Part shown: positions 1 through 64,000 of the stretch, one piece after another
Numbering within the stretch: position 1 is the first letter of the stretch
Layout of the letters: each line of letters opens with the position of its first letter
Origin: a virus
Length of the DNA stretch: 64,000 nucleotides
Virus record (IMG/VR): IMGVR_UViG_3300031159_000072
Coordinates: 1 to 64,000 of that record
Reading direction: 5' to 3' (one strand)
Program-made: the position numbers and the translations under genes
The notes under the pieces: generated by a model
Told to the model about the DNA's origin: nothing
The model's input: only the letters and a program-made list of their open reading frames with translations
Database searches by the model: none

Positions 1-1044
1 TCAGGCCATCAACTCCCACGGTCGCACCATCTTCAGCCGCGCCACGACATCGTGCAGCCGGTGCCTGACGTGCGTGTAGCGCTGCGTCATGACCAAGCTC
101 GTGTGCCCCAGCAGCTCCTGCACGTCCCTTATGTCGTTGCCCGCGTCGAGCACGTTCGTTGCGAAGGTGTGCCTCATGTCATAGGGCCGGAAGTCCTCGA
201 TGCCGGCCGCGTTGATGACCTGCCGCAGGGTCTTGTGCAGCCCCGGAAAGTTGCCGTTCGTTCCGATAGTCCACGGCTGGCCGTCCCTCCGTCGGAATAC
301 CCGCCCTTCCCGGTGTGGAAGGGACAGCAGGACGGCCAGCGCCTTCGGGTGCAGCGGCACGATGCGTCGCCGCGTCTTGCCGCCCTTGCGCGTCGTGAAG
401 AGTACCGTCTTGCGCCCCAGATCTATTTGCTCCCAGGTGCAGCGCGCCGCTTCCCCCGTTCTGGCCCCCGTATAGAGCATGAAGACGATCATGGGGACGA
501 GATGCGGCGCCCGCCGCTTGGCCGCTGCCAGCAGCCGCTCAACCTCCGGTTCCGTCAGGCGCCGGGTCCGCTCGTCGTCGACCTTCGGCATCGGGACCTT
601 CGGCGGCTTCGGAAGCCAGTCGTGCTTGTAGGCCATGTTCAGGATAGCGGCCAGTGTAACCAAGCTTCGCTTCACTGACCCCGGCTTGTGTCCGGCGTGC
701 CGCACCCGCACCCAGTGGGCAATGACCTCCGGCGTAATGTCTGTCAGCTTGCGGCCCCCGAAGTACTTGCGCAGATCTCCGACGAGCCACCGATCGTGGT
801 AGGAGACACCCTCCGGCCTCCCCAGGTACAAGTCAGCAGCATCGTCGAAAGTCTTGGCGGCGCTACTAGCGGGCGCTGAGGGCGTCACGCCAAGTGTAAG
901 CTGAGCCTCTAATTCCTTGAGCTTTTGTCTGGCTTTCTCGACTTCATGCAGCTTGCAGCCAGTGGATTTCCGTACTTTCTTCCCGTTCCAGTACCCAACG
1001 ATCTGAAGGCGTCCACCACGGGCCTTCAGCTTCAGCTCCGACAT
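1..1044 (-). CDS. int: tyrosine recombinase / phage integrase
   Basis: 347 aa; C-terminal catalytic region with ...HDMRHTFATNVLDAGNDIRDVQELLGHTSLVMTQRYTHV (R..H..R..Y signature); TGA stop at 1-3. Confidence 0.9.
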   Translation of the reverse strand: MSELKLKARGGRLQIVGYWNGKKVRKSTGCKLHEVEKARQKLKELEAQLTLGVTPSAPASSAAKTFDDAADLYLGRPEGVSYHDRWLVGDLRKYFGGRKLTDITPEVIAHWVRVRHAGHKPGSVKRSLVTLAAILNMAYKHDWLPKPPKVPMPKVDDERTRRLTEPEVERLLAAAKRRAPHLVPMIVFMLYTGARTGEAARCTWEQIDLGRKTVLFTTRKGGKTRRRIVPLHPKALAVLLSLPHREGRVFRRRDGQPWTIGTNGNFPGLHKTLRQVINAAGIEDFRPYDMRHTFATNVLDAGNDIRDVQELLGHTSLVMTQRYTHVRHRLHDVVARLKMVRPWELMA

Positions 1045-1536
1045 TTACTCCTCTTCGTTTCGGAAGATGTATGCGTCTGGTGCATCCGGGCTCCAAGTCG
1101 CGTCCCAGTCCTTGGGTACGCCGTGCGACATTTCCCGATAGGTTTCGGGCGGGATGGCCTCGTAAGCATCCCGTGTCAGTAGGATGACTTGTGCGCGTGT
1201 GTGGACGTCTGGCCCTAGCTTCTTCATGATGCCCCGAACGTACACTTTGGCGGTGCTCTCGGTGACGCCCATGCGCTCGGCGATCTCGGCATTGGACGCT
1301 CCGCGCATTAGCATCTGGTAGGCACAGTGCTGCTTGACTGTAAACGTAGCCAAGATTTTTGCTATTCGTGAATGCGCGGAAGTGTCCCGTGCCTTCTCAG
1401 GTGTTTGGGTGGGGGCGTTTGTCTTCCCCACTAGACGTTCAATAAGACGCTCATAAGCCTCTACTTGCGCCCTAAGTCGCTCGACTTCCAACTGCAACGC
1501 TTCCATTGCTTTTAAGTCCATGTTGTCTTGTGGCAT
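1045..1536 (-). CDS. LuxR/GerE-family HTH transcriptional regulator with N-terminal coiled coil
   Basis: C-terminal LMRGASNAEIAERMGVTESTAKVYVRGIMKKLG matches the LuxR-type HTH; directly abuts int. Confidence 0.6.
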   Translation of the reverse strand: MPQDNMDLKAMEALQLEVERLRAQVEAYERLIERLVGKTNAPTQTPEKARDTSAHSRIAKILATFTVKQHCAYQMLMRGASNAEIAERMGVTESTAKVYVRGIMKKLGPDVHTRAQVILLTRDAYEAIPPETYREMSHGVPKDWDATWSPDAPDAYIFRNEEE

Positions 1537-1651
1537 GTTCGCCCTTCTTTCTCCTTTATTGCGCTGTTCAGATCCCTCCTGCCCCCCTGCGGTTCTCCTT
1601 AGTTGGTTCTAATGCGTCTGCATAAACGTCTTGCGACGCAATCGCAAGTGA

Positions 1652-2197
1652 CTAGCTATAGCCCAAAGACTTAAGAGCCGCATAAATTGGCCCCCAGGGT
1701 TTACCCTGCAAGGAGGCTGGTATCTCCGGGGCGTCCCTGGGGCATTCGCTGCACGCGACGTGCTTTAGCCCATTGATCCTGGTGCTTTTCCCTGGGCCGG
1801 TCTGGAGCGCGCAGCCGTTCTTCCGCCGCGCTAGCGCATACCGCTTTTCGCCGTACTCATCCCAGCCGATCAGCACGAGTGCGTCCTCCGGCAGCGTTTC
1901 GATCTCCCGCAGGCGCAGCCACTTCCCGTCGACCGCGTAGGCGCCGGGCTTTGAGAGGTCGACCGACCCGACCGACTTCATCCAGGCCATGATGCCTGGC
2001 CCGGTGCGCCGGGGCCTGGCCGGCCCCGCCGCTACTCCGGGTCCGCTCAGTGCGAGCGCGTTCGTGGGGAAGTTGAAGGCATACCCGGACTTCGGGTCCC
2101 GCTCATTGCACAGGTCCGCGGCCAGTCGCCCGATGGTCGTCAGCTCGTCCAGGCTCATCCCCTGCATCACCGACTCAATCGTTTCGAGCGCGTTCAC
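1652..2197 (-). CDS. hypothetical protein (GTG start)
   Basis: 181-aa ORF with protein-like composition; no recognisable motif. Confidence 0.45.
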   Translation of the reverse strand: MNALETIESVMQGMSLDELTTIGRLAADLCNERDPKSGYAFNFPTNALALSGPGVAAGPARPRRTGPGIMAWMKSVGSVDLSKPGAYAVDGKWLRLREIETLPEDALVLIGWDEYGEKRYALARRKNGCALQTGPGKSTRINGLKHVACSECPRDAPEIPASLQGKPWGPIYAALKSLGYS

Positions 2198-2383
2198 GTC
2201 TCCACTCCACGATTGTCTGCAAGGTCCGCTGCAACAGCCTTGCCCGCCAGCCCTCGTTCTCGAGGGCCATGGCGCAGCCGAAGGCCAACAGCAGCGCCTC
2301 GGGGAGCGGGTCCCGCACCCTCGCCGGGTACAGGACCTCGATCCGTCCGTCCGCCCTGAAGATCAGGGCCGCTTCTCCGTCCT

Positions 2384-2983
2384 CTATTCGGATTCGCTCT
2401 TGACCACCGAGATCAGGCTGTACTGGCCGTCCCGGTGCCGATACAGGCTGTGGCTGCGCATCACCTCGCCGAGCGCCTGCCTCACCTTCTTGACGCCTTC
2501 CGTCTTCCAGATGATGCCGTGGTGCTCCAGCACCGTCCCAGACGCCCTCACGATGATGTCGATCAGGTTCTCCAGCTCCCCCTCCGTGAACTGGCCCCGC
2601 CGGTCCCCGCTGTCCGGCTCGTGGCTCACCCCCTTGCGGGTCAGCGTGCTGGCCAGGTCTCGCCGGAGGAAGTCCGGCAGCGTCAGGTCTATGTCGTCCT
2701 TGGTCCAGGGCCGGCCCTTCGGTGCCACGTCCGGGTACCAGGGCTTGGCCCTCTGCCGCATAGGGCTGACGGGGCGCGGCGACCTCCTCTGCGCCGCTGC
2801 CGTGTAGAGGTCGTCTGGGTTCCCGCGGAACAGGTCGTCGACGCGATCGTTGAGCGGGTCATCGCCCCACGTCCGGGGCTGGTAGGCGCGCCGCGGCTCC
2901 TCCTTCTTCTCCGTCTTGACCAGGTCTCCGAGCATCTTCCTGGCGACGCTCTTGGCCATGTCGTTGTTGGTGGTCATCTGCAT
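2384..2983 (-). CDS. hypothetical protein (start trimmed to MQMTTNNDMAKSV)
   Basis: The upstream 76 aa of the long ORF are Arg/His-rich GC artefact; a plausible protein sequence begins at the internal Met. Confidence 0.5.
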   Translation of the reverse strand: MQMTTNNDMAKSVARKMLGDLVKTEKKEEPRRAYQPRTWGDDPLNDRVDDLFRGNPDDLYTAAAQRRSPRPVSPMRQRAKPWYPDVAPKGRPWTKDDIDLTLPDFLRRDLASTLTRKGVSHEPDSGDRRGQFTEGELENLIDIIVRASGTVLEHHGIIWKTEGVKKVRQALGEVMRSHSLYRHRDGQYSLISVVKSESE

Positions 2984-3006
2984 TCCTTGGTGCAGGTGTG
3001 CGGATT

Positions 3007-3627
3007 TCAGTCGTCGGAGCGCTTGCGTCCGTCGTACCAGTGGTGCTCCTGAATGTGCTTCAGCACGGTTGGCAGCGTGCCCTTCACCTTCTCTTCCGTG
3101 CGGCCGTAGGTGGTCTTGGTGAGGCAGGCCGTCTCCCCGTCTGGCGAAACCAGGAGGGTGTACATGCCGTACTCCGATAGCGTGTGCTCGAACACGCCGT
3201 AACGCACCCACCCGTCGGCGTGCGGCTTGTAGTACTTGATTGTCTTCCGGATACCATCGAGCGTGCGCTCAAAGCTTTTCGGGTCGCCATAGGTCAGCGC
3301 GACCCTAAGCACCGGTTGGCGTGTTTCGCTCCAGATGCAGCCTGTCGTAAAACCCAGCTCGCGCATAACGCGCTCGCGCTCTCGGTAGACCTCCATGCTG
3401 ACGTCGACGCTCTCCGGCGACAGCAGGTAGGCGAGGCGATCATCCGGGCTCAGCGCTTCCAGCATCGCCCTGCCCAAGTCATCCATGAGCCTTTTCCGCT
3501 TGCCATCCAGACGGCGCAGCTTCCGGTCGATCGGCTCCCTCTCCTTGAGCAGCACCGCCACCTGATTATCCACGTCCGCGATCTTCGCTATCAGTTCCTC
3601 GATTGTCGTCGTGGTCACTGCCAGCAC
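3007..3627 (-). CDS. hypothetical phage protein
   Basis: 206-aa ORF, coiled-coil N-terminus, balanced composition. Confidence 0.55.
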   Translation of the reverse strand: MLAVTTTTIEELIAKIADVDNQVAVLLKEREPIDRKLRRLDGKRKRLMDDLGRAMLEALSPDDRLAYLLSPESVDVSMEVYRERERVMRELGFTTGCIWSETRQPVLRVALTYGDPKSFERTLDGIRKTIKYYKPHADGWVRYGVFEHTLSEYGMYTLLVSPDGETACLTKTTYGRTEEKVKGTLPTVLKHIQEHHWYDGRKRSDD

Positions 3628-3857
3628 TCGAATACGTTGTCTTGCTTCAGCTTCTGCTCCGGCACGTCGTCTGGCGGCAGGAGGGTGAACTCATCGGACG
3701 GGTCGTCTACGTACCTGCCATTGCTGTGGTGGAGGTAGCGCGAGCCACCAGCCACACTCTCGACAATCACAAAACCGTCCTTTGCGTGGATGATCTTGTG
3801 CTCAACACCCCGCCCATCCTTCACGATCGTGCCAGGCGGCAGCTTGGTGAAGTCCAT
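3615..3857 (-). CDS. small protein, FDEWE-tail family member A (ends ...NVFECWQ)
   Basis: 80 aa; N-terminal DFTKLPPGTIVKDGRGV... β-barrel-like signature; C-terminal Φ-F-E-C-W-Q; TGATG-coupled to the next member. Confidence 0.6.
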   Translation of the reverse strand: MDFTKLPPGTIVKDGRGVEHKIIHAKDGFVIVESVAGGSRYLHHSNGRYVDDPSDEFTLLPPDDVPEQKLKQDNVFECWQ

Positions 3858-4189
3858 CACTGCCACTCCTCGAACACGCTTCGCGCCGCGCCCGCCTCTC
3901 TCGCCGGCTCGTCCTGCGGCAGCCTGATGGTGTTCGGGTCGAGGTCCCTCGCCGAGGCGCCCTTGAAGCGGGGCTTCGGCGCCTCGTGGTCCACCTGCAT
4001 TTTGGGGCCACAGTAGCGCCCGCTCCGGGTCCACATCCACTGCCTCGAGCCGAGCGGGTCTGCGGCCCTCTGCGCCGCCACCCATTTTCCGGGCTCCACG
4101 TCAACGATCCGCACGGGTATTCTCCCGACACCCTTGAGCCGCACCATCGTGCCTATGGGCAGCTTGGTGAAGTCCACCGCCCGTCTCAT
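3857..4189 (-). CDS. small protein, FDEWE-tail family member B (ends ...SVFEEWQ)
   Basis: 110 aa; MRRAVDFTKLPIGTMVRLKG...; ATGA overlap with member C. Confidence 0.6.
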   Translation of the reverse strand: MRRAVDFTKLPIGTMVRLKGVGRIPVRIVDVEPGKWVAAQRAADPLGSRQWMWTRSGRYCGPKMQVDHEAPKPRFKGASARDLDPNTIRLPQDEPAREAGAARSVFEEWQ

Positions 4190-4515
4190 TGCCACTCCTC
4201 GAACACGCTGGCTCGCTTCTCGTCTTGCCGCCCCCCGTTGGCTGTAGCCCACTGCGGCACGCTGTCGGGGTCTAGGTTTACGCAGACCCCATGTTCACTG
4301 GTGGTCCGACTTTCGATCGGCGGCGGCTCCGATAGGCCCAATGAGTACCTGACGATCCTGCCGTCGGCTGCAGACCAGTATGTGTCCCCGCTCCTTTCTG
4401 CCCTTATCCGGACGCACCCGTCTCGCACGTCAATGATCTCGACGTTTCTTCCGCAGTAGTCCTTCACCACAGTGCCGATCGGAAGCGTGGTGAAGTCTGG
4501 CCGCTTCATTGACAT
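4186..4515 (-). CDS. small protein, FDEWE-tail family member C (ends ...SVFEEWQ)
   Basis: 109 aa; MSMKRPDFTTLPIGTVVKDYCGRNVEIIDVRDG... Confidence 0.6.
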   Translation of the reverse strand: MSMKRPDFTTLPIGTVVKDYCGRNVEIIDVRDGCVRIRAERSGDTYWSAADGRIVRYSLGLSEPPPIESRTTSEHGVCVNLDPDSVPQWATANGGRQDEKRASVFEEWQ

Positions 4516-4676
4516 TCCTCGATCACCGTCTTGATCCGTTCGTGATCCTTGTGTCTGATCCGCTTCCGCCGCACCGCCTTGGCCACCCGCAGCCAGAACC
4601 GCATGTCTCTGGTTTCGTGCAGGGCGAGCCAAGCGAGCGCGACCGTGTATCGACGGCGGCGCTTATTCCCACTCAT
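4506..4676 (-). CDS. small basic protein (56 aa) ending ...VIEECQ, overlapping neighbours
   Basis: MSGNKRRRRYTV...RHKDHERIKTVIEECQ; its ATG lies inside the FDEWE codons of member D and its stop overlaps the ATG of member C; tail resembles the family motif. Confidence 0.3.
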   Translation of the reverse strand: MSGNKRRRRYTVALAWLALHETRDMRFWLRVAKAVRRKRIRHKDHERIKTVIEECQ

Positions 4677-4920
4677 CGAAGACGGCGGTTTTTGGTGTGC
4701 GCTCGGCCTTAAGTTCGACCACACGAGCGCGCAGATGACAGGGGTAGTCCGGGTTATCCTCCTCGCCGACGAACAGTCCGTTCCATCTGTAGAAGAAGGT
4801 CTGTCTACCGTCGTGGATGGTGTAGTCACCGTCCTTATCGGGGCCACCCGTGAGCGTCACCATGCGGCCATCTATCGTCACGAACTGGTCGCCTTTTTCG
4901 GCTTTGCTCAGGTCGATCAT
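4663..4920 (-). CDS. small protein, FDEWE-tail family member D (ends ...AVFDEWE)
   Basis: 85 aa; EKGDQFVTIDGRMVTLTGGPDKDGDYTI (GDxV...GGP...MTV-like small β-barrel signature). Confidence 0.65.
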   Translation of the reverse strand: MIDLSKAEKGDQFVTIDGRMVTLTGGPDKDGDYTIHDGRQTFFYRWNGLFVGEEDNPDYPCHLRARVVELKAERTPKTAVFDEWE

Positions 4921-4923
4921 GGG

Positions 4924-5187
4924 TTACTCCCACTCATCGAAAAGTACGCGCTTCTCCAAGGGCTTCTCGTCATCCCCGACCTTCGCCGCCACGACGCGCC
5001 AATCTTCCGTTGTCCCGTACTTTTCCGGCAGGGCCGAGCAGATCCTCCCATCTGCCCCGTACCAGGCTGTTCCGGCTCCAGGGAGGAAGATGCAGAACGG
5101 GATATTGCTCTGGTCGACGTACGTTATCGTGCCGATCACCCCGTTCTTGCAGCGGACACGATCGCCAACCACGCATCCTTCGAGCAT
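4924..5187 (-). CDS. small protein, FDEWE-tail family member E (ends ...VLFDEWE)
   Basis: 87 aa; 3-nt spacer from neighbours; VVGDRVRCKNGVIGTITYVD...WYGADG. Confidence 0.65.
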   Translation of the reverse strand: MLEGCVVGDRVRCKNGVIGTITYVDQSNIPFCIFLPGAGTAWYGADGRICSALPEKYGTTEDWRVVAAKVGDDEKPLEKRVLFDEWE

Positions 5188-5190
5188 CGG

Positions 5191-5436
5191 TCACTCCCAC
5201 TCATCGAACACCTTGGACAGGCGGGTTAGCGTCATGGCAGATGCGTCGTCGACCAGCGCGTAGCCATCATGGTCGGAGCAGCAGTGAGGATCGCCATCGT
5301 AATGGAGCCAAAGCTCCTGGCCGTCGTCGAACTTGACCTTGTACGGTATCTCCAGGTCATCAACGTCGACGTCGATGACGATTCCCCTCACGCCGTTCTT
5401 GGCCATTACGCGCTCTCCTTTCTCGAGTATTCGCAT
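5191..5436 (-). CDS. small protein, FDEWE-tail family member F (ends ...KVFDEWE)
   Basis: 81 aa; EKGERVMAKNGVRGIVIDVD... Confidence 0.65.
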   Translation of the reverse strand: MRILEKGERVMAKNGVRGIVIDVDVDDLEIPYKVKFDDGQELWLHYDGDPHCCSDHDGYALVDDASAMTLTRLSKVFDEWE

Positions 5437-5439
5437 CGC

Positions 5440-5717
5440 TCACTCCCACTCGTCGAAGAGTGCCGGCCTTGCGGCCGGCGTCTCCTGCTCCTTCGGGTAG
5501 GGAAACTCCACGATGTTGAGGGGATGTTGCGTGCCTGGGTCGACACCGCCATAGGTCCCGTCGGCCCAGTACCATGTTGCGCCCCAGTTCCCGAAGGAGA
5601 TGGCGACGGGGACTCGGCCTGAGTACGGGTCGACCGCGGTGATCTCGCCAATCTGACCGTCTCTAGTGCGGACCTTGTCGCCGATCCGGCCCCCCCCCCC
5701 TCGAAGATGTTGAGCAT
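5440..5717 (-). pseudogene. FDEWE-tail family member G, frame-disrupted at a poly-G(10-11) tract (5690-5700); possible slippage site
   Basis: ATG at 5717 reads MLNIFEGGG, then the frame changes inside the homopolymer; the other frame continues GRIGDKVRTRDGQIGEITAVDP...WYWADG...ALFDEWE*. A run length of 9 or 12 would give one 92-aa member. Confidence 0.5.
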
Positions 5718-5720
5718 GCC

Positions 5721-7766
5721 TCACCGCCTGCCCAGCGCCTTCGACACCGCCCGGTCCGCCGAGAGCAGGTCCTTGTTGTCGACCCGGAAGCGCTCGCCGA
5801 GCAGCATGCGGGCGATGTTGTCGAGCACGCCTTTGGGCAGCTCGGCGAGGCTGTTCAGCACCTGGTAGCGCGGATAGAACTGGCTGACCGCATCGCTCAT
5901 GATGCCGATGCCAATCAGCTTCACGCCCGTCAGCTCGACATAGTCGACGACGTTGCGCAGCCAGTTGTAGATGTGCTGCCTGCCGAAGCTGCTCATGTGG
6001 GCGGGGTATCCATCCGACATGACCAGCAGGATCTTCCTGGCTTCGCGCCGCTTCATGAGGCGGCGGTGCGCCACGAGGACGGCGTCGCCGTCGGAGTTGT
6101 TGCCGCCGGCGCAGGCGGTGATGTGGCCCATCGCCCGTCTGGCTTCCCGCAGGCTCTCGTTGAAGTCCTTGAACACGTAGATGTCCAGCGGCTCCCAACG
6201 GCTGTACTTCTTGCCGTCGTTGATATCCCTCTGGTACTGCTTGGCACTGGCCTCGTCGAGGAAGCCGGACGAGTTGTTGAAGCCGAGGACCTCGAAGGGC
6301 ACGTTGACCTTCTCAAGAACCTCGGCCAGACAGATCGTCGCCTGCATGGCCAGGTACGCCGGCGAGCCGGACATCGAGCCAGACAGGTCGATCAGGATCG
6401 ACAGCGCCGTGTCGAGCGCCGGCGCCTCCTCCTTCATGCGGTAGACGTTCGACTCGCCGTTGTAGGCGGGGACCAGACGCTTCGTGTCGAGCCGGCCGTA
6501 TTCGTGGCCGCCCCGCCAGTCGGCCCGGAGCTTGGCCATGAGCGCCCGCTCCAGCTTGCGGCGCATCTGGTTCGTGCTGCCCTGCGCGTTCTCGAGGGCG
6601 CGCCGGTACATGCTGTCGCCAGACGGCCGGCTCAGGCGGTGGCCATACGAGAAGTTGTTCGAGTAGTCCGGCCGCCCTCTCTTGTCGACGCCGACGTACT
6701 TGCCGGGGCCGTCGTGGCGCGTGTGGATCTTGTCGTGCGACGTTGACCACGGCCTGTAGCCGGCTTCGATCGAAGTCGACGCATCGCCGAAAACGCGCTT
6801 GATGTTGAGTTCGGTGCCGATCGGCGTTGGCGGCGCTTCCCTGTCCGGATCGTAGACCCGGTCCACCTTCTCGGGGCCGGCGCCCACGCCGCCGGTGCTG
6901 CTGGTCGTATCCGGCGCCTTTGTCATCGTGCCGTCTGGCGCTTCGACCGTGTAGGTGTCGGGGCGCTCGCGCTTACCGGCCTCCGCGCCGTCGCTCCCGC
7001 TCTTGCCTCCGCCTTCGCCTCCGCCGCCGCCGCTGCGCTTCTCCCTCTCGTGCTCATGAACCTCCTTGCACAGACGCTCGGCCAGGTCGATCACGTCCTT
7101 CGTGTTGCGGCAGCCTTCGAGGGCGTCGATCCACAGCTCGACCTTGCGCTGGAGGTCGGCCGGCAGCTTGGCCTTGCACTCGGCGTGGCTGCGGGGCGTG
7201 TAGCCGTCGAGCGTGAATTCGTCGTAACCCGCCCGTTGGAAGCCCTCCCAGGTGATGGCGGCCGGGGCGATTATGCGCCAGTCCTCGACGGCCTCGGGCT
7301 GCTTGGGCAGGTGCTCCGTCAGGAACTCGTGGTTCACGGCGTGGTGGACCGCCGCCAGGTTCTCACGCGAGCCGACGTAGTCGGCGATGATGCGCTTCTC
7401 GATGCGCACGTCCTCAAGCGCGTTCAGGATGTGCGGGAAGAGCTTGTCGCCACGCTCCTCCGCGGCCCTCACCGCCGCCTTGTAGGCGGGCATGTCGGTG
7501 TGCCTGTTGTGTCCCGCTTCGTGGTCACAGTAGCCACGGCCGATCATCACTTGCGCCTTGGTCAGCGTCTTCGTCTGGTCGAGCGCCGGCAGGTAGATCG
7601 TGTCGCCGTCGGTGGCCGCTACCTCGCCCTGGAAGACGACGCGCAGCTTGCCGTCCCGGCTGAAGGTGCGGGCCGCCGCCGACGTCGCATCCATGAAGGT
7701 TCCGGCCGGCATGTAGCCTTCGGCCATCGCCTTGGCGACGGCGTTGTCTGAGCCTTTCTTGGCCAT
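5721..7766 (-). CDS. von Willebrand factor A (vWA) domain protein, CobT-like
   Basis: 681 aa from MAKKGSDNAV...; C-terminal vWA with LSILIDLSGSMSG (MIDAS D-x-S-x-S) ... LLVMSDGYPA; N-terminal YCDHEAGHNRHTD region resembles CobT; upstream 144 codons are GC artefact. Confidence 0.7.
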   Translation of the reverse strand: MAKKGSDNAVAKAMAEGYMPAGTFMDATSAAARTFSRDGKLRVVFQGEVAATDGDTIYLPALDQTKTLTKAQVMIGRGYCDHEAGHNRHTDMPAYKAAVRAAEERGDKLFPHILNALEDVRIEKRIIADYVGSRENLAAVHHAVNHEFLTEHLPKQPEAVEDWRIIAPAAITWEGFQRAGYDEFTLDGYTPRSHAECKAKLPADLQRKVELWIDALEGCRNTKDVIDLAERLCKEVHEHEREKRSGGGGGEGGGKSGSDGAEAGKRERPDTYTVEAPDGTMTKAPDTTSSTGGVGAGPEKVDRVYDPDREAPPTPIGTELNIKRVFGDASTSIEAGYRPWSTSHDKIHTRHDGPGKYVGVDKRGRPDYSNNFSYGHRLSRPSGDSMYRRALENAQGSTNQMRRKLERALMAKLRADWRGGHEYGRLDTKRLVPAYNGESNVYRMKEEAPALDTALSILIDLSGSMSGSPAYLAMQATICLAEVLEKVNVPFEVLGFNNSSGFLDEASAKQYQRDINDGKKYSRWEPLDIYVFKDFNESLREARRAMGHITACAGGNNSDGDAVLVAHRRLMKRREARKILLVMSDGYPAHMSSFGRQHIYNWLRNVVDYVELTGVKLIGIGIMSDAVSQFYPRYQVLNSLAELPKGVLDNIARMLLGERFRVDNKDLLSADRAVSKALGRR

Positions 7767-8062
7767 CAGTGCCTCGTGTCGGTTGTCGGTGCGTTCTGTC
7801 TGGACCAGATGGACGGGTTGCCCATCAGGTCGGTGGTCGGCGTGAAGCCGAGCTGGTGCATGGCCGTGTCCGCCGCCATCGCCCGTTGCTGGGCGAGGGC
7901 GACCTGCTTCTGGAGCCGGTGGTAGGCGACCTCGATGTCGGTGCCCAGGAGACCGCACTGCACCCAGCCGAGGCTGAGGCGCAGGCCACGCCTGCTCCAG
8001 CTTATCTTGAAGCCGTGGAACCGTGTCGTGAACACGACGTAGGCAGTAAAGGCGCGGCTCAT
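7766..8062 (-). CDS. hypothetical small protein (98 aa)
   Basis: Starts MSRAFTAYVVFTTRFHGF...; its stop overlaps the vWA start (TGATG). Confidence 0.45.
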   Translation of the reverse strand: MSRAFTAYVVFTTRFHGFKISWSRRGLRLSLGWVQCGLLGTDIEVAYHRLQKQVALAQQRAMAADTAMHQLGFTPTTDLMGNPSIWSRQNAPTTDTRH

Positions 8063-8250
8063 GGCCTCCTTCCCGCTTGCGCTCGCTGCCTTTCGTAATC
8101 CGGGTGCTCCCTGCTGTTGCACCCCATCCGCACAGACCACTGGCTGAACGGGTTGTGCAGGGCGACCAGGCCGCAGTGCTTGCAGACAGACCGCCCAATG
8201 CGCTTGTTCAGCTCCATGTTGTGCGGCTCGATCTTGAAGGCGCGGCTCAT
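8059..8250 (-). CDS. hypothetical small protein (63 aa), possible Zn-binding (CKHC)
   Basis: MSRAFKIEPHNMELNKRIGRSVCKHCG...; shares the ggcgcggctcATG start context with the downstream gene. Confidence 0.4.
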   Translation of the reverse strand: MSRAFKIEPHNMELNKRIGRSVCKHCGLVALHNPFSQWSVRMGCNSREHPDYERQRAQAGRRP

Positions 8251-8286
8251 GCCGCGCCTCCCTCGTGCATCTTACGCACCCCTGCC

Positions 8287-10281
8287 TCACTTGAACGTCC
8301 GGTTCACGTACTCGTTGATGCGCGCCCGGTCCTGCTTCGTGGCCTTGGATAGGATCGTCATGTCGAGGGCGAACTCGACGGCGTCCTTCGGCTTCGGCGT
8401 CAGGGGCAGGAAGTGGACAACCGCCTCGGCCAGGGCGGCCAGGCCACGGGGGCTGACCGTCTGGCAGGTGTCACCCTGGATGAAGCCCTGGCGGACCTCG
8501 GTGGCGAAGTTGGTGATCTGCTCCGCCATGTCGGCGCTGAGCGCCGGCACCAGCTCCTGGAGCAGCTTCGCCTCTTCCTCCTTCTTGAGGTACTCGACCT
8601 CGATCCAGGTGGTGAAGCGGTCGAGCAGCGCCTGGCTCTGCGGGCGGGCGCCCTGGTAGGCGCCGAACTCGTCGCCCTGCCCCTGCGTGTTGGCCGTGGC
8701 CACGACCCGGAACATCGGGTTCGGCACGATCAGACGGCCGCCGTCCTCGGCCAGCAGCAGCCCCTTGTCCTCGAGCATGCGCTGGAAGACGTAGGCCACG
8801 TCTGGCCGGATGAAGTCGATCTCGTCGCAGAGCAAGAGGCAGGGCTGCTGCATGGCCTGCACGACGATGCCCTCGACGAACTCGGACTTGGTGACGCCGC
8901 TCTCGTTCTTGAGGACGTCACGGCCGAGCAGGTCCATCCGGGTGATCTCGCTGTCGAAGTTGATGCGGACCATCGGATAGGAAAGCCGGGCGCAGACCTG
9001 CTCGACGAGCGTCGACTTGCCGGTGCCGGTGTGGCCGTGCATCCAGACCTTCTTGTTGCGGGCGATGGCCCACAGCAGGGAGGCCAGCTTGCCGGGCTTG
9101 AACTTGTAGTTCTCGTCCTTGATCGGCACGAGCGGATGCGGGCCGTCCCACTCGAAGGTTGGCACGTCGAAGTCGAGCAGCTTCTGCTTCTTGCCGGTCG
9201 GCGCCGGGAAGACCTCGTTGGCGTTGCGCCAGACGACCTTGCCCGACGGGTAGGCGCCAGACGCGCTGGCCGTCACGGTCGTCGGCGTGGTTGGCACGGA
9301 CGCCAGCTTCCGGCGCAGCTCGTTGACCTCACGCTCCTTGACCGTGATGATCTCGCCCGACTTGGCCAGCGCATCGAAGAGCTGGTTGATGTCCGTCCAC
9401 TTGCCGGACGTGGCCTGCCCCAGCATGGCGTTGATGCCGACGGCGAAGCCCTTGTCGATCGTGATCCTTTCGGCGCTCGGAGCGGGGGCTTCGGTGGCGG
9501 TGGCGGCGTCGGCCATCTTGTAGGCTTCTCCGTAGGTCTCGGTGACGTACTTCATGATCCGCTGGGCGATCTCGCCAGACGGCTCTTCTGCGTCCTCCAG
9601 GTAGTCCGGGTCCTTGCCGCCCTCCTCACGCAGCTTCACGATGCCGGCAACGCTCTTGGTGTCGTCGCCCCAGGCGTTCCGGAACTGGTCGAGGACGGCC
9701 GCCTTGGCGGCCTTGATGTCGTCGGCGTCGATCTTCCCTTCGTGCCCTTCGGCGATACGCTGGCTCATGATGCTGCGCAGCATCTTGCGCACGAGGGCGT
9801 CGAAGCAGTCGGTGGCTTCCCCGGCGGAGGCGTCAGAGAGGTTGGGCTTCTCGATCATTGGTTCTGTTGTTGTGTGCGAGTTGATGTCGTCTACGATGCG
9901 GGCGACGCTTCCTGGCCCGAGCCTGTCGGGCCAACCAAAGGCGAAGCCGGACTTGCTTGATGCGTCGACGCGGCTAAATGCGGCCGGCGCTTTAATGGCC
10001 TTCAGGACATCGCCCCAGTTCACATGCTCAACGAGCAGTGCGAGCAGAACCTCCCAGGCCAGGGAGTCCCGCACGCCCGAGAACGTCGGCCGGACGTTGT
10101 GCTGGTTCGGGCCTGTGCCGCAGATGGGGCTCGCTTCCACGGCGGCCTTGATGTCGGCGGCGATGTTACGCTTGTTTGTCTTGAACTTCTCCGTCACCTG
10201 GCTCCTGAGCCAGGCGCGCTTCTCTTCCAGGCGGGACGAGAGCGCCCGCTTGGCTTCGGCGTAGTCGAGTTTGTAGGTCAT
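8287..10281 (-). CDS. AAA+ ATPase, CobS/MoxR-like (AAA_5), with a ~330-aa N-terminal extension
   Basis: Walker A HGHTGTGKST, Walker B LLLCDEIDF, sensor/arginine region ...VVATANTQG; partner of the downstream vWA gene. Confidence 0.75.
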   Translation of the reverse strand: MTYKLDYAEAKRALSSRLEEKRAWLRSQVTEKFKTNKRNIAADIKAAVEASPICGTGPNQHNVRPTFSGVRDSLAWEVLLALLVEHVNWGDVLKAIKAPAAFSRVDASSKSGFAFGWPDRLGPGSVARIVDDINSHTTTEPMIEKPNLSDASAGEATDCFDALVRKMLRSIMSQRIAEGHEGKIDADDIKAAKAAVLDQFRNAWGDDTKSVAGIVKLREEGGKDPDYLEDAEEPSGEIAQRIMKYVTETYGEAYKMADAATATEAPAPSAERITIDKGFAVGINAMLGQATSGKWTDINQLFDALAKSGEIITVKEREVNELRRKLASVPTTPTTVTASASGAYPSGKVVWRNANEVFPAPTGKKQKLLDFDVPTFEWDGPHPLVPIKDENYKFKPGKLASLLWAIARNKKVWMHGHTGTGKSTLVEQVCARLSYPMVRINFDSEITRMDLLGRDVLKNESGVTKSEFVEGIVVQAMQQPCLLLCDEIDFIRPDVAYVFQRMLEDKGLLLAEDGGRLIVPNPMFRVVATANTQGQGDEFGAYQGARPQSQALLDRFTTWIEVEYLKKEEEAKLLQELVPALSADMAEQITNFATEVRQGFIQGDTCQTVSPRGLAALAEAVVHFLPLTPKPKDAVEFALDMTILSKATKQDRARINEYVNRTFK

Positions 10282-10334
10282 TCGCCTCTCGTGGTGGTTG
10301 GGATGGGGCCGGGATTGGCCCGGCCCGAACCCCC

Positions 10335-10351
10335 AACCCCCTTCGGGGGTT
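10335..10351. repeat. GC tetraloop hairpin repeat AACCCCC-TTCG-GGGGGTT (copy 1), preceded by a second hairpin GGGCCGGG-ATTG-GCCCGGCCC
   Basis: Direct read; the motif recurs at 15913, 19478 and 19566. Confidence 0.6.
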
Positions 10352-10471
10352 ACTGCCTCCGCGCCTCAGAGAGTCGGCGCTGAATGCGTTGCCCGGTGGG
10401 AGACCTCCAGAAGGTCCGGCGCTGCCGGCGGTAGCGACGGATCTGCTTGTGCCGCGCTCGCTTGTTGGCCA

Positions 10472-10750
10472 TTACGCAACGTCTTTGTCCTTCCCGAAAG
10501 GCAGCACGTCCGGCTCTTCGGCCTCTTCCTTCGCCCCCTTCAGACTGTCCGGGTCGATGGCGATGGTGCGCACGCCGGGTATCCGGTTGAGCAGCGGCAT
10601 GAGCATCAGGAGGTTGTGGTTCAACTGGTTGTTCCAGTACCTCAAGGTGTTCGTGCGCCGCACCATCATGTGGTTGACGACGGCGAGCCAGACGGCGAGG
10701 CCGAGGATCAGGCCAAGGATGATGAAGTCGATGATGTTGAGGGTGTTCAT
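10472..10750 (-). CDS. small membrane protein
   Basis: 92 aa; N-terminal TM IIDFIILGLILGLAVWLAVV. Confidence 0.5.
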   Translation of the reverse strand: MNTLNIIDFIILGLILGLAVWLAVVNHMMVRRTNTLRYWNNQLNHNLLMLMPLLNRIPGVRTIAIDPDSLKGAKEEAEEPDVLPFGKDKDVA

Positions 10751-10765
10751 GGGTCGCCTCGTGGA

Positions 10766-11020
10766 TCAGGCTGCGTCTTTCTGGTTGTCTGGGCCGAAGT
10801 GCTTCCCGCCGATGACACGAAGAGCCGGCAGACCGTTGACCTCGGTCTCGACGACGCGCCCGCCGTCCATCTTGACGACGATGCGCAGGAGGTTGAGGAG
10901 CTTGGCCTCCTGATAGGCACAGGCTCTATTGATGAAGTCGATTTTCCTCTGCTGCCTGGCGAGCCAGACGAGCAGCACGATCAGTGCGATCGTCTGGATG
11001 ACCTCGATGTCGATATTCAT
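10766..11020 (-). CDS. small membrane protein
   Basis: 84 aa; TM IQTIALIVLLVWLA; same architecture as the upstream neighbour. Confidence 0.5.
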   Translation of the reverse strand: MNIDIEVIQTIALIVLLVWLARQQRKIDFINRACAYQEAKLLNLLRIVVKMDGGRVVETEVNGLPALRVIGGKHFGPDNQKDAA

Positions 11021-11074
11021 GCCGTCACCCCCGGCAAGGGTGGCCGGCAGGCGCCGGCCACCCGGTTGCGTGCG

Positions 11075-11920
11075 TCAGCGAATGTTCACGAAGGGCGTGG
11101 CGGAGCCAGGCAGCATGGTCGTCGGCAGCACGCCGTTCCAGCGCTCGGCAGCGATGAGCTGCACGAGGTCGGGGTTATCCCGCAGCGCCCTGCCGCGGGC
11201 GGCGATGGCTGCCGCCTCGGCTTCGCCCCGTGCCCTCGTGGCGTAGGCTTCAGCGTCGGCCGCCATCTTGGTGGCCGTGGCCCTGGCCTCCGCCTCGGCG
11301 ACCTGGCGCTGGGCGTTGACCTTCACCTGCTCCAGCTCCTGGCGGGCGCGTTTCACGTCCGCCTCGGCCTTGGCCGCCGCCTCGACGGCCGCTTCGTAGG
11401 CTTCGGAGAAGTCTATGTTCTCGATCTGGATCGACTCGATCCGGACCCAGTCGTTTGACATGCCGGAGCGCACGGCCTCGAGCACGTCGGTGCCGAGCTG
11501 CTCACGCTTGGCCACCACGTCTGCGGCGGTGTAGTCGCCGAAGACTTCCTTGACCCTCTTGTAGACGACGGGGATCACGAGCTTCTCGGCGTAGTCGACG
11601 CCGACCGTGCTGTAGACGTCGAGCACATGAGCCGGGTTGAGCGAATAGTTCACCGTGATCCGGCTCGTCGCCTGCTGGATGTCCCTCGAATAGGAGACCA
11701 CATCGGGGAACTCTGCCTTCTGCGTCTGGATGCTCATGTCCCGGACGCTGTCGATGATCGGCAGTTTGAAGCCGAGGCCAGGCTCGGCGATACCGATGAC
11801 GGCGCCGTTGCGGGTGATGACGCCTCGATGCCCCTCCGGCACCGTGTACCAGGAGCCGAAGAGAATGGAGAGGCCGAGCAGGCCGGCGATGCCGGCGACG
11901 ATGAGAGATACGATACGCAT
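11075..11920 (-). CDS. SPFH/band-7 (prohibitin/HflK-C-like) membrane protein
   Basis: N-terminal TM; PHB domain (GHRGVITRNGAV..., IENIDFSEAYEAAVEAAAKAE...) with an Ala/Glu-rich coiled-coil tail. Confidence 0.8.
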   Translation of the reverse strand: MRIVSLIVAGIAGLLGLSILFGSWYTVPEGHRGVITRNGAVIGIAEPGLGFKLPIIDSVRDMSIQTQKAEFPDVVSYSRDIQQATSRITVNYSLNPAHVLDVYSTVGVDYAEKLVIPVVYKRVKEVFGDYTAADVVAKREQLGTDVLEAVRSGMSNDWVRIESIQIENIDFSEAYEAAVEAAAKAEADVKRARQELEQVKVNAQRQVAEAEARATATKMAADAEAYATRARGEAEAAAIAARGRALRDNPDLVQLIAAERWNGVLPTTMLPGSATPFVNIR

Positions 11921-11923
11921 GGG

Positions 11924-12052
11924 TCAGTTGCCCTTGTTACGTCGAGTGCTTCTGGTGCGGTCGGCCCCGTCGATCCACATCAGGATCTTGTAGAGGCCGA
12001 ACGCCAAGACGGCGGCGACAACGAGACCGCCGATGATTGCGAGCGCGATCAT
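11924..12052 (-). CDS. small single-TM protein (may extend to 12205)
   Basis: MIALAIIGGLVVAAVLAFGLYKILMW...; immediately upstream of the SPFH gene (NfeD-like position). Confidence 0.35.
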   Translation of the reverse strand: MIALAIIGGLVVAAVLAFGLYKILMWIDGADRTRSTRRNKGN

Positions 12053-12113
12053 GCTTGGCTTGTGCGTTGGCTGCGTGGCTTCCGCCTGTACGAGCCCTTG
12101 CCCTTGCGCGGCT

Positions 12114-12416
12114 TCACGCGCTTGGGCTTGAGGGCTCGGAGGGCTTTGGCGATGGGGTTTCGTGGTTTCCGCATTCGACGGGTTCGCATATGATCCTCCC
12201 GTCACGATCCAGACGTGGCGTCAGGCCACTGAATGCGTCGGCCCGGACGTAGTGAACGCCGGTGCGCCGATCGACGTAGAGCAGTAGACCGGAGCGTTTT
12301 TTGGGGCCGTCTGTATCGTCCCTTCCGAATAACCCGCACTCACTGCTGGCTGTGGCAATGATCCGGCACAGCAGGTAGCCGGTCACGATGCCGAGCGCGA
12401 TTGTCATTGCACTCAT
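12114..12416 (-). CDS. hypothetical membrane-anchored protein
   Basis: 100 aa; N-terminal hydrophobic segment IALGIVTGYLLCRIIATASS. Confidence 0.4.
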   Translation of the reverse strand: MSAMTIALGIVTGYLLCRIIATASSECGLFGRDDTDGPKKRSGLLLYVDRRTGVHYVRADAFSGLTPRLDRDGRIICEPVECGNHETPSPKPSEPSSPSA

Positions 12417-12469
12417 GACTCGTCTTCCGTAGGGCGGGGCCGCAGCCCCGCCCGGTCAACGTGCTTCCG

Positions 12470-14167
12470 TTACGCCGCCAGGTCCTCTTGGAACTGCTTG
12501 GCGACGAGCACCGTCCGCTCAATGTGGCTGGCGTCGACGGGCTTGCCCTCGGACTTGGCGAGCGACTGAGCCAGACGGACGGTCGTCTTGATCTGCCGGC
12601 CGTTGATCTCGAAGCGGGCCAGCGCCTTCGGGTCGAGGCCGGTTACGCCGGCGGCGCTGAGCAGGTTGCGCCAGACGGCTTCCCGGTGGGACTCATCGAG
12701 CGGCGGGTACTTGAGGGCGATCGAGATGCGGCTGTGGAACGCCTGGTCGAAGTTCCTGACCCGGTTCGTGGTCAGGAACATGACGCCCTGGTGGTATTCC
12801 AGCAGACGCAGGAAGACGCCGACCATGGCGTTGCGCGTGATGTCGTGCTCGTCACGGGCCTCCAGGAAGATGTCGGCTTCGTCGAGGAGGACCACGGCGT
12901 TCCAGATCTGCGCCATGTCGAGGATCTGGCGCAGGCGATCCTCGAGTTCGTCGGGGCGTGTGCCCAGCTCGCCAACCGACACGCTGTAGAGTGGGCGGTG
13001 CAGCATCTCGGCGACGGCCTCGGCGGTCAGCGTCTTGCCGGTGCCGGGCGTGCCGTGCAGCAGGAAGATGCAGCCGCCGCCCTTGCCCTCGATGACGTCG
13101 GTGAAGGTGCGGCCGGCGTTCTGCACGAGGGCAAGGATCAGGCTCTTCTTGTCGGGGTCGAGGACGAGCGTGTCGAAGGCAGCGTCGTTGAACTCGATGG
13201 GCCGCAGGTGCTCGACGCGCATCTCACCCCACTTCTTGCAGGCGAAGCTGAAACCGTGGACGAACGGCCACGTCCGCCAGAGCTGGCTGTCCGGCAGCTC
13301 CTCAAAGGGGTCGCCAGACGAGTCGTCGTCGTCGAAGTACGAGCGGTCCCGGAAGTACTGGTCGTCGATCCGCTTCATGCTGTTGAGGTCGACCATGACC
13401 CGGCCCTCGGCGCGGAATGTCTGCGTCGACCACCAGTTCTTGCGGATCAGGTGCCCCGAGTAGTGGAGGTAGTTGGCGCCGATGGCGACGTCTCGGAAGA
13501 TGCGCCCGCGCTTGGTGAGGGTCTCACGATCGGCGTCGCTGAGCGGCCGGACGGGCAGCTCGTCGAACCTCACGGTGCCCTTGAACCAACTGATGCGGAA
13601 GTCGTGCTTCCGGTGGATGAACTTTGAGCCGTTCGTGTCGACGACGGTGATGATGATGTTGAAGTAGCGTCCGAACCACGAAGTGCCGTACTCTGCGATC
13701 TCGACCTCGCCGCCGACCAGGGTGTCCCGGTGTGGCCCAACGATCTTTTGCCCCTTCTGGAAGACGTACCAGAGGAAGTCGAAGGTGATAGCACCGTCGG
13801 CGATCATGGCGTCGATGGTGGCCTGTGTATCGGCGAAGCGCTTTTCCAGCTCGGCGAGGAGGCGGCGGAGGCTGTCGAAGTCGCGGTCGCGTTTCGTTGT
13901 CTCAGCGTACTGACGCATGGAGACGATGTGCCGGAAAAGGCTTTGCACCGGCGCCCGAGGGGCGTCTTGATACCAAACCCCATCCCGGTCCGCGTTCCTC
14001 AGCCATGATCTGGTGTAGACGTCGGTCACGACGACGTACTCGATCGTGTCGATGACCTTGCCGTCCCTGTCCTTCAGCTCCTCGGTCTCGAAGCGGAAGC
14101 CCATCTTCTTCGCGGCGTCATTCGTGGCCGTGGCGACGGTCCCGTCTGCGAGCTGCGCAACGTTCAT
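12470..14167 (-). CDS. AAA ATPase (classical clade) with an unrecognised ~330-aa N-terminal domain
   Basis: C-terminal half has Walker A LLHGTPGTGKT, Walker B VVLLDEADIF, sensor-1 FLTTNR, SRH arginine FDQAFHSR. Confidence 0.75.
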   Translation of the reverse strand: MNVAQLADGTVATATNDAAKKMGFRFETEELKDRDGKVIDTIEYVVVTDVYTRSWLRNADRDGVWYQDAPRAPVQSLFRHIVSMRQYAETTKRDRDFDSLRRLLAELEKRFADTQATIDAMIADGAITFDFLWYVFQKGQKIVGPHRDTLVGGEVEIAEYGTSWFGRYFNIIITVVDTNGSKFIHRKHDFRISWFKGTVRFDELPVRPLSDADRETLTKRGRIFRDVAIGANYLHYSGHLIRKNWWSTQTFRAEGRVMVDLNSMKRIDDQYFRDRSYFDDDDSSGDPFEELPDSQLWRTWPFVHGFSFACKKWGEMRVEHLRPIEFNDAAFDTLVLDPDKKSLILALVQNAGRTFTDVIEGKGGGCIFLLHGTPGTGKTLTAEAVAEMLHRPLYSVSVGELGTRPDELEDRLRQILDMAQIWNAVVLLDEADIFLEARDEHDITRNAMVGVFLRLLEYHQGVMFLTTNRVRNFDQAFHSRISIALKYPPLDESHREAVWRNLLSAAGVTGLDPKALARFEINGRQIKTTVRLAQSLAKSEGKPVDASHIERTVLVAKQFQEDLAA

Positions 14168-14187
14168 GTTCTGCTGTCCTCGTCTGG

Positions 14188-14721
14188 TTACATGCGGATG
14201 GTCTGGGCCGGCACGTCGACGACGGCGCTGGCCGACCCGTAGGCGTTAAGGCTGTCGAGGGCCTCCTGGATCTGGTCGATCGCGTCTGTCAGGGTGAGGT
14301 CCGAGAACCCGTCATGTTCGAGCTTGAACTCCGCCGTGATCGTGCAGCGGACCATGTTGGGGTCGGAGCGCTTCTCTTTGGGCGCGGTCTCCGTGGCGGA
14401 AGCGCCCTGTGCGAAGTCACGCTCGAAAGCCGATCGAAGGTTGACGGCGACCTCGTAGTGGGGGCCGCCCTTGGGGTAATAGCTGCAAGCCAGGCTGCAA
14501 GCGTGCAGCAGAACCTCTCGTTCGATTTGGCTGAACGCGCGCGTTACCTCGACGAGCCCAGGCTTGAGAGCCTGCTCTTTCATTTTCCGCTCCGCGTCGT
14601 ACTTTGCCCGTTGCTTAGCGGCGTGCTCCATCACGTCCGCCGGAGACGGCTTCTCCTCGCCCCTCAGCGCCTTGCTGGCAGTCTTGGCCAGCGGGTCGGC
14701 GGTCTTTTTCTGTCGTGCCAT
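14188..14721 (-). CDS. hypothetical protein (177 aa)
   Basis: Lys/Ala-rich N-terminus; co-directional with, and 20 nt upstream of, the AAA gene. Confidence 0.5.
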   Translation of the reverse strand: MARQKKTADPLAKTASKALRGEEKPSPADVMEHAAKQRAKYDAERKMKEQALKPGLVEVTRAFSQIEREVLLHACSLACSYYPKGGPHYEVAVNLRSAFERDFAQGASATETAPKEKRSDPNMVRCTITAEFKLEHDGFSDLTLTDAIDQIQEALDSLNAYGSASAVVDVPAQTIRM

Positions 14722-14733
14722 GTGCGGTCTCCG

Positions 14734-14940
14734 TCAGTCCTTCGCTGCGATCCACGCCGCCATGCCCAGCAGGGCGCCAAGGACGATGCACATGGTCGCC
14801 ATCGGGCCGATCACGTCCGCCATCAGGATGGTGACGGTCGGCGCCAGAGCGGCGGCGGCGGTGAAGGCGATGCGTCGCAGCAGCTTGTTGCTGGTGCCGT
14901 AGATGCCTAATGCTCGGGACATCCAGTTCGGCAGTTTCAT
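14734..14940 (-). CDS. small two-TM membrane protein
   Basis: 68 aa, two hydrophobic helices. Confidence 0.45.
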   Translation of the reverse strand: MKLPNWMSRALGIYGTSNKLLRRIAFTAAAALAPTVTILMADVIGPMATMCIVLGALLGMAAWIAAKD

Positions 14941-14967
14941 GTGCGGTCTCCGTCTGGTCGGGCGAGA

Positions 14968-15858
14968 TCAGGCGGCTTTCGCTGGGATGGCAACGCCACG
15001 GGCCTTCATGTTGGCCTCGATGAGATTGCGGACGTCTTCGGTCAGGGTCGAAGGCAGCATCACCGGCGCAACCGACTCCGGGAAAAGCTGTCGCTCGACA
15101 TCCTTGGCTTCCGGCCACATTTCGCACAGCTCCTCATAGGAGGTGGCGTTGCGGATCATGGTCAGAACGCCCTGCACCATGAGCATCTTCTTGTGCCAAC
15201 GGTCATGGCCGACGCGGTACATCTGCTCGACCAATTGCTGCGTCTTGGCCTTGAAGATGCTCGCTTCGTCGGCGAGGCGATCGACCGTGTAAGTCGTCTT
15301 GTCTGGACGCTGCCGCTTGACCCCTTCGGTGTGGAGCCAGACGGCCTCCGGATTGTCGGCGCCGCTGCTAAGGTGATACAGCGTCCTGCACAGGCAGGCC
15401 GGAGTTGCGGTGGCCGGAATGGCCAGAGCGCCCCTCTGGTAAGGGGCGACGCTTGACCGAAACAACCCACGCTCCCGCAGGTGCTGGCAGTTCATGCGCG
15501 TGATGGTCTGCTGGTTGCCGTCCCAGTTGCGGGCGCCGCCCCGATCCTCGATTGGCGTGACTTCGGGCTTGGTCAACGTGGCAGGTAGGCGGGCCACGAT
15601 GACGCGATCTTCAGTCCGGTCGTAGATCCGGAACTCGCTAGGCATAAAGAGGTACGTTGCCTCTTTGGCCAGTCCGAAGCGTTTGAGCGCCTTGATCTCG
15701 GAGGCGGGGATGGCGGTCAGGTCAGCAACGATCGCCTGAACGGCGGCGTCGATGGCTGGCTGCTCCTTTGCTGCCAAAGCCGCATCATCGAACCGCTCGG
15801 CCGCAAGGTTGGCGAGAATGGCGCGATGCGCGTTGTTCAGCTTTCGGATCTTGGTCAT
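14968..15858 (-). CDS. hypothetical phage protein (296 aa)
   Basis: Long ORF with balanced composition. Confidence 0.55.
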   Translation of the reverse strand: MTKIRKLNNAHRAILANLAAERFDDAALAAKEQPAIDAAVQAIVADLTAIPASEIKALKRFGLAKEATYLFMPSEFRIYDRTEDRVIVARLPATLTKPEVTPIEDRGGARNWDGNQQTITRMNCQHLRERGLFRSSVAPYQRGALAIPATATPACLCRTLYHLSSGADNPEAVWLHTEGVKRQRPDKTTYTVDRLADEASIFKAKTQQLVEQMYRVGHDRWHKKMLMVQGVLTMIRNATSYEELCEMWPEAKDVERQLFPESVAPVMLPSTLTEDVRNLIEANMKARGVAIPAKAA

Positions 15859-15912
15859 GCACGTTCCTTTCTCGTCTGGTCGGGGCCGGGGTTGGCCCTT
15901 CGGCCAAACCCC

Positions 15913-15929
15913 AAACCCCTTCGGGGTTT
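15913..15929. repeat. tetraloop hairpin repeat AAACCCC-TTCG-GGGGTTT (copy 2), adjacent to TGGCC-CTTCG-GCCA
   Basis: Direct read in the intergenic region 15859-15950. Confidence 0.6.
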
Positions 15930-15950
15930 ATTGCGTCTGTGCGTCTGGCC

Positions 15951-16355
15951 TCAGTTCCAGGGTGCCTCGCCGGCGTTCTCTCCCAGACGCTCGGCGGCGA
16001 TCTTGCAGAGCGCCATGCCGGCGAGCTGGTTGGAGAAGGGCGTCCAGGTGGCGTCCGAACCCCAGGCTTCATGGGTGGCCGCGGCGACGGCCCGCCACGA
16101 GTAGCCTTCGTCGACGCGCAGCCGGCGGATTTCGACGGCACGCTCGTCGGTCATTCGGGGTGCGATCTCTTCGCTGAAGTGGCGGTATGTCTCCTGCGCG
16201 GCCATGGCGAGGGCCATGAGCTGCTCGGCGCTGGTGATGGTCACGGTCGAAGACGGGTCCGGGTTGAGCACGGCCTCGTCGGTCTCGGTGACGACGCTTC
16301 CTTCGATGCGCTTGAGGGCGGCATCGCAAGTGATGACGGTTGGCTTTTCGGTCAT
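15951..16355 (-). CDS. hypothetical protein (134 aa, from MTEKPTVITCD...)
   Basis: Upstream part of the long ORF is Arg-rich artefact; ATGA-coupled to the next gene. Confidence 0.5.
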   Translation of the reverse strand: MTEKPTVITCDAALKRIEGSVVTETDEAVLNPDPSSTVTITSAEQLMALAMAAQETYRHFSEEIAPRMTDERAVEIRRLRVDEGYSWRAVAAATHEAWGSDATWTPFSNQLAGMALCKIAAERLGENAGEAPWN

Positions 16356-16798
16356 AGCCCCAGCACCTTGTGCGCGAGCCAGAGCGTGGGCTCGAAGAGG
16401 CCGACCCAATGCCAGAGGTCGAGGACGTTCTCCGCGTCGAAGATGCCGAAGGAGATCGCAAAGACGGTGAAACCGCCGAGCAGCCAAAAGAGGCCCATGA
16501 AGAGCGCGGCGGGGACTTTGTCTTCGGCGTCCGCGATTACCTTGTCCTCGATCATGCCCCGCCACACCGTGCGGGTCAGACGGACCCCAAGTTTGATGGC
16601 GGTGATGAGGATCAGCATGCCGATGGCGCCTCTGACCAGGCCGCCGGCCGCTTCGACGCGCGCCACGGCCAACACCGCATCTGCCACGTCTGGCCCGTAC
16701 TCCCTCGCCGCTTCCGCCATCTTGTCCGCCAGCGCCAGCAGGCGCTCGTTCCAGGCAGAGAGGATTTCCGAGGTCGTCTGCTGAACCTGCTCACTCAT
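16352..16798 (-). CDS. membrane protein (148 aa, 3 TM)
   Basis: Hydrophobic segments GMLILITAIKLGV and LFMGLFWLLGGFTVFAISFGIF. Confidence 0.5.
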   Translation of the reverse strand: MSEQVQQTTSEILSAWNERLLALADKMAEAAREYGPDVADAVLAVARVEAAGGLVRGAIGMLILITAIKLGVRLTRTVWRGMIEDKVIADAEDKVPAALFMGLFWLLGGFTVFAISFGIFDAENVLDLWHWVGLFEPTLWLAHKVLGL

Positions 16799-17091
16799 GC
16801 GACTTCTCCGAAACGGTCCGCACGTTTCAGGGCGGTGAGGGTGGTGCCGAGAATGCGGCGCCTCTCCGCCGGGGATTGCTTCAGCTCAGGCACGGTGACG
16901 CCCGCCTTCTTGAGGACGAGTGGCGACAGCGCCTGAAGCGCGTCGAGGGCGCACCGATCCCATGGGAACCGGCGCAGGTGGCGCGCCAGCTTGCGCGCCT
17001 TGTTGATCTCCCGCTGGCCGCGGAGCCGGTAGGCTTCGCACCACTTGCTGTTGCGGCCCTGCTTCTTGGACTTGCCCTTGCCACCTGCCAT
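16795..17091 (-). CDS. small basic protein (98 aa)
   Basis: MAGGKGKSKKQGRNSKW..., Lys/Arg-rich; ATGA-coupled. Confidence 0.45.
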   Translation of the reverse strand: MAGGKGKSKKQGRNSKWCEAYRLRGQREINKARKLARHLRRFPWDRCALDALQALSPLVLKKAGVTVPELKQSPAERRRILGTTLTALKRADRFGEVA

Positions 17092-17222
17092 CAGGCTTCT
17101 CCTTCATACGGCTCGTCTCTGTTGCACATCGGGCATGGGACGACCGGCCCGTTGTTCGGCATCTCGATCCAGCCGGGCTCGGGTTCGTCTTCACAGTAGG
17201 CGCACGGCTTTCTGTCGCTCAT
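17091..17222 (-). CDS. 43-aa zinc-ribbon protein (not in the supplied ORF track)
   Basis: MSDRKPCAYCEDEPEPGWIEMPNNGPVVPCPMCNRDEPYEGEA; CxxC...CxxC; overlaps both neighbours by ATGA/TGATG. Confidence 0.4.
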   Translation of the reverse strand: MSDRKPCAYCEDEPEPGWIEMPNNGPVVPCPMCNRDEPYEGEA

Positions 17223-17422
17223 GACGCCTTCATGGAGTATTCGGCGATGCGCTTCCCGGTCCGCGTCTTGATTGTCCGAGTCTGGACGGCGTAGCCCTGC
17301 TCGCGCAGCTCGTGGATGCGCGCGGCAAGCCGCGTGCAGCCGAAGCGCGAGATGGCGTCGAGCTGGGTCAGTCGCTCGCCGCCCCGGAGGGCGGCGAGGA
17401 TCACTTCGGTCTGGCTGGTCAT
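17219..17422 (-). CDS. small winged-HTH-like DNA-binding protein (67 aa)
   Basis: MTSQTEVILAALRGGERLTQLDAISRFGCTRLAARIHELREQGYAVQT...; the rest of the long ORF is Ser/Arg/Pro artefact. Confidence 0.5.
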   Translation of the reverse strand: MTSQTEVILAALRGGERLTQLDAISRFGCTRLAARIHELREQGYAVQTRTIKTRTGKRIAEYSMKAS

Positions 17423-17528
17423 CGAAGCGCGCTCCTTGGTTCCGACGCAGCCATGTGAACGGCGAGGTAATGCACGTTCGGCAGCGTCGAGCGTTGACGA
17501 CGACGGAAGAGGGAGAGGAGTCGGCGGA

Positions 17529-17801
17529 TCACGCCGCCACCCCCAGCTCTGCGTCGAGGTGCGCCAGCTCGGGCTTCGGCGGCAGCCGCGTGGCGTCCGC
17601 GAAGACCTTGGCCTTGGCCTCGCCGAGGTTCGCGTAGGAGGCGACGCATTGATACGTGTGCAGCTCCCAATCACGTACCCACAGCCGCAGGCGGCCGTCC
17701 ACGGGCGAGCGGCGCAGGTCGGCGGTGCGGTTGATGCCGAACACGCCCCACTCGCCCTGCTTGGTCGGATGAGGCACAATGCGCAGGTTTGGATGGTTCA
17801 T
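17529..17801 (-). CDS. hypothetical protein (90 aa)
   Basis: MNHPNLRIVPHPTKQGEWGVFGINRTADL...; protein-like. Confidence 0.4.
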   Translation of the reverse strand: MNHPNLRIVPHPTKQGEWGVFGINRTADLRRSPVDGRLRLWVRDWELHTYQCVASYANLGEAKAKVFADATRLPPKPELAHLDAELGVAA

Positions 17802-17939
17802 GGTTCGTCTCCTGTCTCGTTTATGCGACGGTGACAACTTTAGACGTCTACGTCAAGCCGATAGACGTCTTTCGACGCATAAAAATGCCGACTGTGGCGC
17901 GAATGCCACAGTCGGCGCACGTCTGGGGACGTATGCGGA

Positions 17940-18188
17940 TCAGTCGGCCAGCTTGAGTTCGCTTTCGAGCCACTCGCCGCCGTCTTCATCGACGAAGACG
18001 CGCTGGCCGTTGCGCTCGACCGTGCGCTGGTTGTCCCAGTCCATGTCGGTCTCGCCGGAGTGCTGGAAGCTGAAGGTGCCGTCCGCGTTCTGCGTGGCGG
18101 TGCCCTCTTCGATGACCGCGACGCCGGGCACGGTCTCCTTCGTGCCCCAGATCGGCTTGCCGTTGGGGGCGATGAGGTTCTTGCCCAT
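17940..18188 (-). CDS. hypothetical protein (82 aa)
   Basis: MGKNLIAPNGKPIWGTKETVPGVAVIEEGTATQNADGTFSF... Confidence 0.45.
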   Translation of the reverse strand: MGKNLIAPNGKPIWGTKETVPGVAVIEEGTATQNADGTFSFQHSGETDMDWDNQRTVERNGQRVFVDEDGGEWLESELKLAD

Positions 18189-18198
18189 CCCTCCTCCG

Positions 18199-18489
18199 TC
18201 AGTGGGCGTGATAGACGCGCCGCAGGAACGTGTGCGGCACGGCGCGGAACGGGTTCCTGGCCGTGGCCACGAGCACCGTCCGCATCGGCGGCTCGTGGTT
18301 CGTCGGCGCCGGCTTGGCCGGCAGCTCGACCTCGATCGGCACGCGCCGCTCGGCGCGGGCCGACATGCGCTTCCAGAACGCCCGCGTCTTGGGGCGGACG
18401 CGCACCAGGCAGCGTCGGCAGGACTTCGTGGTCCGGCAGACGCCGAGGTTGCGGTTCGCCACTGACGCGGCGTTCGTCGTGAACTGCAT
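18199..18489 (-). CDS. small basic protein (96 aa)
   Basis: MQFTTNAASVANRNLGVCRTTKSCRRC...; Arg-rich, possibly nucleic-acid-binding. Confidence 0.35.
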   Translation of the reverse strand: MQFTTNAASVANRNLGVCRTTKSCRRCLVRVRPKTRAFWKRMSARAERRVPIEVELPAKPAPTNHEPPMRTVLVATARNPFRAVPHTFLRRVYHAH

Positions 18490-18578
18490 CGTGGTTCGCC
18501 TCCATCGCTGTTGGGGACGTGATGCGCGGGTGCGCATCGCAAGCCGTCGCCTACCTGGCGGCGGCTCACGATGAGCGC

Positions 18579-18782
18579 CTAGCGAGCGAACGGGTTGCGG
18601 CGGTGGCGCGGCGGAGTCGGTTCGTCGGCCTCGTCGGACCAGCTGCCCCTCGCGTGGTCATACGTGACGAGCCCGTGGCTGGCGGCGACGGCGCGTTCGG
18701 CGACGCGGTTCGCCGAGTAGAGCGCGGCGGTGCTGCGCAGGGGCAGGTAGGGCTTGGTCCAGTCGAAGCGCGGTCGGGACAT
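18579..18782 (-). CDS. hypothetical protein (67 aa)
   Basis: MSRPRFDWTKPYLPLRSTAALYSANRVAERAV...; GGAGG RBS 7 nt upstream. Confidence 0.5.
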   Translation of the reverse strand: MSRPRFDWTKPYLPLRSTAALYSANRVAERAVAASHGLVTYDHARGSWSDEADEPTPPRHRRNPFAR

Positions 18783-18813
18783 GGCGTGTCCTCCGTGTGT
18801 GCGTGTTGCGGAA

Positions 18814-18843
18814 CGCAAAAAGCCCGCCCCGAAGGGCGGGCTC
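18814..18843 (-). terminator. rho-independent terminator
   Basis: On the minus strand GCCCGCCC-TTCG-GGGCGGGC is followed by TTTTTGCG; lies downstream of gene 18869..19411. Confidence 0.7.
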
Positions 18844-18868
18844 TTGCGCGGTTGCGTGAGGGCGGCGC

Positions 18869-19411
18869 TTAGCGCGAGAGCGCCTGGATGAGCGAGATCA
18901 GATCGACGCCGCTGGCCTTGAGCGCGGTCGCGAGCGTCTCCACGTCGGGCGCGACCTCGGCCTTGGCGGCCTTCGCCGCCTTCGGCGGCGTGACCAGGTT
19001 CGCCTTCGCGGTCGCGAGCGCCTTCTCGGCCTTCGCGATGCGCGTAGCGTCGCCCGACGCCTTCGCGGTCGCGAGCGCCCTGGTCAGCATCGCCACCGTC
19101 GCGGCGCGCTGTGCTGGCGTGCGCTCCGCGGCGGGCGCGGCCGCCTTGGCCTCGGCCTTCGTGGCCATGCCGATGTCGGCCATCTTCGCGGCCCGGCACT
19201 CGGCCTCCGCGAAGCGAGGACCGTCGAGCTTGCAGATGGCGACCATGCCGCCTTCGGCGGGCTGGACGGGCAGGACGTGGCCCTTGCGCACCACGCCGAA
19301 GCCCGCGCCCTTGGGCAGCACGCGCAGCGGCCGAAGAGCTTCGCTCTTCACGCGGCCGTCGAGGCCGATGAAACGCACCATCGGCGAGATCGTCGAAAAC
19401 TTCGCAGTCAT
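18869..19411 (-). CDS. hypothetical protein with an Ala/Lys-rich repetitive C-terminus (180 aa)
   Basis: MTAKFSTISPMVRFIGLDGRVKSE...KAEAKAAAPAAER...AKAEKALATAKANL; the first gene of the minus-strand arm. Confidence 0.55.
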   Translation of the reverse strand: MTAKFSTISPMVRFIGLDGRVKSEALRPLRVLPKGAGFGVVRKGHVLPVQPAEGGMVAICKLDGPRFAEAECRAAKMADIGMATKAEAKAAAPAAERTPAQRAATVAMLTRALATAKASGDATRIAKAEKALATAKANLVTPPKAAKAAKAEVAPDVETLATALKASGVDLISLIQALSR

Positions 19412-19638
19412 GTCGCACCTCCGTTCGTGCGGGTTGGACCGTGGCGGACCGGCTGGCCCCGCCACGCCGCAACCCCCAACCCCTTCGGGGTTTCGCGTCT
19501 GAGGCGTTGCGGCAAGCCGTCTGGCGGCCCGATCGGCCGGCCCGGCGGCTCGCCCCGAGAGCCCCAACCCCTTCGGGGTTTCGCGCCTTCGCGCGGAGGG
19601 GGACGACAGGATCACGGCAATTCGCCAGCTTCGCTGAA
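19412..19638. promoter_or_regulatory. divergent intergenic control region between the minus-strand arm and the plus-strand packaging operon; holds two tetraloop-hairpin repeats (19478-19493, 19566-19581)
   Basis: Strand switch; no ORF; repeats CCCAACCCC-TTCG-GGGTTTCGCG x2 inside the inverted flanks GCCGCAAC...GTTGCGGC. Confidence 0.5.
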
Positions 19639-20181
19639 ATGACTACCCGAACGCTCAGAAACGCATCGGTCGTGGCCACGTTCTCGCCCGCGCAAATCGC
19701 GCATTTGCGAAGCCACGTCCTGGGCATCGTCGTGCGGACGCTCCCCTACGCGGAGGAGGTCGTCGAAGGGAAGCGGAAGTGGACGAGCGTCCAGGCGCAG
19801 GTCTGGCGCACGCTCGTGAGCAAGGTCATGCCCGACCTGAACCTGAGCTACGCTCAGGTTGACGTTACCCACAAGAACCTGACCGAACTCAGCAGAGCTG
19901 AGTTGGAGCAGATCGCCGCCGGGCTCCACGAAGTGGAGGCTGCGGCCCTTATCGAGGCAAGCGCCACCGCCGCCAAAGGCGCGGAATCCCAAGGCTCCGA
20001 GCAGCCCTCAGCCGAAACTGTGCCCGAACTGTGCCTGCCAGACGTGCCTTTGGCGCCTCCGAAGAGGCGCGTGGTTGCGCCGCATATGCGCGACCGGGGG
20101 GGCAGGGGGGAGGGCCGCCGCCGGAGTCCCGTTGTCGCCGCGCTACCTCCCCGGTCGCCCGACAATTCGGAGCAATCCTGA
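19639..20181 (+). CDS. hypothetical protein, candidate terminase small subunit (position only)
   Basis: First plus-strand gene, two genes upstream of TerL; start trimmed to MTTRTLRNAS... Confidence 0.35.
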   Translation: MTTRTLRNASVVATFSPAQIAHLRSHVLGIVVRTLPYAEEVVEGKRKWTSVQAQVWRTLVSKVMPDLNLSYAQVDVTHKNLTELSRAELEQIAAGLHEVEAAALIEASATAAKGAESQGSEQPSAETVPELCLPDVPLAPPKRRVVAPHMRDRGGRGEGRRRSPVVAALPPRSPDNSEQS

Positions 20182-20206
20182 AAACCCTGTCTCGCAGGAG
20201 AGACAC

Positions 20207-20443
20207 ATGTCCGAGATGCCCAGCAAGCTGACCCTCCAGGAGTTCGCCAAGGCGATGAGCCAGCTCGACCTGTCGAGCGTCCCCGAGGAAAAGCGCCAGT
20301 CCGCGGTCGTCGACCACTTCTGGAAGATCATGTGCGAGGCCGTGGCTACCCCAGAGAACCGCGCGGAAATCCTGCGCGAGCGGCTGCGCCGCCGCTACGC
20401 GGCGCGCACGCGGACGAAGTCCGGTCTCATTCTCCCAAGCTAA
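20207..20443 (+). CDS. hypothetical protein (78 aa)
   Basis: MSEMPSKLTLQEFAKAMSQLDLSS...; good start context. Confidence 0.5.
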   Translation: MSEMPSKLTLQEFAKAMSQLDLSSVPEEKRQSAVVDHFWKIMCEAVATPENRAEILRERLRRRYAARTRTKSGLILPS

Positions 20444-20676
20444 TGATGACCGCCATCGGATACCCCTACACCGTCGCTTCGCCGAACACGGAAGGCATCA
20501 CCTACGGCTCACCGATTCCAACGCACATCCCGCCCCACGGGCCGCTTGAGATCGCGCCGCCGCTCGTCGGCCCCTTCCCGCCCCAGCCCCAGTTCGGCTG
20601 GCTCTGCCCCGTCTGCAAGCGCGGCATCGCGCCGGACGTGAAGCACTGCGACCATGGCCATGCCCCGCCCAAATGA
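20443..20676 (+). CDS. Pro-rich small protein with C-terminal CxxC...CxH (77 aa)
   Basis: ...GWLCPVCKRGIAPDVKHCDHGH; ATGA-coupled to TerL. Confidence 0.45.
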   Translation: MMTAIGYPYTVASPNTEGITYGSPIPTHIPPHGPLEIAPPLVGPFPPQPQFGWLCPVCKRGIAPDVKHCDHGHAPPK

Positions 20677-22307
20677 CCAAGCTCTCGCGCGCCGAAGCGG
20701 CGCGCCACCTTCTGAAGGTCCGTGACGCCCAGGAATCCTTCCTCGGCTACGTCAAGCTGATGCGGCCGGACTGGGAGCACCTGCCCGACTTTCAGCTCCA
20801 GCTCATCGACGCCCTCGACAAGCTCGAGAAGGGCACCCTCAAGAACGAGAAGGGCGAGACCATCCGGCGCGTGCTCATCAACATGCCGCCGCGTCACTCC
20901 AAGTCCTCGATCGCCACCGAGCTGTTCCCGGCCTACTACATGGGCCGCAACGCCCGCCGAAAGGTGATGTCCTGCTCGTACAACGGCGAGCTGGCCGCCG
21001 ACTTCGGCGGCAAGGTCCGCGACTACGTCTGCCACCCCTTCCACTCCCAGGCGTTCCCGGACTTCACCCTGGACGACGCCAACCGCGCCCGCGACTTCTG
21101 GCGGACCAGGGAGGGCGGCCAGTACGCGGGCGTCGGTATCGGCGGCACGACGACGGGCCGCCCCGCGAACCTCCTTATTCTCGACGACCCCGTCAAATCC
21201 CGCGAGGAAGCCGAGTCCGCCACTTACCGCAACAAGACCTGGAACTACTACGTCTCCGGCCTGCTCACCCGTAAGGAGCCGCTCGGCCACGAGCGCCCCA
21301 TCGAGATCGTCATCCTGACCCGCTGGCACCCCGACGACGTCGCCGGCCGCATCATGGCCACCGACGACTGGAAGGAAGGCGCCTGGCTCCACATCAACCT
21401 GAAGGCCATCACGACCCGCCAGACGGGCGTCCAGGTCATCCGCACTCACCTGCCCGAAGACCACCCGATGTGGCTGCCCAAGGGCGCCCTCTCCAAGATC
21501 GCCCCGGCCAAGCGCTTCGTCTGGCAGGAAGAGGAGGTCGCCCTCTGGCCCGAGCGCTTCCCGCTCGAAGAACTCAAGAAGATCCAGCGCCGCGACCCGC
21601 GCGAGTTCGCCGCCCTCTACCAGCAGTCGCCTTACATCGAGGGCGGCAACATCATCAAGACGGACTGGTGGCGCTACTACAAGCCCGAGAACGCGCCGCA
21701 GTCCTTCTCCTCGATCGTCATCGCCGCCGACACCGCCTTCAAGAAGACCGAGACCGCGGACTACTCCGTGCTGCTCGTGGCCGGCCTGGCCTACGACGGC
21801 GACATGTACGTTCTCGACGTCGTCCGCGAACGCCTCGACTTCCCCGAACTCAAGCGGCGCGCGATCCTCCTCAACAACATCTGGCGCGGCAAGGGCCTGC
21901 GCGGCGTCTACATCGAAGATAAAGCCTCCGGCCAGTCCCTCATCCAAGAGCTGAAGGCGCTCTCCGGAATCTCGGTCATCCCCTACAAGGTCGTCAGCGA
22001 CAAGGTCGCGCGCATCAACTCCGTCACCCCGCTCATCGAGGGCGGCCGCGTCCTCCTGCCGGAGGACGCCCCCTGGCTCGACGCCTTCGTTCAGGAGGCC
22101 GTCGAGTTTCCGTCTGGTGCCCACGACGACCAGTGCGATGCCCTCTCGATCGCGCTCGACGTCCTGTCGCGCCAGTCCCTCTACACGCCGGACATGCTCA
22201 ACGTCCCGATCGAGGTCGGCCGCTCGCTCAACCAGACGGTCCGCAACACCCAGTCCAGCCTGCGCGCCGCCTTCAACCAGCACGCCTTTCGGGGCTGGGG
22301 GGAATAG
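20673..22307 (+). CDS. terL: terminase large subunit
   Basis: 544 aa; N-terminal ATPase region (...RVLINMPPRHSKSSIATELFPAYY..., ILDDPVK) and C-terminal RNase-H-like nuclease (VIAADTAFKKTE...YSVLLVAG..., DD...D); followed by the portal. Confidence 0.85.
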   Translation: MTKLSRAEAARHLLKVRDAQESFLGYVKLMRPDWEHLPDFQLQLIDALDKLEKGTLKNEKGETIRRVLINMPPRHSKSSIATELFPAYYMGRNARRKVMSCSYNGELAADFGGKVRDYVCHPFHSQAFPDFTLDDANRARDFWRTREGGQYAGVGIGGTTTGRPANLLILDDPVKSREEAESATYRNKTWNYYVSGLLTRKEPLGHERPIEIVILTRWHPDDVAGRIMATDDWKEGAWLHINLKAITTRQTGVQVIRTHLPEDHPMWLPKGALSKIAPAKRFVWQEEEVALWPERFPLEELKKIQRRDPREFAALYQQSPYIEGGNIIKTDWWRYYKPENAPQSFSSIVIAADTAFKKTETADYSVLLVAGLAYDGDMYVLDVVRERLDFPELKRRAILLNNIWRGKGLRGVYIEDKASGQSLIQELKALSGISVIPYKVVSDKVARINSVTPLIEGGRVLLPEDAPWLDAFVQEAVEFPSGAHDDQCDALSIALDVLSRQSLYTPDMLNVPIEVGRSLNQTVRNTQSSLRAAFNQHAFRGWGE

Positions 22308-22348
22308 CCAGGACGACCCAGGTGCCGTGTCGCCCCTAGAAAGCCCTC

Positions 22349-24262
22349 ATGCTCACCGCCTCCTCTCACTACCGCGCGCTGCCGATCCCCCTCCCAATGG
22401 AGGGCATCGTCGTCGACCTGTCCGAACACGTCGACAGGCTGCTGCGCTACGAGGACATCTCGCACCTCCTCGACGAGACCCAGGAGACGCGCATCGTCGA
22501 GTACGTGCGGGCCATGCTCAAGATGTCTTACGACCGCATCTCGAAGCGGTATGACCACTGGCGCGAGGCCGATCGCGCCCACGACGTCTACGTGCCGCCC
22601 GAGGCCACGCGCTTCCGCGAGAAGGCGGTCATCGCCGACACCCGCGCCATCGCCGACACCGTCCTGACCTACCTCATGGCGGCCTTGGCCGGCCGCAATC
22701 CGATGTTCATGTTGGAGGGGCTCAACCGCCGCTCGCGGCGCGTCGCCGCCGTCCTTGAGCGCCTGCTCCACCAGCACATGCGCCGCACCGCCGGTGAGGC
22801 GCGCCTGGCCCAGCTCCTCCTCGACTCCGTGCGCTACGGCTTTGCCCCGACCAAGATCGTCTGGGACGCCAAGTCCAACACCAACCAGATCGTGAACTTC
22901 GACCCGCGCCGGGTCTTCCCGGACCCCCGCGTCTCCTGGGGCAACTGGGACGCGATGCAATTCATCGTCTTCACCTCCTTCGCCTCCTTCGAGTCGCTGG
23001 TCCAGACGGGGCTCTACCCGAAGCTCGAGATGTACCCCGGCCTCAAGTACGTCCACGCCCCGCTCACTAGCGGCTGGGAGGCCCACCGCTGGCTGCGCGA
23101 GGAGGGCCGCGGTCTGGCCATCGACCCGGCCAAGCCCAACGAAATTCAGGCCGGCGCTCAGTACTTCTCGCTCGGTTCGGCGCGCGTCGTCGACGAAGCC
23201 TGGGTCCGCCTGTCCGGCGCTGAGATCGGCGTGCCACAGCTCCACACCGTCTGGCTCCTCGTGGCCATCATGGACGAGTCCGTCTGCATCCGGCTCCAGC
23301 TCAACCCCTACGGCCAGCAATTCCCCGTGGTCATCGGCTCGCTCTACCACGACGCCCACAAGACCTACGGCCAGTCGCTCTACGACATCCTGCTGCCGAT
23401 GCACGACCTGGCCACCTGGCTCCTGCGCTCGCGCGTCGACAACGTTCAGGCCGCCCTGAACAACCTCATCTTCGCCGACCCCACCGTGGTCTCGCTCCCG
23501 GACCTGATCGACCGCAATCCGTGGGGCATCGTGCGCACCCTGCCCGGCACCAAGGCCGGCGAGGGCTTCTTCGTGGCCCAGATCCCGGACGTCACCCGCA
23601 CGCACTGGGACGACATCGCTTCGCTCGGCGAACTCAAGCAGCGCGTCTCGGCCGCCTCGGACGCGCAGCAGGGCGTGCCGACCGCCGACGTCCGCACGGC
23701 CACCGAGATCGCCCGGCTGACCCAGCTCGGCTCGCAGCGTCTGGGCGTCCTCAGCCGCATCCTCTCGGCCACCACCATCCGCCCGATGGTGCGCATGATG
23801 GTCAGCAACATTCAGGACACCCTGGCCTACGAGGGCTCGATTCGCGTCGACCCCTACAACACGCCGGGCCTGCTCGCCTCGATGGTCGAGGACGACTACA
23901 TCGACTTCACCGTGCAAGATCTGCAAGGCGACGTCGACTACCTCGTCGTCGACGGGACACTCCCCATCGAACCCACGCGCAATGCAGAGACCTGGCTCAA
24001 CATGCTCCAGATCCTGAACAACACGGGTCTCAATATGGAGTACAAGGCCGGGCGCATCGCCGAGGAGGCGATTCGCGCCATGGGCGTCTCCGACCTTGGC
24101 CAGTTCCGCATCAGCGCCGAAGAGCGCAAGCAGGGCCTGACCCCGAGCCAGCAGATCTCGCTCCTCGAAAAGATGCGGGGCGCCTCCGTCCGCCCCGAGG
24201 ACGAGGTTCGCGCCCAGGTCGAGGCCGGAAACCTGATCCCTCTCTCCCAGGCCGGCCTCTGA
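22349..24262 (+). CDS. portal protein
   Basis: 637 aa immediately after TerL; size and position typical of a podovirus-type portal. Confidence 0.65.
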   Translation: MLTASSHYRALPIPLPMEGIVVDLSEHVDRLLRYEDISHLLDETQETRIVEYVRAMLKMSYDRISKRYDHWREADRAHDVYVPPEATRFREKAVIADTRAIADTVLTYLMAALAGRNPMFMLEGLNRRSRRVAAVLERLLHQHMRRTAGEARLAQLLLDSVRYGFAPTKIVWDAKSNTNQIVNFDPRRVFPDPRVSWGNWDAMQFIVFTSFASFESLVQTGLYPKLEMYPGLKYVHAPLTSGWEAHRWLREEGRGLAIDPAKPNEIQAGAQYFSLGSARVVDEAWVRLSGAEIGVPQLHTVWLLVAIMDESVCIRLQLNPYGQQFPVVIGSLYHDAHKTYGQSLYDILLPMHDLATWLLRSRVDNVQAALNNLIFADPTVVSLPDLIDRNPWGIVRTLPGTKAGEGFFVAQIPDVTRTHWDDIASLGELKQRVSAASDAQQGVPTADVRTATEIARLTQLGSQRLGVLSRILSATTIRPMVRMMVSNIQDTLAYEGSIRVDPYNTPGLLASMVEDDYIDFTVQDLQGDVDYLVVDGTLPIEPTRNAETWLNMLQILNNTGLNMEYKAGRIAEEAIRAMGVSDLGQFRISAEERKQGLTPSQQISLLEKMRGASVRPEDEVRAQVEAGNLIPLSQAGL

Positions 24263-24561
24263 TGCGCACGACTCCAGAACCGAGCCAGCTCGCGCGCAAC
24301 GTCGACCCAGCCGTGCGCGAATACGTCGAGGCCATCGTAGCTCAGGCCCAACAGCGCCACGCCCAGAAGATCGACCAGGTCCTCCGCGCGCTCCAGCGTC
24401 TGGAGGAGCGCCTCGTCAGGGCTGAGGCGATGGCCGACCCCCGCCGCAATGGCACGGAAGCCCTCATCAAGCAGTTCCGCAAAGACTTCGGCGACGCCAA
24501 AACGCTGGCCACCAAGGCGGCCATCCTGCGTGCGGCGCGCGCCGCCAAGCTCCTGGAGTAG
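24262..24561 (+). CDS. hypothetical coiled-coil protein (99 aa)
   Basis: TGATG-coupled to the portal; helical, Ala/Arg-rich. Confidence 0.5.
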   Translation: MRTTPEPSQLARNVDPAVREYVEAIVAQAQQRHAQKIDQVLRALQRLEERLVRAEAMADPRRNGTEALIKQFRKDFGDAKTLATKAAILRAARAAKLLE

Positions 24562-24567
24562 CAGCCC

Positions 24568-26682
24568 ATGGCCGTCACCCGTCCCACCGGAGAACAGCTC
24601 GTCTTCCACAGCTCCCTCACCGGCGATCACATCCTCGATGACTACCTCGAGGCGTGCGAGATCGGCGGCCGCCCGCTATACGAGCTGCTCAACGACATCT
24701 TCGACGGTTCCGGCAACATTGACGCGGAGAACTTCGACTTCCGTGTCGATCCCATAACCGGCGCCATCCAGTTCCGCGTCGGCGTCTACGCCGACCCCGC
24801 TGACGGCTGGCGCGACACCGGCGACTACTTCCTGCGCGTGCGCGGCGGCTGGGCGCCCAACACGGACTACGCGCGCACCGACGCCGTTACCCACAACAAC
24901 ACCTTCTGGATCGCCAAGGTCGAACACCGCAGCGGCGGCATTTTCGACGAGTCCAAGTGGGTGATGGTCCTCGACGAAAGTCCGCTGTTTCAGGCCGTCG
25001 ATGACGCACAGCAAGCCGCGGTCGATGCCCAAAGCGCCGTTCTTGCCGTTACTGGCGCCGTCAACATCCCGGCCCAATCCTGGATCGCCGACGGCGTCGA
25101 AACCACTTTCACGCCGGCCCTGCCGCCCAGCTCGGCGGCCGCCTGCCTGGTCACGGTCGACAACGTCGTCCAGGAGCCGGATGTCGCCTACACGCTCCAG
25201 AACGGCTCGATCGTCTTCGCCACGCCGCCGCTTGCCGGCCAGAAGATCACGCACCGCTTCCTTGGCGGCGCCTCCCCGACGCTGGCCGGTCTCGACGACG
25301 TCGAGATCACGAACCCGGCCGGCGGCCAAGCTCTGGTCTACAACGCCGTCACCGGCAAATGGGAAAACTCCTCGACGGGTGGCGGCGGCGGCAACGCCTT
25401 CGGTGTCATTCGCGTCACAGGCCAGTCCGACGTCAATGCCGACGGCCCGACGGACATTCTGACGCTTAGGGCAGTCGGCGGCATCTCCATCACCACCAAC
25501 CCGGAGAACGACGAGATCACGTTCGCCGTTTCCGGCACAGTGGCCAGCGTCTTCGGTCGCAGCGGCATCGTCACCGCGCAAGCGGGCGACTACAACGCCT
25601 CCCAGATCAGCGTCGCGCCCGCCGGCAACATCGCCGCCACGAACGTCCAGGCCGCGCTCGAAGAGCTGGACGCCGAGAAGCCGAATACCGCCGACGTCGC
25701 CCCGATCTCCCACGTCGGCGCCGGTGGCGCCGCGCACGCGGAGGCCACGCCGGCCACCGCCGGCTTCATGTCGGCCGCAGACAAGGCCAAGCTCGACGGC
25801 ATCCCCTCGGACGCCGAGGCCAACCAGAACGCCTTCACCACCGTCGCCGTCCCCGGCCAGTCGCCCGTCGTGGCCGACGCCAAGACGGACACGCTCACCC
25901 TGGCCGCCGGCGAGAACGTCACGATCACCACGGACCCGGCCACCGACACCATCACGATCTCCGCGGCGGGCGGTCCGGGAGGCGGTGGCGCGTCTTCGCT
26001 CGACGACCTCACGGACGTCGCGGTTGACTCGCCGGCGACCGGCCAGACGCTGCGCTACAACGGCACCCAGTTCGTCAACGCCCGCCTCCTGGTCAACGAC
26101 CTTTCGGACGCCGCCGTCGTCACGGGCAACGAAGGCGACATGTTCGCGGTTGTTGGCGGCGCCGTCGTCAACCGCACCCCGGCCCAGGTTCGCGCCCTGC
26201 TCGCCGTCGAGCCGGGCACCAACGTGGCCCCGCAATCCCATGTCGGTGCGGGCGGCGCGGCCCACGCGCTGGCCAGCACAAACTCCGCCGGCTTCATGTC
26301 GCCTGCCGACAAGACCAAGCTCGACAGCCTGGCCTCTGGCAGCCCGTTCGACATTGCGATCCAGGTGGGCGGCGCCCCTGCCGCTGACAGCGCCATCCTG
26401 ACCTTCATCTACCCGCGATCCGTCAACTATGCGGACGACTTCGCCGGCAGCTTTGGTAAGGCGCGCGTTGCGGCCACCGGGCTCACCCAATTCGCCATCC
26501 GCAAGAATGGCGTAGCTGTCGGGATCATGCAGTTCGCCGCCAGCTCTACGGAGGCCACCTTCTCCACCACCGGAGGGGCGGTGAGCTTTTCTGCCGGAGA
26601 CACGATCGAGATCGTCGCGCCGGCCACGCCAGACGACACGCTGGCGGACATCTACCTGACCCTGGCTGGAGCGCGCGCCTGA
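24568..26682 (+). CDS. tail-fibre-like structural protein with an internally duplicated motif
   Basis: 704 aa, Gly/Ala/Thr-rich; the motif ...ISHVGAGGAAHA..AGFMS.ADK.KLD... occurs twice (~aa 376 and ~aa 556). Confidence 0.55.
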   Translation: MAVTRPTGEQLVFHSSLTGDHILDDYLEACEIGGRPLYELLNDIFDGSGNIDAENFDFRVDPITGAIQFRVGVYADPADGWRDTGDYFLRVRGGWAPNTDYARTDAVTHNNTFWIAKVEHRSGGIFDESKWVMVLDESPLFQAVDDAQQAAVDAQSAVLAVTGAVNIPAQSWIADGVETTFTPALPPSSAAACLVTVDNVVQEPDVAYTLQNGSIVFATPPLAGQKITHRFLGGASPTLAGLDDVEITNPAGGQALVYNAVTGKWENSSTGGGGGNAFGVIRVTGQSDVNADGPTDILTLRAVGGISITTNPENDEITFAVSGTVASVFGRSGIVTAQAGDYNASQISVAPAGNIAATNVQAALEELDAEKPNTADVAPISHVGAGGAAHAEATPATAGFMSAADKAKLDGIPSDAEANQNAFTTVAVPGQSPVVADAKTDTLTLAAGENVTITTDPATDTITISAAGGPGGGGASSLDDLTDVAVDSPATGQTLRYNGTQFVNARLLVNDLSDAAVVTGNEGDMFAVVGGAVVNRTPAQVRALLAVEPGTNVAPQSHVGAGGAAHALASTNSAGFMSPADKTKLDSLASGSPFDIAIQVGGAPAADSAILTFIYPRSVNYADDFAGSFGKARVAATGLTQFAIRKNGVAVGIMQFAASSTEATFSTTGGAVSFSAGDTIEIVAPATPDDTLADIYLTLAGARA

Positions 26683-27437
26683 TGGCCACGCCTGTCCCTC
26701 AGTTCAAGAACCAGGGCAACCTTGTTCCTGGCGGCCCGACGGCCACCCTTCCGTTCACCGTGCCCGCCGACCTTTCGGACACGATGCTGCTCGTGCAGCT
26801 CTCGTCGCTCGCCACCAACGCCCTCAACCAGTCGAACGACTATGGATCGGTCATCTGGAATGGCATGCAGCCTCTGACCCGGATCTGCCGAATCGAGATT
26901 CTGAGAGGAGCTGGAGGATCTAGCCCGGACAGCACGACCGTCGAGTTGTGGGGCCTTCTCAACCCAACGCCCGGAACCGGAAACGTCGTCGCCACGACAG
27001 TCGATGAGACTTCCATCAGCCGAGTCATCATGCAGGCGACCGTCTTGTCTGGCGTGAACCAGACGACCGGCTGGCGCGGACTTGTCCCGAACCAAGGTCA
27101 ATCCTCCAGCGCCAGCGTCACCGTTACGACGATCGGACACGACAGCCTGATCTGGGCGGCGTACTCCCAGTGGAACGGCACTGGCACAATGGAAGCCGGC
27201 GTCGGGATTACAGAGCATCTCATGATGGGTGGCCTTGGCGGCACCGACATCACCGGCTGGGCCGGGAGCAAGCCGGCTCCGTCGCCCGGCGGTTACATCA
27301 TGGATGTTTCCGGCGGCGCCAACGGCGCCGAGTGGGTCATGGCCGGCATCGAGATCCTGTCTTCCGATGGGCAAGAGCCGCCGCCCCAGCCGTCCGCTGG
27401 CATTTCGTCCACGTCCATCATCGTCATCAGCAGCTAA
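26682..27437 (+). CDS. hypothetical structural protein (251 aa)
   Basis: TGATG-coupled; Ser/Thr/Gly-rich β-type composition. Confidence 0.5.
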   Translation: MATPVPQFKNQGNLVPGGPTATLPFTVPADLSDTMLLVQLSSLATNALNQSNDYGSVIWNGMQPLTRICRIEILRGAGGSSPDSTTVELWGLLNPTPGTGNVVATTVDETSISRVIMQATVLSGVNQTTGWRGLVPNQGQSSSASVTVTTIGHDSLIWAAYSQWNGTGTMEAGVGITEHLMMGGLGGTDITGWAGSKPAPSPGGYIMDVSGGANGAEWVMAGIEILSSDGQEPPPQPSAGISSTSIIVISS

Positions 27438-27440
27438 CCC

Positions 27441-29858
27441 ATGGCCCAGATCGTCGTCTCCGGCTCCGGCATCGCTTCGCGCGGCAGAGGCATTATCATC
27501 CCCGGCGAAGCCCCACCGCTTCCTGGCAGCGCCATCTTTGTGACGACGCAGCCGATCGCGAACGATAGCGCGTCCCTCCAGACGAACCAGCCCATCGTCT
27601 TTGGCCTCGGCTTCGCTCAGGGCGCCGTGCAGGCGGGCTGGCGTCTGAGACTCGAAATGCCAGACGAGACGCCGATCGTCACGCAGGTTGACGATCGCAC
27701 GCGCTGGCCGGACGGCAGCCTTAAGCACTGCCGCGTCAGTTGCTTCGTGCCTTCGATTGACGGCTTGTCCACGATGGACCTCCGAGTCGTGCGCGAGCAG
27801 GCCGCCTTCAACAACGCGGGCTCGGGCACCATTGGCGACATCCTGGCCAACCCGGACAACGACCTGAACGTCCGGCTCACCAACCTGGTGGCGTCGGCCG
27901 GTCTTGTCTCCACCGGCTCCGGCACTTGGCAGGGCGATCTGTTCGACGCGCTCACCACCGGCCGCGTCAAGAAGATTGGCAGCGGCCCAGTCTGCGATGA
28001 GTGGGAGGCGGTTGCTCCCTTCAAAGACGTCGTCAACGGAACCGCTCACGAAACCCTAGAGCACCGCTGGTACGTTCGCCTATGGGCCTCCGGCGCCCTC
28101 CAGTACGTCTGTCTCGTCGAGCAGACGAAGATGTTCACGCCCAACGACAAAATGACCTACGACGCCGTCCTGCGCGTCGGCTCCACGATCATTCACGACT
28201 ACGGCACCGTCGATGCCCACTACGAACATTCCGGCTGGTTTACCGTGGACGAGGCCGGCGAAATGCGCTGGCGCGGCATCTCGAAGCCGCCGCTTCGGAT
28301 GCTTGTCAACCGGGAGTACTGGCGCGTCACTGGCCTGATCCCGTCTTTCGACCTCAGCGTTACTCCAAATCCGGCCGACGATGCGTCTGTTCTGTCCTAT
28401 ACGCCGATGTGGCGGCATGACTTGCGAAGGGCGTTTGACACGGCAGGCGCCAGCGACTTCCAGATCGGCCTCTGCACCGGCTGGTTCAGCCATGCCTTCC
28501 TGTCAAACGGCAAGAACTATTGGCGCCGCTCGCGCATCAACAGCCTGAGCTACGCACACATGCCGTGTTCGTGGCGCAACGACGCTGTCAACATGGAAGT
28601 GCCCCACTTCCTCCCCTACACCAGCAGCGCTGAGGGCGACTGGTCGGTCCTTGGGGCCGGGCTCATCAACACCTATGCCGGCTCCGGCTACAACAGCTCT
28701 TACGATCGCTCCAGCGACATCAAGATCCACAACAAGGATTTGTCCCCGGCTTGGGAACCCCAGTTCGACAGCTCTCACTTCCCCAGCCTCCCGTACTGGC
28801 ACTACCTGTTCGAGGGGCATCGCTATTGGCTCGATCTGCTGCACCTGTCTGGCACCTGGCACACTCTTCAGTACCGGCAGCGCCGGGTGAGCGTCGGCGG
28901 CACCACATACGACGGCATACTCAGCCTCATGATCCAGTCGCGCGAGTCGGCTTGGGCGCTCCGCGAGATCCTGCTGGCCGCCGCCATCACGCCAACTGAG
29001 GTCGTCGATACAGCCAACGATGCCGTGCCTGCGATCGGCGCCTACTTCCGCGCGCTTCGTGAGGAAAACATGGCGTTTGCGGCCGCCCGCATTGCCGACG
29101 AGTTCGCCGGCATCGAGCACATGGGCCTGTGGAATGACTCCAAGACCGGCACCTACGTGCTTGTGAGTTGGCAGCACGATTTCATCATTCAGGCCATTGC
29201 CCAGGGTTATCTCGCGAGCGGCCACCAGGGGCTGAAGGACTTCCTGTACCACATCATCAAATGGCGCATCGGGCTCTTCGACGAAACGAAGGGGCACCCT
29301 TACTTCGCCTCCGCTTACAAGCACAGTTGCAGGCTGCACTTCGAGACGACCGAATGGGTCGACGACTTCTCCAAGGTCATGTGCGCGGAACTGGTCTCCA
29401 GCATCTCCTTCAACCCCGCGACCAGCGAGGTGACGATCGTCCACGGCTTTTCGGACCTTCTCACGGAAGGCACCCCTGTTCAGTTCTCCAAGAACAGTGG
29501 GAGCGCCGTGATGCCGACCGGCCTAACCTATGCCGCGACCTATTACATCCGCGACCTGGTAATTGGCTCCGGCACGGCGACTTTCCGCCTGTCAACGACC
29601 CCCGACGGCAGCAACCTTGCGACCTTCTCCGACACCGGGTCCGGCTCAAAATACATGAGCGTTCATTTTGAGAGAGGCCGAAGCGGTTTCGTGGGAGACT
29701 ACGATCACGGCTACGCGGCGATCGCGCGCGGCGCCTGCGTCTTGGCCGCCAATGCCGGGGTTGCGGAGGCCCGGACCGTTTTCGATTACATCGAAGCCAA
29801 TCGCGGGCCAGACTGGAACTTCCCAAAACAGACTCGTTTTGCCTGGGTCCCGCTCTGA
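27441..29858 (+). CDS. large structural protein (805 aa), possible tail-associated enzyme
   Basis: Trp/His/Tyr-rich central region (YWLDLLHLSGTWHTLQYRQ...) like polysaccharide-lyase-type tailspikes; inference only. Confidence 0.4.
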   Translation: MAQIVVSGSGIASRGRGIIIPGEAPPLPGSAIFVTTQPIANDSASLQTNQPIVFGLGFAQGAVQAGWRLRLEMPDETPIVTQVDDRTRWPDGSLKHCRVSCFVPSIDGLSTMDLRVVREQAAFNNAGSGTIGDILANPDNDLNVRLTNLVASAGLVSTGSGTWQGDLFDALTTGRVKKIGSGPVCDEWEAVAPFKDVVNGTAHETLEHRWYVRLWASGALQYVCLVEQTKMFTPNDKMTYDAVLRVGSTIIHDYGTVDAHYEHSGWFTVDEAGEMRWRGISKPPLRMLVNREYWRVTGLIPSFDLSVTPNPADDASVLSYTPMWRHDLRRAFDTAGASDFQIGLCTGWFSHAFLSNGKNYWRRSRINSLSYAHMPCSWRNDAVNMEVPHFLPYTSSAEGDWSVLGAGLINTYAGSGYNSSYDRSSDIKIHNKDLSPAWEPQFDSSHFPSLPYWHYLFEGHRYWLDLLHLSGTWHTLQYRQRRVSVGGTTYDGILSLMIQSRESAWALREILLAAAITPTEVVDTANDAVPAIGAYFRALREENMAFAAARIADEFAGIEHMGLWNDSKTGTYVLVSWQHDFIIQAIAQGYLASGHQGLKDFLYHIIKWRIGLFDETKGHPYFASAYKHSCRLHFETTEWVDDFSKVMCAELVSSISFNPATSEVTIVHGFSDLLTEGTPVQFSKNSGSAVMPTGLTYAATYYIRDLVIGSGTATFRLSTTPDGSNLATFSDTGSGSKYMSVHFERGRSGFVGDYDHGYAAIARGACVLAANAGVAEARTVFDYIEANRGPDWNFPKQTRFAWVPL

Positions 29859-29896
29859 CGGACGACGCCTGATCCGGCCGATGCCATAACCCCAGC

Positions 29897-30967
29897 ATGG
29901 CCATCTCGATCATCTCGTCCGACGGCGTTGAGCACGGCGTCAACCCCTTCGACATCGTCCGCCTGGACGAGTCTGGGCGTCTGCCGCCCGTCGACGGCTC
30001 GCAGCTCACGAACCTCGTCCAGGCTTCCACGAGCCAGCCCGGCCTCGTCGAGTTGGCCACTGACGCCGAGGCGCGCGCCGGAACCGCCTCGAACCTCGCT
30101 GTCACCCCGGCCAACCTGGCCGCGACCCGCGGCCAGACGCCCTACCGCGAGTCAGGCGTCAGCATCAACCAGACGCTCGCCGACCGCGGCGGCATGGTGG
30201 CCTTCACCGCCGGCGGCGTAACCTTCAGCCTGCTCGCCGGCGCCACCGCCGGCGCCGGCTTCGTGACTCGCGTGAAGCACGCCGGCACGAGCGGTACGGT
30301 CACGATTGACCCCAACGGCTCCGAGACGATCGACGGTGCGTCCACCATGACCCTCTACGCCGGTCAGTGGGCAGACATCGTCTGGACAGGCTCCCAGTGG
30401 AGCACGTCTGCCTTCGCCGGCTTCCTGGCGGGCGACATCAAGATGACCGCGCACGCCACAACCCAGGTCGGCTGGATTCCCTGCGACGGCCGCGCCCTCA
30501 GCCGCACGGACTACCCCGCGCTCTTCGCAGCCATCGGCACCACTTGGGGTGCCGGTGACGGCAGCACCACTTTCAACGTTCCGGACGCGCGGGGCCGCGG
30601 CCCGATCGGTCAGGGCGATGGTGGCCCCAGTCTCACCAACCGCGTCGTCGGCCAGACGGGGGGCGAAGAGGCCCACACGCTCACCACGCAGGAAATGCCG
30701 CCGCACAGTCACGGCGCCGGGTCCTTGGCGACAAACACCGCGGGCGCCCACACGCACACCCTCGACATCAACAAAGAAGGCGGCGGCTCCCTGTTCTCCC
30801 AGTACCTCGACATTGGCGGCACGAACGGGAAAACCTCGGTTATCACGGCGAGATCCGCGGGGAACCACTCGCACGACGTGACGGGCTCAACCTCCTCCGC
30901 CGGCGGCAGCCAGCCGCACAACAACATGCAGCCCTTCTTCGTCGTGGGTTTTGCCATCAAGACGTGA
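29897..30967 (+). CDS. tail fibre protein with a C-terminal phage tail-collar domain
   Basis: GWIPCDGRALSRTDYPALFAAIGTTWGAGDGSTTFNVPDARGRGPIGQG...GEEAHTLT..EMPPHSH is the canonical tail-collar signature. Confidence 0.8.
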   Translation: MAISIISSDGVEHGVNPFDIVRLDESGRLPPVDGSQLTNLVQASTSQPGLVELATDAEARAGTASNLAVTPANLAATRGQTPYRESGVSINQTLADRGGMVAFTAGGVTFSLLAGATAGAGFVTRVKHAGTSGTVTIDPNGSETIDGASTMTLYAGQWADIVWTGSQWSTSAFAGFLAGDIKMTAHATTQVGWIPCDGRALSRTDYPALFAAIGTTWGAGDGSTTFNVPDARGRGPIGQGDGGPSLTNRVVGQTGGEEAHTLTTQEMPPHSHGAGSLATNTAGAHTHTLDINKEGGGSLFSQYLDIGGTNGKTSVITARSAGNHSHDVTGSTSSAGGSQPHNNMQPFFVVGFAIKT

Positions 30968-30971
30968 CGCC

Positions 30972-31235
30972 ATGGCCGACCCGACCCAGACCTCGACCGA
31001 CATCCTGCTGGCCATCGGGCGCCTCGAGGGCAAGATGGACGCGCTGGTCACGTCTGTTTCCGCGTTGCACGCGAGCCAGACGGCGCTCGACCAGAAGTAC
31101 GACTACGAGACCAAGCAGCTCCACAAGCGCGTCAACGATCTCGAGCGCGGCCAAGCCTACCGCGCGGGAGCTTGGGCGACCCTGGCGACCCTCGCTTCGG
31201 TGGTCATTAACTACGTCGTCAGAAAGTTCTCGTGA
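30972..31235 (+). CDS. small coiled-coil protein with a C-terminal TM helix (87 aa)
   Basis: MADPTQTSTDILLAIGRLEG...AWATLATLASVVINYVV; possible fibre-assembly or holin-like protein. Confidence 0.4.
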   Translation: MADPTQTSTDILLAIGRLEGKMDALVTSVSALHASQTALDQKYDYETKQLHKRVNDLERGQAYRAGAWATLATLASVVINYVVRKFS

Positions 31236-31516
31236 CCCCAAAAGAAGCGCATCGCGCCGTCAGTGAACTCATCGCCTCGCCAGGCTGGTCCTACCTCCGC
31301 TCGATCATGCGCGAGGAAGCCTATATCGCCGCCCTCAACATCGCCGATCCCCGCCCCATGGACCGCACGCAGATCGACTTCCAGCGCGGCGCCATCTGGG
31401 CGGCCAAGCAGCTCCTGGCCATGCCAGAGCGCGTCCTCCAGAAGCTGGAGGGCGACATTCTCCTGGAAGAAAGCCTCAACAAGGCGGACGACGCCCGCAA
31501 ACAAGACGCCTCATAA
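31232..31516 (+). CDS. hypothetical protein (94 aa)
   Basis: ATGA-coupled; balanced composition. Confidence 0.45.
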   Translation: MTPKEAHRAVSELIASPGWSYLRSIMREEAYIAALNIADPRPMDRTQIDFQRGAIWAAKQLLAMPERVLQKLEGDILLEESLNKADDARKQDAS

Positions 31517-31558
31517 GTGTCTCAATCCCGCTACGGCCGGATCACTTAGGAGTTCTTC

Positions 31559-32563
31559 ATGCCCCCCATCGACGATCGTGAGTTTATCGACCGCATCGCT
31601 TCCGCCGCGCTTGGCGTGCCGGCACAGGCCGCGGCTCCGCAAGAGGCCGCAGCCCAGGTCGCGGAAGCCGCTAAGAAGGCGGCCGAGGAAACCGTCGAGG
31701 CCGCTGCGCCCGAGACCGAGGCCGACAACCAGGCCGAGCCCGCCGTTGTCTACGAGGTCGACTTCGACGGTCAGAAACGCAAGTTTACGCCCGAGCAGAT
31801 CAAGGGCACCATCAGCCGCTACGCCGCGCTCAACCAGCGTCACGCCACCCTCAAGCCGGTCATCCAGGTCGCTGAGGAACTCATGGAGAAGTCCGGCCGC
31901 AGCTCCACGGACGTGGCCCGCTTCATCATCCAGGCGCTCAAGGCGGCCACCAAGAACCCGACGATGGGCGGCAAGGACAACAAGGTCGAGAAGCCGGCCG
32001 AGCCGGCGGCCGACATCGAGGACGCCCTCACCGCTTGGGAGCAGGAGAACGCGGCGTCCCTGCCGCCCGGCTACCGCGAGATGAGCAAGACGATGCAGCA
32101 GCTCGCGGAGGGGCAGCGCGCGCTCCAGCAGATGATCCAGTCTGTCCTGGCCACGGCGCGCGGCACCGCCGACGCGGCCGGCGCCATCAACGCCGATAGC
32201 CGGGCGCGCCAGATCCAAGCGGCCCGCCAGACGATCTCCAACAACCTCACCCGCGCGCAGCAGCAGCTCCAGCTCCCGGACGAAGCCGTCAACGACTTCA
32301 TCACGTTCGCCACCGAGCGCGGCTACACCATGGAGGACTTCCTCGATCCCGATCTGACGCTCAGGGTCGTGACCGACTTCAAGAACGCCATGAACTCCCC
32401 GGAGATGATGCGCCTGCGGGCCATCGCCGAGAAGCGCCAAGCCTACACGGGCTCGCTCGGCTCGACGCCCGCGACGCAGGGCTCCGCCCCGGTGACCGCG
32501 AAGGAGCCGACGCCGCTCGAACGCCTCACCACCATCGCCATGCAGCGACGCGGGATCGGTTAA
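31559..32563 (+). CDS. putative scaffolding protein
   Basis: 334 aa, highly helical, Ala/Glu/Gln-rich, directly upstream of the major capsid gene. Confidence 0.55.
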   Translation: MPPIDDREFIDRIASAALGVPAQAAAPQEAAAQVAEAAKKAAEETVEAAAPETEADNQAEPAVVYEVDFDGQKRKFTPEQIKGTISRYAALNQRHATLKPVIQVAEELMEKSGRSSTDVARFIIQALKAATKNPTMGGKDNKVEKPAEPAADIEDALTAWEQENAASLPPGYREMSKTMQQLAEGQRALQQMIQSVLATARGTADAAGAINADSRARQIQAARQTISNNLTRAQQQLQLPDEAVNDFITFATERGYTMEDFLDPDLTLRVVTDFKNAMNSPEMMRLRAIAEKRQAYTGSLGSTPATQGSAPVTAKEPTPLERLTTIAMQRRGIG

Positions 32564-32606
32564 GGCTTGCACTGGAGACGTCCGAGACGTACAACCTAGA
32601 CGTTGC

Positions 32607-32681
32607 TGCGGCGGCGTAGGCGCCTTGCAAGGCGTAGCCGGAACGCGCCTACGCCCCCCCCGAAACATCCGGTCCGCAGCA
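32607..32681 (+). other. compound GC hairpin (outer GCTGCGG/CCGCAGC, inner GCGTAGGCGC/GCGCCTACGC) followed by a C8 run
   Basis: Direct read between the scaffold stop and the tRNA-like elements. Confidence 0.5.
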
Positions 32682-32750
32682 GCCTTGTGGCGGGGAGCCT
32701 TGGAGGCCGGCGGGCCTCATAAGCCCGTCCTCGGTGGTTCGATTCCACCC
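32679..32750 (+). ncRNA. tRNA-like element 1 (CAT anticodon loop, canonical T-arm, 3' CCA; degenerate D-arm)
   Basis: Anticodon stem-loop CGGGC-CTCATAA-GCCCG, T-arm GGTGG-TTCGATT-CCACC, acceptor GGCGGGG/CTCCGCT with two G·U pairs, then A-CCA; the D-region is only ~13 nt. Confidence 0.4.
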
Positions 32751-32752
32751 TC

Positions 32753-32828
32753 CGCTACCAATGCGGCGTTGGTCACTCTGGTGAGGGCCTCGGCCTTCCA
32801 AGCCATTGAGGCGAGTTCGATTCTCGCA
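32753..32828 (+). tRNA. tRNA-like gene, 76 nt, Gly(TCC)-like anticodon loop
   Basis: Perfect 7-bp acceptor GCGGCGT/ACGCCGC, discriminator T, CCA; T-arm GCGAG-TTCGATT-CTCGC at canonical positions 49-65; anticodon loop CTTCCAA but only 3 of 5 stem pairs. Confidence 0.55.
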
Positions 32829-32841
32829 CGCCGCTCCAGAC

Positions 32842-32888
32842 GGGGGCCGCCCCGACTTAAACCGTAGGGGCGGCCCCTTCATTTTCGG
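32842..32888 (+). terminator. rho-independent terminator
   Basis: GGGGCCGCCCC-(13 nt)-GGGGCGGCCCC followed by TTCATTTTCGGG. Confidence 0.7.
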
Positions 32889-33084
32889 GACGAAAACCTC
32901 CCGAACCATTCGCTAGACACGAAGACAGCGTAAGTCCCCGCCGCCATTCAGCGTCCGCGATTCCGCCGACGCGCCACGCCGCGAAGGGACCGAAGCACCG
33001 AGCGACGGCCGAGGCCGCGATGACCATTCCGCGACCGGCGCGAGCGCTCCCGAGAGCTTTGGTTTCAATTCGTGGAGCATTCAC

Positions 33085-34272
33085 ATGCCTACCCCGATTC
33101 TGGGTCTGCGCGGGACTGGCGAGTTCAACCAGGATTTCCGCCCGACCAACTATCGCGAGCTGTTCACGCTCCTCGAGCCGAACGGCACCGCGCCCCTCAA
33201 CGCGCTTCTGGCCATGGCCACGAACGAGGCCACGGACGACCCGAAGTTCAACAACTTCCGGGACGAGCTGCCTGACCGGACGCTGACCGTTGACAACGAG
33301 ACCGGCTACAACGCCACCACCACGACCCTCCAAATGGATGCCGGCTCCGAGGTCGGTTACGTCCTGGCCGGCTCTATCGTCGTCAACTCGCGCACCGGCG
33401 AGGTGATGCACGCGACGGCCGACGGCAACACCGTGGCCAAGACGATCACCGTCACCCGCAACATTGGCGGCACGTCGCACACCATCAACGACGGCGACCA
33501 ACTCTTCGTCGCCGGCTTCGCGGCGAAGGAAGGTTCGAGCGCCCCGAACGCGATCTCCTTCGACGCCGTCGTCGACTACAACTACACCCAGATCTTCAAG
33601 ACGCCCTTCAAGGTCTCGGGCACCCTCGACAACACCCGTCTGCGGACCGGGAACAAGTACGACGAGGCCATGACGAAGGCGCTCAAGCTCCACATGAGCG
33701 ACATCGAGCGCGCCTTCTTCTGGTCCATCCGCAATGAGGTGAACGGCTCGACCTCCGAGCCGCTGCGCTTCACCGGCGGCCTGATGAACCTCCTGCAAAA
33801 CCAGACGATCGACGTGTCCACCTTCGACACGCCGAACGACATGACCGAAGATCAGTTCGACCGTCTGCTGATCGACACGATCTTCGCCTACGGCTCGGCC
33901 GAGAAGCTGGCCTTCGTCGGCGCGACCGTCGCCGGCCACCTCCAGAAGTTCGGCAAGAACCGCTGGCAGCCGACCCAGGTGCAGGGCACCTACGGCGTCA
34001 ACGTCACCCGATACCAGACCTTCGCCGGCGACCTGATGGTTCACCTGCACCCGCAGTTCCGCCAGGTGCCGGGCATGGACAGCGCGATGGTCATTCTGGA
34101 CCTGCCGCACGTCAAGTACCGCTACCTGCAAAACCGCGACACGCATCTTCAGGAGAACATCCAGGCGAACGACGAGGACGCCAAGAAGTCGCAGTACCTC
34201 ACGGAATGCGGCCTCGAGCTGACCCAGTCCAAGGTCCACGCCGTCATCAAGAACTGGAAGACCGTCTCCTAA
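33085..34272 (+). CDS. major capsid protein (HK97-fold type)
   Basis: 395 aa directly after the scaffold; GGAG RBS; composition and length typical of podovirus major capsid proteins. Confidence 0.7.
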   Translation: MPTPILGLRGTGEFNQDFRPTNYRELFTLLEPNGTAPLNALLAMATNEATDDPKFNNFRDELPDRTLTVDNETGYNATTTTLQMDAGSEVGYVLAGSIVVNSRTGEVMHATADGNTVAKTITVTRNIGGTSHTINDGDQLFVAGFAAKEGSSAPNAISFDAVVDYNYTQIFKTPFKVSGTLDNTRLRTGNKYDEAMTKALKLHMSDIERAFFWSIRNEVNGSTSEPLRFTGGLMNLLQNQTIDVSTFDTPNDMTEDQFDRLLIDTIFAYGSAEKLAFVGATVAGHLQKFGKNRWQPTQVQGTYGVNVTRYQTFAGDLMVHLHPQFRQVPGMDSAMVILDLPHVKYRYLQNRDTHLQENIQANDEDAKKSQYLTECGLELTQSKVHAVIKNWKTVS

Positions 34273-34312
34273 TCGGGACGATCCCGATAACCCTTCCGGG
34301 CACTCTTCGCGA

Positions 34313-34348
34313 GGGCCGGGCTCACAAGGCCCGGCCCTCTTTCTTTCC
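34313..34348 (+). terminator. rho-independent terminator after the capsid gene
   Basis: GGGCCGGGC-TCACAA-GGCCCGGCCC followed by TCTTTCTTTCC; a strong RBS ACAGGAGG follows. Confidence 0.7.
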
Positions 34349-34360
34349 ACAGGAGGACCC

Positions 34361-34687
34361 ATGTCAAAGGCCGTCGTCGGCACCCAGACCACAGGAACCG
34401 CCATCCCCCAGGAGGACGCGAAGGCCGTGCGCAAGGGCGCCGAGAACCGCGCCCGCGAGGTCGCCCGCGGCGAGGCCGCGAAGCGCCCGCCGCGCCGGAC
34501 CGAGACCATGTTCATCACCGCCGGCCCCGTCCCCGAGAAGTTCGACATCTACATGGGCAACATCACGATCAGGGGCTCGCGCAACGAGGGGACAGGGCAC
34601 TGCATTTTCCGCGTGCCTAACGAGCTGGTCGAGCGCTTCATGCGCCATTCCCTCGTCAAGTTCGGCCACATCATTCTCGCCGAGTGA
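34361..34687 (+). CDS. hypothetical virion protein (108 aa)
   Basis: Follows the capsid terminator, has its own RBS. Confidence 0.5.
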   Translation: MSKAVVGTQTTGTAIPQEDAKAVRKGAENRAREVARGEAAKRPPRRTETMFITAGPVPEKFDIYMGNITIRGSRNEGTGHCIFRVPNELVERFMRHSLVKFGHIILAE

Positions 34688-34690
34688 CCG

Positions 34691-35128
34691 ATGACCGGCA
34701 GCAGCCCGCACATCATCGAAGGCGCCAGCCCCCTTGAGGTCCTGGCCATGCGTGCCCTCCGGCGCTACGGCGACTTCCATCCCGGCACGGTCGACGGCGA
34801 CGTCATTCTGATGTTCATCGACTTCGCCAACGAGATCCTCCAGGACCTCCGTGGCCACCCCTACTGGAGCACGCCGATCGAGGATTACACCAGCCAAACG
34901 GAGACCCGCCCGGTCCCGGACAACATCATCGTGACTGGGCTGCTCTACAGGTACGCCATCCAGCAGATGTCCGCGAAGGCGCCCGTCTACGAGCGCCTCT
35001 ACTTCCAGACGATGAACCAGACGCTCTGGAACCTGCTGAACGGCAACACGCGGCTCCGCCTGCGCGTCGTTGACGGCACGCCTACGAACGAGACCAACGG
35101 CCTCCCCCGTGACGAGGCCGCCGAATGA
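34691..35128 (+). CDS. hypothetical structural protein (145 aa)
   Basis: Tightly linked. Confidence 0.5.
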   Translation: MTGSSPHIIEGASPLEVLAMRALRRYGDFHPGTVDGDVILMFIDFANEILQDLRGHPYWSTPIEDYTSQTETRPVPDNIIVTGLLYRYAIQQMSAKAPVYERLYFQTMNQTLWNLLNGNTRLRLRVVDGTPTNETNGLPRDEAAE

Positions 35129-36618
35129 GCAGCACGCTCTCCCCGTCTGGCGTCAAGACAAAGGCGTTCGCCTACGAGCTGTTCGAGGGGATCGACGCCC
35201 ACCGCGACGCCACCGCCCTCGACACCGGCCGGCACCAGCACCTCACCCGGCTCGAAAACGGGTACTGCGACTGGCGCGGCGTCATCACGCGCGACCCCGG
35301 CGCCATCAAGCGCGGCGCCAACAACGCCGTCATCGACCACATCGCCTTCTTCGGCCGGGACCTGGTCACATGGGCGCAGCGGGACGGCGGCGGCATCACC
35401 CTGAACAGCGACCGCGGCCATGTCGTGGAGGAAGTCTACCCCCTGACGGCCGCCGTCACCTCGACGGTGTTCAACCACCGCGTCCACTTCATGGCCCGCG
35501 GCCACACGATGTACAACTACGACGGCTTCGTCTGGCGCCAGAACGAGAGCCCCTCGAACCCCCAACCCGCCTTCGGCGTGGCCATTCAGCGCCGCCTGGC
35601 CGTCGCCGGCTTCATCGGCCGCCAGACGGCCATCGACTTCAGCCGGGTCGACGATCCGAACGTTTTCCCGGATGACGAGCAGCCGAACAACCCCAACGTC
35701 CTCAAGGCCGCCCGCCTCGACATCCGCAACGTCCTCGGGACCGCCGACGAGATCAAGGGCCTCGGCGTGTTCGAGAGCAACCGGCTGGCCATCTTCACGA
35801 GCGACCGCACGATCATCTACACGATCGAAGAGGACTACACGAGGTGGTCGATCGACGACCGGGCCAACATCCGCGTCGGCACGATCAGCCACAACACCAT
35901 CGCCCAGGCTGGCGGCGACCTCCTCTTCTGCTCGCGCGACGGCGTTCACGCCCTGCGGCGCTCCGACAACAACGGCGTCACGATCTTCACACTGCCACTC
36001 TCGCACAAGATCGACCTTCTGTATCGCCGCCTGCTCCGGTCCGTCGAAAACCCCGAGGCGATCAGCGCCGTCTACGACCAGGACAAAGGCCAGTACCACA
36101 TCTTCTTCCCGCGCCCCGGCGGGGCGCTGGCCACGCGCCTGACCGTCTCGCTGACGCCGAACGACCAGGGCGAGCCCAAGTGGTCCACTGGCACCTTCCT
36201 CAATGCACGTTGCGGCGCCCATCTCGCGGGCCAGCTCCTGTACGGCACTTCTGGGGGCATCTACGAGATCCAGAACATCGAGACTCACACTGAGGTCTCG
36301 CCCAAGATGACGATCGAGACGCCCGTGCTCTGGCAGGGCGCTCTGAACGACTACAAGGAGAGCCACTCGATCATCATCCAGGCGTCTGGGAAGGGCGTTC
36401 TGACCATCGAGGCGTTCGACGAACGCGGCCGTCTTCTGTCCTCGCAGGTCGTCGAGATCCAGGGCGACGCGGACGACAGCTTCCCAGACGTCCCGCTAAA
36501 CAGGCAGTACGAGCGGAAGTTTGAGCATCGCTACCGTGGCGTCCAATTCCGCTTCACGGTCGAGGGGTCCGGGGTCATCCGGATCACTGGCTTCGCGGTC
36601 TTGGTGAGGCGTTCTTAA
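35125..36618 (+). CDS. structural protein (497 aa; tail tubular-type position)
   Basis: ATGA-coupled; position between head and tail genes. Confidence 0.5.
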   Translation: MSSTLSPSGVKTKAFAYELFEGIDAHRDATALDTGRHQHLTRLENGYCDWRGVITRDPGAIKRGANNAVIDHIAFFGRDLVTWAQRDGGGITLNSDRGHVVEEVYPLTAAVTSTVFNHRVHFMARGHTMYNYDGFVWRQNESPSNPQPAFGVAIQRRLAVAGFIGRQTAIDFSRVDDPNVFPDDEQPNNPNVLKAARLDIRNVLGTADEIKGLGVFESNRLAIFTSDRTIIYTIEEDYTRWSIDDRANIRVGTISHNTIAQAGGDLLFCSRDGVHALRRSDNNGVTIFTLPLSHKIDLLYRRLLRSVENPEAISAVYDQDKGQYHIFFPRPGGALATRLTVSLTPNDQGEPKWSTGTFLNARCGAHLAGQLLYGTSGGIYEIQNIETHTEVSPKMTIETPVLWQGALNDYKESHSIIIQASGKGVLTIEAFDERGRLLSSQVVEIQGDADDSFPDVPLNRQYERKFEHRYRGVQFRFTVEGSGVIRITGFAVLVRRS

Positions 36619-38156
36619 TGGCCCGTCTTCGTCAGCAACACCCCCAGAACTACATCAGCTCGGGGAACATCAACACCGAGTTCGAGAGCGTCATCCGCTA
36701 TCTCAACGCAGCCGAGATCGGTAACAAGACGATCGCCGAACTTCTCAAGATCCTGTTCGATGAGAACGGCGAGTTCGCCGGCCCCGTCGAGCTTCGCCTC
36801 GACGCGGCCAATGGGCTCCAGTACCGCGTCGGTACCTACGATACGGAAGACAAGGGCTGGATAACCATTGCCTCGCTCGCCGAGATCCGCGGCCCGGCCG
36901 GCCAGAACCTCGGCGCGATCGAGGGGCCGCTCTTCTTCAACCGCCGGGACATCGTCGCGACGGAAGGCCAGACGGTCGTTCCCTACGCCTTCGACGAGTC
37001 CACGCAGACCGTCGTCGTCTACGTGAATGGCGTCCTCCAGCGGGAGGCGGCCTACACGGCCGACGCCCTCAACGGCGAGATCGTCATGGCCGAGCCGCTG
37101 AGCGACGGTCAGATCGTCACCGTCTACTCGGTCCGCACCCAGTCGGTCTCCAACTTCCGGCGCTCCGACCAAGAGGCCACGGTCAACCAAGCGGTCTTCG
37201 CCTTCGCCCACACCCCGGACGATCGGCTCCTCGTCTTCCGCAACGGCATTCTCCAGCGAGAGGGCGGCGCCAACGACTACACGGCCAACCCGGACACCGA
37301 CACCATCACCTTCGTCACGCCGCTGTCGCCGGGCGACGTCGTCACGATCATAACGGCCGAGAACCTGGCGCTCCGGCGCGTGGCCGGCCTCATGCTCGAG
37401 GAACAGTACACCGACGGCAACGGCCTGATCGACTGGTCCAAGATCGCCGTGGACGACGGCGAGATCCCGCAGGCCAAGGTCGCCGACCTGGTGGCCGCGC
37501 TCGCCTCCAAGGCCAAGATCACCGTCTCCGCGACAACGCCAATCGACGGCGCTCAGGGCGACCTGTGGCTCGACGTCTCGCAGTCGCCAATCTCGCTCAA
37601 GTACTTCGACGGGTCCGTCTGGCGCCTCACCTCGCCGGAAAGCACGCTGCCCTCGTTCGGCGAGTCGAACGCCAACCAGTACGTCCGCGTCAACGGCACC
37701 GGCACGGCGCTCGAACTTGGCAACATCGACTTCTCGGCACTGGTCCCGAAGACCTTCATGGGCGCGGCCAACGGCGTTGCCTCGCTCGACAGCTCCGGCC
37801 GCCTGCCCGTCACCCAGCTTCCAGACATCTTCAGCTCCGACACCATCAACGTCCAACAGACGGGGTCGGTCACGAACGGGACGATTCTGGCCAAGCGCAT
37901 CTACAAGCAGAGAATCCGTCTGGACGGCATCACCCGCAAGCTCGGCGCTGGGACCTGCACGGTCCAGGTTTCCGTCGATGGCGTCGCCCTCGGCTCGGAA
38001 TACGCCGTCACCACGACCCCGCAGGACAGCGACTTCGGCGCGGTTATTGAGATCGACGGTACGACCGTCTCGAAGCGCCTCGAAATCGTCATCACCAACG
38101 CTTCGAGCGCGTCCGATCTGGAGATCGGCCTCGCCGCGGCGAACCTGAGCGTCTGA
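36618..38156 (+). CDS. structural or tail protein (512 aa)
   Basis: ATGA-coupled; Thr/Ser/Gly-rich β-type C-terminal half. Confidence 0.5.
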   Translation: MARLRQQHPQNYISSGNINTEFESVIRYLNAAEIGNKTIAELLKILFDENGEFAGPVELRLDAANGLQYRVGTYDTEDKGWITIASLAEIRGPAGQNLGAIEGPLFFNRRDIVATEGQTVVPYAFDESTQTVVVYVNGVLQREAAYTADALNGEIVMAEPLSDGQIVTVYSVRTQSVSNFRRSDQEATVNQAVFAFAHTPDDRLLVFRNGILQREGGANDYTANPDTDTITFVTPLSPGDVVTIITAENLALRRVAGLMLEEQYTDGNGLIDWSKIAVDDGEIPQAKVADLVAALASKAKITVSATTPIDGAQGDLWLDVSQSPISLKYFDGSVWRLTSPESTLPSFGESNANQYVRVNGTGTALELGNIDFSALVPKTFMGAANGVASLDSSGRLPVTQLPDIFSSDTINVQQTGSVTNGTILAKRIYKQRIRLDGITRKLGAGTCTVQVSVDGVALGSEYAVTTTPQDSDFGAVIEIDGTTVSKRLEIVITNASSASDLEIGLAAANLSV

Positions 38157-38158
38157 CC

Positions 38159-39046
38159 ATGTGGGTGCTTCCGCCCGACATGACCGTCGCCGAGGTGGCC
38201 CGTCTGGGCCGCGACGGCGACACCGAGCTGGTCCACATCAACAAGTGGGAAAGAGCCATTCTCGAGGCCCTCGGTGGGCGCGGCTCGATCAACCCCGCCA
38301 CCGGCCTGCGCGAATACCCGCCGTCTGGCAACAAGGGCAATCAGGATTCCAAGACCGGCGGCTACGGCGGCGGCGGTGGCTTTGGTGGTGGCGGCGGAGG
38401 TGGCCTTGGTGGCGGCGGCGGCGGTGGCTACTCCGGCCCGAAGGGCACGGTGTCTGGCGGTCTCAACGCCGCGGCAAGGGCGGCGGCGTCCAAGAAGGCC
38501 GGCCCCTCCGACAAGACGCGCGATCCGGCCATTCATGGCGGGAGCACAAGCGGCGCCAGTGTCGGTGAAGTCGCCAGTGGGTTCGGGCAAGGGTTCACGA
38601 AGGGAAGCATTCTCGGCAGCGCCGTCGCCGGCATACCCGGAGCAATCGCCGGCGGCCTCATCGGCGGCTTTGCCGGCGCCGTCGATGCCATTGGCGGGCA
38701 AGGCGGCCTGGCCGGGAGCAATCGCGGTCTCGGCGATCCCGGCTCGCACGACAACCATCCTGGCTTTGGAGGCGGCTACGTTCAGCCCGAGCCGGAGCCT
38801 GAGCCGGAGCCGGAACCCGAGCCGGACCCAGAGCCGGAGCCCGAGCCTGAGCCCGAACCGGAGCCTGAGCCGGAGCTTCCGATTGTCGGCGTGCCCACGC
38901 AACCGCCACTCCCACCGGCCGGCGTTTCGTACCTGTTGCCCATCCAGGACCGTCTGACGGGCGGGCTGGACTATCTGTCTCTCAGCCCCTTCAGCTCGCT
39001 CCTATTCAACCGGCGCGCCGGTTGGGGCGCCATAATCGAGGTGTAA
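38159..39046 (+). CDS. Gly-rich virion protein with an (Glu-Pro)n repeat
   Basis: GGYGGGGGFGGGGGGGLGGGGGGGY...; EPEPEPEPEPEPDPEPEPEPEPEPEPEPE encoded by a (GAGCCN)n hexamer repeat at 38786-38876. Confidence 0.55.
   Translation: MWVLPPDMTVAEVARLGRDGDTELVHINKWERAILEALGGRGSINPATGLREYPPSGNKGNQDSKTGGYGGGGGFGGGGGGGLGGGGGGGYSGPKGTVSGGLNAAARAAASKKAGPSDKTRDPAIHGGSTSGASVGEVASGFGQGFTKGSILGSAVAGIPGAIAGGLIGGFAGAVDAIGGQGGLAGSNRGLGDPGSHDNHPGFGGGYVQPEPEPEPEPEPEPDPEPEPEPEPEPEPEPELPIVGVPTQPPLPPAGVSYLLPIQDRLTGGLDYLSLSPFSSLLFNRRAGWGAIIEV
38786..38876 (+). repeat. tandem hexanucleotide repeat (GAGCCN) x ~15 encoding (EP)n
   Basis: Direct read. Confidence 0.8.
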
Positions 39047-39047
39047 A

Positions 39048-39920
39048 ATGGGGTGGGGTGATTTTCTCGGTGGCATCGCCGACGACCTCTTCGACCTCGG
39101 CGGCGTCGGCAGCACGATCGGCAGCGGCATCGACATCATCGGCGGCATCGGCAGCGCGAAGAAGAAATCCAAGCAGGCGCAGAAACTCGCCGACCTCCAG
39201 ACGGACATCATCGAGCGCCAGCTCCAGCTCGCCGAGCAACAGTTCGCGCAGGACACCGCCGTGCGTGAGCGCATTCTTTCGCAGACGGATGCGCTGCGGG
39301 AAGCCTTGTCCGGCGCTCTTGAACGCATGGGTGAGATCGACCCGGACGCCTTCCGCGCCGACGTCGACCGCGAGGCGCTGCGCCGCTACTCCCAGTATCA
39401 AGACGACGTCGGCCGGGCGATCACGCTTGCCGGCTCGATCGGCGTGGCCGACCGCATGGACCGCGGCCTCGATCTCTCGACCTACGACGCCGACCAGCGC
39501 GCCGCCCTGGCCGAGGCCGGCGCAAGAGCGCTTCAGGACGCCTACACGCGCGCCTATGACGAGTCGCTCGCCTACATGACCGGCCTTCAGGACCAGATCT
39601 TGCAGAACCGCGCCAGCGCCTTGGACGAGATCGCCCTGGCCCTCGGGGCCACGCTCCCGTTCGAGACCAATCTCTACGGCGCCGGCCGCATCGGCGCCGG
39701 CCTTCTCCACAGTGGTCTCGGCGGCGCGCAGAGCCTGTATGGCATCGCCAACCAGAACGCGGCCGACGCCTACGAGAGCCTTGGTGACATGATCGAGGAG
39801 TTTCGTGAGAAATACCTGCCGAGCCTGAGCAACCTGCTCGGCGACGACGATGACGACAAGGCCAAGACGCCGTCGCTCAAGAACACCGGCCCCGGCGGTC
39901 TCGTCGGAGGCGGCGTCTGA
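39048..39920 (+). CDS. internal virion protein candidate (290 aa)
   Basis: Gly-rich N-terminus, helical centre, acidic DDDDDK C-terminus; position before the giant protein. Confidence 0.45.
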   Translation: MGWGDFLGGIADDLFDLGGVGSTIGSGIDIIGGIGSAKKKSKQAQKLADLQTDIIERQLQLAEQQFAQDTAVRERILSQTDALREALSGALERMGEIDPDAFRADVDREALRRYSQYQDDVGRAITLAGSIGVADRMDRGLDLSTYDADQRAALAEAGARALQDAYTRAYDESLAYMTGLQDQILQNRASALDEIALALGATLPFETNLYGAGRIGAGLLHSGLGGAQSLYGIANQNAADAYESLGDMIEEFREKYLPSLSNLLGDDDDDKAKTPSLKNTGPGGLVGGGV

Positions 39921-41716
39921 TGGCGATCTACGACTACCTCGGCGCCTTCCGCAGAGGGCAGCTCGCCGCGCGCGAGCGCCATGAGGCCAAGCGCGCGAAG
40001 GTCGCGGCTATGTTCGATGAGTTCCGCCAGGCGGCGCTCCAGGAGGGCCGATCGGTCTCGCCCCAAGAGTTTCACAGCTTCATTGACCAGATCACCGGCG
40101 GCGAGCAGTACCTGCGCCGCTACCTGCCGACCGACCAAATCATCGCCGGCATGTCCCGCGCGACGCAGGAGCGCGCCCGCCAGCTCCGGGAGGAGCGCGC
40201 GTTCACCGCCTTCCAGCGCAAGCAGACGATCCAGCAGACGTTCCAGAACGCCGTCGACTCGATGCTTCTCAGCGAGCCGGACGACCGCAAGATCATCCAG
40301 CGCCTGCGCGAGCAGTACGACGACCCCGCCCTTCGGGAAACGCTCGGCGAGTACATTGCCGGCCTCGGCCCAGACGGGCTGAAGCAGCGCCGCGCGCGCC
40401 TGGCCCACGACCGCGCCGCGGAGTGGATGAACAAGCTCCCACAGGAGCTGACGGCCGATCAGGTCGAGGTCTTCATGGTCGGCGAGCACCCGACGGTCGT
40501 GCAGGCCACGAAGGCGCTCGCCGCCGCCCGCGACCGGGAGCGCTACGAGGCCAAGCGCCGGGAGGCGCTCATGGCCGTCGTCAACCAGCTCCAGGACCCG
40601 TTTGTCATCAAGGCGTATGGCGACGGCAACCTGGCCAAGGTCAAGTCCGCCCTCAACGTCTACACCGCGCCGTTCGGCGTCCAGGTCGACGACGCCCTGC
40701 TCGGCCAGATCAAGCCGATGCTCGACATGAAGCTGGCTCAGATCCGCGAGGATGAGCGCATCGCCGGTGTCAACGCCTTCATGGCCGACGTCCAGAACGA
40801 CCCGGTCCTGCTCTCGGTCATCTCGAAGGCCGGCGTGACCTCCGAGGAGGCGCAGCGCGGCATGCAGTTCTACGCCAACAAGCACAACATCGCGCTGACC
40901 GACGACATCTATCGCCAAGTCATCGAGCGCGCCGAGCAGTTCGAGAACGCCGCCGAGCAGCAGCGCGTCATCGAGCTGCGCAACCTCGCTCTCAAGACGG
41001 CGACGGAGCAGGTCGACGCGCTCCTCACGCAGAACACCAACAGCCTGGCCGCCATCGCCAGCCAGTACGACAAGAACTCGCCCGAGTACGCGGCGCTCAA
41101 CCTGCTTTCGCAGTCGCACTACGTCACGAACCTCGCGCCGATCCCGGCCATCCTGGACCAGACGGGCAGCAGCGACCCGGTGGCCATCATGAACGAGATC
41201 GTCGCTGCCCTCGGAGACGCGGCGATCCCCAAAGCCGAGTTCCGCCAGGCCGCCATCAACCAGCGCGCCAGCGCCATGGCAGGCCCGCCGATGGAGCCGT
41301 TCCGGAACTTCCAGGCGCGCCAGACAGCCGTCCTGGAGAACGCGGTCAACAATTGGCAGCGCGTCGCGGCCCAGGCCACGACGCAGGAAGAGTTCTACGC
41401 GATCATCCAGATTTACCTGGACCAGATCGACGCCGCGCTCCTGGCCGCCCAGGAAGCGGCGCTCTACGAGTCGCGCTACATGGGCTACGACCACGCCGCG
41501 AACCAGCGCACGGCGAACGCCCTCAAGGAGCTGCGCGACGCGCTCGAAGCGGCCCAGCCCCCGGCCGACCTCCCGACCGCCGAGGAGCTGGCCAAGCAGC
41601 AGGCGGCGGCGCGCAACGCCGCCGCGGCGGCTGCGGCTGCGGCTCAGGTCCCGGACGTCACGCGCGAGCGCATGCAAGCGGTCATGCCGCCGGTCCCCGG
41701 CTTGGTCAGTCCCTGA
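39920..41716 (+). CDS. internal virion/ejection protein candidate (598 aa)
   Basis: Highly α-helical, Ala/Gln/Arg-rich; ATGA-coupled. Confidence 0.45.
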   Translation: MAIYDYLGAFRRGQLAARERHEAKRAKVAAMFDEFRQAALQEGRSVSPQEFHSFIDQITGGEQYLRRYLPTDQIIAGMSRATQERARQLREERAFTAFQRKQTIQQTFQNAVDSMLLSEPDDRKIIQRLREQYDDPALRETLGEYIAGLGPDGLKQRRARLAHDRAAEWMNKLPQELTADQVEVFMVGEHPTVVQATKALAAARDRERYEAKRREALMAVVNQLQDPFVIKAYGDGNLAKVKSALNVYTAPFGVQVDDALLGQIKPMLDMKLAQIREDERIAGVNAFMADVQNDPVLLSVISKAGVTSEEAQRGMQFYANKHNIALTDDIYRQVIERAEQFENAAEQQRVIELRNLALKTATEQVDALLTQNTNSLAAIASQYDKNSPEYAALNLLSQSHYVTNLAPIPAILDQTGSSDPVAIMNEIVAALGDAAIPKAEFRQAAINQRASAMAGPPMEPFRNFQARQTAVLENAVNNWQRVAAQATTQEEFYAIIQIYLDQIDAALLAAQEAALYESRYMGYDHAANQRTANALKELRDALEAAQPPADLPTAEELAKQQAAARNAAAAAAAAAQVPDVTRERMQAVMPPVPGLVSP

Positions 41717-42062
41717 TGCGCTCGAACTCGTAGTCGGTGCCGGGCTTGGGCCTCCAGCCCAGCTCGTACATGCACATTCGCTTGAGCTTCCGAACCTCGA
41801 TCATGCGCGCGCTCATGCCGAGCGTGCCCGTTGCGCCGCCGCAACCGCTCGGGCGCGCCTCGAACTGATGGGCGTAGCCGTCGCCCCACATGCTGGAAGA
41901 GCGCCCCGTGATCCTCGTGCCGCGACACGCCTCCTTCCGCTGGTCCAAGTACAACTCGACCCTGTCCGAGCAATAGTCGAGATCATCGCTCCACGGATAG
42001 GTGCCGGCCGCGGCCTGGCCCGCCACGAGCAGGAGCGTTGCCAGAATAACCATAATCCGCAT
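41706..42062 (-). CDS. secreted small protein, reverse-oriented moron (118 aa)
   Basis: Signal peptide MRIMVILATLLLVAGQAAAG; 6 Cys; opposite strand inside the structural operon. Confidence 0.55.
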   Translation of the reverse strand: MRIMVILATLLLVAGQAAAGTYPWSDDLDYCSDRVELYLDQRKEACRGTRITGRSSSMWGDGYAHQFEARPSGCGGATGTLGMSARMIEVRKLKRMCMYELGWRPKPGTDYEFERIRD

Positions 42063-42164
42063 TATCGGCTCCTTTCGGATCAAGGCCGCCAATACTGAGC
42101 CCGCCCAGAAGCTTCTTCAAGACCCAGCGAGAAGGACGACCGCTACCCCGCCGCCCCGCTAAGC

Positions 42165-45100
42165 ATGGGCCATTCACCCTTTCATGTGGATGGACATGCC
42201 CACATGGCCGTTCTGAGCACGGCGCCGCTGACGCCCGAACAGGTCCTCGCCCTCGCCCGGCAGCGCGCCCAGGCCCTTGCCGCCGGCGACTACACCGCCG
42301 TCATCAACCCCCGCACGATCACCAAGGACCCGCGCTTCCTCGCGGACCTGCGCCTGTTCTACCGCGAACGCGACGGCCAGGAGTTCGCCACCGACGAGGA
42401 GCTGCTTGACTACTTCTTCGAGGACCGCAACTGGCGGAATCTGAACACCGTCAGCATCGCCCGCGATGTCGCCGACGCCTACGGCATGTCCGAGGATCAG
42501 CGCGCCCGGATGCGCCGCATCCAGTCGGTCTTCGACGCGCTCCCCTCGTTCTGGCGTGAGGGCGGCCGCGGCGTCGCGGCTCTCCCGGACATCGCCGGGG
42601 CCGTCCTCGCCGACCCGCTCAACCTCATCCCCGGCACGGCCGGCGCGAAGGTCGGCATCCAGGCCGCCAGGGCCGGCGCGCCGGTGGCCAGCGCCGCACT
42701 CCGCGGCGGGGCCAGAGCCGCCCTACTCGAAGGCGCCGCGTCCGGCGCGATCGAAGCCGGCGCAGACATCGGGCTCCAGGCGCGCGACATCCAGATCGGT
42801 CTGCAAGACGAGTTCAGCCCCGGCCAGACGGCCGCCTCCGCGGCGTCTGGCGCGCTCCTCACCGCCCCCATCTCCGGCGCGATCGGTGCCGGCTCCGCGA
42901 TCGCCGGCTTCCGCCGGGAGGCCGCACGTCTCGGTCAGCAGGCGGCCGAAGAAGCCGCGGCCCAGGAACGGGCGGCCAACGCACCCATCCAGGCGGCGCA
43001 GGCGCGCGGCCTGCTCATGCCGCTGCCCGAGGCCACCGACCCGCAGGCGGCCGCCCGCGAAGCTCAGCTCCGCGCCATGGAGCGCCCGGCCGGCCCGTCG
43101 CCCAACATCCAGCAGCGTCTGCGCGACGTCGAGGACATCATCCGCCAGGCGCTGGCCGACGGAAATCCGCAGCCCGAGGAGCTGGCCACCCTCCAGCGGG
43201 AGCACGCCCTGCTCCTCCGCATGGCCAACTTCGAGCGAACCAAGCCGGCCCGCGTCGCCGAGATCGAGCAGCTCACCGAGCAGGGCAAGTACGAAGAAGC
43301 CTCCAAGAAGCGCATCGCCCTCATGCAGGACGAGGCGCTGTTCGCGCGGCTGTCCGCCGATCCCCAGCAGCTCGACTTCCTCGACGAGCTGGCCGCGCCC
43401 CAGGAACCGACGGCAACCGCCGCCGCGCCGGCGCCAGACGCTCCGCCGACGTCTGGCGCGCCAGAACAGCAGCCGGCAACTGTACAGTCTGAACAAAGCG
43501 CACAAAGCGCTGCACAAGCCGCGCAAAGCCCAGAACAAACACTCGATGACGACGCCATTGTCGAGCAACTCATTTCGCTTCTCGAGATGCTCGGCCCGCA
43601 GGGTGCGCGTCGTGAAGTCTTCGAGGCGGCCGTAGACGCCGACCCTGCGCTCGCGCCGGCGCGCGAGCGCCTGCTCCAGACCTATGACTCGCTGATGGAG
43701 CAGTACGCCGACAGCGCGTCCGCGGCCCTGACTCCGCAGCAGCAGCAGTTCGTTGAGAACGAGGTCGCCCTCTACCGCCTGAAGCTGGCCAAGGAGGAGC
43801 CCGACCTCACGCCGGTGCAGGTCGAGGCGCGGGTGGCCACGCTGCGCCTCATGATTACCCGCCGCCTGCTCCAGGGCGCGGCACCCGAACAGGCCGTCCC
43901 GTCGCCCGCGGAGCGCGGCCCGACGCCGTCTCGCCTGGGCAAGCCCGACTTCAACATCGTCAAGCCGGATCGCCTGCCGTCCTGGATGCGCAAAGGCGAC
44001 TTCATCGGCCGCGCCCCGTCCGTGGGCCAGTTCTCGATGGAGGCGGCCCGTGCGCGCGCCAGGGAGATGGCCGGCGCTCGCGGCAACGTGAGGGATGTCG
44101 CGCCGTTCCGGTTCGTCTGGGACGGCAAGGCCACGCGCACCGCCGACGGCCAGCGCATCAAGAGCGGCGACGAGGTCTTCTACGACCCGCGAACCGACAA
44201 GCTCTGGGCCAAGGACACCAACATCCCCGGCCAGGAGAAGAAGCCCGCAGCGCGTCCTGAGCAGCCGGCCCCGGAAGAAGCCACTCCCGCCGATCCCGGC
44301 GCCGCGGCCGTCCGGGCCGCCGCCGAGGAACTCGCGCGCACCGGCGACATGGCCGCCTTCCGTGCCCGCCTTGCAGAGATCTTGGGCGAGGGCAAGGTCG
44401 CGTCTCCAGAAACGTCCAAAGCACGTCCAGATACGTCCAAAGTACGTCCAGATGCGGGCGCAGGTGGGACACAGCAGGGCACGTCTGGCGAGCCCCAGAC
44501 GTCTGGCGAGAATAGAATAGGTTCCGATTCCGAACCTAATCTATTCATCCCGGAGGGCCGGGTCCTCGCCGTTCAGCGCCGGTCCAATCCGAACGACATC
44601 CGCGTCGCCAGCCCGAACCAGGTCGCTTCCGGCGCCGGACCGGAGGCGCTCATCGGCCGCGGCAACCCGGACGACTGGGTCGTCGGCCACGTTCCCGCCG
44701 GCTCGCGCAGCGGCAAGGTCGCGCCCGACGCCTTCACGCCGGCCGACGCCACCGCGGCCAGGGTGCCCGAGCGCGCGCCCGAGCCGACCGCCGAGGGCAA
44801 GCTGCCGCCCGACTGGACGGAGCTAGCCAACATCAAGGTTCCGTGGGGCGGCGGCGAGATCACGGCGCAAGAGCTGCTCAGGAACGTGCGCGCCATGGAA
44901 AACGCGCCGTGGCCGCGCACCACCCTTGGCGTCCTCGATACCATCCAATACCTGCGCGACGCCTACCGGGTGCTGCCGGACTTCCGCCAGCCGGTCGCCT
45001 CTCGAGAAGAGGCCGTCCAGCAGATCACGAAGATCTTCGAGGACCGCGATCCGGCCACGATCGTCGCGGCCCGCGACTTCATCCGCCGTCTGGGCGGTGA

Positions 45101-48100
45101 TCCGAACGTCGCGCCGATCATCGACACCGACGTCGTGCCGAACGCCTTCGGCAGCTTCACGCACCTGCCCACGAACCCCGATCGGTTCAACCGGGTCCAT
45201 ATCGGCGTCCTCCCCGAGAACGACCCGACCCGCTACAAGCCGGAGATATCGACCTTCTATCACGAGGTCGCGCACTGGGCTTACCACAACATCCTGACCC
45301 CGACGGACCGTCTGGCGTTCTGGGAGAGCATCCTCGAACAGTACAAGGCGGGTGGTCCCAAGGACCTCAGAGGTCTTCCGAGAAGCGTCAGCCGGCGCGT
45401 CGCGCGCAACCTGCCGCACGTTGAGGGCAACGCGCTCGAAAGCCCGCAGGAGTACTTCGCCAACCAGTTCGAGCAGTGGATGGCGTCCGGCGGCCGCACG
45501 CCCGGCAACCAGACGCTGTGGCGCCGCGTCGCCGAGATCATCGAGAACCTCATCCGCCGGTTCTTCGACAAGGGCCTGATCGACCCGGCGCTTGAGCCGC
45601 TGTTCGCCAAGATCCTGCCCGACGACGTCGCGCGGGCGCGCGTCGAGACGCCGACCGTCGAACCGAAGACGCAGGCCGGTCGCGACATCCGCGCCGCCAT
45701 GGGCACGGCCGACCAAGAGCGCATCGACCTGGAGCGCCGGCTCAACACGCTCGATCCGCAGCCGATGGCCGCCGCCATCTTCAACGCGAGCCGCGGCTTG
45801 GCGCGCCTCATGTCGTCCGAGACGCTCCCCATCGACGTCCGGGAGCGATTCCAGGAGCGCGTCGGGGCCATCCACGAGAAGATGAACGAGGCCGCCGGGC
45901 GGTCGCTCTCGTCCGACGAGCAGGTCCTCGCCCTCGCCAACATCGGCAACGACATCGTCGACCTGCACCACGACCTCCAGCGCGAGCTGGCAGCGGCCTT
46001 CAAGGCGGCCGAGGGCGGCGAGCCGCGCCTGCCGGGCAACCCGCACGAGGCCAAGCGCGAGCCGCAGACGCCGCTCGGCCGCGTGGCGCTGCGCAACCTG
46101 GCGCTGATCGAAGACGCCCGTGCCGCCATGCAGCAGGCGCTGCTGACCGAGAGCGCCTCGATTCCCGACGTCATGCGCGACACGGCCAAGCAGCTCCAGA
46201 GCGTGGCCACGCTCGGCTCCATGCGCCGGCTGCGCGGCCAGTTCAACGAGCTGGCGCGCCAGATCTACGCGCTCACCGGCAGCGACGGCACCGACCCCGA
46301 CTTCCCCGGCGTCACGACCAGCCTGTCGGACGACACCGTCTCGCAGCTCTTCAACCTGGCGGCCGAGGTCGACGACGCCTTCAACCGCGCCTCCGACACG
46401 CTCAAGCGCGTCTTCAAGCGCGTCGAGAAGTACGACCCGGACACCGGCCGCGCCTGGCGGCGCAGCGCGCTCGGCGCCAAGTACGCGGCCCGCGCCAAGA
46501 TCCGCAAGCAAATCGCCAAGCGGGCCGAGCGCCAGCAGGCCCAGACGAACGCCGCCGTCAACAAGGTCGTGACCACGCCGAAGGCCAGGCGCCAGACGGC
46601 ACCGACGCCCGCCGAAGAACAGGCCGGCGCGCCCAGCCTGCTCAAGATGTCCGACGAGGACCTCACCGCGGAGCTGAACCGGGTCGGTATCGGCACCGCG
46701 CGTGGCCAGCAGATCGCCTTCGAGATCGCCCGCCGTGCCGCGGCCAAGCCCGTCGAAGTCGACCCAAACACCAGGGTCCCGCTCGACATCTTCCGCATGC
46801 GCGGCGCCGAGCTGCGGGCCGCCCTCGACGAAGCGCTCCAGGCCGGCGACCGCGAGCGCGTCACCCAGATCCGCGCCGAGATCCAGCGCCGCGCCGACAA
46901 GCGCGCCATGCGCCCGCGCAACAGCGCGGTTCAGCGCGCCATCGCCCGCGAAGTCGAGGCCAACGCCGGCGTTCCGACCGACGACGGTATCCCCTTCTAC
47001 GCCGACGAGCACGCGAAGGAGATCCTGCGCCGGATCACCCATCGCGACCCGCAGGCCCAGTACGCGGCGCGCGTCATGACCTACCGCATGCTGAACCTGC
47101 TCGGCCGGACGGCACGTGAGGGCCTGGCCCAGACGAACATCATGTCCGTTGGCGACCTCTACCGCCTGGCCGGCAGCCCGCTGCCGGAGGGCGTCGACCC
47201 GGAGGGCGCCTTCTTCGACTTCTCGGACCCCGCCTTCGCGAAGCTGCGCGCCGACCTGCGCCGCATGGCCATCGGCCTCAAGGAGGGCCAGGCCACGCCG
47301 ATGACCGTGATGCACGAGATCGGCCACATGGTGCTGCGCACCAACCTCTTCAGCCCGGAGGAGCGCGCGTCCATCGTCGAGGCGTTCCAGAAGGCCGACG
47401 ACGAGGTGGCGCAGGCCATCCGCAACAACCCCGCCTACGGCGAAGAGCCCCTGGAGACCAGGGCCGAGGAGTGGTTCGTCGAGCGCTGGGCGAACTACGC
47501 GGCCGAGCGCGTGGCCAAGGGCGACGTCTGGCGCGCCCGCCTGGAGGGTCCGGACGCCGAGGCCAACCTCCGCCTCAAGAGCCGTCTGGAGGTCATCCTC
47601 GACCGCCTCGTCGAGGCGGTGGCCTACGTCGTCAACGGCCTGATCGGCCGCAACGACATCAAGCAGATGTTCCGCCGCATGACCTTCTACGGGGACATGC
47701 TCGGCGGCAGCCGCGTTGAGGGCGCCACGCAGGTCGCCCTGCCGCCCGAGCTGGCGCGCGCCTACTCCGAGAAGGCCATGAGGGCCGCGGGCATGTCGCG
47801 CAAGCAGCGCATGGAGGCGTTCGTCGCCAACGGCGTCGGCCGCGGCCCGAACGGCGAGGTCCGCATCTTCTTCCACGGCACGCCGAGCGGCGCCGCCTTC
47901 AACCGCCGCCGCAACCCGGACGTGGTCCTGGAGCCGTCGAGCAACGGCCTATGGGGTCCCGGCGTCTACGCGACCGACAACGAGGCCGTCGCCACCGAGG
48001 TCTACGCCGCCGACGCCACGCCCACCGCGGTCCGCCGCATGGCCGAGGAGAAGGGACTCGACCCCGAGGCCGTCCGCTTCGTCGAGGAGTCGGCCGAGAT

Positions 48101-51100
48101 GCGCGCGAACCTCGTGTCGGCTCGCAAGGCCGCGCAGCGCGAGATGGAGCGCACGAGACGCAACGGCTCCGCCATGCTCGGCGTGGACACGGACGACCGT
48201 CTGGCGCAGTTGCAGAACGAGATCAGCCAGTACGACGCCCTCATCGCCGACATCGACCGCGACCTCGCCGACCTGGGCATCCAGCCGCAGCCGCTGGTCC
48301 TGCCGCTCGTCGTGCGCATGCTGCGGCCGTTCGACCTGCGGATCGACACGCGCTACCGCCGCACGGACCCGGCCATCGCCGAGATCGAGGACGTCCTCAG
48401 CACCTCGGACGTCGTCAACCCGATCATCGTCCAGCAGGTCTTCAACGACATCCCCGAGAGCGGCGTCAACGGCGTCGAGCTGTACCAGGCCATTCTGCTC
48501 CGGGCTTTCACCGACGACGGCCGCACCGAGAGCGAGGCCAAGACGGAGATCGCCGCGCTGCTGCAAGACCTCGGCTACGACGGCCTGCGCACCACGCACG
48601 AGAACGCGCTGAGGAGCGGTGCCGTCGTCGAGCACGAGGGCCTGGTCGTCTTCGACCCGGCCAACGTCAAGCACGTCAACGCCCGCTGGTTCGACTGGAA
48701 CAACGAGGGGCTCTACCGCAGCGAGATCCAGACGCCGATCGCGCCGTCGGCGTCGATCGTCGAGGCGGCCCTCGAGACGGACGCGCCGTTCAACACGCGC
48801 AACCCGGCGCCCATGCTCAGCGCCTTCCAGGCGGCCGGCGTCGGCCCGGCCCTGACGGGCCTGGCCCGCAAGGTTCTGCGCCGCGAGGCCCCGACCCCGA
48901 CCGATATGGAAACGGCCCGCAAGTTCTCCTGGCCGCTCCAGCTCCGCTCGAACAGCCGCCGCCTGCGTGAGATCAGCAATGCGCACTATGTGGCCGACTG
49001 GATCGCGCCGGAGAACGGCCCCGGCATCGCCGAGCGTCACAACCAGGAGCTGGCCGCCAAGGTCGTTCCCGTCTTCGAGATGCTCAACAAGCTGCCCGGC
49101 GCCGGCGCCGTCAACCGCTGGCGGCACAGCCTGAAGTTCTGGGGGCAGGTCAGCCAGCCGGAGAGCTTCACCCGCATCGTCAAGGCCATGCGGCGCGGCG
49201 ACCCGAGCAACCTTAGCGCCGACGAGCGCCGCATCTACGATCGCATCTCCACCCTCTTCCGCGAGGAGCTGGGGCGTCTGCGCGACGCCGGCGTCGAGAT
49301 CGGGAACATCCTGAACTACTTCCCGCAGGTCTGGGACGTCGAGGCGATCCGCCGCAACACCGACGAGTTCCGCGCCAAGCTGGCCGACTACTTCCAGCGC
49401 GAGTCCCGCCTCGACCCGGCCCGCAGCCCGATCGGCCGCGAGGACGCGCTCGGCCGCGCCGACCGCGTCCTCCAGAGGCTGCTCGACGACGAGGGCGTCT
49501 ACATCCCGCCAAAGGCCGAGACGGCCTCGCCGACGAGCGACCACGTCGACTACAACCGCATGATAAAGCTCCACCTTCCGGACTTCCGGGAGGACCTGGA
49601 CGCCCTTGAGCCGTTCCTGGTCAGCGACCTCCAGGGGCTTCTGGCGAAGTACTTCGACGGCAGCACCAGACGCATCCAGTTCAACCAGCAGTGGGGCGTC
49701 AACAACCATGCCTTCCACGACTACAAGGCGGTGGCCGCCTACGGCCTGCCGGCGGTGCGCGAGCTGCTGTCCACGCGCAAGATCCTCAACGTCGATCGCC
49801 GCGTCGTGACCGACGAGGGCGTCGAGGTCGTCTCGCTGCGCAAGAACCTGATGGTGCCGCTCGACTTCAACGTCGTGGGCGAGGCGGCCCAGACGGCCCT
49901 CGACATGGTTCAGGCCGGCGACAAGGCGGGGGCCAAGCGCTACCTGATGTCGCTTCAGCCCTACCAGACGCCGACCTACGAGCGCCGCGTCGACGCCATC
50001 GTGAACGCGCTCGCCGACTTCGGCGGCCGCCCGCGCGGCATGGCCAATCAAGAGCTGAAGTTCATGGACGGTCTGTTCCGCACGCTCCAGCGCAAGCCGA
50101 TCGACACCGGACCGTTCTTCGAGGGCTCGCTCAAGGCCAGCAAGTTCCTGCGCAACTTCAACAGCGTGACGCTGCTCGGCTTCACCACGCTCACCAGCGT
50201 GCCAGACGTGGCCCTGCCACTGATCCGCAGCGGCAACATGAAGGCGTGGCTCTCCGGCCTGCGAAAGTGGGGGACGGACCCGGACTACCGGGCGGCCATC
50301 CGCAACGTCGGCGTCGGCGTCGAGAACATCGTCCACCAGCAGCTCGCCACCCTCTACGGCAACGCTGGCGGGCGGTTCTCCAACGCCTTCTTCAACGCGA
50401 CGATGCTGGCCGGCTGGACCCAGACGCAGCGCGAGATCGCCGGCCTGGTCGCCTTCGAGGCGTTCAAGACCGAAGCCCGTCGCATGCTCCAGAACCAGCC
50501 GCGCATCGTCAACGGCGTGCCCGTGGCCAACCGCGCCCATCGAATGGCCAGACGCTTCCTCGAACGGTACGGTCTCGAGCACTACGGCCGGCCCGGCGCG
50601 CCCAACCTCGACGACATCAACGTCCTGCGCAACGACCCGAAGGTTCGCGCGGCGATCATCAAGTTCGCCAACGAGACCATCTTCGCGCCGAACCCGAACG
50701 ACATCCCGCTCTGGGCGCAGACGCCCTGGGGCTCGGTCGCGTTCCAGCTCAAGAGCTTCCCGCTCATGATGGGGCGCCTGGCCAAGGACGTGCTGAAAGA
50801 AGCCGGGCGCGGCAACGTCGCGCCGCTGCTCTACATGGCGTCGATCGGCGCCGGCCTCGGCGCGGCGCAGATGGCCATCAAGGACGTCGTGCAGGCCCGC
50901 GGCGGCGAGGACGAGCGCTCGTTCGACCTGCGCGAGCGCAGCCTGAGCCAGATCGCCGAGGCCATGGGCTACGACGTCCGTCTGCACGGCGACGTCGACA
51001 CGTTCCTCGGCTGGTACGTCGAGAGCTTCATGGCCCTGGGCGGCCTCGGCATGGTGGCCGAGCTGCTCTACAACACGGCCTCCATGCTCGACAACGGCAG

Positions 51101-51398
51101 CTTCGGCTTCCAGCGGACGATGGGCTACCTGTTCGGCCCGACCGTCGGCACCGCCGCAAGCGCCTTCAACGTGGCCGCCGGCGTCACCTCCCTGATCCGC
51201 GACGAAGACAGCAACGCCAAGCTGCGCACGGCCGTGCGCGAGACGGCACTGCGCGTGCCCGTCGCCGGTGGCATCCGCGCCTTCCGTGAGGGCGCCACGG
51301 ACCTTATCGCCGGAGAGGCGCAGCGAGGCGGCGGTGGTGGCGGGTTCGGAAGAGGCTTTGAGGGCGGTTTCGACAGTGGCTTAGGAGGGGGCTTCTGA
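42165..51398 (+). CDS. giant internal-virion 'polyvalent' protein (3077 aa) with two HExxH zincin-like motifs
   Basis: Single uninterrupted ORF; HEVAH at nt 45261-45275 and HEIGH at nt 47313-47327; sits between internal-virion genes and the lysis cassette. Confidence 0.75.
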   Translation: MGHSPFHVDGHAHMAVLSTAPLTPEQVLALARQRAQALAAGDYTAVINPRTITKDPRFLADLRLFYRERDGQEFATDEELLDYFFEDRNWRNLNTVSIARDVADAYGMSEDQRARMRRIQSVFDALPSFWREGGRGVAALPDIAGAVLADPLNLIPGTAGAKVGIQAARAGAPVASAALRGGARAALLEGAASGAIEAGADIGLQARDIQIGLQDEFSPGQTAASAASGALLTAPISGAIGAGSAIAGFRREAARLGQQAAEEAAAQERAANAPIQAAQARGLLMPLPEATDPQAAAREAQLRAMERPAGPSPNIQQRLRDVEDIIRQALADGNPQPEELATLQREHALLLRMANFERTKPARVAEIEQLTEQGKYEEASKKRIALMQDEALFARLSADPQQLDFLDELAAPQEPTATAAAPAPDAPPTSGAPEQQPATVQSEQSAQSAAQAAQSPEQTLDDDAIVEQLISLLEMLGPQGARREVFEAAVDADPALAPARERLLQTYDSLMEQYADSASAALTPQQQQFVENEVALYRLKLAKEEPDLTPVQVEARVATLRLMITRRLLQGAAPEQAVPSPAERGPTPSRLGKPDFNIVKPDRLPSWMRKGDFIGRAPSVGQFSMEAARARAREMAGARGNVRDVAPFRFVWDGKATRTADGQRIKSGDEVFYDPRTDKLWAKDTNIPGQEKKPAARPEQPAPEEATPADPGAAAVRAAAEELARTGDMAAFRARLAEILGEGKVASPETSKARPDTSKVRPDAGAGGTQQGTSGEPQTSGENRIGSDSEPNLFIPEGRVLAVQRRSNPNDIRVASPNQVASGAGPEALIGRGNPDDWVVGHVPAGSRSGKVAPDAFTPADATAARVPERAPEPTAEGKLPPDWTELANIKVPWGGGEITAQELLRNVRAMENAPWPRTTLGVLDTIQYLRDAYRVLPDFRQPVASREEAVQQITKIFEDRDPATIVAARDFIRRLGGDPNVAPIIDTDVVPNAFGSFTHLPTNPDRFNRVHIGVLPENDPTRYKPEISTFYHEVAHWAYHNILTPTDRLAFWESILEQYKAGGPKDLRGLPRSVSRRVARNLPHVEGNALESPQEYFANQFEQWMASGGRTPGNQTLWRRVAEIIENLIRRFFDKGLIDPALEPLFAKILPDDVARARVETPTVEPKTQAGRDIRAAMGTADQERIDLERRLNTLDPQPMAAAIFNASRGLARLMSSETLPIDVRERFQERVGAIHEKMNEAAGRSLSSDEQVLALANIGNDIVDLHHDLQRELAAAFKAAEGGEPRLPGNPHEAKREPQTPLGRVALRNLALIEDARAAMQQALLTESASIPDVMRDTAKQLQSVATLGSMRRLRGQFNELARQIYALTGSDGTDPDFPGVTTSLSDDTVSQLFNLAAEVDDAFNRASDTLKRVFKRVEKYDPDTGRAWRRSALGAKYAARAKIRKQIAKRAERQQAQTNAAVNKVVTTPKARRQTAPTPAEEQAGAPSLLKMSDEDLTAELNRVGIGTARGQQIAFEIARRAAAKPVEVDPNTRVPLDIFRMRGAELRAALDEALQAGDRERVTQIRAEIQRRADKRAMRPRNSAVQRAIAREVEANAGVPTDDGIPFYADEHAKEILRRITHRDPQAQYAARVMTYRMLNLLGRTAREGLAQTNIMSVGDLYRLAGSPLPEGVDPEGAFFDFSDPAFAKLRADLRRMAIGLKEGQATPMTVMHEIGHMVLRTNLFSPEERASIVEAFQKADDEVAQAIRNNPAYGEEPLETRAEEWFVERWANYAAERVAKGDVWRARLEGPDAEANLRLKSRLEVILDRLVEAVAYVVNGLIGRNDIKQMFRRMTFYGDMLGGSRVEGATQVALPPELARAYSEKAMRAAGMSRKQRMEAFVANGVGRGPNGEVRIFFHGTPSGAAFNRRRNPDVVLEPSSNGLWGPGVYATDNEAVATEVYAADATPTAVRRMAEEKGLDPEAVRFVEESAEMRANLVSARKAAQREMERTRRNGSAMLGVDTDDRLAQLQNEISQYDALIADIDRDLADLGIQPQPLVLPLVVRMLRPFDLRIDTRYRRTDPAIAEIEDVLSTSDVVNPIIVQQVFNDIPESGVNGVELYQAILLRAFTDDGRTESEAKTEIAALLQDLGYDGLRTTHENALRSGAVVEHEGLVVFDPANVKHVNARWFDWNNEGLYRSEIQTPIAPSASIVEAALETDAPFNTRNPAPMLSAFQAAGVGPALTGLARKVLRREAPTPTDMETARKFSWPLQLRSNSRRLREISNAHYVADWIAPENGPGIAERHNQELAAKVVPVFEMLNKLPGAGAVNRWRHSLKFWGQVSQPESFTRIVKAMRRGDPSNLSADERRIYDRISTLFREELGRLRDAGVEIGNILNYFPQVWDVEAIRRNTDEFRAKLADYFQRESRLDPARSPIGREDALGRADRVLQRLLDDEGVYIPPKAETASPTSDHVDYNRMIKLHLPDFREDLDALEPFLVSDLQGLLAKYFDGSTRRIQFNQQWGVNNHAFHDYKAVAAYGLPAVRELLSTRKILNVDRRVVTDEGVEVVSLRKNLMVPLDFNVVGEAAQTALDMVQAGDKAGAKRYLMSLQPYQTPTYERRVDAIVNALADFGGRPRGMANQELKFMDGLFRTLQRKPIDTGPFFEGSLKASKFLRNFNSVTLLGFTTLTSVPDVALPLIRSGNMKAWLSGLRKWGTDPDYRAAIRNVGVGVENIVHQQLATLYGNAGGRFSNAFFNATMLAGWTQTQREIAGLVAFEAFKTEARRMLQNQPRIVNGVPVANRAHRMARRFLERYGLEHYGRPGAPNLDDINVLRNDPKVRAAIIKFANETIFAPNPNDIPLWAQTPWGSVAFQLKSFPLMMGRLAKDVLKEAGRGNVAPLLYMASIGAGLGAAQMAIKDVVQARGGEDERSFDLRERSLSQIAEAMGYDVRLHGDVDTFLGWYVESFMALGGLGMVAELLYNTASMLDNGSFGFQRTMGYLFGPTVGTAASAFNVAAGVTSLIRDEDSNAKLRTAVRETALRVPVAGGIRAFREGATDLIAGEAQRGGGGGGFGRGFEGGFDSGLGGGF

Positions 51399-52063
51399 TG
51401 ACGCGCGGCATTAGGAACAACAACCCCGGCAACATTGAGAATGTGCCGGGTGTCATCTGGCAGGGCACCGACGAGACGCGGAGCGACCCGCGCTTCGTCG
51501 TGTTCAAGGAGCCGAAGTGGGGAATCCGGGCCATCGCCCGCGTCCTCATCACCTACCAGGACAAGCGGCGGGCCAAAGACGGATCGCGCATCGACACGAT
51601 TCAAGAGATCATCGAGCGCTGGGCGCCGGCCCCGGAGAACGACACCGCGTCCTACGTGTCGCACGTCTCGAAGCTTCTGGAGATCGGGTCGACAGACACG
51701 ATCGACGTCTACGACTACGAGACGATGAAGCGTCTGGTAAAGGCGATCATCCTGCACGAGAACGGCCAGCAGCCCTACACCGACGCGCAGATCGACGCCG
51801 GCCTCGTCCTCGCCGGCATCGAGCCGCCGGTCCGCGACCTCGGCAAGACGCGCACGGTGCGCGGCGGCAAGATCGGCATCGGCGCCACGGGCGCGGTCGT
51901 GGCCGCCGAAGTCCTCGAAGACCTTCGGGTCGTCCAGGATCAGCTCGTTCAGATCATGCCGTACCTGGAGATCGCCAAGTACGCCTTCCTCGCCGTCACG
52001 CTCATCGGCTTCGGCGTCATGCTGTGGGCGCGTCTGGACGACCGCCGGAAGGGTCTGCGATGA
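51398..52063 (+). CDS. putative peptidoglycan hydrolase/endolysin-like protein with a C-terminal TM anchor
   Basis: N-terminal MTRGIRNNNPGNIE motif; C-terminal helix IAKYAFLAVTLIGFGVMLWA; immediately upstream of the spanins. Confidence 0.45.
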   Translation: MTRGIRNNNPGNIENVPGVIWQGTDETRSDPRFVVFKEPKWGIRAIARVLITYQDKRRAKDGSRIDTIQEIIERWAPAPENDTASYVSHVSKLLEIGSTDTIDVYDYETMKRLVKAIILHENGQQPYTDAQIDAGLVLAGIEPPVRDLGKTRTVRGGKIGIGATGAVVAAEVLEDLRVVQDQLVQIMPYLEIAKYAFLAVTLIGFGVMLWARLDDRRKGLR

Positions 52064-52305
52064 CGTTCCTCTGGAGCCTCGCCCAGAGATTCGGGCTCAC
52101 CGCCCTGAAGTGGGCGGCCGTCGCGCTCGCCGTCTTGCTCGTCCTGCTCGGCGCCCGGTCGGCGGGGCGCAACGCGGAGCGCGTCGACCGCCTGGAGCAG
52201 ACCCTCAAGAACGTGAGAAAGCGCGATGAAGTGGAGAACGCTGTGCGCCGCGCCCCTGATGGCGCTGCTGCTAAGCTCCTGCTCGAACGCTGGTCCCGCG
52301 ACTAG
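52060..52305 (+). CDS. i-spanin (Rz-like)
   Basis: 81 aa; N-terminal TM LTALKWAAVALAVLLVLLGA, then charged coiled coil RVDRLEQTLKNVRKRDEVENAVRR; contains the o-spanin gene in the +1 frame. Confidence 0.7.
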   Translation: MTFLWSLAQRFGLTALKWAAVALAVLLVLLGARSAGRNAERVDRLEQTLKNVRKRDEVENAVRRAPDGAAAKLLLERWSRD

Positions 52306-52420
52306 CGAGTACTGCGCCCTCGCCAAACCGATCTACGTGAGCCGAGCGGACGTCCTCACCGACGAGACGGCGAGGCAGATCTACGCCCACAACGAGACTT
52401 GGCGGGAGATCTGCCGCTAA
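52226..52420 (+). CDS. o-spanin (Rz1-like lipoprotein), embedded in the i-spanin gene
   Basis: 64 aa; lipobox LLLSSC; classic embedded Rz/Rz1 architecture. Confidence 0.7.
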   Translation: MKWRTLCAAPLMALLLSSCSNAGPATSEYCALAKPIYVSRADVLTDETARQIYAHNETWREICR

Positions 52421-52423
52421 CAC

Positions 52424-52918
52424 TCAGGCCACCTTCGTCGTCTTACCGATGGGGCGGTCGTCTTCCATGATCCCGCGCTCGGCGCAGTCGATGAGAATGC
52501 CGGCGCAAGCGCGAATGTGGGCCAGGTGCGGCTGGCCGCTTTCCGGGTCGATGTCTTCGCCCGTGTACCAGGCGAACAGATGGCGCAGGATGGCGTCGTA
52601 GTAGACGCTGGCCACCACGCCCGCCACACCCCAGTTATACCCGCCGTACTTGTCTGCGCCGTGCGCCATCACCCGACCCTCGTAGGCCAGGGCAATGGGT
52701 GGAATGTGCCGGAACGGCTGCTTCCTCCGCCCGCAGTCGTGCTTGGGATTGAGTTTGGGGTCAAGGTGCGGGTCGGAAGCCAGGCGCTTCAGCTCGTCCA
52801 GCGGCCCGACCGGCGGCGCGAACTCCCACGGCGACTGCGCGCCGATGCGGTTGTCCGGCTCCGCGCCGACTCTCTCCGGCGCAATGTTTTCGAGCGGCTT
52901 GCTGGGGTCGTTCACCAC
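52424..52918 (-). CDS. dATP/dGTP diphosphohydrolase-like (DUF5664-type) protein, GTG start
   Basis: NDPSKP...ALAYEGRVMAHGADKYGGYNW...ILRHLFAWYTGEDIDPESGQPHLAHI; GTG overlaps the upstream stop (GTGGTGA) with GAGG 5 nt upstream. Confidence 0.55.
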   Translation of the reverse strand: MVNDPSKPLENIAPERVGAEPDNRIGAQSPWEFAPPVGPLDELKRLASDPHLDPKLNPKHDCGRRKQPFRHIPPIALAYEGRVMAHGADKYGGYNWGVAGVVASVYYDAILRHLFAWYTGEDIDPESGQPHLAHIRACAGILIDCAERGIMEDDRPIGKTTKVA

Positions 52919-53232
52919 GGCCTCGCATCGACAATGACTTCGTGGTTTTCCGCCATGGCCACCTGGTAGCGCAGGCGCGCGGACATGATGCGCGCGTCCA
53001 GATTTTCGATCTGGTGCCACAGCTCTGCGGACTCTCCCTTGAGGTGCCGGATCTTGGCGAGCGCGCTCTTGCGCTCGCCGTCTCCGACACCCGGCTCACT
53101 GAGCCGTTCGCGGATGCTCGCGATTTCGTCGGCCTTCAACTGATGCTGGTGCGCGGCCTTGTTGCGCTCCAGCGACAGACGCTCGATCTCCTCGATGAGG
53201 GCGCGTGGCGTCTCACTGACTGCTTTGCTCAT
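52912..53232 (-). CDS. hypothetical coiled-coil protein (106 aa)
   Basis: Charged helical sequence. Confidence 0.45.
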   Translation of the reverse strand: MSKAVSETPRALIEEIERLSLERNKAAHQHQLKADEIASIRERLSEPGVGDGERKSALAKIRHLKGESAELWHQIENLDARIMSARLRYQVAMAENHEVIVDARPW

Positions 53233-53455
53233 CGTACTTCCTGACTATCTCACGGGCCATCGCAATGATCTCGCCCCGCCTGGCCTCGACACGCTTGGCC
53301 AGCTCAACCTTGCGGCTGCTGAAGCGCATCATGGCCACGCGCTCGGCCTCCTTCGCCAGCTTCAGCCAGCGCTCGAACAGCCAGCGCGGAGCCCGAAAAA
53401 CCTCCGTCGGCGGCTGTCCCAGCCATCCGAACGACCTCCTCTCCCTCTCGTCCAT
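53213..53455 (-). CDS. hypothetical protein (start uncertain; overlaps 53304..53678)
   Basis: MDERERRSFGWLGQPPTEVF...; alternative start MMRFSS at 53332. Confidence 0.3.
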   Translation of the reverse strand: MDERERRSFGWLGQPPTEVFRAPRWLFERWLKLAKEAERVAMMRFSSRKVELAKRVEARRGEIIAMAREIVRKYDEQSSQ

Positions 53456-53678
53456 CACGCAACCTTTTGCCCTTGTCGGTGATGACGTAGACCGTTTCCC
53501 GCCGCCAGACGCCGTTGCGGAGAACTTCCAGAAAACTCCGCTTGATCGCGCCCGCCCGCTCGCACGCCCGGATCGTCGACGCATAGACGCACCGCCCGTC
53601 TGGGCGGTGCATCGGCAGGCGGCCGTCGACATCGGCCATGGCAAGCCAAGCTACCTGTGCCCCGGTCAGAGTTTGCAT
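53304..53678 (-). CDS. hypothetical protein (124 aa)
   Basis: MQTLTGAQVAWLAMADVDGRLPMHRPDGRCVYASTIRACERAG... Confidence 0.4.
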   Translation of the reverse strand: MQTLTGAQVAWLAMADVDGRLPMHRPDGRCVYASTIRACERAGAIKRSFLEVLRNGVWRRETVYVITDKGKRLRDGREGEEVVRMAGTAADGGFSGSALAVRALAEAGEGGRARGHDALQQPQG

Positions 53679-53682
53679 GGCG

Positions 53683-54126
53683 TCACCCAAGGATCTTCCG
53701 AACCACATGAATGGCCGATTCGAGATCCCCCACCACCCATCCGGACAGCTCGCGCACGAACGGATGGTCATGCACGTTGCCCGGCTCCATGATCGTGACG
53801 ATCGGAATGCGTCTGGCGTCGGCCCAGCCGAACTCGATCATCGAGCCGATCGAGCGGCGATCGGCGCCCAGCAGGTTGGCCACCATCAGGTCGCAGCGCA
53901 TCGTGTCGTAGCGGTCGCGCTCCACGATCGCGCGCTGGTTGCTCATGAGCGTGTCGGCCGTGAACGGCATCGTCGGCAAGTCGGCCAGGTACTCCTTGCC
54001 CCTCATTGGGGACAGGCAGGGGATGTGGGGCGGCATCGCTCGCGCGAACTCTTTCCGCCACGCGACGGCGCCTTCATACGTCCGCCCCTCGATGGGGCCG
54101 CACAGGTAGATCGTCTTCGTTTGCAT
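53683..54126 (-). CDS. nucleoside 2-deoxyribosyltransferase-like protein
   Basis: MQTKTIYLCGPIEGR... (YLxGPI signature), 147 aa; upstream of the ORF is GC artefact. Confidence 0.55.
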   Translation of the reverse strand: MQTKTIYLCGPIEGRTYEGAVAWRKEFARAMPPHIPCLSPMRGKEYLADLPTMPFTADTLMSNQRAIVERDRYDTMRCDLMVANLLGADRRSIGSMIEFGWADARRIPIVTIMEPGNVHDHPFVRELSGWVVGDLESAIHVVRKILG

Positions 54127-54929
54127 CACTCTCTTGGTAGGGGTCTGTAGACTTCGTACTCTCCGCACACCGCGGTCGCTTCGCGGTTGTGCTTGCCGCA
54201 GTGCCATCCACCGCTCAGGTTCGGGACGGCGTGCGCACAGTTGTGGCAGGCCGGCTCGGGGAGCCGGCCGCCCCAGCAGACGTCGCGCTTGGAGCACTCC
54301 TTGCAGCGCCAGTCCGCCTCGCTCGTCGCCACCTTGCGGGCGCGGTTGCCGAGGACCGTCTCGATCTTCACGTTCGCCGCCGCATAGTCGAAGGCGTCGA
54401 ACTTGACGATCTCCGAGTGGTAGCTGCTCGTGTCCTTGTTGTAGGCCACCAGCAGCAGCTCGTGGATGCAGGCCAGCCCCATCTCAAGCTGCGCCTGCCA
54501 GTAGTAGCGTGGGTGCGACACCCTCACGCCGAACTTGGCGAACTTGCTCCAGTTCGCGTTGTTCATCGACTTGATCTCGAGCAGGCGCGTCTTGCCGTCC
54601 CGCATCTCGATCAGGCCGTCGGCCTTCGCCTTGACGTGCCCGCCATAGGCCAGGTACGTGAACTGCTTCCCGGTGAGCCCGTCCTTGTCCCAAACGTTGT
54701 AGCCGGCCTTGCGCAGGTCCTCGATGACAAGACGCTCGATGACGTGACCGACCTTGAAGACCCGCTTGACGCGCGGCGGGACCGGAACCTCCGGGAAGCT
54801 GCGCAGCGTGTAGGCCAGGAACGCTTCGCAGGGATGGCCGATCACGCCGGCGCTGATCGTCCTGCTCAGCCAGTCCGGCGGATCGGCCTCGTAGGCCCTG
54901 TCGATCTCGATGGCGGGAACGTCGAGCAC
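54126..54929 (-). CDS. PD-(D/E)xK nuclease, Cas4/RecB-like, with a C-terminal Cys cluster
   Basis: ...GLIEMRDGKTRLLEIKSMN (D...E-x-K) and CKECSKRDVC...CHNCAH...HCGKH. Confidence 0.65.
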   Translation of the reverse strand: MLDVPAIEIDRAYEADPPDWLSRTISAGVIGHPCEAFLAYTLRSFPEVPVPPRVKRVFKVGHVIERLVIEDLRKAGYNVWDKDGLTGKQFTYLAYGGHVKAKADGLIEMRDGKTRLLEIKSMNNANWSKFAKFGVRVSHPRYYWQAQLEMGLACIHELLLVAYNKDTSSYHSEIVKFDAFDYAAANVKIETVLGNRARKVATSEADWRCKECSKRDVCWGGRLPEPACHNCAHAVPNLSGGWHCGKHNREATAVCGEYEVYRPLPRE

Positions 54930-54935
54930 GAGGGC

Positions 54936-55448
54936 TCAGAACGGGATCGAGTCGTCGATCTCGTCCTCGCCGTCATACGAGTAGGACGGCGCGGCCTCGC
55001 GCTTGTAGCCAAGCTCGGCCGGATCGAAGTACGCGGCGCCGCGCTTGACCGGGCGGCCGCCGCCCTTGCGCATGACGCCGTCCTTCTCGTAGTCCTCGCT
55101 CTGCTCGACGTTGACGCCGACGATCAGGCCGTCGAGCGTCTTGATGTCACCCGGCTCGTCCGGGTTCGGATGGCCTCCGAATACGAGGAGCGACTTCAGG
55201 CGCTCGCGCCCAATGCGCTGGGCCGTCTGGGCGTTCTCCGTGTTGCCCGGCACGTAGACGCTGATGAAATCGCGCACGGAGCCGGAGCCGTTGATGTCGG
55301 TCAGGCGAACCTCGACCTGCCTGCCGCCGTTGCGCGTCTCCTTGATCTTCGGGTCGCTCACGCGGCAGACGTACCGCCCCGGCTTGAGGCTGCCGCCCGT
55401 CTGGACTTCGACTCCGGTCAGATTGAGGTCGCGAAAGGACCAGCTCAT
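54936..55448 (-). CDS. ssb: single-stranded DNA-binding protein
   Basis: 170 aa; N-terminal OB-like region; acidic tail ...YDGEDEIDDSIPF matches the SSB D-I-P-F terminus. Confidence 0.7.
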   Translation of the reverse strand: MSWSFRDLNLTGVEVQTGGSLKPGRYVCRVSDPKIKETRNGGRQVEVRLTDINGSGSVRDFISVYVPGNTENAQTAQRIGRERLKSLLVFGGHPNPDEPGDIKTLDGLIVGVNVEQSEDYEKDGVMRKGGGRPVKRGAAYFDPAELGYKREAAPSYSYDGEDEIDDSIPF

Positions 55449-55461
55449 TGGACACTCCTAA

Positions 55462-56286
55462 TCAAGCTGCTGAGGTTTTCGTGGCGGCGGCAGCCGCTTG
55501 GATGGCCTTCAAGTACTTCTCGTGCTCGCTGTCCGGCATGGACATGCGCTCGAACAGCTCGGTGATGTCGACGTGATCGCCGAACCGCTCGACCGGCTTG
55601 AGGCGCCGGCGAGGATCGCGAACCTTGCCGTGCCAGCCGCGGACCTCGTCGGTGATGACGTAGCGGTCGACCTTCGGCGTCGTGCGATCGCCTGACGTCA
55701 CGCGAACGCCGCACAGAACGTTGTCGAAGATGCCGGGAAGCTGCTTGCCGACGGCGTTGCCCTTGACCATGGGCCAGTAGTCCGTGCCGCCGTTGTCGTC
55801 GTTCTCTTCCTTGGCCAGCGCCGTGACGAGAACGTGGTAGGGCAGGTCGCGCACCCACTTGCAGGCGCCGAGCATCTGGCTCGCGTACTCCTGCCACAAC
55901 TGGAAGCCGTTCTTGGAGCCGCGGTGCTTCTCCTCCAGCTCTTCGAGAAGCCGGTCGGACGCCTCGGTGAGGCTGTCCAGCATGATCCACTTGTAGCCGG
56001 CGTGCCTGAACTCGGGGCCGTTGATGATTTGGCAGATGCCCTTGAACGAGTAGATGCCGTTGGCCGGGTCGTGCGGCCCATCCCACGAGCTGAACGGCAG
56101 GTAGTCGATCTTCTCGTGCATGATGGAGCGCAGGCCCGCCTCGCCAGAGATTACGAAGCCGGGGCCATAGCGGCGCTTGTAGTGGACGGCCTGCGTGGTC
56201 TTGCCGAACCCGTGGTGCGCGTAGAGGAGGGTTTTGATAGGGCCGTCGGCCTCCAGGTCGGCGGTGGACATGGGCTTGAACGTCAT
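55462..56286 (-). CDS. Sak4-like RecA-fold ATPase (AAA_24)
   Basis: Walker A LLYAHHGFGKTT; 274 aa; flanked by SSB and a Gp157-like gene, the usual phage recombination-module arrangement. Confidence 0.65.
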   Translation of the reverse strand: MTFKPMSTADLEADGPIKTLLYAHHGFGKTTQAVHYKRRYGPGFVISGEAGLRSIMHEKIDYLPFSSWDGPHDPANGIYSFKGICQIINGPEFRHAGYKWIMLDSLTEASDRLLEELEEKHRGSKNGFQLWQEYASQMLGACKWVRDLPYHVLVTALAKEENDDNGGTDYWPMVKGNAVGKQLPGIFDNVLCGVRVTSGDRTTPKVDRYVITDEVRGWHGKVRDPRRRLKPVERFGDHVDITELFERMSMPDSEHEKYLKAIQAAAAATKTSAA

Positions 56287-56696
56287 GCCACCTCCACCAC
56301 GCTGATGCGAGGCGCGCTAGGCGAGCGGGTGAGCGCCTTGTTCAGCTCCGCTTGCACGTCCGCGTCCAGACGGTCGTAGTCCTTGCGGGCCACGGACAGC
56401 TTGCGCTTCACGTACTCGGGCAGCGCGCGTCCGCCGTACAGCGCCTCAAGCGCCTCGCTGTCCCAGGTCCACTTCTCGGACCGCTTGACGACAATCACCT
56501 TCTTGCCGGCGCGCAAGCTGAACTCGCCGGGCTCCTCGGGCGTGTGCGAGGCGATCTCGGCGGAAACGACGTCCAGCTTTGTCTTGATGATCTCCGCCTG
56601 CTCTTTGAGGCGGAGGTAGTCTTTGGCGAGTTCTTCCAGTCGGCTCGACTTCTCGGGCGGCGCCTCTGCCGCCTCCCATTCATCGAACTTGCTCAT
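56283..56696 (-). CDS. Gp157-like coiled-coil protein beginning MSKFDEWE
   Basis: 137 aa, first gene of the minus-strand early operon; N-terminus carries the FDEWE peptide that forms the C-termini of the array at 3.6-5.7 kb. Confidence 0.5.
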   Translation of the reverse strand: MSKFDEWEAAEAPPEKSSRLEELAKDYLRLKEQAEIIKTKLDVVSAEIASHTPEEPGEFSLRAGKKVIVVKRSEKWTWDSEALEALYGGRALPEYVKRKLSVARKDYDRLDADVQAELNKALTRSPSAPRISVVEVA

Positions 56697-56887
56697 GACT
56701 CTCCTGCGATGGTGTCGGCCTCGATCGGCCCGACTTCCGAAAACATCGAACGTTGTATTGCCGACGAGACTCGGAAACAACCCCGCCGCACCGCCGCATT
56801 CGGCCGATTGAGGCCGATTCCTTGGAAAAGCAAGGCCCTCGGCCGTATAACATACGAGACAACCCTTCAACCGGCAGGGGAGCCAGC
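56697..56887. promoter_or_regulatory. divergent early-promoter/operator region (genetic switch)
   Basis: No ORF; flanked by divergent genes; direct repeat GGCCGATT x2 spaced 10 bp (56802-56819); AACGTT-centred palindrome ~56738. Confidence 0.5.
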
Positions 56888-57088
56888 ATGCAACGAAAGT
56901 TGAATGTGCGACGCCTCATTGAGGACGTCGGGGGCGCCAAGGCCGCCTCTGACGCCACCGGGGCGCCACGGACGGCGCCCTACCGCTGGATCAAGACCGG
57001 ACGCTTCAGCGTCGGGGTGCTGGAGCGGCTTAAGGCCGCGGCCCCGCACCTGGATCTGGACGACTACTTCGAGGAAGTCGTGTCCTAA
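56888..57088 (+). CDS. Cro/CI-type small HTH regulator (66 aa)
   Basis: ...IEDVGGAKAASDATGAPRTAPYRWIKTGRF... HTH; GGGGAG RBS; first gene of the rightward operon. Confidence 0.55.
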   Translation: MQRKLNVRRLIEDVGGAKAASDATGAPRTAPYRWIKTGRFSVGVLERLKAAAPHLDLDDYFEEVVS

Positions 57089-57106
57089 CCCACAAGACAA
57101 GGACAA

Positions 57107-59083
57107 ATGACAGCGACGTCACCGCAAGAACAACACGACCGCGAACTCTACAACGCGGCCATCGAGTACATCGAGCGGGGCTGGTCGGTCATTCCGATCA
57201 GCCCCATCACGAAGAAGCCCCTGATCGACTGGAAGGTCTATCAAAGCAGATTGCCAACACACGAAGAGGTCGACGCCTGGTTCGCCGCCTGGTCCGGCTT
57301 CAACCTCGCCGTCGCCACCGGCGCCCTCAGCGGCGTCGTCGTCGTCGATGCCGACACGCCGGAGGCCGTGGCCTGGTGCGAGGCCAACGGCTTGACCAGC
57401 CCGTTCTCGGTTCGCACGCGGCGCGGCCGGCACTACTACTTCGCTCACCCGCGCAACGGCGAGCGCTTCAAGAACGTGGCGCACAACGCCGTCCGAGGAT
57501 ACGGGCTATACGAAATCCCGCACCTCGACTTCCGCGGCGACGGCGGGTACGTCATCATTCCGCCCTCAATCTCGCGCAACGCCGAGAAGGGCGACCACAA
57601 GTACGAGTGGGAGCCGACTTACCTGGACTGGGACGACTGCCCCGTCTGGCGCGGCAAGCCCAGTCTCAAGGACGTCACGGACATCCCCGCCGGAGAGTTC
57701 AGTTTCGAGTCGCTGGATCTCTCGGGCGTTGGCCTGCCGAACCCAGACGACTTCCTCCCCGTCTGGGACCGGATGGCCAAGCGCGTCGAGCGTCTGGGCA
57801 GGAAGTTCAACGACGGCGACGGGCGCAACAACGCGCTCACGCAGTACCTGGGCGAGCTGGTCCGCCAGGGAGTCGACGATCAGGAAGAGCTTCTGATCGC
57901 TGCCGACGCCTTCCAGGAAGCGTTCTTCGCCGAGCCCCTGGAGCAGAGCGAGATCGAGGCCACGGCCCGCTCCGTCCTGACCATGGACCGGGCCAACCAT
58001 CCCGACGACTACGAGGCCGACGGCTCTCGCAAGAAGCCGAAGGTCGAGACCCAGCCCGCACCGGCGCCCGAAAGCGCCGGCGTCTTGCGTCCGGTCTACC
58101 CCTCGGACGTCGAGATCATCGAGGCGGCTCTGCGCTCGCGCTGCTTCCTGATCGACCCGTGGATGACGCGCGGCTCGATCACGATGGTCTACGGCTGGAC
58201 CGGCGGCGGCAAGAGCCTGTTCCTCCAGAACGTGCTCTGGCACGCCGCCCTGGGCCGTAGCTTCGCCAACATCTACGAGATCACGCGCCCCTGGAAGGTC
58301 CTGTACTTCGACTTCGAGAACGGCGCGGCCACGATCGCCTCGCGCGTCAAGACGCTGACCGAAGCCTACGGCGACCCCGGCCAGAACTTCGCGATCTGGG
58401 CGCCGTCGCTCATCGCCCCGGAGAACGGCGGCGACATCAACCTCAACACCGACGAAGGCAAGCAGCGCCTGGCGGCGTGGATCGCCGCCGTGCAGCCGGA
58501 CATCGTCGTCATCGACACGATCCGCACCGCCTTCATGGGCCTCGAGGAGAACGACGCCGCCGCCTGGGCGCCGGTCAACCGCCTTTTGCTCGACCTGCGC
58601 AACGCCGGCATCAGCGTCGTCGTGGTCCACCACGCGAACAAGCCGAACGAGCACGGACTCGGCCGCGAGGCCGGCAGCTCGAACCAGCTCTCGAACGTCG
58701 AGACGCAGATGCGCGTGACGCAGCTCTTCGACAACGAGGCCATGGCCGAGGAAAGAAGGGGGAAGTGCGACGTCGAGACGGTGGCCAAGCTCCGAGCGCT
58801 GGCCGAGGCGAAGGCGAGCAGGACCGGCTCGACGGCCCGCCTGCTGACGGCGTGGGAAGTCCCCTACGGCAAGCTGCGGAGCCAGACGGAGAACCACGTC
58901 ACGGCCAAGATCGGCATCGCCGAAGACGACGACGGCCGCCAGTTCGTGGTGTCGAACCCGTCGCCGCGGAACGGCGCGCGCGGCATGTGGGCCGCTGGCC
59001 GCACGGTCCTGGAGATCGCGAACGAGTGGAAGGTGCCGAGCCGCACGATCCGCGCGTGGCTCGGGATCGGGGAGGCGTCATGA
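57107..59083 (+). CDS. bifunctional primase-polymerase (Prim-Pol) / RepA-like helicase (AAA_25) replication protein
   Basis: N-terminal WSVIPI...VVVDAD...YYFAHP...LDFRGDGGYVIIPPS; C-terminal Walker A GWTGGGKS and ...IVVIDTIRTAF...VVVVHHANK. Confidence 0.8.
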   Translation: MTATSPQEQHDRELYNAAIEYIERGWSVIPISPITKKPLIDWKVYQSRLPTHEEVDAWFAAWSGFNLAVATGALSGVVVVDADTPEAVAWCEANGLTSPFSVRTRRGRHYYFAHPRNGERFKNVAHNAVRGYGLYEIPHLDFRGDGGYVIIPPSISRNAEKGDHKYEWEPTYLDWDDCPVWRGKPSLKDVTDIPAGEFSFESLDLSGVGLPNPDDFLPVWDRMAKRVERLGRKFNDGDGRNNALTQYLGELVRQGVDDQEELLIAADAFQEAFFAEPLEQSEIEATARSVLTMDRANHPDDYEADGSRKKPKVETQPAPAPESAGVLRPVYPSDVEIIEAALRSRCFLIDPWMTRGSITMVYGWTGGGKSLFLQNVLWHAALGRSFANIYEITRPWKVLYFDFENGAATIASRVKTLTEAYGDPGQNFAIWAPSLIAPENGGDINLNTDEGKQRLAAWIAAVQPDIVVIDTIRTAFMGLEENDAAAWAPVNRLLLDLRNAGISVVVVHHANKPNEHGLGREAGSSNQLSNVETQMRVTQLFDNEAMAEERRGKCDVETVAKLRALAEAKASRTGSTARLLTAWEVPYGKLRSQTENHVTAKIGIAEDDDGRQFVVSNPSPRNGARGMWAAGRTVLEIANEWKVPSRTIRAWLGIGEAS

Positions 59084-59430
59084 GCCCGAAGGCCAAGCGG
59101 CGCCTCACCGCGGAACTCGTCAAGGCGCAGGGTGGCGTCTGCTTCTACTGCGGGCGCTCGTTCGGCAAGTGCGGCCGCACGCCGACGCTCGACCACAAGC
59201 TGCCGCAATGGCTCGGCGGCACCTGGGACCGCCGCAATCTCGTGGCCGCCTGCCGCAAGTGCAACTTCGACAAGGGGCCGCTCGACGCCGAGACCTACAT
59301 GCGCGTCCGAGACGACGAGAAGATCCTCAAGCTGGAAGTGCGCAAGGCCCACGCGATGGCGCGGGAAGCGATGAAGTGGGGAGTGGGAAGGCGCCAGCTC
59401 GATTGGGCGGCGCTGGGAGGCGCCGCATGA
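59080..59430 (+). CDS. HNH endonuclease
   Basis: CFYCGR...LDHKLPQWLGG...NLVAACRKCN; ATGA-coupled to the primase. Confidence 0.7.
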   Translation: MSPKAKRRLTAELVKAQGGVCFYCGRSFGKCGRTPTLDHKLPQWLGGTWDRRNLVAACRKCNFDKGPLDAETYMRVRDDEKILKLEVRKAHAMAREAMKWGVGRRQLDWAALGGAA

Positions 59431-59673
59431 CACGCGCGCCTTATATGTTCAACTGTTCAAAACTTCATGATCTTCAGCGAGCCCCCCAACAGAGGGGGGC
59501 GAGCGATCAACTTCATGAACTTCATGAAGTTCTAAGGGGGGTTATAGGGGGGAGCGGCCGGAAGGCTGTCAACCCCTTCGTGAAGGATTGGCCACATCCG
59601 GCCAATCAAGGCCCGGCCTTCGGCCTTGAGGGCCTCGGCCGGGCGGAGCGTCTTCTCCACAAGCGAGTGCCTC
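59431..59673. promoter_or_regulatory. AT-richer intergenic region with iteron-like repeats (AACTTCATGA x3, palindrome CTTCATGAACTTCATGAAG) and C6/G6 hairpins; candidate ori or late promoter
   Basis: Direct read; lowest GC in the window; directly downstream of the replication gene. Confidence 0.4.
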
Positions 59674-59988
59674 ATGCCGAAACGCATCCGCGTTTCGCCG
59701 GAGGACCTCGACTGGCTGCGCAACGCTATCGCCGAGAAGCGCCCGCTGCCCGAGATGGCCGCCCGCTTGGGCTGCTGCCTCGACACCCTGAAACGAATCC
59801 TGATGCGCCACGGCCTGGCCGACTTCCCTGGCGCAAAGTACCAGCTCCGGCGCGACGCCAACGTTCAGAAGTGGAACCGCCCCTGCATGGGCTGCGGCTC
59901 CACGGAAACCAGACCAAAGTGGTGGTACTTCTGTACCGCCTGCCGCCGCAAGCGAGGCTTCCATGAAGCGTCCGAAGACGAGTGGTAG
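59674..59988 (+). CDS. HTH + C-terminal zinc-ribbon protein (104 aa), candidate transcription regulator
   Basis: MPKRIRVSPEDLDWLRNAIAEKRPLPEMAARLG... then CMGCGS...CTAC. Confidence 0.45.
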   Translation: MPKRIRVSPEDLDWLRNAIAEKRPLPEMAARLGCCLDTLKRILMRHGLADFPGAKYQLRRDANVQKWNRPCMGCGSTETRPKWWYFCTACRRKRGFHEASEDEW

Positions 59989-60202
59989 ATGGCGCAGCGA
60001 AATCCGCTGGGCCATCGTCGGCAGGCATGGCCTCTACACCGGCCAGTCCCTGACCAGACGTGGTGCCATCCAGAACCACGTCCGCTACTTCTGGCCAGGC
60101 TTCCCCAAGACCCCGCCAGACGACATCACCCGCAAGCTCTGGGCCACCTGCCGCAAGCGCGGCGACCGCGCCGTGAAGGTGGCCGTGACGTGGGAGGAGT
60201 AA
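59963..60202 (+). CDS. hypothetical basic protein (79 aa)
   Basis: ORF overlapping the end of the previous gene. Confidence 0.3.
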   Translation: MKRPKTSGRWRSEIRWAIVGRHGLYTGQSLTRRGAIQNHVRYFWPGFPKTPPDDITRKLWATCRKRGDRAVKVAVTWEE

Positions 60203-60207
60203 CGCGC

Positions 60208-60450
60208 GTGCTCGAATGGTTCCTCGACCGACTCCTCGACCGGCTCAGCAGACGCAGTCGGCACAATCCTATCGACCGCCTCATCGACCGGCTCATCGAG
60301 CGCCACCGAGATGGCCTCATCGAGCGATGGGCGGCAAGGGCGCCGTGCCCCGGCTCCGGAAACCAATTTGGCAGCCTTCGGTTCCAGCTCGCCATCGCGT
60401 GCCTGAAGCGCCGAGGCGAGCCGACCTGGCCCTATTACCCGGACTACTGA
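60208..60450 (+). CDS. hypothetical protein with DRL(L/I)DRL repeats (GTG start, uncertain)
   Basis: LEWFLDRLLDRLSRR...IDRLIDRLIERHRDGLIERW; GGAG upstream. Confidence 0.3.
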   Translation: MLEWFLDRLLDRLSRRSRHNPIDRLIDRLIERHRDGLIERWAARAPCPGSGNQFGSLRFQLAIACLKRRGEPTWPYYPDY

Positions 60451-60451
60451 C

Positions 60452-60673
60452 ATGCAGGAAGACATGACCGAACGCGAAGCCTACCTGCGCGACCTGTACC
60501 GCGGAATGACGATCATGTGTCTCTTCTACGCCGTGCCCATCTCACTCGCGCTCAAGGCCGGCATGTGGCTGCCCGCGCTCGGCTGGTGGCTCGCGGCCGA
60601 AGTCTCGTTCCGCCTGTGCTCCGTGGAGCCGACCGAGGCGTGGCGCAGAAGCAGGAAGTCGCGCCGTGACTAA
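60452..60673 (+). CDS. small membrane protein (73 aa, 2 TM)
   Basis: MTIMCLFYAVPISLALKAGMWLPALGWWLAAEVSF. Confidence 0.45.
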   Translation: MQEDMTEREAYLRDLYRGMTIMCLFYAVPISLALKAGMWLPALGWWLAAEVSFRLCSVEPTEAWRRSRKSRRD

Positions 60674-60920
60674 CGACAACGCGATCGCGTTCCTCGTCCG
60701 CCTCATAGCGCTCCTCTCGGCGCTGGCGGCCGGGATCATCCTCGTGGCCCTGTTCCGCAGTGGCTGGGCAGAGGCGGCCAAACTGCTGGGCGTCTTCCTT
60801 CTGTGCGCGGCCGCGGGCGCCGCGCCGGGTCTGCTCACGCTGGCGGCCCGACCGGGACGACCCGCCGTCTCAAGACGCGGAGGATCAAACAGTCCCCACC
60901 CGCCAAGGAGAACCCCATGA
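60666..60920 (+). CDS. small membrane protein (84 aa, GTG start)
   Basis: AFLVRLIALLSALAAGIILVALF...LGVFLLCAAAGAAPGLLTLAA. Confidence 0.45.
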   Translation: MTNDNAIAFLVRLIALLSALAAGIILVALFRSGWAEAAKLLGVFLLCAAAGAAPGLLTLAARPGRPAVSRRGGSNSPHPPRRTP

Positions 60921-61309
60921 AGGCGTATGTCCGGTCCCTCTGGAACCGCTACAAGGAGCGCCCCGTCACCTACATCGTGCTGGCCTTCGTAGTCTCGGCC
61001 ATCGCCCTCATGATCGCCTCGGCCGTCTCGGCCCAGGAGCCGCCCGGCGTCGAGTTCCGCACGGTCGAGGCCGTCTGCTTCCCGGCCGCCGGTGTGGCCT
61101 CCTCGCTGGCCAACGAGTTCGGGGAGCGTCCCGTCATCCGCGGCGTCACCAACGTCGGCAACCTTCTCGTCGTCACCGCGAACCCGTCCACCGGCTCCTG
61201 GACCGCCCTCCTCATCCCCGACCGCCAGACGGCCTGCATCGTTGTCGCCGGCGTTGGCTTGCAAATGGCCAACGCGCCTCCGGGGCCAACTCGGGAAGCG
61301 ACAGAGTAA
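60917..61309 (+). CDS. membrane-anchored/exported protein (130 aa)
   Basis: Signal-anchor VTYIVLAFVVSAIALMIASAVSAQ; ATGA-coupled. Confidence 0.45.
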   Translation: MKAYVRSLWNRYKERPVTYIVLAFVVSAIALMIASAVSAQEPPGVEFRTVEAVCFPAAGVASSLANEFGERPVIRGVTNVGNLLVVTANPSTGSWTALLIPDRQTACIVVAGVGLQMANAPPGPTREATE

Positions 61310-61314
61310 GTCAC

Positions 61315-61515
61315 ATGACCATCACCATCGAGTGGCAGTGCCCGCGCTGCCAGACGCAGGTCATCCTCGAATACGTCCACGGCCACTACCAATGCCCGCG
61401 CTGCAAGTCGGTCATCGTCGACTGCTGCCAGGGGGAAACGGCTCAGGAAACCGGCCGCCCGGCCTTGGGGCCGGCGGCCGGCAATCGAAATCAGGAAGAT
61501 CAGTGCCACGCCTGA
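61315..61515 (+). CDS. zinc-ribbon protein (66 aa)
   Basis: CPRC...(17 aa)...CPRC. Confidence 0.5.
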   Translation: MTITIEWQCPRCQTQVILEYVHGHYQCPRCKSVIVDCCQGETAQETGRPALGPAAGNRNQEDQCHA

Positions 61516-61910
61516 AATCCCCGAAGTCCAAGGGCGACTCCTACGAGCGCGCCCTGGCCGACTACCTCAACCAGACGCTCTTCGACGGGTGCGAGCGCGT
61601 GCGCCGCGCGCCCCTCTCAGGCGGCGGCCGCACCTTCTCGGGCGGTGGCTCCGCCGACCTCATTGGCCTGCCCGGCGTCTGGGTCGAAGCCAAGCGCACC
61701 GAGCGCTTCCGCCCCTACGAGGCCCTCGAGCAGGCCGAGCGCGGGAGGACCGGCACCGGCTCGCCAGACGTGCCTGTCGTCGTGACCCGCCGCAACCGCA
61801 TGCCGGTCGAGGACTCCCTCGTCGTGATGCGCCTCTCGAACTTTGTCGAACTTCTGCGCACTCGCCTAGCCATCCTCGGCGAGCTGCCCCAACGCAAGGA
61901 CGCCGCATGA
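61503..61910 (+). CDS. putative PD-(D/E)xK nuclease / Holliday-junction-resolvase-like protein (GTG start)
   Basis: ...GSADLIGLPGVWVEAKRTE (D...E-x-K); start overlaps the previous stop. Confidence 0.4.
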   Translation: MPRLKSPKSKGDSYERALADYLNQTLFDGCERVRRAPLSGGGRTFSGGGSADLIGLPGVWVEAKRTERFRPYEALEQAERGRTGTGSPDVPVVVTRRNRMPVEDSLVVMRLSNFVELLRTRLAILGELPQRKDAA

Positions 61911-62176
61911 ACAAGCTCAAACGCAAGCGCGTCACGAACATACGTGAGGTGCAACCGTGCCCCTCCAAGGAAGTCATTGACGGTGCCAAGCACCTGCTGC
62001 GCCGCGCAAAGAGCGGAGACGTCACCGGCTTCGCGGCCGTGGCCATCTCCCAGGGCGGCATTCGCACCTGGATCAACGGCAGCATCCGCGACGACGTCTT
62101 CCGCGGTATGGGCGCCCTCGAGTTCCTCTCGGAAGCCTATCGCCACGAATGCGTTCGAGGAAAACTCGAAGACTGA
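61907..62176 (+). CDS. hypothetical protein (89 aa)
   Basis: ATGA-coupled. Confidence 0.45.
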   Translation: MNKLKRKRVTNIREVQPCPSKEVIDGAKHLLRRAKSGDVTGFAAVAISQGGIRTWINGSIRDDVFRGMGALEFLSEAYRHECVRGKLED

Positions 62177-62179
62177 CGC

Positions 62180-62965
62180 ATGCCAGACGGACAGCGACGC
62201 TGTCCGGCCTGCAAACGACTTCGACCTCTAACTGACTTCAACGTCCGCAAGGGACGCGACGCCGAACGAAAAGGACTGGCCGGCCTCCCCTACGGATACT
62301 GCAAACCCTGCAAGGCGCGCCACTCGGCGCGCCGCATGAACTCACTCCCGAACTACCTTCGCAGCCTTGCCCGCGCGATGGCCCGCAGGGCCGCCAGGAA
62401 GGCGCAGGACGCGCGATGGCCCGCCGACCTGCCCCTTCCTACCCCCGATGATCTTGCGCGCCTGTGGGACTCTCAAAACGGCTTGTGCGCCCTCAGCGGC
62501 GTGCCCATGACACACCGCCACGGCGAGGGCTGGGTCCCCACCAACGCCTCGGTCGACCGCATCGACAGCAGCCGCCCCTACGAACTCTCGAACATCCGTC
62601 TGGTCTGCGCCGCCGTCAACATCATGCGCCACACCCTGACCGACGACCAGCTCCGCTGGTGGTGCGCCCGCATCCTCACTCCGCCGCCTCCCGCAGCAGC
62701 GACTTCGGCGCTGGCCCAATCCACACCTTCTCCGAGCCGCACGCCAGACAGGACCACTTGTACGTCGCCTGCCCGGACTTCCCCAGGATCGACTTCGGGT
62801 CGAAGTCCATCGTGCTGTCCGTCTCCAGATGCGGACAGCCCTCCTTCTCCATCTGCGGCGCTTCCGTCGGATACTTCCACAGCCGCCCCGGCACGCCGCA
62901 CCGGCACAAGACCCCCGTTAACACTTCCTCCAGATCGTCCTCTTGCCTCGACGCCGCCATGCTGA
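62180..62965 (+). CDS. endonuclease VII-like / HNH-type Zn nuclease; domain ends ~62675, ORF continues as a P/S/T-rich tail
   Basis: N-terminal CPACKR...CKPCKARH; ...QNGLCALSGVPM...VDRIDSSRPYELSNIRLVCAAVN...; the GC3 periodicity in the tail belongs to the opposite-strand frame. Confidence 0.5.
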   Translation: MPDGQRRCPACKRLRPLTDFNVRKGRDAERKGLAGLPYGYCKPCKARHSARRMNSLPNYLRSLARAMARRAARKAQDARWPADLPLPTPDDLARLWDSQNGLCALSGVPMTHRHGEGWVPTNASVDRIDSSRPYELSNIRLVCAAVNIMRHTLTDDQLRWWCARILTPPPPAAATSALAQSTPSPSRTPDRTTCTSPARTSPGSTSGRSPSCCPSPDADSPPSPSAALPSDTSTAAPARRTGTRPPLTLPPDRPLASTPPC

Positions 62966-63095
62966 TCCCTCGCACCCGCAACGCCTCTATTATCATCTTG
63001 GCCAAGAGCTTCGCCCTGTCCCCGCGCGCCTTCGGCGTGTCTGGGGTAAGAAGATACAAGATGAGCCGCAGCCCCTCGTATATACGCCCAAGCAT
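62676..63095 (-). CDS. Cys-rich hypothetical protein, convergent (start uncertain)
   Basis: Strong GC3 periodicity in this frame; ...CRCGVPGRLWKYPTEAPQMEKEGCPHLE...YKWSCLACGSEKVWIGP. Confidence 0.4.
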   Translation of the reverse strand: MLGRIYEGLRLILYLLTPDTPKARGDRAKLLAKMIIEALRVRGISMAASRQEDDLEEVLTGVLCRCGVPGRLWKYPTEAPQMEKEGCPHLETDSTMDFDPKSILGKSGQATYKWSCLACGSEKVWIGPAPKSLLREAAE

Positions 63096-63170
63096 TAACC
63101 TTTCCCTCCAGTCCCCGTCTGCTTGAGAATAAAACCGAACGACTTGCCTGCCACATATATGCCACAGTAC

Positions 63171-63203
63171 CCAAAGAAAACGGGGCGCCGCAAGGGCGCC
63201 CCG
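63171..63203 (-). terminator. rho-independent terminator (minus strand)
   Basis: Minus strand: CGGGGCGCCC-TTGC-GGCGCCCCG followed by TTTTCTTTGG. Confidence 0.65.
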
Positions 63204-63226
63204 TCTGTGCCAGGCTGTCTGGTTTC

Positions 63227-63706
63227 TTACCTTGACTTTATCTCGCACCCCGCCGCGTCGATCGCGGAGAGGATGGCGTCGGCCTGCTCCAAATAGCCCC
63301 AGCCCTCATCCAGCGGGTCTATACTGTGAACTATGCTGCTCTCGGGCATGTCCGCGCGGTCAAATTCCCACAGCACCCGCGCCAGTCTCTCGCGCCAGTC
63401 CATCACAGCACCGCCGCCAGAAGCATCAGCGCCGCGAGAAGCAATGCGGCCCAAACCATCACGTCGCGAAAGCTCTCCACTGCTACACCCCTCCGCGCGG
63501 CTCCTCTCTGACCTGCACCGCAAGCACTCGTCATTTTGATGCCACGTCTGACTCGGGGCGCAGACCGGACAGGTCTGTACGATCACCTCCCCATCCAGTC
63601 TATTGACGCATTCAGCCGGCGGGTCGCAGAACATGGCGCACTGGTCTGGCGGGCAGTTGCATGGCTCGTTCTGGATGTTCAAATCGCCTGGCATCACACG
63701 CTCCAC
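63227..63706 (-). CDS. Cys-rich hypothetical protein (159 aa)
   Basis: N-terminal CNCPPDQCAMFCDPPAECV...CPVCAPS...CLRCRSE; protein-like C-terminal half. Confidence 0.45.
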   Translation of the reverse strand: MERVMPGDLNIQNEPCNCPPDQCAMFCDPPAECVNRLDGEVIVQTCPVCAPSQTWHQNDECLRCRSERSRAEGCSSGELSRRDGLGRIASRGADASGGGAVMDWRERLARVLWEFDRADMPESSIVHSIDPLDEGWGYLEQADAILSAIDAAGCEIKSR

Positions 63707-63990
63707 TTCTTGGGGTTCGCACCCCTGTGCTTCGCTTCCACTTCGTCGCGGCCTAGCTTCGGCCGCTCGCTGCGGGGCGGCTTCTCCTTGCTCACGACCT
63801 TGCGTATCGTCTCTTCGACCTTTGGCCCGACGATCATCATGCGCTCCCGCGCCCTCATGGACTCCATGAAATCCCTGAAAAGGCGCTGTTTCAGCTCTTC
63901 CACTTCCTTTTGCCGTCGATACGCTTCGGCCTTGGCCTTGAGCGCGTCGACGACCGTCACGTCTGGCGATGTCATGTGGTCGGCGGCCAC
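63694..63990 (-). CDS. hypothetical charged/helical protein (98 aa)
   Basis: Lys/Glu/Arg-rich helical ORF at the window edge. Confidence 0.45.
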   Translation of the reverse strand: MAADHMTSPDVTVVDALKAKAEAYRRQKEVEELKQRLFRDFMESMRARERMMIVGPKVEETIRKVVSKEKPPRSERPKLGRDEVEAKHRGANPKKWSV

Positions 63991-64000
63991 GATCTCGGCG

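What the first reader, a model, noticed from the sequence alone, without database searches (positions are those of the whole stretch)
3615..5717. Tandem array of 7-8 small paralogues sharing the invariant C-terminal peptide Φ-F-(D/E)-E-W-(E/Q)-COOH
Seven to eight consecutive minus-strand ORFs of 56-110 aa all end with VFECWQ, VFEEWQ (x2), VIEECQ, VFDEWE, LFDEWE, VFDEWE or LFDEWE, immediately before the stop. They are packed with 3-nt spacers or ATGA/TGATG stop-start overlaps.

The N-terminal halves are divergent but share a small β-barrel-like signature (DFTKLPIGT-V.., GD.V....G..G.I..VD; I read this as YodC/DUF2158-like, which is my inference) and a W..ADG segment. The array sits between the lysogeny genes and a vWA/AAA pair, in the fast-evolving 'early-left' region where phages keep anti-defence and host-takeover genes.

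An invariant, acidic-aromatic C-terminal tail on a diversifying body looks like a shared docking or targeting peptide. It is reminiscent of the SSB ...DDDIPF tail, and this phage's own SSB ends ...DEIDDSIPF; that link is speculation. I do not recognise this as a described family.
Basis: seen in the sequence. Interest (0 to 1): 0.85.

Follow-up and report, generated by a model that had tools for sequence, protein, structure and literature searches.

The report
Phage small-protein array sharing a docking tail
A prophage carries seven tandem genes for small Tudor/SH3-like barrel proteins that all end in the same acidic-aromatic peptide (F-D/E-E-W-E/Q), an undescribed family whose tail behaves like a portable docking tag, although its binding partner and its function are unknown.

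Summary
Eight packed minus-strand ORFs (3615-5724) end in Φ-F-(D/E)-E-W-(E/Q). Seven are true paralogues. The eighth (VIEECQ, 4506-4676) is not: it is the orthologue of a small basic protein that follows cobT in about 40 phages.

Each paralogue is predicted as a five-strand Tudor/SH3-like barrel, then a low-confidence linker and tail. No Pfam or PHROG family covers them, and DUF2158 is not matched.

The prophage is a CRP-810-type temperate phage (cobS-cobT...LuxR-integrase). The tail codons also supply the Shine-Dalgarno site for the next gene, but three results point to selection on the peptide itself:
- A sister prophage has the same layout with tails FEEYL, HDEYL and QDEYL. For two of these the SD lies after the stop, or no gene follows closely.
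- More distant relatives have a two-domain probable homologue (weak similarity) at the same position, ending IFDYA or MFDFA.
- An exact FDEWE sits at the N-terminus of an unrelated recombination-module protein in this same phage (about 0.006 expected by chance).

Tails are uniform within a genome and differ between genomes, which suggests a co-evolving partner. The adjacent CobT (vWA) / CobS (AAA+) pair, which lacks CobN, is a candidate. This is untested.

The parts
5440..5724 (-). g8, A-subfamily paralogue, 94 aa, tail LFDEWE. Its GTG start overlaps the cobT stop (GTGA). It contains a poly-G(11) tract at 5690-5700.
   Evidence: (P0004)
5191..5436 (-). g7, A-subfamily paralogue, 81 aa, tail VFDEWE, 3-nt spacer on each side
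4924..5187 (-). g6, A-subfamily paralogue, 87 aa, tail LFDEWE. The AF2 model has a 5-strand barrel and a low-confidence C-terminus.
   Evidence: (P0001)
4663..4920 (-). g5, A-subfamily paralogue, 85 aa, tail VFDEWE. The ATG inside its GAT GAG tail codons is the start of g4.
   Evidence: (P0005)
4506..4676 (-). g4, 56 aa basic protein ending VIEECQ. It is not a paralogue. It is the orthologue of a small protein that follows cobT in about 40 CobT phages, and it splits the array into A and B halves.
   Evidence: E down to 4e-13; its C-terminus resembles the IKAICEELDI end of the closest homologues, by eye; also present in sister L318
4186..4509 (-). g3, B-subfamily paralogue, 107 aa, tail VFEEWQ, ATGA overlaps. 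The AF2 model has a 5-strand barrel and about 45 low-confidence C-terminal residues.
   Evidence: (P0007)
3857..4189 (-). g2, B-subfamily paralogue, 110 aa, tail VFEEWQ
   Evidence: P0003
3615..3857 (-). g1, B-subfamily paralogue, 80 aa, tail VFECWQ. Its stop overlaps the GTG of the next gene.
   Evidence: P0002
5721..7766 (-). CobT-like protein (CobT N-domain plus vWA domain with an intact DxSxS MIDAS motif, DLSGS). It is translationally coupled to g8 and is a candidate partner of the tails.
   Evidence: PF06213, PF11775; sequence
8287..10281 (-). CobS-like MoxR-type AAA+ ATPase (AAA_5)
3007..3627 (-). Downstream gene, phrog_7208 (function unknown), coupled to g1
56283..56696 (-). Unrelated 137-aa protein (phrog_2480) that begins MSKFDEWE (motif at 56673-56687). 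It is the first gene of the AAA_24 / SSB-like / YqaJ-like operon and carries a second, N-terminal instance of the motif.

Best explanation
The locus is a lineage-specific expansion, to seven genes, of an accessory protein family of CRP-810-type temperate phages. Each protein is a variable five-strand Tudor/SH3-like barrel joined by a flexible linker to a conserved acidic-aromatic peptide, (Φ)-F-[DE]-E-W-[EQ].

The peptide acts as a short linear docking motif. It brings all seven barrels, and one unrelated recombination-module protein that carries the same motif at its N-terminus, to one common partner. The divergent barrels supply different second specificities.

The partner appears to co-evolve with the phage. 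The adjacent, translationally coupled CobT-like vWA/MIDAS adaptor and its CobS-like AAA+ motor have no CobN effector in this phage and are the leading candidate, but no more than that. The tail codons also encode the Shine-Dalgarno site of the next cistron, so they are dual-coding.

What is shown: the anatomy, the predicted fold, conservation of the tail beyond what the SD requires, and recurrence of the motif. What is inferred: the docking function, the identity of the partner and any biological role.
For: 1. The tail is far more conserved than the body: 68% against 22% pairwise identity. AF2 places it after a low-confidence linker in both subfamilies.

2. Sister prophage L318/L319 has the same architecture: cobT, two single-domain genes, a g4-like gene, then a two-domain gene. 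Its tails are VPFEEYL, IDHDEYL and IQQDEYL. For two of the three tails the SD lies after the stop codon or no gene follows closely (next called gene 166 nt away; an uncalled g4-like ORF lies in that gap), and synonymous codons differ. A profile built from the bodies alone finds the two-domain protein at E=7e-11. The whole-protein profile (tail included) scored it E=3.6e-5 against 1.84 billion proteins.

3. More distant relatives (CobT about 40% identical) carry a two-domain probable homologue (weak similarity) at the same position. It ends MSIFDYA, SIFNYS, DSMFDFA or SIFGS, and the SD lies after the stop. Six of the seven such proteins (two sublineages, IFDYA/IFNYS and MFDFA; the SIFGS one does not fit) are the only ORFs among 9181 that fit the relaxed tail pattern.

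4. An exact FDEWE follows Met-Ser-Lys at the N-terminus of an unrelated phrog_2480 protein in the same phage. It uses different Ser and Glu codons. The expected chance count is 0.006, or 0.0004 at a terminus.

5. Within each genome the aromatic and last residues are uniform: W-E/Q in all seven proteins here and Y-L in all three sister proteins. This holds even though the A and B positions predate the split of the two phages.

6. The motif is fixed relative to the stop codon, while the next start sits at -14, -4, -1 or +3 nt.

7. cobT is coupled to g8 by a GTGA overlap and has an intact MIDAS motif. No CobN domain was found in the large ORFs tested. A motor-adaptor-effector model for CobSTN is described in bioRxiv 10.64898/2026.07.21.739949.
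Against:
- Every tail in this window also carries a well-placed SD (GGGAG or GAGGAG, 5-6 nt before the next start). Some of the conservation is therefore at the RNA level.
- The similarity between EWE/EWQ, EYL and FDYA tails is short and could be partly convergent.
- Homology of the two-domain relatives to the array is weak (hhalign probability 53%; HMM E about 1e-3).
- Most CobT phages, including CRP-810 itself and L321, lack the family, so CobST does not require it.
- Only one sister array was found. Gene conversion could also produce uniform tails within a genome.
Confidence: 0.55

Rival explanations
1. The tail is a by-product of translational coupling plus paralogy. The 3' ends are conserved as RNA, because they hold the Shine-Dalgarno site and the stop-start junction for the next cistron, and are kept uniform by gene conversion. 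On this view the peptide has no function of its own.
For: All seven tails place GGGAG or GAGGAG 5-6 nt upstream of the next start. The D/E and E/Q differences between subfamilies track the junction type: a 3-nt spacer against an ATGA overlap. In cobavirus-type phages even unrelated genes end in KEFL or LEEYRD, where AAGGAG or GAGGAG precedes an ATGA overlap. The junction is a 24-nt DNA repeat.
Against: - An SD does not require the invariant Phe and Trp or the aliphatic residue at position -6.
- The motif is fixed relative to the stop codon, not to the next start (offsets from -14 to +3 nt).
- Sister and distant relatives keep acidic-aromatic tails where the SD lies after the stop or no gene follows closely.
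- The same pentapeptide occurs at an N-terminus with different codons.
Confidence: 0.12
2. The tail is a ligand for the barrels themselves. SH3/Tudor-like domains bind short peptides, so the paralogues would chain head-to-tail into homo- or hetero-oligomers, or auto-inhibit, with no external partner.
For: The fold class is a classic peptide binder. Seven co-expressed paralogues share one tail. The same module occurs as covalent tandem repeats in other proteins, which suggests that multivalency matters.
Against: AF2 does not dock the tail onto its own barrel; the tail has pLDDT around 50. The alignment was shallow, so this is weak evidence. The barrels are only about 22% identical, so a common peptide pocket is not evident. 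The N-terminal copy sits on a non-barrel protein.
Confidence: 0.13
3. The tail is a degron or adaptor tag. It would be read by an AAA+ unfoldase or protease: host ClpXP or Lon, or the phage's own classical AAA protein at 12470-14167, which sits next to an SPFH protein. This would give the family timed turnover or make its members protease modulators.
Against: The motif resembles no known bacterial degron. There is no experimental or co-variation evidence. This is a special case of the docking hypothesis with a different partner.
Confidence: 0.12

Closest known systems
Tudor / SH3-like small beta-barrel domains (PcrA/UvrD C-terminal Tudor domain, KOW, CarD/Mfd RNAP-interacting domain; B. subtilis YorP)
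Unannotated 'IDLSK-x-KVGDKVR...WY..DG...DIVE' repeat module, found as 2-5 tandem copies in single polypeptides of phage-like contigs
   Same: The same domain by HMM (E 1e-13 to 1e-9 for P0008, P0009, P0011, P0014). It is also unannotated in Pfam. In phage contig L314 a single-domain copy lies between a P-loop ATPase and a DUF2201 vWA-like protein.
   Different: Those proteins are covalent repeats without the FDEWE-type tail. Here each domain is a separate gene with its own tail.
SSB C-terminal tip (D-D-D-I-P-F-COOH) and other terminal hub-binding motifs such as clamp-binding QL[SD]LF
   Same: A short acidic or hydrophobic peptide at the end of a disordered linker, shared by proteins that must reach one hub.
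   Different: The sequence differs. The tail ends in E/Q, L or A rather than Pro-Phe, it lacks the Gln of clamp motifs, and it also works positionally at an N-terminus. The carriers are not OB-fold SSBs. The phage's own SSB-like protein keeps a normal DDSIPF tip.
CobS-CobT-CobN cobaltochelatase (MoxR-type AAA+ motor, vWA adaptor, effector)
   Same: The phage encodes CobS-like and CobT-like proteins with an intact MIDAS motif. The array lies directly downstream, where a client or effector gene could be.
   Different: No CobN was found. The array proteins are unrelated to CobN. A client relationship is a hypothesis only. Most CobT phages lack the array.
Small-ORF families of cobavirus-type podophages ending P-x-E-F-[LF]-x, PKEY[LM]T or VP-x-EML
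   Same: Seven to sixteen small (60-95 aa) early genes per genome with divergent bodies and a genome-specific invariant C-terminal peptide. They have stop-start overlaps, occur in CobS/CobT phages, and have no Pfam or PHROG family.
   Different: The tail and the bodies are different, and no sequence similarity of the bodies to the array was apparent (no profile comparison was run). The SD contribution is stronger there, since unrelated genes in those phages also end in KEFL. The genes are dispersed through the replication module rather than forming one array.

Membership tests
   hmmscan of all 8 proteins at E<=1 gave no DUF2158 hit. It returned only sub-threshold YajC, DUF1918 and Tudor_5 matches.
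Tudor / SH3-like small beta-barrel fold | Five antiparallel strands forming a closed barrel of about 50-60 residues | tested here: met
Tudor / SH3-like small beta-barrel fold | Membership of a named sequence family (Tudor, KOW, SH3b and similar) | tested here: not met
   No Pfam family above threshold and no PHROG below E=1e-4.
SSB C-terminal tip motif | An acidic run ending in Ile-Pro-Phe with a free alpha-carboxylate, on an OB-fold SSB | tested here: not met
   The tails end W-E or W-Q, the carriers are barrels rather than SSBs, and the motif also occurs at an N-terminus.
Beta-clamp-binding motif | Q-L-[SD]-L-F or Q-x-x-[LM]-F consensus | tested here: not met
   No Gln is present at the required position in any tail, and four residues follow the Phe. 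The consensus is recalled from knowledge, not retrieved here.
Translational-coupling junction (SD inside the upstream gene's 3' end) | A GGAG-type SD 5-10 nt upstream of a start that abuts or overlaps the stop | tested here: met
   GGGAG or GAGGAG lies 5-6 nt before the next start at the junctions read.
Translational-coupling junction (SD inside the upstream gene's 3' end) | Conservation explained by the SD alone: it is lost where no coupled gene follows and is fixed relative to the start | tested here: not met
   Tails persist where the SD lies after the stop or no gene follows closely. The motif is fixed to the stop while the next start varies from -14 to +3 nt. There is also an N-terminal copy.
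CRP-810-type temperate phages (PMC11288001) | cobS-cobT cluster with a LuxR-family regulator and an integrase in conserved synteny | tested here: met
   AAA_5, CobT/CobT_C and the integrase are present. GerE/LuxR lies next to the integrase in identical metagenome copies. CobT is 35% identical to CRP-810 over 98% of its length, with the same gene order.
CobSTN-type motor-adaptor-effector system | AAA+ CobS, plus CobT with a vWA MIDAS motif, plus a CobN effector | tested here: not met
   CobS-like and CobT-like proteins with DLSGS are present. No CobN domain was found in the seven largest other ORFs. Whether the array proteins substitute as clients was not testable with these tools.
Phase-variable homopolymer switch | Tract length varies between otherwise identical genomes and toggles the reading frame | tested here: inconclusive
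   G11 in the window and L002, G10 in six other assemblies, with identical flanks. G10 puts g8 out of frame. Assembly error cannot be excluded.

The most novel reading that the evidence does not exclude
The acidic-aromatic peptide is a phage-specific address tag. It would deliver a diversifying set of Tudor-like adaptor proteins, and a recombination-module protein, to the orphan CobS-CobT motor-adaptor machine, with the tail's carboxylates engaging the CobT vWA MIDAS site. That would give the widespread but functionally unexplained phage cobS/cobT genes their first client set. It would also explain why tails change in concert within a genome, and it might extend to the tail-tagged small-ORF families of cobaviruses.
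Probability: 0.15. Interest if true: 0.8.

Novelty: new variant of a known kind. Interest (0 to 1): 0.58.

Why it matters
Phage early regions are full of small unannotated genes, and there are few handles for grouping them or guessing what they touch. Here a six-residue terminal peptide links seven divergent barrels and one unrelated protein in a single phage. It recurs in altered form in relatives. That predicts a single hub that could be found with a peptide pull-down.

If the hub is CobT/CobS, the result would address the function of the cobS/cobT genes carried by many marine and soil phages. The CRP-810 paper calls that function uncertain. If the hub is a host protein, the family would be a set of multi-specific adaptors or decoys.

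The locus is also a clean example of dual coding, in which a peptide motif and a ribosome-binding site share the same 15 nt. This is a caution for anyone inferring function from conserved C-termini in tightly coupled operons.

Tried and rejected
- Pfam and PHROG scans of all eight proteins found nothing usable. DUF2158 is rejected.
- The word-indexed homologue search found only the window's own proteins.
- The exhaustive profile search found, besides the window's proteins, multi-repeat proteins with the same module. Its hits to WD40, Big_9 and cadherin proteins were judged spurious beta-repeat matches.
- Tail DNA patterns in IMG/VR gave only chance hits. These were antisense matches within one group of related contigs (same LDGFDEWE stretch), rubredoxin-like ORFs ending DMFEEWQ, and short ORFs.
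- The pattern in 185,579 species genomes gave 78 single hits, against roughly 140 expected by chance. None resembled the barrel.
Apart from this prophage itself it returned only single hits, so it says little.
- Close-relative searches found nothing, both with CobT and with the 137-aa FDEWE protein. blastn against INPHARED phages also found nothing.
- A link between tail families and CobT phages in general cannot be established. Only CobT loci were sampled deliberately. Random control loci show that such clusters are rare (2 of 123, both artefacts), but these controls are not matched phage genomes.
- The SSB-tail and clamp-motif analogies were rejected on sequence.
- The idea that g8 needs a frameshift from the ATG at 5717 was rejected once the overlapping GTG start was seen.
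Full report
**Observation**

The region 3615-5724 on the minus strand holds eight tightly packed ORFs. A regular-expression scan of all six frames finds ORFs ending in [DE][EC][WC][EQ] only here. The genes are:

| Gene | Coordinates | Length | Tail |
|---|---|---|---|
| g8 | 5440-5724 | 94 aa | LFDEWE |
| g7 | 5191-5436 | 81 aa | VFDEWE |
| g6 | 4924-5187 | 87 aa | LFDEWE |
| g5 | 4663-4920 | 85 aa | VFDEWE |
| g4 | 4506-4676 | 56 aa | VIEECQ |
| g3 | 4186-4509 | 107 aa | VFEEWQ |
| g2 | 3857-4189 | 110 aa | VFEEWQ |
| g1 | 3615-3857 | 80 aa | VFECWQ |

- g8 starts at a GTG that overlaps the stop codon of the upstream vWA gene (GTGA). This matches an independent gene call in one metagenome copy (P0004).
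- The junctions are 3-nt spacers (g8/g7/g6/g5), a 14-nt overlap (g5/g4), ATGA overlaps (g4/g3/g2), TGATG (g2/g1) and GTGA (g1 and the next gene).
- In the seven-protein alignment the last six columns are 68% identical pairwise, against 22% for the rest. This is the most conserved 6-column window; the next best outside the tail region is 40%.
- The junction is also detected as a 24-nt direct-repeat family.
- No minus-strand terminator-like site lies between about 17.9 kb and 1 kb, so the array sits inside a long leftward transcription unit.

**g4 is not a member**

phmmer with g4 against ORFs from 78 CobT-encoding viral loci finds a small basic protein immediately after cobT in about 40 of them, with E down to 4e-13. 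The family consensus is ...RTEWMRLHPR..MRFWL.V.KRVR.R.VRH.DL..IK.IC.EV... The VIEECQ end of g4 looks equivalent to the ...IKAICEELDI end of that family, by eye from the sequences listed. The resemblance to the paralogue tail therefore looks coincidental. g4 divides the array into an A half (g8-g5, tail [VL]FDEWE) and a B half (g3-g1, N-terminus DFTKLPIGT, tail VFE[EC]WQ).

**What the proteins are**

- Pfam and PHROGs give nothing significant, and DUF2158 is absent even at E<=1.
- AF2 models of g6 (pLDDT 75) and g3 (pLDDT 68.5) both show a five-strand barrel followed by a low-confidence C-terminal stretch of 20-45 residues that includes the tail.
- Foldseek against viral models returns only uncharacterised phage proteins.
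- An exhaustive profile search of 1.84 billion representative proteins finds two things: the window's own proteins, and proteins with 2-5 tandem copies of the same module (MIDLSK.KVGDKVR.RNG.IG.V...P...WY..DG...DIVE.). None of these has the tail and none has a Pfam family. The hits to WD40 and Ig-repeat giants in that list are beta-repeat noise.

**Genomic setting**

- Upstream of the array are a CobT-like protein (CobT N-domain plus vWA, MIDAS motif DLSGS) and a CobS-like AAA_5 ATPase. Further upstream are an SPFH protein and a classical AAA protein.
- Downstream are a phrog_7208 protein, two genes of unknown function, a LuxR/GerE regulator and a tyrosine integrase, followed by bacterial genes.
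- This is the synteny described for CRP-810-type temperate phages (PMC11288001). CobT is 35% identical to that of CRP-810 over 98% of its length.
- No CobN domain was found in the large ORFs tested.
- Identical copies of the prophage occur in several metagenomes.

**Is the tail conserved as a peptide or as RNA?**

Every tail here carries a Shine-Dalgarno-like GGGAG (A type, then TGA-nnn-ATG) or GAGGAG (B type, then TGGCA-ATG) 5-6 nt before the next start. The only variable tail positions, D/E at -4 and E/Q at -1, track the junction type. The tail is therefore dual-coding, and an RNA-only explanation had to be tested. Four results argue that the peptide itself is selected.

1. **Position.** The motif is fixed relative to the stop codon, while the next start lies at -14, -4, -1 or +3 nt.

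2. **Sister prophage.** L318/L319 (GC 64%) was found through P0076.
   - Its layout is cobT, a 93-aa gene (...VPFEEYL), a 96-aa gene (...IDHDEYL), a g4-like ORF, then a 176-aa two-domain gene (...IQQDEYL). This mirrors cobT / A genes / g4 / B genes here.
   - The second tail is not followed by a closely coupled start. The third has its SD (GGAGGA) after the stop. Glu and Leu codons differ between copies.
   - The two-domain protein is a solid homologue even with a profile from which the tail was removed (E 7e-11).

3. **More distant relatives.** Loci L118, L121-L126, L128, L322 and L323 have CobT about 40% identical.
   - At the same position, after cobT and the g4-like gene, they carry a 206-225-aa probable two-domain homologue ending MSIFDYA, SIFNYS, DSMFDFA or SIFGS, with the SD after the stop.
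   - The body similarity is weak: HMM E about 1e-3 and hhalign probability 53%.
   - Even so, these are the top hits among roughly 9000 ORFs. Six of them, all but the SIFGS protein of L118, are the only ORFs of 9181 that match the relaxed pattern [ILMV]F[DENG][DE]?[YFW]x? at the C-terminus. The control counts are 5 and 2 when the pattern is anchored elsewhere.

4. **A second instance in this phage.** An exact FDEWE occurs once more in the window. It lies at residues 4-8 of an unrelated 137-aa protein (56283-56696, MSKFDEWEAAE...), which has a good SD. The motif lies outside the region that matches phrog_2480. The gene is the first of the AAA_24 / SSB-like / YqaJ-like operon.
   - Its Ser and Glu codons differ from those of the most similar tail, that of g7.
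   - From the phage's own amino-acid composition, the expected number of F[DE]EW[EQ] matches in 15.7k non-array residues is 0.006, and 0.0004 within ten residues of a terminus.
   - The motif is therefore portable and does not need a free carboxylate.

**Concerted change**

The A and B positions predate the split of this prophage and L318. Yet all seven tails here are E-W-[EQ] and all three in L318 are E-Y-L. This is what a shared partner that differs between the two phages would produce. Gene conversion of the junction is the alternative.

**Distribution**

- Tail-pattern scans of IMG/VR and of 185,579 species genomes found no other array. The metagenome scan was truncated.
- Many CobT phages, including CRP-810 and L321, lack the barrel genes. 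The family is therefore an accessory in a variable slot, expanded here to seven genes.

**Mechanism proposed**

The proteins would be variable barrels on a flexible leash that ends in a common docking peptide. They would act as an adaptor or decoy family converging on one hub.

The neighbouring CobT/CobS pair is the leading candidate hub, for three reasons:
- It is the conserved anchor of the locus.
- It is translationally coupled to the array.
- By analogy with the CobSTN motor-adaptor-effector model (bioRxiv 10.64898/2026.07.21.739949), it lacks its effector in phages.

This assignment is inference, at roughly 0.15-0.2 probability. Host hubs or the phage's other AAA+ protein are equally untested.

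**Side observations**

- The poly-G tract in codons 9-12 of g8 is G11 in the window and one assembly, and G10 in six others. G10 puts g8 out of frame from both possible starts.
- Cobavirus-type CobT phages carry their own families of 7-16 small ORFs with genome-specific tails (P.EF[LF]x, PKEY[LM]T, VP.EML) and no annotation. Such clusters are rare in 123 control loci.

**Verdict**

This is a real and previously undescribed protein family and terminal motif. There is good indirect evidence that the motif acts as a peptide. The partner and the biological role are unknown.

Noticed in passing
window 5690-5700 (minus strand), codons 9-12 of g8: The poly-G tract is 11 nt in the window and in L002 but 10 nt in L001 and L003-L007, which have identical flanks. 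G10 puts g8 out of frame from both the GTG (5724) and the ATG (5717). G9 or G12 would put it in frame with the ATG and with cobT. This is either slipped-strand phase variation of the first array gene or a homopolymer assembly error.
   Followed up: partly
window 56283-56696 (-); motif at 56673-56687: An unrelated 137-aa protein (phrog_2480) begins MSKFDEWE. It is the first gene of the AAA_24 / SSB-like / YqaJ-like operon. The pentapeptide is the same as in the array tails but uses different codons. The chance expectation is about 0.006.
   Followed up: partly
window 4506-4676 (-); L151, L152, L155-L158 and about 35 other loci directly after cobT: g4 belongs to an unannotated family of 55-70-aa basic proteins (...W..L.P....MRFW..V...V....VR..D...IK.I..EV...). 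Members almost always sit directly downstream of phage cobT, in both CRP-810-type and cobavirus-type phages. No Pfam or PHROG family covers it.
   Followed up: partly
L025 (PQ867845.1) 4067-14989; L194, L167, L168, L174: Cobavirus-type podophages carry 7-16 small ORFs (60-95 aa) with divergent bodies and a genome-specific invariant C-terminal peptide: [IV]P.EF[LF]x, PKEY[LM]T or VP.EML. Most have ATGA overlaps. They have no Pfam or PHROG family and are not mentioned in the cobavirus paper. Part of the motif (the Glu) is the SD of the next gene.
   Followed up: partly
L314 2128-9989: In an unrelated phage contig the same barrel module occurs in four genes. One is a 70-aa single-domain copy wedged between a P-loop ATPase (GGTGCGKT) and a DUF2201 vWA-like metallopeptidase. 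This is a second association of the module with an ATPase/vWA pair.
   Followed up: no
window 4663-4680: The start codon of g4 is the ATG formed by the GAT GAG (Asp-Glu) codons of the g5 tail, giving a 14-nt overlap. The same out-of-frame ATG exists in the g6 and g7 tails but opens only short ORFs.
   Followed up: no
window 11075-14167 (-): The same leftward operon encodes an SPFH/Band-7 protein and a classical AAA protein with DUF7025 (PHROG label 'ATP-dependent protease'). This pairing is reminiscent of FtsH-HflK/C. The prophage therefore carries three AAA+-type genes on this arm.
   Followed up: no
window 54936-55448 (-): The protein ending EIDDSIPF, a canonical SSB tip, gives no Pfam or PHROG hit even at lenient thresholds. 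It is a very divergent SSB or another protein that has borrowed the SSB tip.
   Followed up: no
window 42165-51398 (+): A 3077-aa ORF in the structural module has no Pfam match at E<=1e-4. The 805-aa, 704-aa and 598-aa neighbours also have none.
   Followed up: no

Follow-up and report, generated by a model that had tools for sequence, protein, structure and literature searches.

The first gene (M0) of a seven-gene paralogue array in a prophage carries an unusually long G run between its native start codon, ATG 5717, and its conserved domain, and the length of this run differs between assemblies in which the prophage is otherwise identical or nearly so. With modest confidence, we read the site as a contingency-type mutational frame switch, acting through slipped-strand length change on one redundant paralogue, because the length of the tract decides which frame reaches the domain. 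The analysed stretch of 64,000 nucleotides (hereafter, the window) carries 11 G residues at this site, and six other assemblies carry 10.

The prophage and its array of small genes

The window is the DNA of a temperate phage inserted into the chromosome of a bacterium. Its minus strand encodes an integrase (1-1044), a cobS-like AAA+ ATPase (8287-10281) and a cobT-like vWA protein of 681 aa (5721-7766; Pfam CobT and CobT_C; P0002, 100% identical), and a GerE-type regulator is part of the prophage gene set. Terminase, portal, major head and tail-fibre genes are found on the plus strand at 20-34 kb, and genes for a Cas4-like exonuclease, a Sak4-like annealase and a primase/helicase at 54-59 kb. 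Genes for tRNA-Met(CAT) and tRNA-Gly(TCC) lie between the structural genes (32689-32838, plus strand). The phage-borne tRNA-Gly(UCC) reads GGA and GGG, rare Gly codons that include those of the G tract. Upstream of the tRNA-Met gene, at a distance of 28 nt, is the second-longest homopolymer of the window (C8, 32654-32661).

Directly downstream of the cobT-like gene, seven paralogues (M0 to M6) extend on the minus strand from 5717/5724 down to 3615. M0 is followed by M1 (5191-5436), M2 (4924-5187), M3 (4663-4920), a short ORF X (4506-4676), M4 (4186-4509), M5 (3857-4189) and M6 (3615-3857), all on the minus strand. The genes are tightly coupled by 3-nt spacers or ATGA/TGATG overlaps (M1 to M6 span 3615-5436), and a GTGA-type overlap is present at the junction of M6 with the next gene. 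Each encodes a product of 80-110 aa with the common small beta-barrel core and a C-terminus of FDEWE, FEEWQ or FECWQ. The DNA encoding this tail (GAGTGGGAG / GAGGAGTGG) doubles as the Shine-Dalgarno (SD) site of the next gene, and the F/L-D/E-E-W-E/Q motif may therefore be constrained at two levels.

The region of M0 that follows the tract (RIGDKV...ALFDEWE; 5440-5688, minus strand) codes for a genuine member of the family. Its identity with M1-M6 is 21-36%, including the invariant G, G, G, F and W columns, and its domain scored 46 bits against an HMM built without M0, with the alignment beginning at RIGDKV, right after the tract. The AF2 model of M0 (pLDDT 63) is an all-beta barrel of five to six strands in which residues 1-10 are disordered. 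The best Foldseek matches (E values of at least 0.025) were the RNA-polymerase-binding Tudor domain of UvrD/PcrA and the Tudor domains of 53BP1, a weak indication that the modelled family may adopt a Tudor/SH3-like fold. No Pfam family was found for the array proteins, the YajC, DUF1918 and Tudor-like signals being weak. In a profile search of 1.84 billion representatives, the single-domain matches were the seven genes of the window only, and all other matches were larger proteins carrying the domain as 3-16 tandem repeats.

A distantly related prophage (L010), whose cobT is 43% identical, has the same cobS-cobT-array-GerE-integrase synteny, and its array (6217-8086) comprises seven small genes ending in LLEEWE or LMEEWDG. 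Given this shared synteny and the similar tails, the array and its acidic-aromatic tail are conserved features of this phage group. ORF X (...WLALHETRDMRFWLRVAKAVRRKRIRHKDHERIKTVIEECQ) has a homologue in L010 (6217-6420; WFALHRSRDLRFWRRVALVARERRIPKTDLKAIKQIADEID), directly after cobT. A block matching M0-M3 is absent from L010 between cobT and ORF X, which suggests that M0-M3 were inserted there as an extra block; as it is missing from L010, this block seems to be dispensable.

M0 orthologues were searched for in INPHARED (megablast), in IMG/VR (queried by DNA pattern, cobT-like protein and M0 protein), in GTDB genomes (by DNA pattern) and in protein collections, and none was found in these outside the same prophage. 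The DNA pattern of the locus was absent from 185,579 GTDB species representatives, and alignment of cobT against GTDB genomes returned only relatives of at most 40% identity, none of them with the array. No exact match of P0001 on contigs was returned, and the array-family alignment was too divergent to serve as a locus query. A 315-bp sequence (L009, NCBI ADGO01107018.1) is a fragment of the array (M1). The ADGO01 data set is a compost metagenome according to the literature, and because this array fragment occurs in it, the host is probably a compost-associated bacterium.

The poly-G tract and the reading frames of M0

The tract lies at 5690-5700 on the minus strand (C11 on the plus strand) and, read directly from the sequence, consists of exactly 11 G residues in the context TGA GGC ATG CTC AAC ATC TTC GA-G11-CC GGA TCG. 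It lies 15 nt past ATG 5717, near the 5' end of the M0 coding region. No other homopolymer in the 64-kb window, where long runs are strongly avoided, exceeds 8 nt; the expected number of runs of at least 11 is 0.008 based on the window's own run-extension frequencies, and 0.5 under an iid model. GGG accounts for 13% of the Gly codons in the window, so that the tract is composed of rare codons. No promoter-spacer or terminator sites were found in 5300-6000, which rules out the tract as part of such an element.

The stop codon of the cobT-like gene overlaps or abuts both candidate starts of M0. The native ATG (5715-5717, minus strand) begins 3 nt after that stop and is preceded, 6 nt upstream, by an SD-like AGGCGG (5724-5729, minus strand), a spacing like that of the GGGAG sites before M1-M3; the same SD-stop-NNN-ATG layout is found at the M0>M1, M1>M2 and M2>M3 junctions. 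The alternative GTG (5722-5724, minus strand) lies in the downstream frame and forms a GTGA overlap with the cobT-like stop TGA (5723-5721). The anti-SD duplex energy is -7.1 kcal/mol for ATG 5717, -6.8 for M1-M3 and -5.8 for GTG 5724, a modest difference that tells the two starts apart weakly.

With 11 G residues, the frame of ATG 5717 (MLNIFEGGGAGSATRS...) misses the domain and continues as a low-complexity ORF of 103 aa rich in Arg, Ser and Pro (5406-5717, minus strand). The domain is read in the downstream frame (GGGGRIGDKVRTRDG...ALFDEWE*), which ends at the stop 5442-5440, and the reading across the run in the other frame is GGGGRIGDKVRTRDGQIGEITAVDP...ALFDEWE*. From GTG 5724, this allele yields an uninterrupted ORF of 94 aa with MRHAQHLR as its N-terminal residues, which the JGI and Logan gene callers annotated (P0001, P0258) and which requires a tract length of 11 (or 8, 14). 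The predicted N-termini are MLNIFEGGG(G)RIGDK for the ATG product and (M)RHAQHLRGGGGRIGDK for the GTG product.

The two frames upstream of the tract were compared using a codon table from the long genes of the window, with control windows from 19 long genes and the array genes. The five ATG-frame codons (CTC AAC ATC TTC GAG) each make up 42-94% of their synonymous family, and their score of +7.67 bits was above that of every off-frame five-codon window of the 19 long genes (21,638/21,638). The seven GTG-frame codons (AGG CAT GCT CAA CAT CTT CGA) each make up at most 15% of theirs; their score of -10.18 bits was below all in-frame windows of the long genes (10,781/10,781) and of the array genes (590/590), 11,371 controls altogether. 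Past the tract, codon usage in the other frame is normal (GC3 0.80). The codon scores, the downstream usage and the junction layout thus indicate that the native coding frame truly changes within the G run, and that the annotated GTG ORF is probably fortuitous, a rescue artefact of annotation. The family HMM gave 46.1-46.8 bits for every N-terminal variant and did not distinguish ATG from GTG (46.1 vs 46.2). As these scores do not discriminate, the likeness of MLNIFE to the family start M-I/V-D-L-S-K was dropped as evidence for the ATG.

In the preliminary description, a run of 10-11 G at 5690-5700 was said to split the last array member into two frames, with an intact product at a run length of 9 or 12. 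The place was correct and the length is exactly 11 here; M0, next to the cobT-like gene, is the array gene transcribed first, not last. Codon usage confirms that the native frame changes within the run, but that description missed GTG 5724, which opens a whole ORF, so the G11 ORF is formally uninterrupted at 94 aa. The computed native-ATG product is indeed intact at both of the proposed lengths, with 92 aa at 12 and 91 aa at 9.

The TAA of the out-of-frame ORF of the G11 allele (5408-5406) overlaps an internal ATG of M1 as TAATG (5404-5408, minus strand). A strong AAGGAG lies upstream of this internal ATG, which several gene callers take as the M1 start (71 vs 81 aa). Through this overlap, the tract length could alter the initiation of M1.

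Tract length in other assemblies

Other contigs were located through the identical cobT protein, then fetched and compared. The locus is carried by 13 contigs, and the tract lengths reported here are assembly consensus (majority) calls from eight sequences including the window. G11 was found in two sequences, the window and a 77.7-kb Logan contig (L001, SRR8874190) identical to it at 13,766/13,766 bases. G10 was found in six assemblies: a 52-kb contig of JGI 3300033750 (L002) that also has one SNP at window position 13181, and, otherwise identical to the window, JGI 3300031178 (L003/L008), a 13.5-kb contig of JGI 3300033802 (L004), SRR8874315 (L005), SRR8874478 (L007) and ENA ERZ27254884 (L006). 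With the surrounding DNA identical or one SNP different over up to 13.7 kb, the tract appears, in the sequences compared, as the one hypervariable position of the locus. The JGI and Logan pipelines both yielded G11, and G10 came from these two and from ENA. Each length is present on contigs longer than 50 kb; several G10 contigs measure just 1.4-3.2 kb and are presumably of low coverage.

The sole substitution in 13.7 kb, at 13181, is T in the window (minus strand) and C in L002. Because this G10 contig also has the SNP, G10 and G11 may mark two very close lineages, not switching within one population. Several of the data sets may stem from one project, or may even be two assemblies of one read set.

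G10 is a null allele, as no start codon reaches the domain. ATG 5717 gives MLNIFEGGGPDRRQGPH* of 17 aa, and the GTG frame falls into the junk frame; no ORF spans the M0 domain in the G10 locus, and the gene callers annotated nothing there. All eight sequences (8/8) are out of frame with the native ATG, lengths of 10 and 11 being the only ones seen. Exact matches among ~15 billion proteins were found neither for the ATG-frame products predicted at lengths 9, 12 and 15 nor for the GTG-frame products predicted at lengths 8 and 14.

A proposed mutational frame switch and its alternatives

In the mechanism that we propose, replication slippage (slipped-strand mispairing) would alter the length of the slippage-prone run that separates ATG 5717 from the conserved domain of M0, and would thereby set the frame that reaches this domain. 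Length 10, the commonest allele seen, would be the null state. Length 11 would be off for the native ATG and in frame with GTG 5724, where ribosomes terminating at the cobT stop could reinitiate at the overlapping start and make the 94-aa product. Lengths 9 and 12 are the predicted native ON states, restoring the product of ATG 5717. By translational coupling, the frame-specific termination sites may also change the expression of M1 and the genes downstream. This proposal takes the polymorphism to be biological and not a read artefact, and the switching to be presumably frequent and reversible; GTG 5724 would be used as a start, the coupled effect on M1 and downstream expression would be real, and the switch would be adaptive, as opposed to a first step of gene loss.

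The 5'-proximal position of the tract, the domain directly after it and the predicted disorder of the N-terminal 10 residues support this mechanism. A contingency-type site is favoured by the rapid change of the tract while its surroundings are invariant, by its rare codons and by its position. Against it, no observed allele is in frame with the native start, a pattern that plain inactivation explains equally well, and the lack of a native-ON allele together with six intact paralogues favours decay.

Plain gene decay is accordingly a possible, if rather doubtful, explanation. The tract would then be a real slippage-prone site at which the first redundant paralogue was knocked out (G12 to G11 to G10), and the GTG ORF would be fortuitous. 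In addition to the out-of-frame state of all eight sequences, the missing G9 and G12 products and the intact paralogues, the leader of the GTG frame has the worst codon score in the window and the M0-M3 block seems dispensable, both in line with decay. The 82 downstream codons are intact with normal usage, which speaks against decay, but the copies are ~100% identical and have had no time for more of it. Also against decay, two lengths in near-identical backgrounds indicate a fast-mutating site, at which reversion would be as easy as loss.

We consider it unlikely that the two lengths are a sequencing or assembly artefact, in which one true length, possibly 12 or 9, was turned into G10 and G11 by errors of library PCR, sequencing or bubble-popping. 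A single-base difference in a homopolymer of at least 10 is a classic error site, the lengths are majority calls, and the short G10 contigs would fit such errors. However, the same two lengths recur in at least eight assemblies and three pipelines, G11 is present in both the JGI window and the Logan contig, and G10 is also found on the 52-kb and 13.5-kb contigs. Short-read consensus at 10-11-mers is usually stable, which likewise counts against an artefact.

It is quite improbable that M0 is an ordinary intact gene with GTG 5724 as its true start, G11 as the wild type and the run encoding Gly4. The uninterrupted 94-aa ORF with its GTGA overlap of the cobT stop, the similar overlap at the end of M6 and the equal family-profile scores of the two N-termini would agree with such a gene. 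Yet its leader has codons that each make up no more than 15% of their family and scores below every in-frame control, the overlapping ATG frame scores above all off-frame controls, the SD-like site is better placed for ATG 5717, and the ORF is destroyed by G10, which most assemblies carry.

We give as little credence to a designed three-state switch of the temperate phage, in which the tract sits behind both an ATG served by its SD site and a GTG fed from cobT, and its length could set the dose of the array. Expression would be full at lengths of 0 mod 3, low and coupling-dependent at 2 mod 3, and absent at 1 mod 3. Relative to the M1 start, the three frames terminate 3 nt before it, 28 nt past it or ~230 nt upstream of it.

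Programmed recoding from ATG 5717, by a ribosomal -1 frameshift on the run or by RNA-polymerase slippage adding or removing G residues, is very unlikely: although GGG in every frame within the run would let tRNA-Gly re-pair perfectly after a shift either way, the phage's own tRNA-Gly(UCC) reads GGG/GGA and a run of 11 is in principle long enough for polymerase slippage (PMC5009743), a downstream stimulatory structure is absent (MFE z-score 0.41, 129/200 shuffles of 5590-5725 folding as well), G10 would need +1 and G11 -1 so that no single programmed ribosomal shift suits both, insertions during transcription are known chiefly from A/T runs (PMC5574713, PMC1088944), and the arrangement occurs in no conserved homologue. 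The slippery heptamer G GGG GGG in the ATG frame is a formal match only. Low-level, unprogrammed leakiness on the G11 run is plausible.

Several options that had been raised before can be judged on this basis. A programmed ribosomal frameshift is unsupported, with no downstream structure and with alleles that need opposite shifts. The suggested comparison of tract length across related sequences showed a slippage-prone and, at the assembly level, length-variable tract (G10/G11), and yielded no native in-frame length. The suggestion of a simple dead gene is thereby partly upheld, as neither a 9/12 allele nor such a product among ~15 billion proteins was found. An ON/OFF switch agrees with the variable length, but G9 and G12 were unseen and GTG 5724 opens a whole ORF in the G11 allele. 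The mutational frame switch described above is the reading that we retain.

Comparison with known systems

At poly-G/C contingency loci, single-base length changes shift a gene in or out of frame (PMC5320596, PMC3786947), and a 5'-proximal tract is the classic position for translational phase variation (PMC5320596). The M0 tract is an intragenic 5' homopolymer of a length beyond chance that is polymorphic between close relatives by consensus calls, as expected of a contingency locus. Like the phase-variable poly-G/C tracts of Neisseria pilC, hmbR and pgtA, it lies 5' in the coding region, between the start and the domain, and as in phase-variable loci its length differs between otherwise identical sequences. 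Unlike in the Neisseria loci, the native ON length is unseen at M0, whose likeness to a contingency locus is one of sequence, and one of its two 'off' classes is rescued by an additional start in a different frame. The setting also differs: the known loci are surface or restriction-modification genes of host-adapted pathogens, whereas M0 encodes a cytoplasmic-looking small beta-barrel in a prophage of an environmental bacterium with 66% G+C.

G/C tracts in Bordetella are longer than chance, often polymorphic between near-clonal strains and sometimes within cultures (PMC1891110), and Gogol et al. (2007) left the choice between adaptive switch and microevolution or decay undecided per tract (PMC1891110). 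Those tracts were genotyped by PCR/LDR in strain collections, whereas the M0 tract is known from metagenome assembly consensus calls. Reversible frameshifts are known from a homopolymeric tract in Mycobacterium tuberculosis glpK and a poly-G tract in Klebsiella rmpA, where a protein is transiently but heritably lost and regained (bioRxiv 10.1101/717272; 10.1101/2025.09.12.675794). Like these, M0 has a short G/C homopolymer inside an ORF; glpK and rmpA have phenotypes and demonstrated reversion, and the M0 tract is longer (10-11).

Recoding in dnaX, IS elements and phage tail chaperones likewise joins two overlapping frames at a slippery homopolymer (PMC5009743). In contrast to those sites, M0 has neither a stimulatory structure nor a conserved two-product logic, and its tract length is not fixed. 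The tract is a G run, whereas recoding sites usually have an A/T run or an X XXY YYZ heptamer with a stimulator. It also has the length at which transcriptional slippage is usually seen (at least 9 A/T), with G/C as its base.

Tracts of G9-G23 were also observed in Patescibacteria/Saccharibacteria loci that had been fetched through a distant vWA match (L036 10239-10251, L045 9152-9161 and L086 9267-9278, also L040, L041, L051 and L080). The DNA has 36-53% G+C, and the tracts are located ~4-5 kb downstream from where the vWA match begins. Three of the loci have the tract at the 5' end of an ORF for a reverse transcriptase (RT; Pfam RVT_1, E values of 1e-10 to 3e-28). In L036, L045 and L086 the obvious ATG is out of the RT frame, which is the same anatomy of start, tract and frame change as at M0.

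Significance

The element is of a known kind, a slippage-prone homopolymer that toggles or inactivates a gene, and involves no new mechanism. It is also an annotation trap: gene callers hid the G11 frameshift via the upstream GTG and called nothing in G10, and because they treat the two alleles differently, the same locus appears as a gene or as no gene across metagenomes. If the three-state reading were true, the tract would let a phage of an environmental high-GC bacterium hedge its bets by setting the dose of the whole Tudor-like/FDEWE array in the lysogen population. More intriguing is the array itself, a cobS/cobT-linked set of uncharacterised small Tudor-like proteins with a conserved FDEW/EEW tail. 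If the polymorphism is biological, this accessory array would carry a contingency-type homopolymer in a prophage of a compost-associated, high-GC environmental bacterium, a setting in which contingency switches are rarely sought.

What the first reader, a model, noticed from the sequence alone, without database searches (positions are those of the whole stretch)
5721..10281. Translationally coupled CobS/MoxR-like AAA+ ATPase and CobT-like vWA protein with two tiny ORFs between them
A 664-aa AAA+ protein (AAA_5-type Walker A and B in its C-terminal half, plus a ~330-aa N-terminal extension) is followed by two small ORFs (63 and 98 aa) that share the same start context, and then a 681-aa protein with a MIDAS-containing vWA domain and a CobT-like N-region.

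Phage-borne CobS/CobT pairs are known but their role in phages is unresolved. MoxR-vWA pairs are also the cores of NTP-dependent conflict systems. Sitting directly next to the diversified small-protein array, this pair may be the effector machinery the array feeds into.
Basis: partly seen in the sequence, partly recalled or inferred. Interest (0 to 1): 0.55.

Follow-up and report, generated by a model that had tools for sequence, protein, structure and literature searches.

The report
Phage CobS/CobT-like ATPase and adaptor
This prophage, from an already described phage family, carries the well-known phage copy of the two "cobalt chelatase" helper genes, and its sequence looks more like an ATP-driven protein-remodelling or protease machine than a vitamin B12 enzyme.

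Summary
On the minus strand lie a 664-aa CobS-like AAA+ gene (8287-10281), two real small genes (63 aa, 8059-8250; 98 aa, 7766-8062) and a 681-aa CobT-like vWA gene (5721-7766).

The window is an integrated CRP-810-type phage. That family is published and nearly always carries cobS and cobT, so this is a new member of a known kind.

In 76 of 76 relatives cobT follows cobS, usually directly. The space between them is a variable insertion site:
- The 63-aa gene is a promiscuous phage gene (phrog_7020).
- The 98-aa gene recurs in only one closer relative.

The pair keeps the cobaltochelatase motor/adaptor features: ATPase motifs, shaft and MIDAS. It fails the CobS/CobT equivalog cut-offs, and no CobN-sized ORF lies nearby.

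The CobT-like N-domain keeps an invariant HExxH...NxxEDxxxE motif. This motif is absent from all 121 cellular CobT sequences examined.

My best reading is a CobN-independent AAA+/vWA/zinc-site machine acting on a protein target. Its function remains untested.

Neither defence-system membership nor a link to the neighbouring small-protein array is supported. That array is absent from every relative checked.

The parts
8287..10281 (-). cobS-like gene, 664 aa. N-terminal extension is aa 1-378 (9148-10281); CobS-type AAA+ module is aa 379-664.
   Evidence: AAA_5 E 2.6e-18. TIGR01650 CobS scores 179 bits, below the 558 cut-off. Aligns to Brucella CobS 9ujv residues 34-314, E 1.8e-49. phrog_249.
9148..10281 (-). 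N-terminal extension of the CobS-like protein. It is conserved in the long-CobS phage family and absent from cellular CobS and from the short phage CobS proteins.
9010..9036 (-). Walker A, GHTGTGKST. Walker B DE is at 8821-8826, sensor-1 N531 at 8689-8691, arginine finger R555 at 8617-8619, sensor-2 R612 at 8446-8448.
   Evidence: Residue-by-residue alignment to Brucella CobS read against the roles given in preprint 10.64898/2026.07.21.739949. Coordinates verified.
8059..8250 (-). 63-aa small gene, member of phrog_7020. It is a mobile small phage gene inserted between cobS and the 98-aa gene.
   Evidence: GC3 0.84. phrog_7020 E 5e-17. Homologues in 120 unrelated phage records; in the two regions inspected (Cronobacter phage CR8, Nitrincola phage 1M3-16) they sit among mostly hypothetical small genes with no AAA/vWA neighbour. 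Absent from the closer relative L095.
7766..8062 (-). 98-aa small gene, lineage-restricted. Its start overlaps the 63-aa stop (ATGA) and its stop overlaps the cobT start (TGATG).
   Evidence: GC3 0.89. Only one other cluster among 1.84 billion representatives (P0362, 43% identity). That homologue sits in the same place between cobS (67% identity) and cobT (57% identity) in L095. No hit in the phage records.
8049..8062 (-). 14-nt direct repeat ATGAGCCGCGCCTT. The second copy is at 8237-8250. The two copies bracket the 63-aa gene.
   Evidence: Exactly 2 matches in the window, against 0.02 expected.
5721..7766 (-). cobT-like gene, 681 aa. N-domain is aa 1-235 (7062-7766), Gly/acidic linker about aa 236-388, shaft plus vWA is aa 389-656 (5799-6602).
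   Evidence: CobT_C 116 bits and CobT 56 bits. TIGR01651 scores 120 bits, below the 759 cut-off. The family profile aligns end to end with Brucella CobT 9uka_G, E 2.2e-77.
7509..7523 (-). HEAGH (aa 82-86), a zincin-type HExxH motif. The partner motif NALEDVRIE (aa 115-123) is at 7398-7424.
   Evidence: H82, E83, H86, N115, E118, D119 and E123 are invariant in 35 homologues. Present in 57 of 59 correctly extracted IMG/VR relatives (the other two are L081, which lacks it, and L009, which reads HEAAH). Also kept in ICP2, SSU5, RHEph10, cyanophage P-RSM6 and a Rhodanobacter plasmid. Replaced by SMALR-type residues in Brucella CobT and in 120 of 120 cellular CobT N-domains.
6375..6389 (-). MIDAS motif DLSGS (aa 460-464) of the vWA domain.
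   Evidence: Aligns with the Brucella CobT MIDAS residues D422/S424/S426. D460, S462, G463 and S464 are invariant in A2. Coordinates verified.
10282..10471 (-). 190-nt intergenic region upstream of cobS, with GC-rich stem-loops at about 10296-10350 and a GAGAGG ribosome-binding site.
   Evidence: Sequence. The fold is not significantly more stable than shuffles (z = -1.5). No consensus promoter or terminator was found. Its role is unknown.

Best explanation
This is the mobile-element (phage-type) version of the CobS/CobT motor-adaptor pair, carried by an integrated CRP-810-type phage.

Inferred mechanism, by homology to the solved Brucella CobST complex: the CobS-like protein forms an ATP-hydrolysing hexameric ring. 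The CobT-like protein docks on it through its N-domain and inserts its conserved shaft segment into the ring pore. It presents a vWA/MIDAS surface to a client.

Unlike cellular CobT, the phage adaptor keeps an invariant HExxH...NxxEDxxxE metal site in its N-domain. I therefore think the machine works without CobN on a protein client of host or phage origin, remodelling or cleaving it. A metal-handling role for that site is the alternative. The likely timing is the early or replication phase.

The roughly 350-aa N-terminal extension of the ATPase is a family-specific domain of unknown fold, probably for client or partner binding.

The two small genes between cobS and cobT are not core parts. 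The 63-aa gene is a mobile phage gene inserted at a known variable spot. The 98-aa gene is a lineage-restricted companion of unknown role.

Shown: homology, motif conservation, synteny and distribution. Inferred: complex formation, CobN independence, peptidase or metal-site activity, and the client.
For: 1. Motor features are conserved. Walker A and B, sensor-1, arginine finger, sensor-2 and the shaft-contacting D455 and R492 all align with Brucella CobS (one search read).
2. Adaptor features are conserved. The family profile aligns end to end with Brucella CobT (E 2e-77), including the CobS-binding R76/D80 equivalents (R77 invariant, D81 nearly invariant), shaft residues W417, G424, D427 and R430 (invariant) and the MIDAS motif.
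3. HExxH plus NxxEDxxxE is invariant across homologues with about 35% mean column identity, and is kept in pairs only 17-22% identical: ICP2, SSU5, RHEph10, cyanophage P-RSM6 'peptidase' and a Rhodanobacter plasmid. It is absent from 121 of 121 cellular CobT N-domains.
4. The AF2 model of the N-domain (pLDDT 93.6) places HEAGH on the helix that follows a three-strand sheet, and NALEDVRIE on a later helix. This matches the topology the preprint describes as M48C-peptidase-like.
5. No CobN-sized ORF is present in the window or in 857 kb from 86 related loci. Both proteins fall below the equivalog cut-offs.
6. The same pair sits in phages and over 1,100 plasmids of E. coli, Klebsiella, Yersinia pestis, Acinetobacter and Vibrio cholerae. 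By my own knowledge these hosts lack the aerobic CobN route.
7. The pair lies in early or replication regions: next to primase (ICP2), DNA polymerase III alpha (SSU5, RHEph10), clamp and clamp loader (P-RSM6) and a toprim gene (plasmid). Here it lies in the leftward arm, far from the virion genes.
8. Iyer et al. 2021 independently described a phage MoxR-vWA pair whose vWA protein carries an N-terminal metallopeptidase domain.
Against: - No experiment exists for any phage cobST.
- No Pfam peptidase family matches the N-domain, even at E up to 5.
- Foldseek of the high-confidence N-domain model against the PDB gave no significant hit. The zincin assignment therefore rests on the motif, its conservation and the preprint's statement about cellular CobT_N.
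- The phage CobS-like protein lacks the last roughly 14 residues that form part of the CobS-CobT_N interface in Brucella, so docking may differ.
- The host of this prophage is unknown. It looks alphaproteobacterial (DUF1491 in the flank, my own knowledge; the family's known hosts are alphaproteobacteria), and many such hosts carry CobN, so use of host CobN is not excluded for this particular phage.
- A conserved HExxH could serve metal delivery rather than proteolysis.
Confidence: 0.55

Rival explanations
1. Auxiliary metabolic gene. Phage CobS/CobT replace or supplement the host motor and adaptor, and drive host CobN to insert cobalt. This raises cobalamin supply for B12-dependent enzymes during infection (proposal of Liu et al. 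2021).
For: The nearest solved and curated relatives are true CobS and CobT. The motor, shaft and MIDAS features that build the CobSTN holoenzyme are conserved. One relative, the oyster Cobavirinae phage, carries a ribonucleotide reductase gene in the same arm. The likely host group often makes B12 aerobically (my own knowledge).
Against: Scores are far below the equivalog cut-offs. No CobN-sized ORF lies near any of 86 related loci. No ribonucleotide reductase or other B12-dependent enzyme was found among the large ORFs that were scanned against PHROGs or Pfam. The pair is common in phages and phage-plasmids of hosts without CobN (host status from my own knowledge). The hypothesis explains neither the invariant HExxH site that cellular CobT has lost nor the 350-aa extension on CobS.
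Confidence: 0.15
2. Virion assembly chaperone and protease. The AAA+/vWA pair helps fold, assemble or proteolytically mature structural proteins. This was proposed for jumbo-phage MoxR-vWA-peptidase pairs and for the MoxR-vWA system of Acidianus two-tailed virus.
For: Iyer et al. 2021 make this proposal for the same architecture. This phage has very large virion proteins, including a 3077-aa ORF, that might need help.
Against: In this phage, in CRP-810, ICP2, SSU5, RHEph10 and P-RSM6 the pair sits with early or replication genes and not in the structural module. It also occurs on a plasmid with no virion genes in the region inspected, beside DUF3150 and toprim genes.
Confidence: 0.15
3. Prophage-encoded conflict or defence system. 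A MoxR-vWA NTP-dependent core is expressed in the lysogen, the adjacent diversified small proteins act as inputs or decoys, and the result is exclusion of other phages.
For: The pair lies in the integrase-proximal arm of a prophage, on the same strand as the LuxR-type regulator and the integrase. It is followed directly by seven paralogous small genes with a shared acidic-aromatic C-terminal tail. One of these carries a poly-G tract whose length differs between samples. Acidic ligands are what MIDAS sites bind (my own knowledge).
Against: PADLOC gives only P-loop-level hits. bpMoxR falls below its cut-off. The pair is nearly universal in the phage family and is present in strictly lytic phages such as ICP2 and the T4-like cyanophages. 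The FDEWE-tail array is absent from all 80 IMG/VR relatives and from CRP-810.
Confidence: 0.07

Closest known systems
cobS/cobT (gp06/gp07) of Roseobacter phage CRP-810 and the CRP-810-type phage family (PMC11288001)
   Same: Same gene pair in the same order, in the same arm together with a LuxR-type regulator and an integrase. CobS is 47% and CobT 36% identical. The six family core genes match: TerL 59%, portal 69%, major capsid protein 64%, AAA_24 ATPase 60%, PD-(D/E)XK nuclease 48%, primase-polymerase 39%. Long CobS proteins (617 aa in CRP-810).
   Different: CRP-810 has no genes between cobS and cobT, and no FDEWE-tail array. The N-terminal extension is too diverged to align by tblastn (the match starts at residue 298). 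This phage has 65% GC and comes from a different, unidentified host.
Aerobic cobaltochelatase CobS/CobT of Brucella melitensis (PDB 9ujv, 9uka; preprint 10.64898/2026.07.21.739949)
   Same: AAA+ motifs and shaft-contact residues. The CobT layout of N-domain, disordered linker, shaft and vWA with MIDAS. CobS-binding R/D residues in CobT_N.
   Different: CobS here is twice as long because of an N-terminal extension, and it lacks the last roughly 14 residues. CobT_N keeps HExxH where cellular CobT reads SMALR. Scores are below the equivalog cut-offs. No CobN lies nearby.
CobS plus 'peptidase' pair of T4-like cyanophages and the MoxR-vWA-metallopeptidase pair of jumbo phages (PMC8651126; PMC7824862)
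   Same: A CobS-like AAA+ gene beside a protein with an N-terminal HExxH domain, a linker and a vWA/MIDAS domain. P-RSM6 has HEVGH, NVTEDARIE and DWSGS. Function untested.
   Different: Gene order is reversed (cobT then cobS). CobS is short (about 380 aa, no N-extension). Identity is only about 26-31% over the AAA+ module.
CobT/CobS-like pairs of SSU5-type phage-plasmids, Vibrio phage ICP2 and Rhizobium phage RHEph10
   Same: HExxH plus vWA/MIDAS adaptor beside a CobS-like ATPase, located next to replication genes.
   Different: Order is cobT then cobS. CobS is 371-411 aa. Adaptors are 580-836 aa and alignable to this one by tblastn only over the vWA half.
Other motor-adaptor pairs: NorQ/NorD, CbbQ/CbbO, RavA/ViaA
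   Same: AAA_5-class hexameric motor plus a vWA/MIDAS adaptor that acts on a client protein. The preprint's discussion makes this comparison. There are weak sequence matches to NorQ, CbbQ and NorD.
   Different: Far more distant (E 1e-9 to 1e-5). Their clients are known (cNOR, Rubisco). No HExxH N-domain is reported for them in the text I read.

Membership tests
Aerobic cobaltochelatase CobS/CobT (CobNST, EC 6.6.1.2) | Scores above the curated equivalog cut-offs (TIGR01650 CobS, TIGR01651 CobT) | tested here: not met
   179.4 bits against 558.55, and 120.4 bits against 759.05.
Aerobic cobaltochelatase CobS/CobT (CobNST, EC 6.6.1.2) | CobS AAA+ catalytic set (Walker A/B, sensor-1, arginine finger, sensor-2) and shaft-contact residues | tested here: met
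   All align with Brucella CobS (one search read). Coordinates verified.
Aerobic cobaltochelatase CobS/CobT (CobNST, EC 6.6.1.2) | CobT layout: N-domain, disordered linker, shaft, vWA with MIDAS | tested here: met
   End-to-end profile alignment to 9uka_G, E 2.2e-77. MIDAS is DLSGS. Shaft residues are invariant.
Aerobic cobaltochelatase CobS/CobT (CobNST, EC 6.6.1.2) | CobT N-domain with the degenerate (non-HExxH) site seen in cellular CobT | tested here: not met
   The window has HEAGH. Brucella CobT and 120 of 120 cellular CobT N-domains read RG[LH]GD[SA][MI]AL[RK].
Aerobic cobaltochelatase CobS/CobT (CobNST, EC 6.6.1.2) | A CobN partner and cobalamin-pathway gene context | tested here: not met
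   The only ORF over 1000 aa in the window (3077 aa) has no Pfam hit. No reading frame of CobN size was found in 857 kb from 86 related loci. The host chromosome could not be examined, so a distant host cobN is not excluded.
Phage cobST cluster / CRP-810-type phage family | cobS-like and cobT-like genes adjacent on one strand | tested here: met
   76 of 76 related loci with downstream sequence. The gap is 100 nt or less in 53 of them.
Phage cobST cluster / CRP-810-type phage family | The six core genes used to define the family (portal, TerL, major capsid protein, PD-(D/E)XK nuclease, AAA ATPase, primase-polymerase) | tested here: met
   All six match CRP-810 at 39-69% identity, as do the LuxR-type regulator and the integrase.
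MoxR-vWA NTP-dependent conflict systems / catalogued anti-phage defence systems | Match to bpMoxR (PF20030) or to any PADLOC system model beyond the P-loop | tested here: not met
   bpMoxR scores 13.9 bits against a cut-off of 27. PADLOC gives only IetA/mad8 P-loop stretches at E 1.6e-5 or weaker on the ATPase, and nothing on the other three proteins.
MoxR-vWA NTP-dependent conflict systems / catalogued anti-phage defence systems | A conserved third component or effector linked to the pair | tested here: not met
   Genes between and after the pair differ from relative to relative.
Zincin (gluzincin-type) metallopeptidase domain | HExxH on a helix plus a downstream acidic ligand helix, both conserved | tested here: met
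   H82, E83, H86, N115, E118, D119 and E123 are invariant. The model predicts helices at 70-89 and 109-129 after a three-strand sheet.
Zincin (gluzincin-type) metallopeptidase domain | Detectable sequence or fold similarity to a known peptidase family | tested here: inconclusive
Zincin (gluzincin-type) metallopeptidase domain | Zinc binding and peptidase activity | not testable with these tools
   Needs biochemistry.

The most novel reading that the evidence does not exclude
The genes widely annotated in phage and marine-virome studies as the B12 'auxiliary metabolic genes' cobS/cobT may not be chelatase subunits at all. They may be a mobile-element-wide, CobN-independent AAA+ motor plus vWA adaptor with a live zinc (HExxH) site. 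Such a machine would remodel or cleave a protein client during early infection or establishment. Cellular CobT would then be the inactivated relative. In the CRP-810-type lineage the motor has also gained a roughly 350-aa domain of unknown fold.
Probability: 0.5. Interest if true: 0.6.

Novelty: new member of a known kind. Interest (0 to 1): 0.38.

Why it matters
cobS and cobT are routinely counted as vitamin B12 auxiliary metabolic genes in marine viromes, and they are reported as core genes of T4-like cyanophages.

There is a clean sequence split. HExxH is invariant in mobile-element copies and absent from all 121 cellular CobT sequences examined. The recently solved CobSTN structure provides a frame for reading that split. 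Together they give a direct, testable reason to doubt the metabolic annotation, and they point to specific mutants (H82, E83, H86; Walker B E487).

CRP-810 and its host are in culture, so the test is feasible.

For this window itself the result is ordinary: a known gene pair in a known phage family.

Tried and rejected
- **Megablast of the locus against phage records:** no match.
- **The search for related loci with the single CobS-like protein:** nothing in genome or viral contigs.
- **Second genome scan, using the alignment:** It returned only two irrelevant Oscillospiraceae loci, L007 and L008. The host was therefore not identified and its cobN status is unknown.
- **CobT N-domain:** Foldseek against the PDB found nothing, and Pfam gave no peptidase family at permissive E-values.
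- **Structure prediction with locus-derived sequences:** I repeated it with database homologues.
- **Promoter/terminator scan and RNA fold of the region upstream of cobS:** nothing significant.
- **One literature search was wasted** on 'cobs' as in corn cobs. I found no paper with an experiment on phage cobST.
- **Rejected idea, conserved accessory subunits:** I considered whether the two small ORFs are conserved accessory subunits. I rejected this for the 63-aa gene and left it open for the 98-aa gene, which has one syntenic homologue.
- **Rejected idea, longer cobT gene:** I considered whether the 825-aa stop-to-stop frame is the real cobT. I rejected it on GC3.

Full report
**1. Observation**

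The 664-aa protein (8287-10281) has an AAA_5 domain at residues 412-556 (E 2.6e-18). Its Walker A is GHTGTGKST and its Walker B is DE.

The 681-aa protein (5721-7766) matches CobT_C at 116 bits and the CobT N-region at 56 bits. It carries the MIDAS motif DLSGS.

The window is 65% GC, so third-position GC discriminates reading frames well:
- 63-aa ORF: 0.84
- 98-aa ORF: 0.89
- Overlapping 825-aa and 174-aa extended frames: 0.54

An independent gene caller on metagenome contigs called the same four genes.

The shared start context is real. ATGAGCCGCGCCTT occurs only at the two small-ORF starts, against 0.02 expected by chance.

Coupling holds for the 63/98 junction (ATGA overlap) and the 98/cobT junction (TGATG overlap). 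cobS and the 63-aa ORF are separated by 36 nt with a ribosome-binding site.

**2. Setting**

The window is an integrated temperate phage. Its landmarks are:
- integrase at 1-1044 (minus strand)
- a leftward arm running to about 17.8 kb that contains the finding
- terminase, portal, tail fibres, major capsid protein and a 3077-aa ORF on the plus strand
- a Cas4-type nuclease, an AAA_24 ATPase and a primase-helicase

The identical CobS-like protein occurs on nine metagenome contigs. On one of them, the genes beyond the integrase are DUF1491, DUF2934 and GlgE, which look like host chromosome.

All six core genes that define the published CRP-810-type family match Roseobacter phage CRP-810 at 39-69% identity. 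The LuxR-type regulator (43%) and the integrase (34%) also match. The CRP-810 paper states that almost all members carry cobS and cobT, and that their function is uncertain.

**3. Relatives and the small ORFs**

A family alignment recovered 80 IMG/VR loci. In 76 of the 76 loci that have downstream sequence, cobT follows cobS. The gaps are distributed as follows:

| Gap between cobS and cobT | Loci |
|---|---|
| 100 nt or less | 53 |
| 100-300 nt | 11 |
| more than 300 nt | 12 |

The inserted ORFs are unrelated to one another and to the two ORFs here. The junction is therefore a variable insertion site.

*The 63-aa gene.* It belongs to phrog_7020 (E 5e-17). It has homologues in 120 unrelated phage records. 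In the two regions I inspected (Cronobacter phage CR8 and Nitrincola phage 1M3-16) they lie among mostly hypothetical small genes with no AAA or vWA neighbour.

*The 98-aa gene.* It has no hit in the phage records. Among 1.84 billion representative proteins only one other cluster matches (43% identity). That homologue lies in the same position, with the same overlap onto cobT, in a closer relative (CobS 67%, CobT 57% identical). That relative has no 63-aa gene.

My reading is that the 98-aa gene is a lineage-restricted companion. The 63-aa gene came in later, and the 14-nt direct repeat that brackets it is the scar. The insertion history is inference.

**4. Comparison with true cobaltochelatase**

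The nearest solved proteins are Brucella CobS (E 1.8e-49) and Brucella CobT (family profile E 2.2e-77, aligned end to end). I read the alignments against the CobSTN cryo-EM preprint.

Conserved:
- Walker A and B, sensor-1 N531, arginine finger R555 and sensor-2 R612
- the shaft-contacting D455 and R492
- the CobT shaft segment (W417, G424, D427 and R430 are invariant in the family)
- the CobS-binding R77 and D81 of the CobT N-domain
- the MIDAS motif

Different:
- Both proteins score far below the NCBIfam equivalog cut-offs.
- The ATPase carries a roughly 350-aa N-terminal extension. This extension is conserved across about 600-680-aa homologues. It is absent from the 328-aa cellular CobS and from the short CobS proteins of ICP2, SSU5 and RHEph10. 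It models confidently (pLDDT 84.8) but has no fold relative.
- The ATPase lacks the last roughly 14 residues of Brucella CobS.
- The CobT-like N-domain keeps HEAGH (aa 82-86) and NALEDVRIE (aa 115-123).

These last two motifs are invariant in 35 database homologues. They are present in 57 of 59 IMG/VR relatives. They are retained in very distant pairs:
- ICP2 gp41, SSU5_049 and RHEph10 gp043
- the cyanophage P-RSM6 'peptidase'
- a Rhodanobacter plasmid vWA protein

Brucella CobT reads SMALR at the HExxH position. None of 120 further cellular CobT N-domains has HExxH.

**5. What it most likely does**

By homology, a hexameric ATPase ring engages the adaptor's shaft, and the adaptor presents a vWA/MIDAS face to a client. 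In cellular CobSTN that client is CobN.

For the phage version I favour a CobN-independent machine acting on a protein client, with the N-domain metal site active in proteolysis or metal handling. My confidence is 0.55. The supporting points are:
- the HExxH split between mobile-element and cellular copies
- no CobN-sized ORF in the window or in 857 kb of related loci
- no ribonucleotide reductase or other B12-dependent enzyme among the large ORFs scanned
- the pair's abundance in phages and over 1,100 plasmids of enterobacteria, Acinetobacter and Vibrio cholerae, hosts that by my own knowledge lack the aerobic CobN route
- its recurrent position beside replication genes

Iyer et al. described the same architecture in jumbo phages as a MoxR-vWA pair with an N-terminal metallopeptidase.

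The weak points are:
- No Pfam peptidase family matches the N-domain.
- Foldseek found no relative for the N-domain model.
- No experiment exists for any phage cobST.
- This phage's host is unknown and may well have CobN.

**6. Rivals**

*CobN hijack (Liu et al.).* This remains possible for hosts that make B12, but it explains neither the HExxH conservation nor the extension on CobS. Confidence 0.15.

*Virion assembly.* This fits the architecture but not the genomic position or the plasmid copies. Confidence 0.15.

PADLOC and bpMoxR are negative. The pair is near-universal in the family and is present in lytic phages. The neighbouring array of seven paralogues ending in FDEWE/FEEWQ is private to this phage. 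Confidence 0.07.

**7. Verdict**

The identification is right, and the conflict or array-effector interpretation is not supported.

The locus is a new member of a known kind: the cobST pair of a CRP-810-type prophage.

The useful by-product is the clean HExxH distinction between mobile-element and cellular CobT. This makes the long-standing 'phage cobST is a B12 gene' annotation directly testable.

**8. Limits**

- Flanks of related loci are 6-10 kb or less.
- Statements about which hosts lack CobN rest on my own knowledge, not on a tool result.

Noticed in passing
window 3615-5717 (minus strand): An array of seven paralogous small genes lies directly after cobT: 81, 87, 85, 109, 110 and 80 aa, plus one disrupted copy. 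All end in [VL]F[DE][EC]W[EQ] followed by the stop codon. No ORF with this tail exists in the 80 IMG/VR relatives or in CRP-810.
   Followed up: partly
window 5690-5700 (C-run on the plus strand, G-run in the gene): This is the only homopolymer of 9 nt or more in the 64 kb. It sits 6 codons into the first array member (ATG at 5717). G11 here puts the gene out of frame; G12 or G9 would give a full FDEWE-tail paralogue. The same tract is G10 in two independent metagenome contigs (L003, L004); L003 is otherwise 99.985% identical over 20.3 kb. This is either phase variation or homopolymer sequencing error.
   Followed up: partly
window 11075-14167 (minus strand): Upstream of cobS lie a second ATPase (565 aa, DUF7025 plus AAA), a DUF6440 protein, a Band_7/SPFH protein (281 aa) and several small hydrophobic, probably membrane-spanning, ORFs (42, 84 and 92 aa). 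None of these matches CRP-810. They may form a membrane-associated module.
   Followed up: no
window 42165-51398 (plus strand): A 3077-aa ORF has no Pfam hit. Its last roughly 830 residues are 42% identical to CRP-810 gp34/gp35, which lie next to 'internal virion protein D'. It is probably a giant ejected or internal virion protein.
   Followed up: no
window 32689-32838 (plus strand): tRNA-Met (CAT) and tRNA-Gly (TCC) sit side by side just upstream of the major capsid gene.
   Followed up: no
window 10296-10350 (minus strand): GC-rich nested stem-loops without a T-run lie in the 190-nt gap upstream of cobS. The region as a whole does not fold significantly better than shuffled sequence (z = -1.5).
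   Followed up: partly
L096 3241-8873 (Rhodanobacter denitrificans plasmid NZ_CP088981.1): A plasmid cluster reads: CobS-like AAA ATPase (326 aa), hypothetical protein, DUF3150 protein, vWA protein with HETGH, NVVEDIRME and a DRSGS MIDAS motif, then a toprim protein. The HExxH-type pair therefore also lives on non-phage mobile elements.
   Followed up: partly
CobT-like family profile positions 87-138 (window CobT aa ~100-150): There is a weak profile match (E 0.005, 18.8 bits) to the anti-CRISPR AcrIIA26 (PDB 9zq6_B), over the helix that carries the NxxEDxxxE motif. It is probably chance.
   Followed up: no
window ~59080-59430 (plus strand): Just after the primase-helicase gene there is an HNH-endonuclease-like sequence (…CFYCGRSF…LDHKLPQWLGG…CRKCNFDKG…). 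It lies within a longer listed ORF (58477-59430).
   Followed up: no
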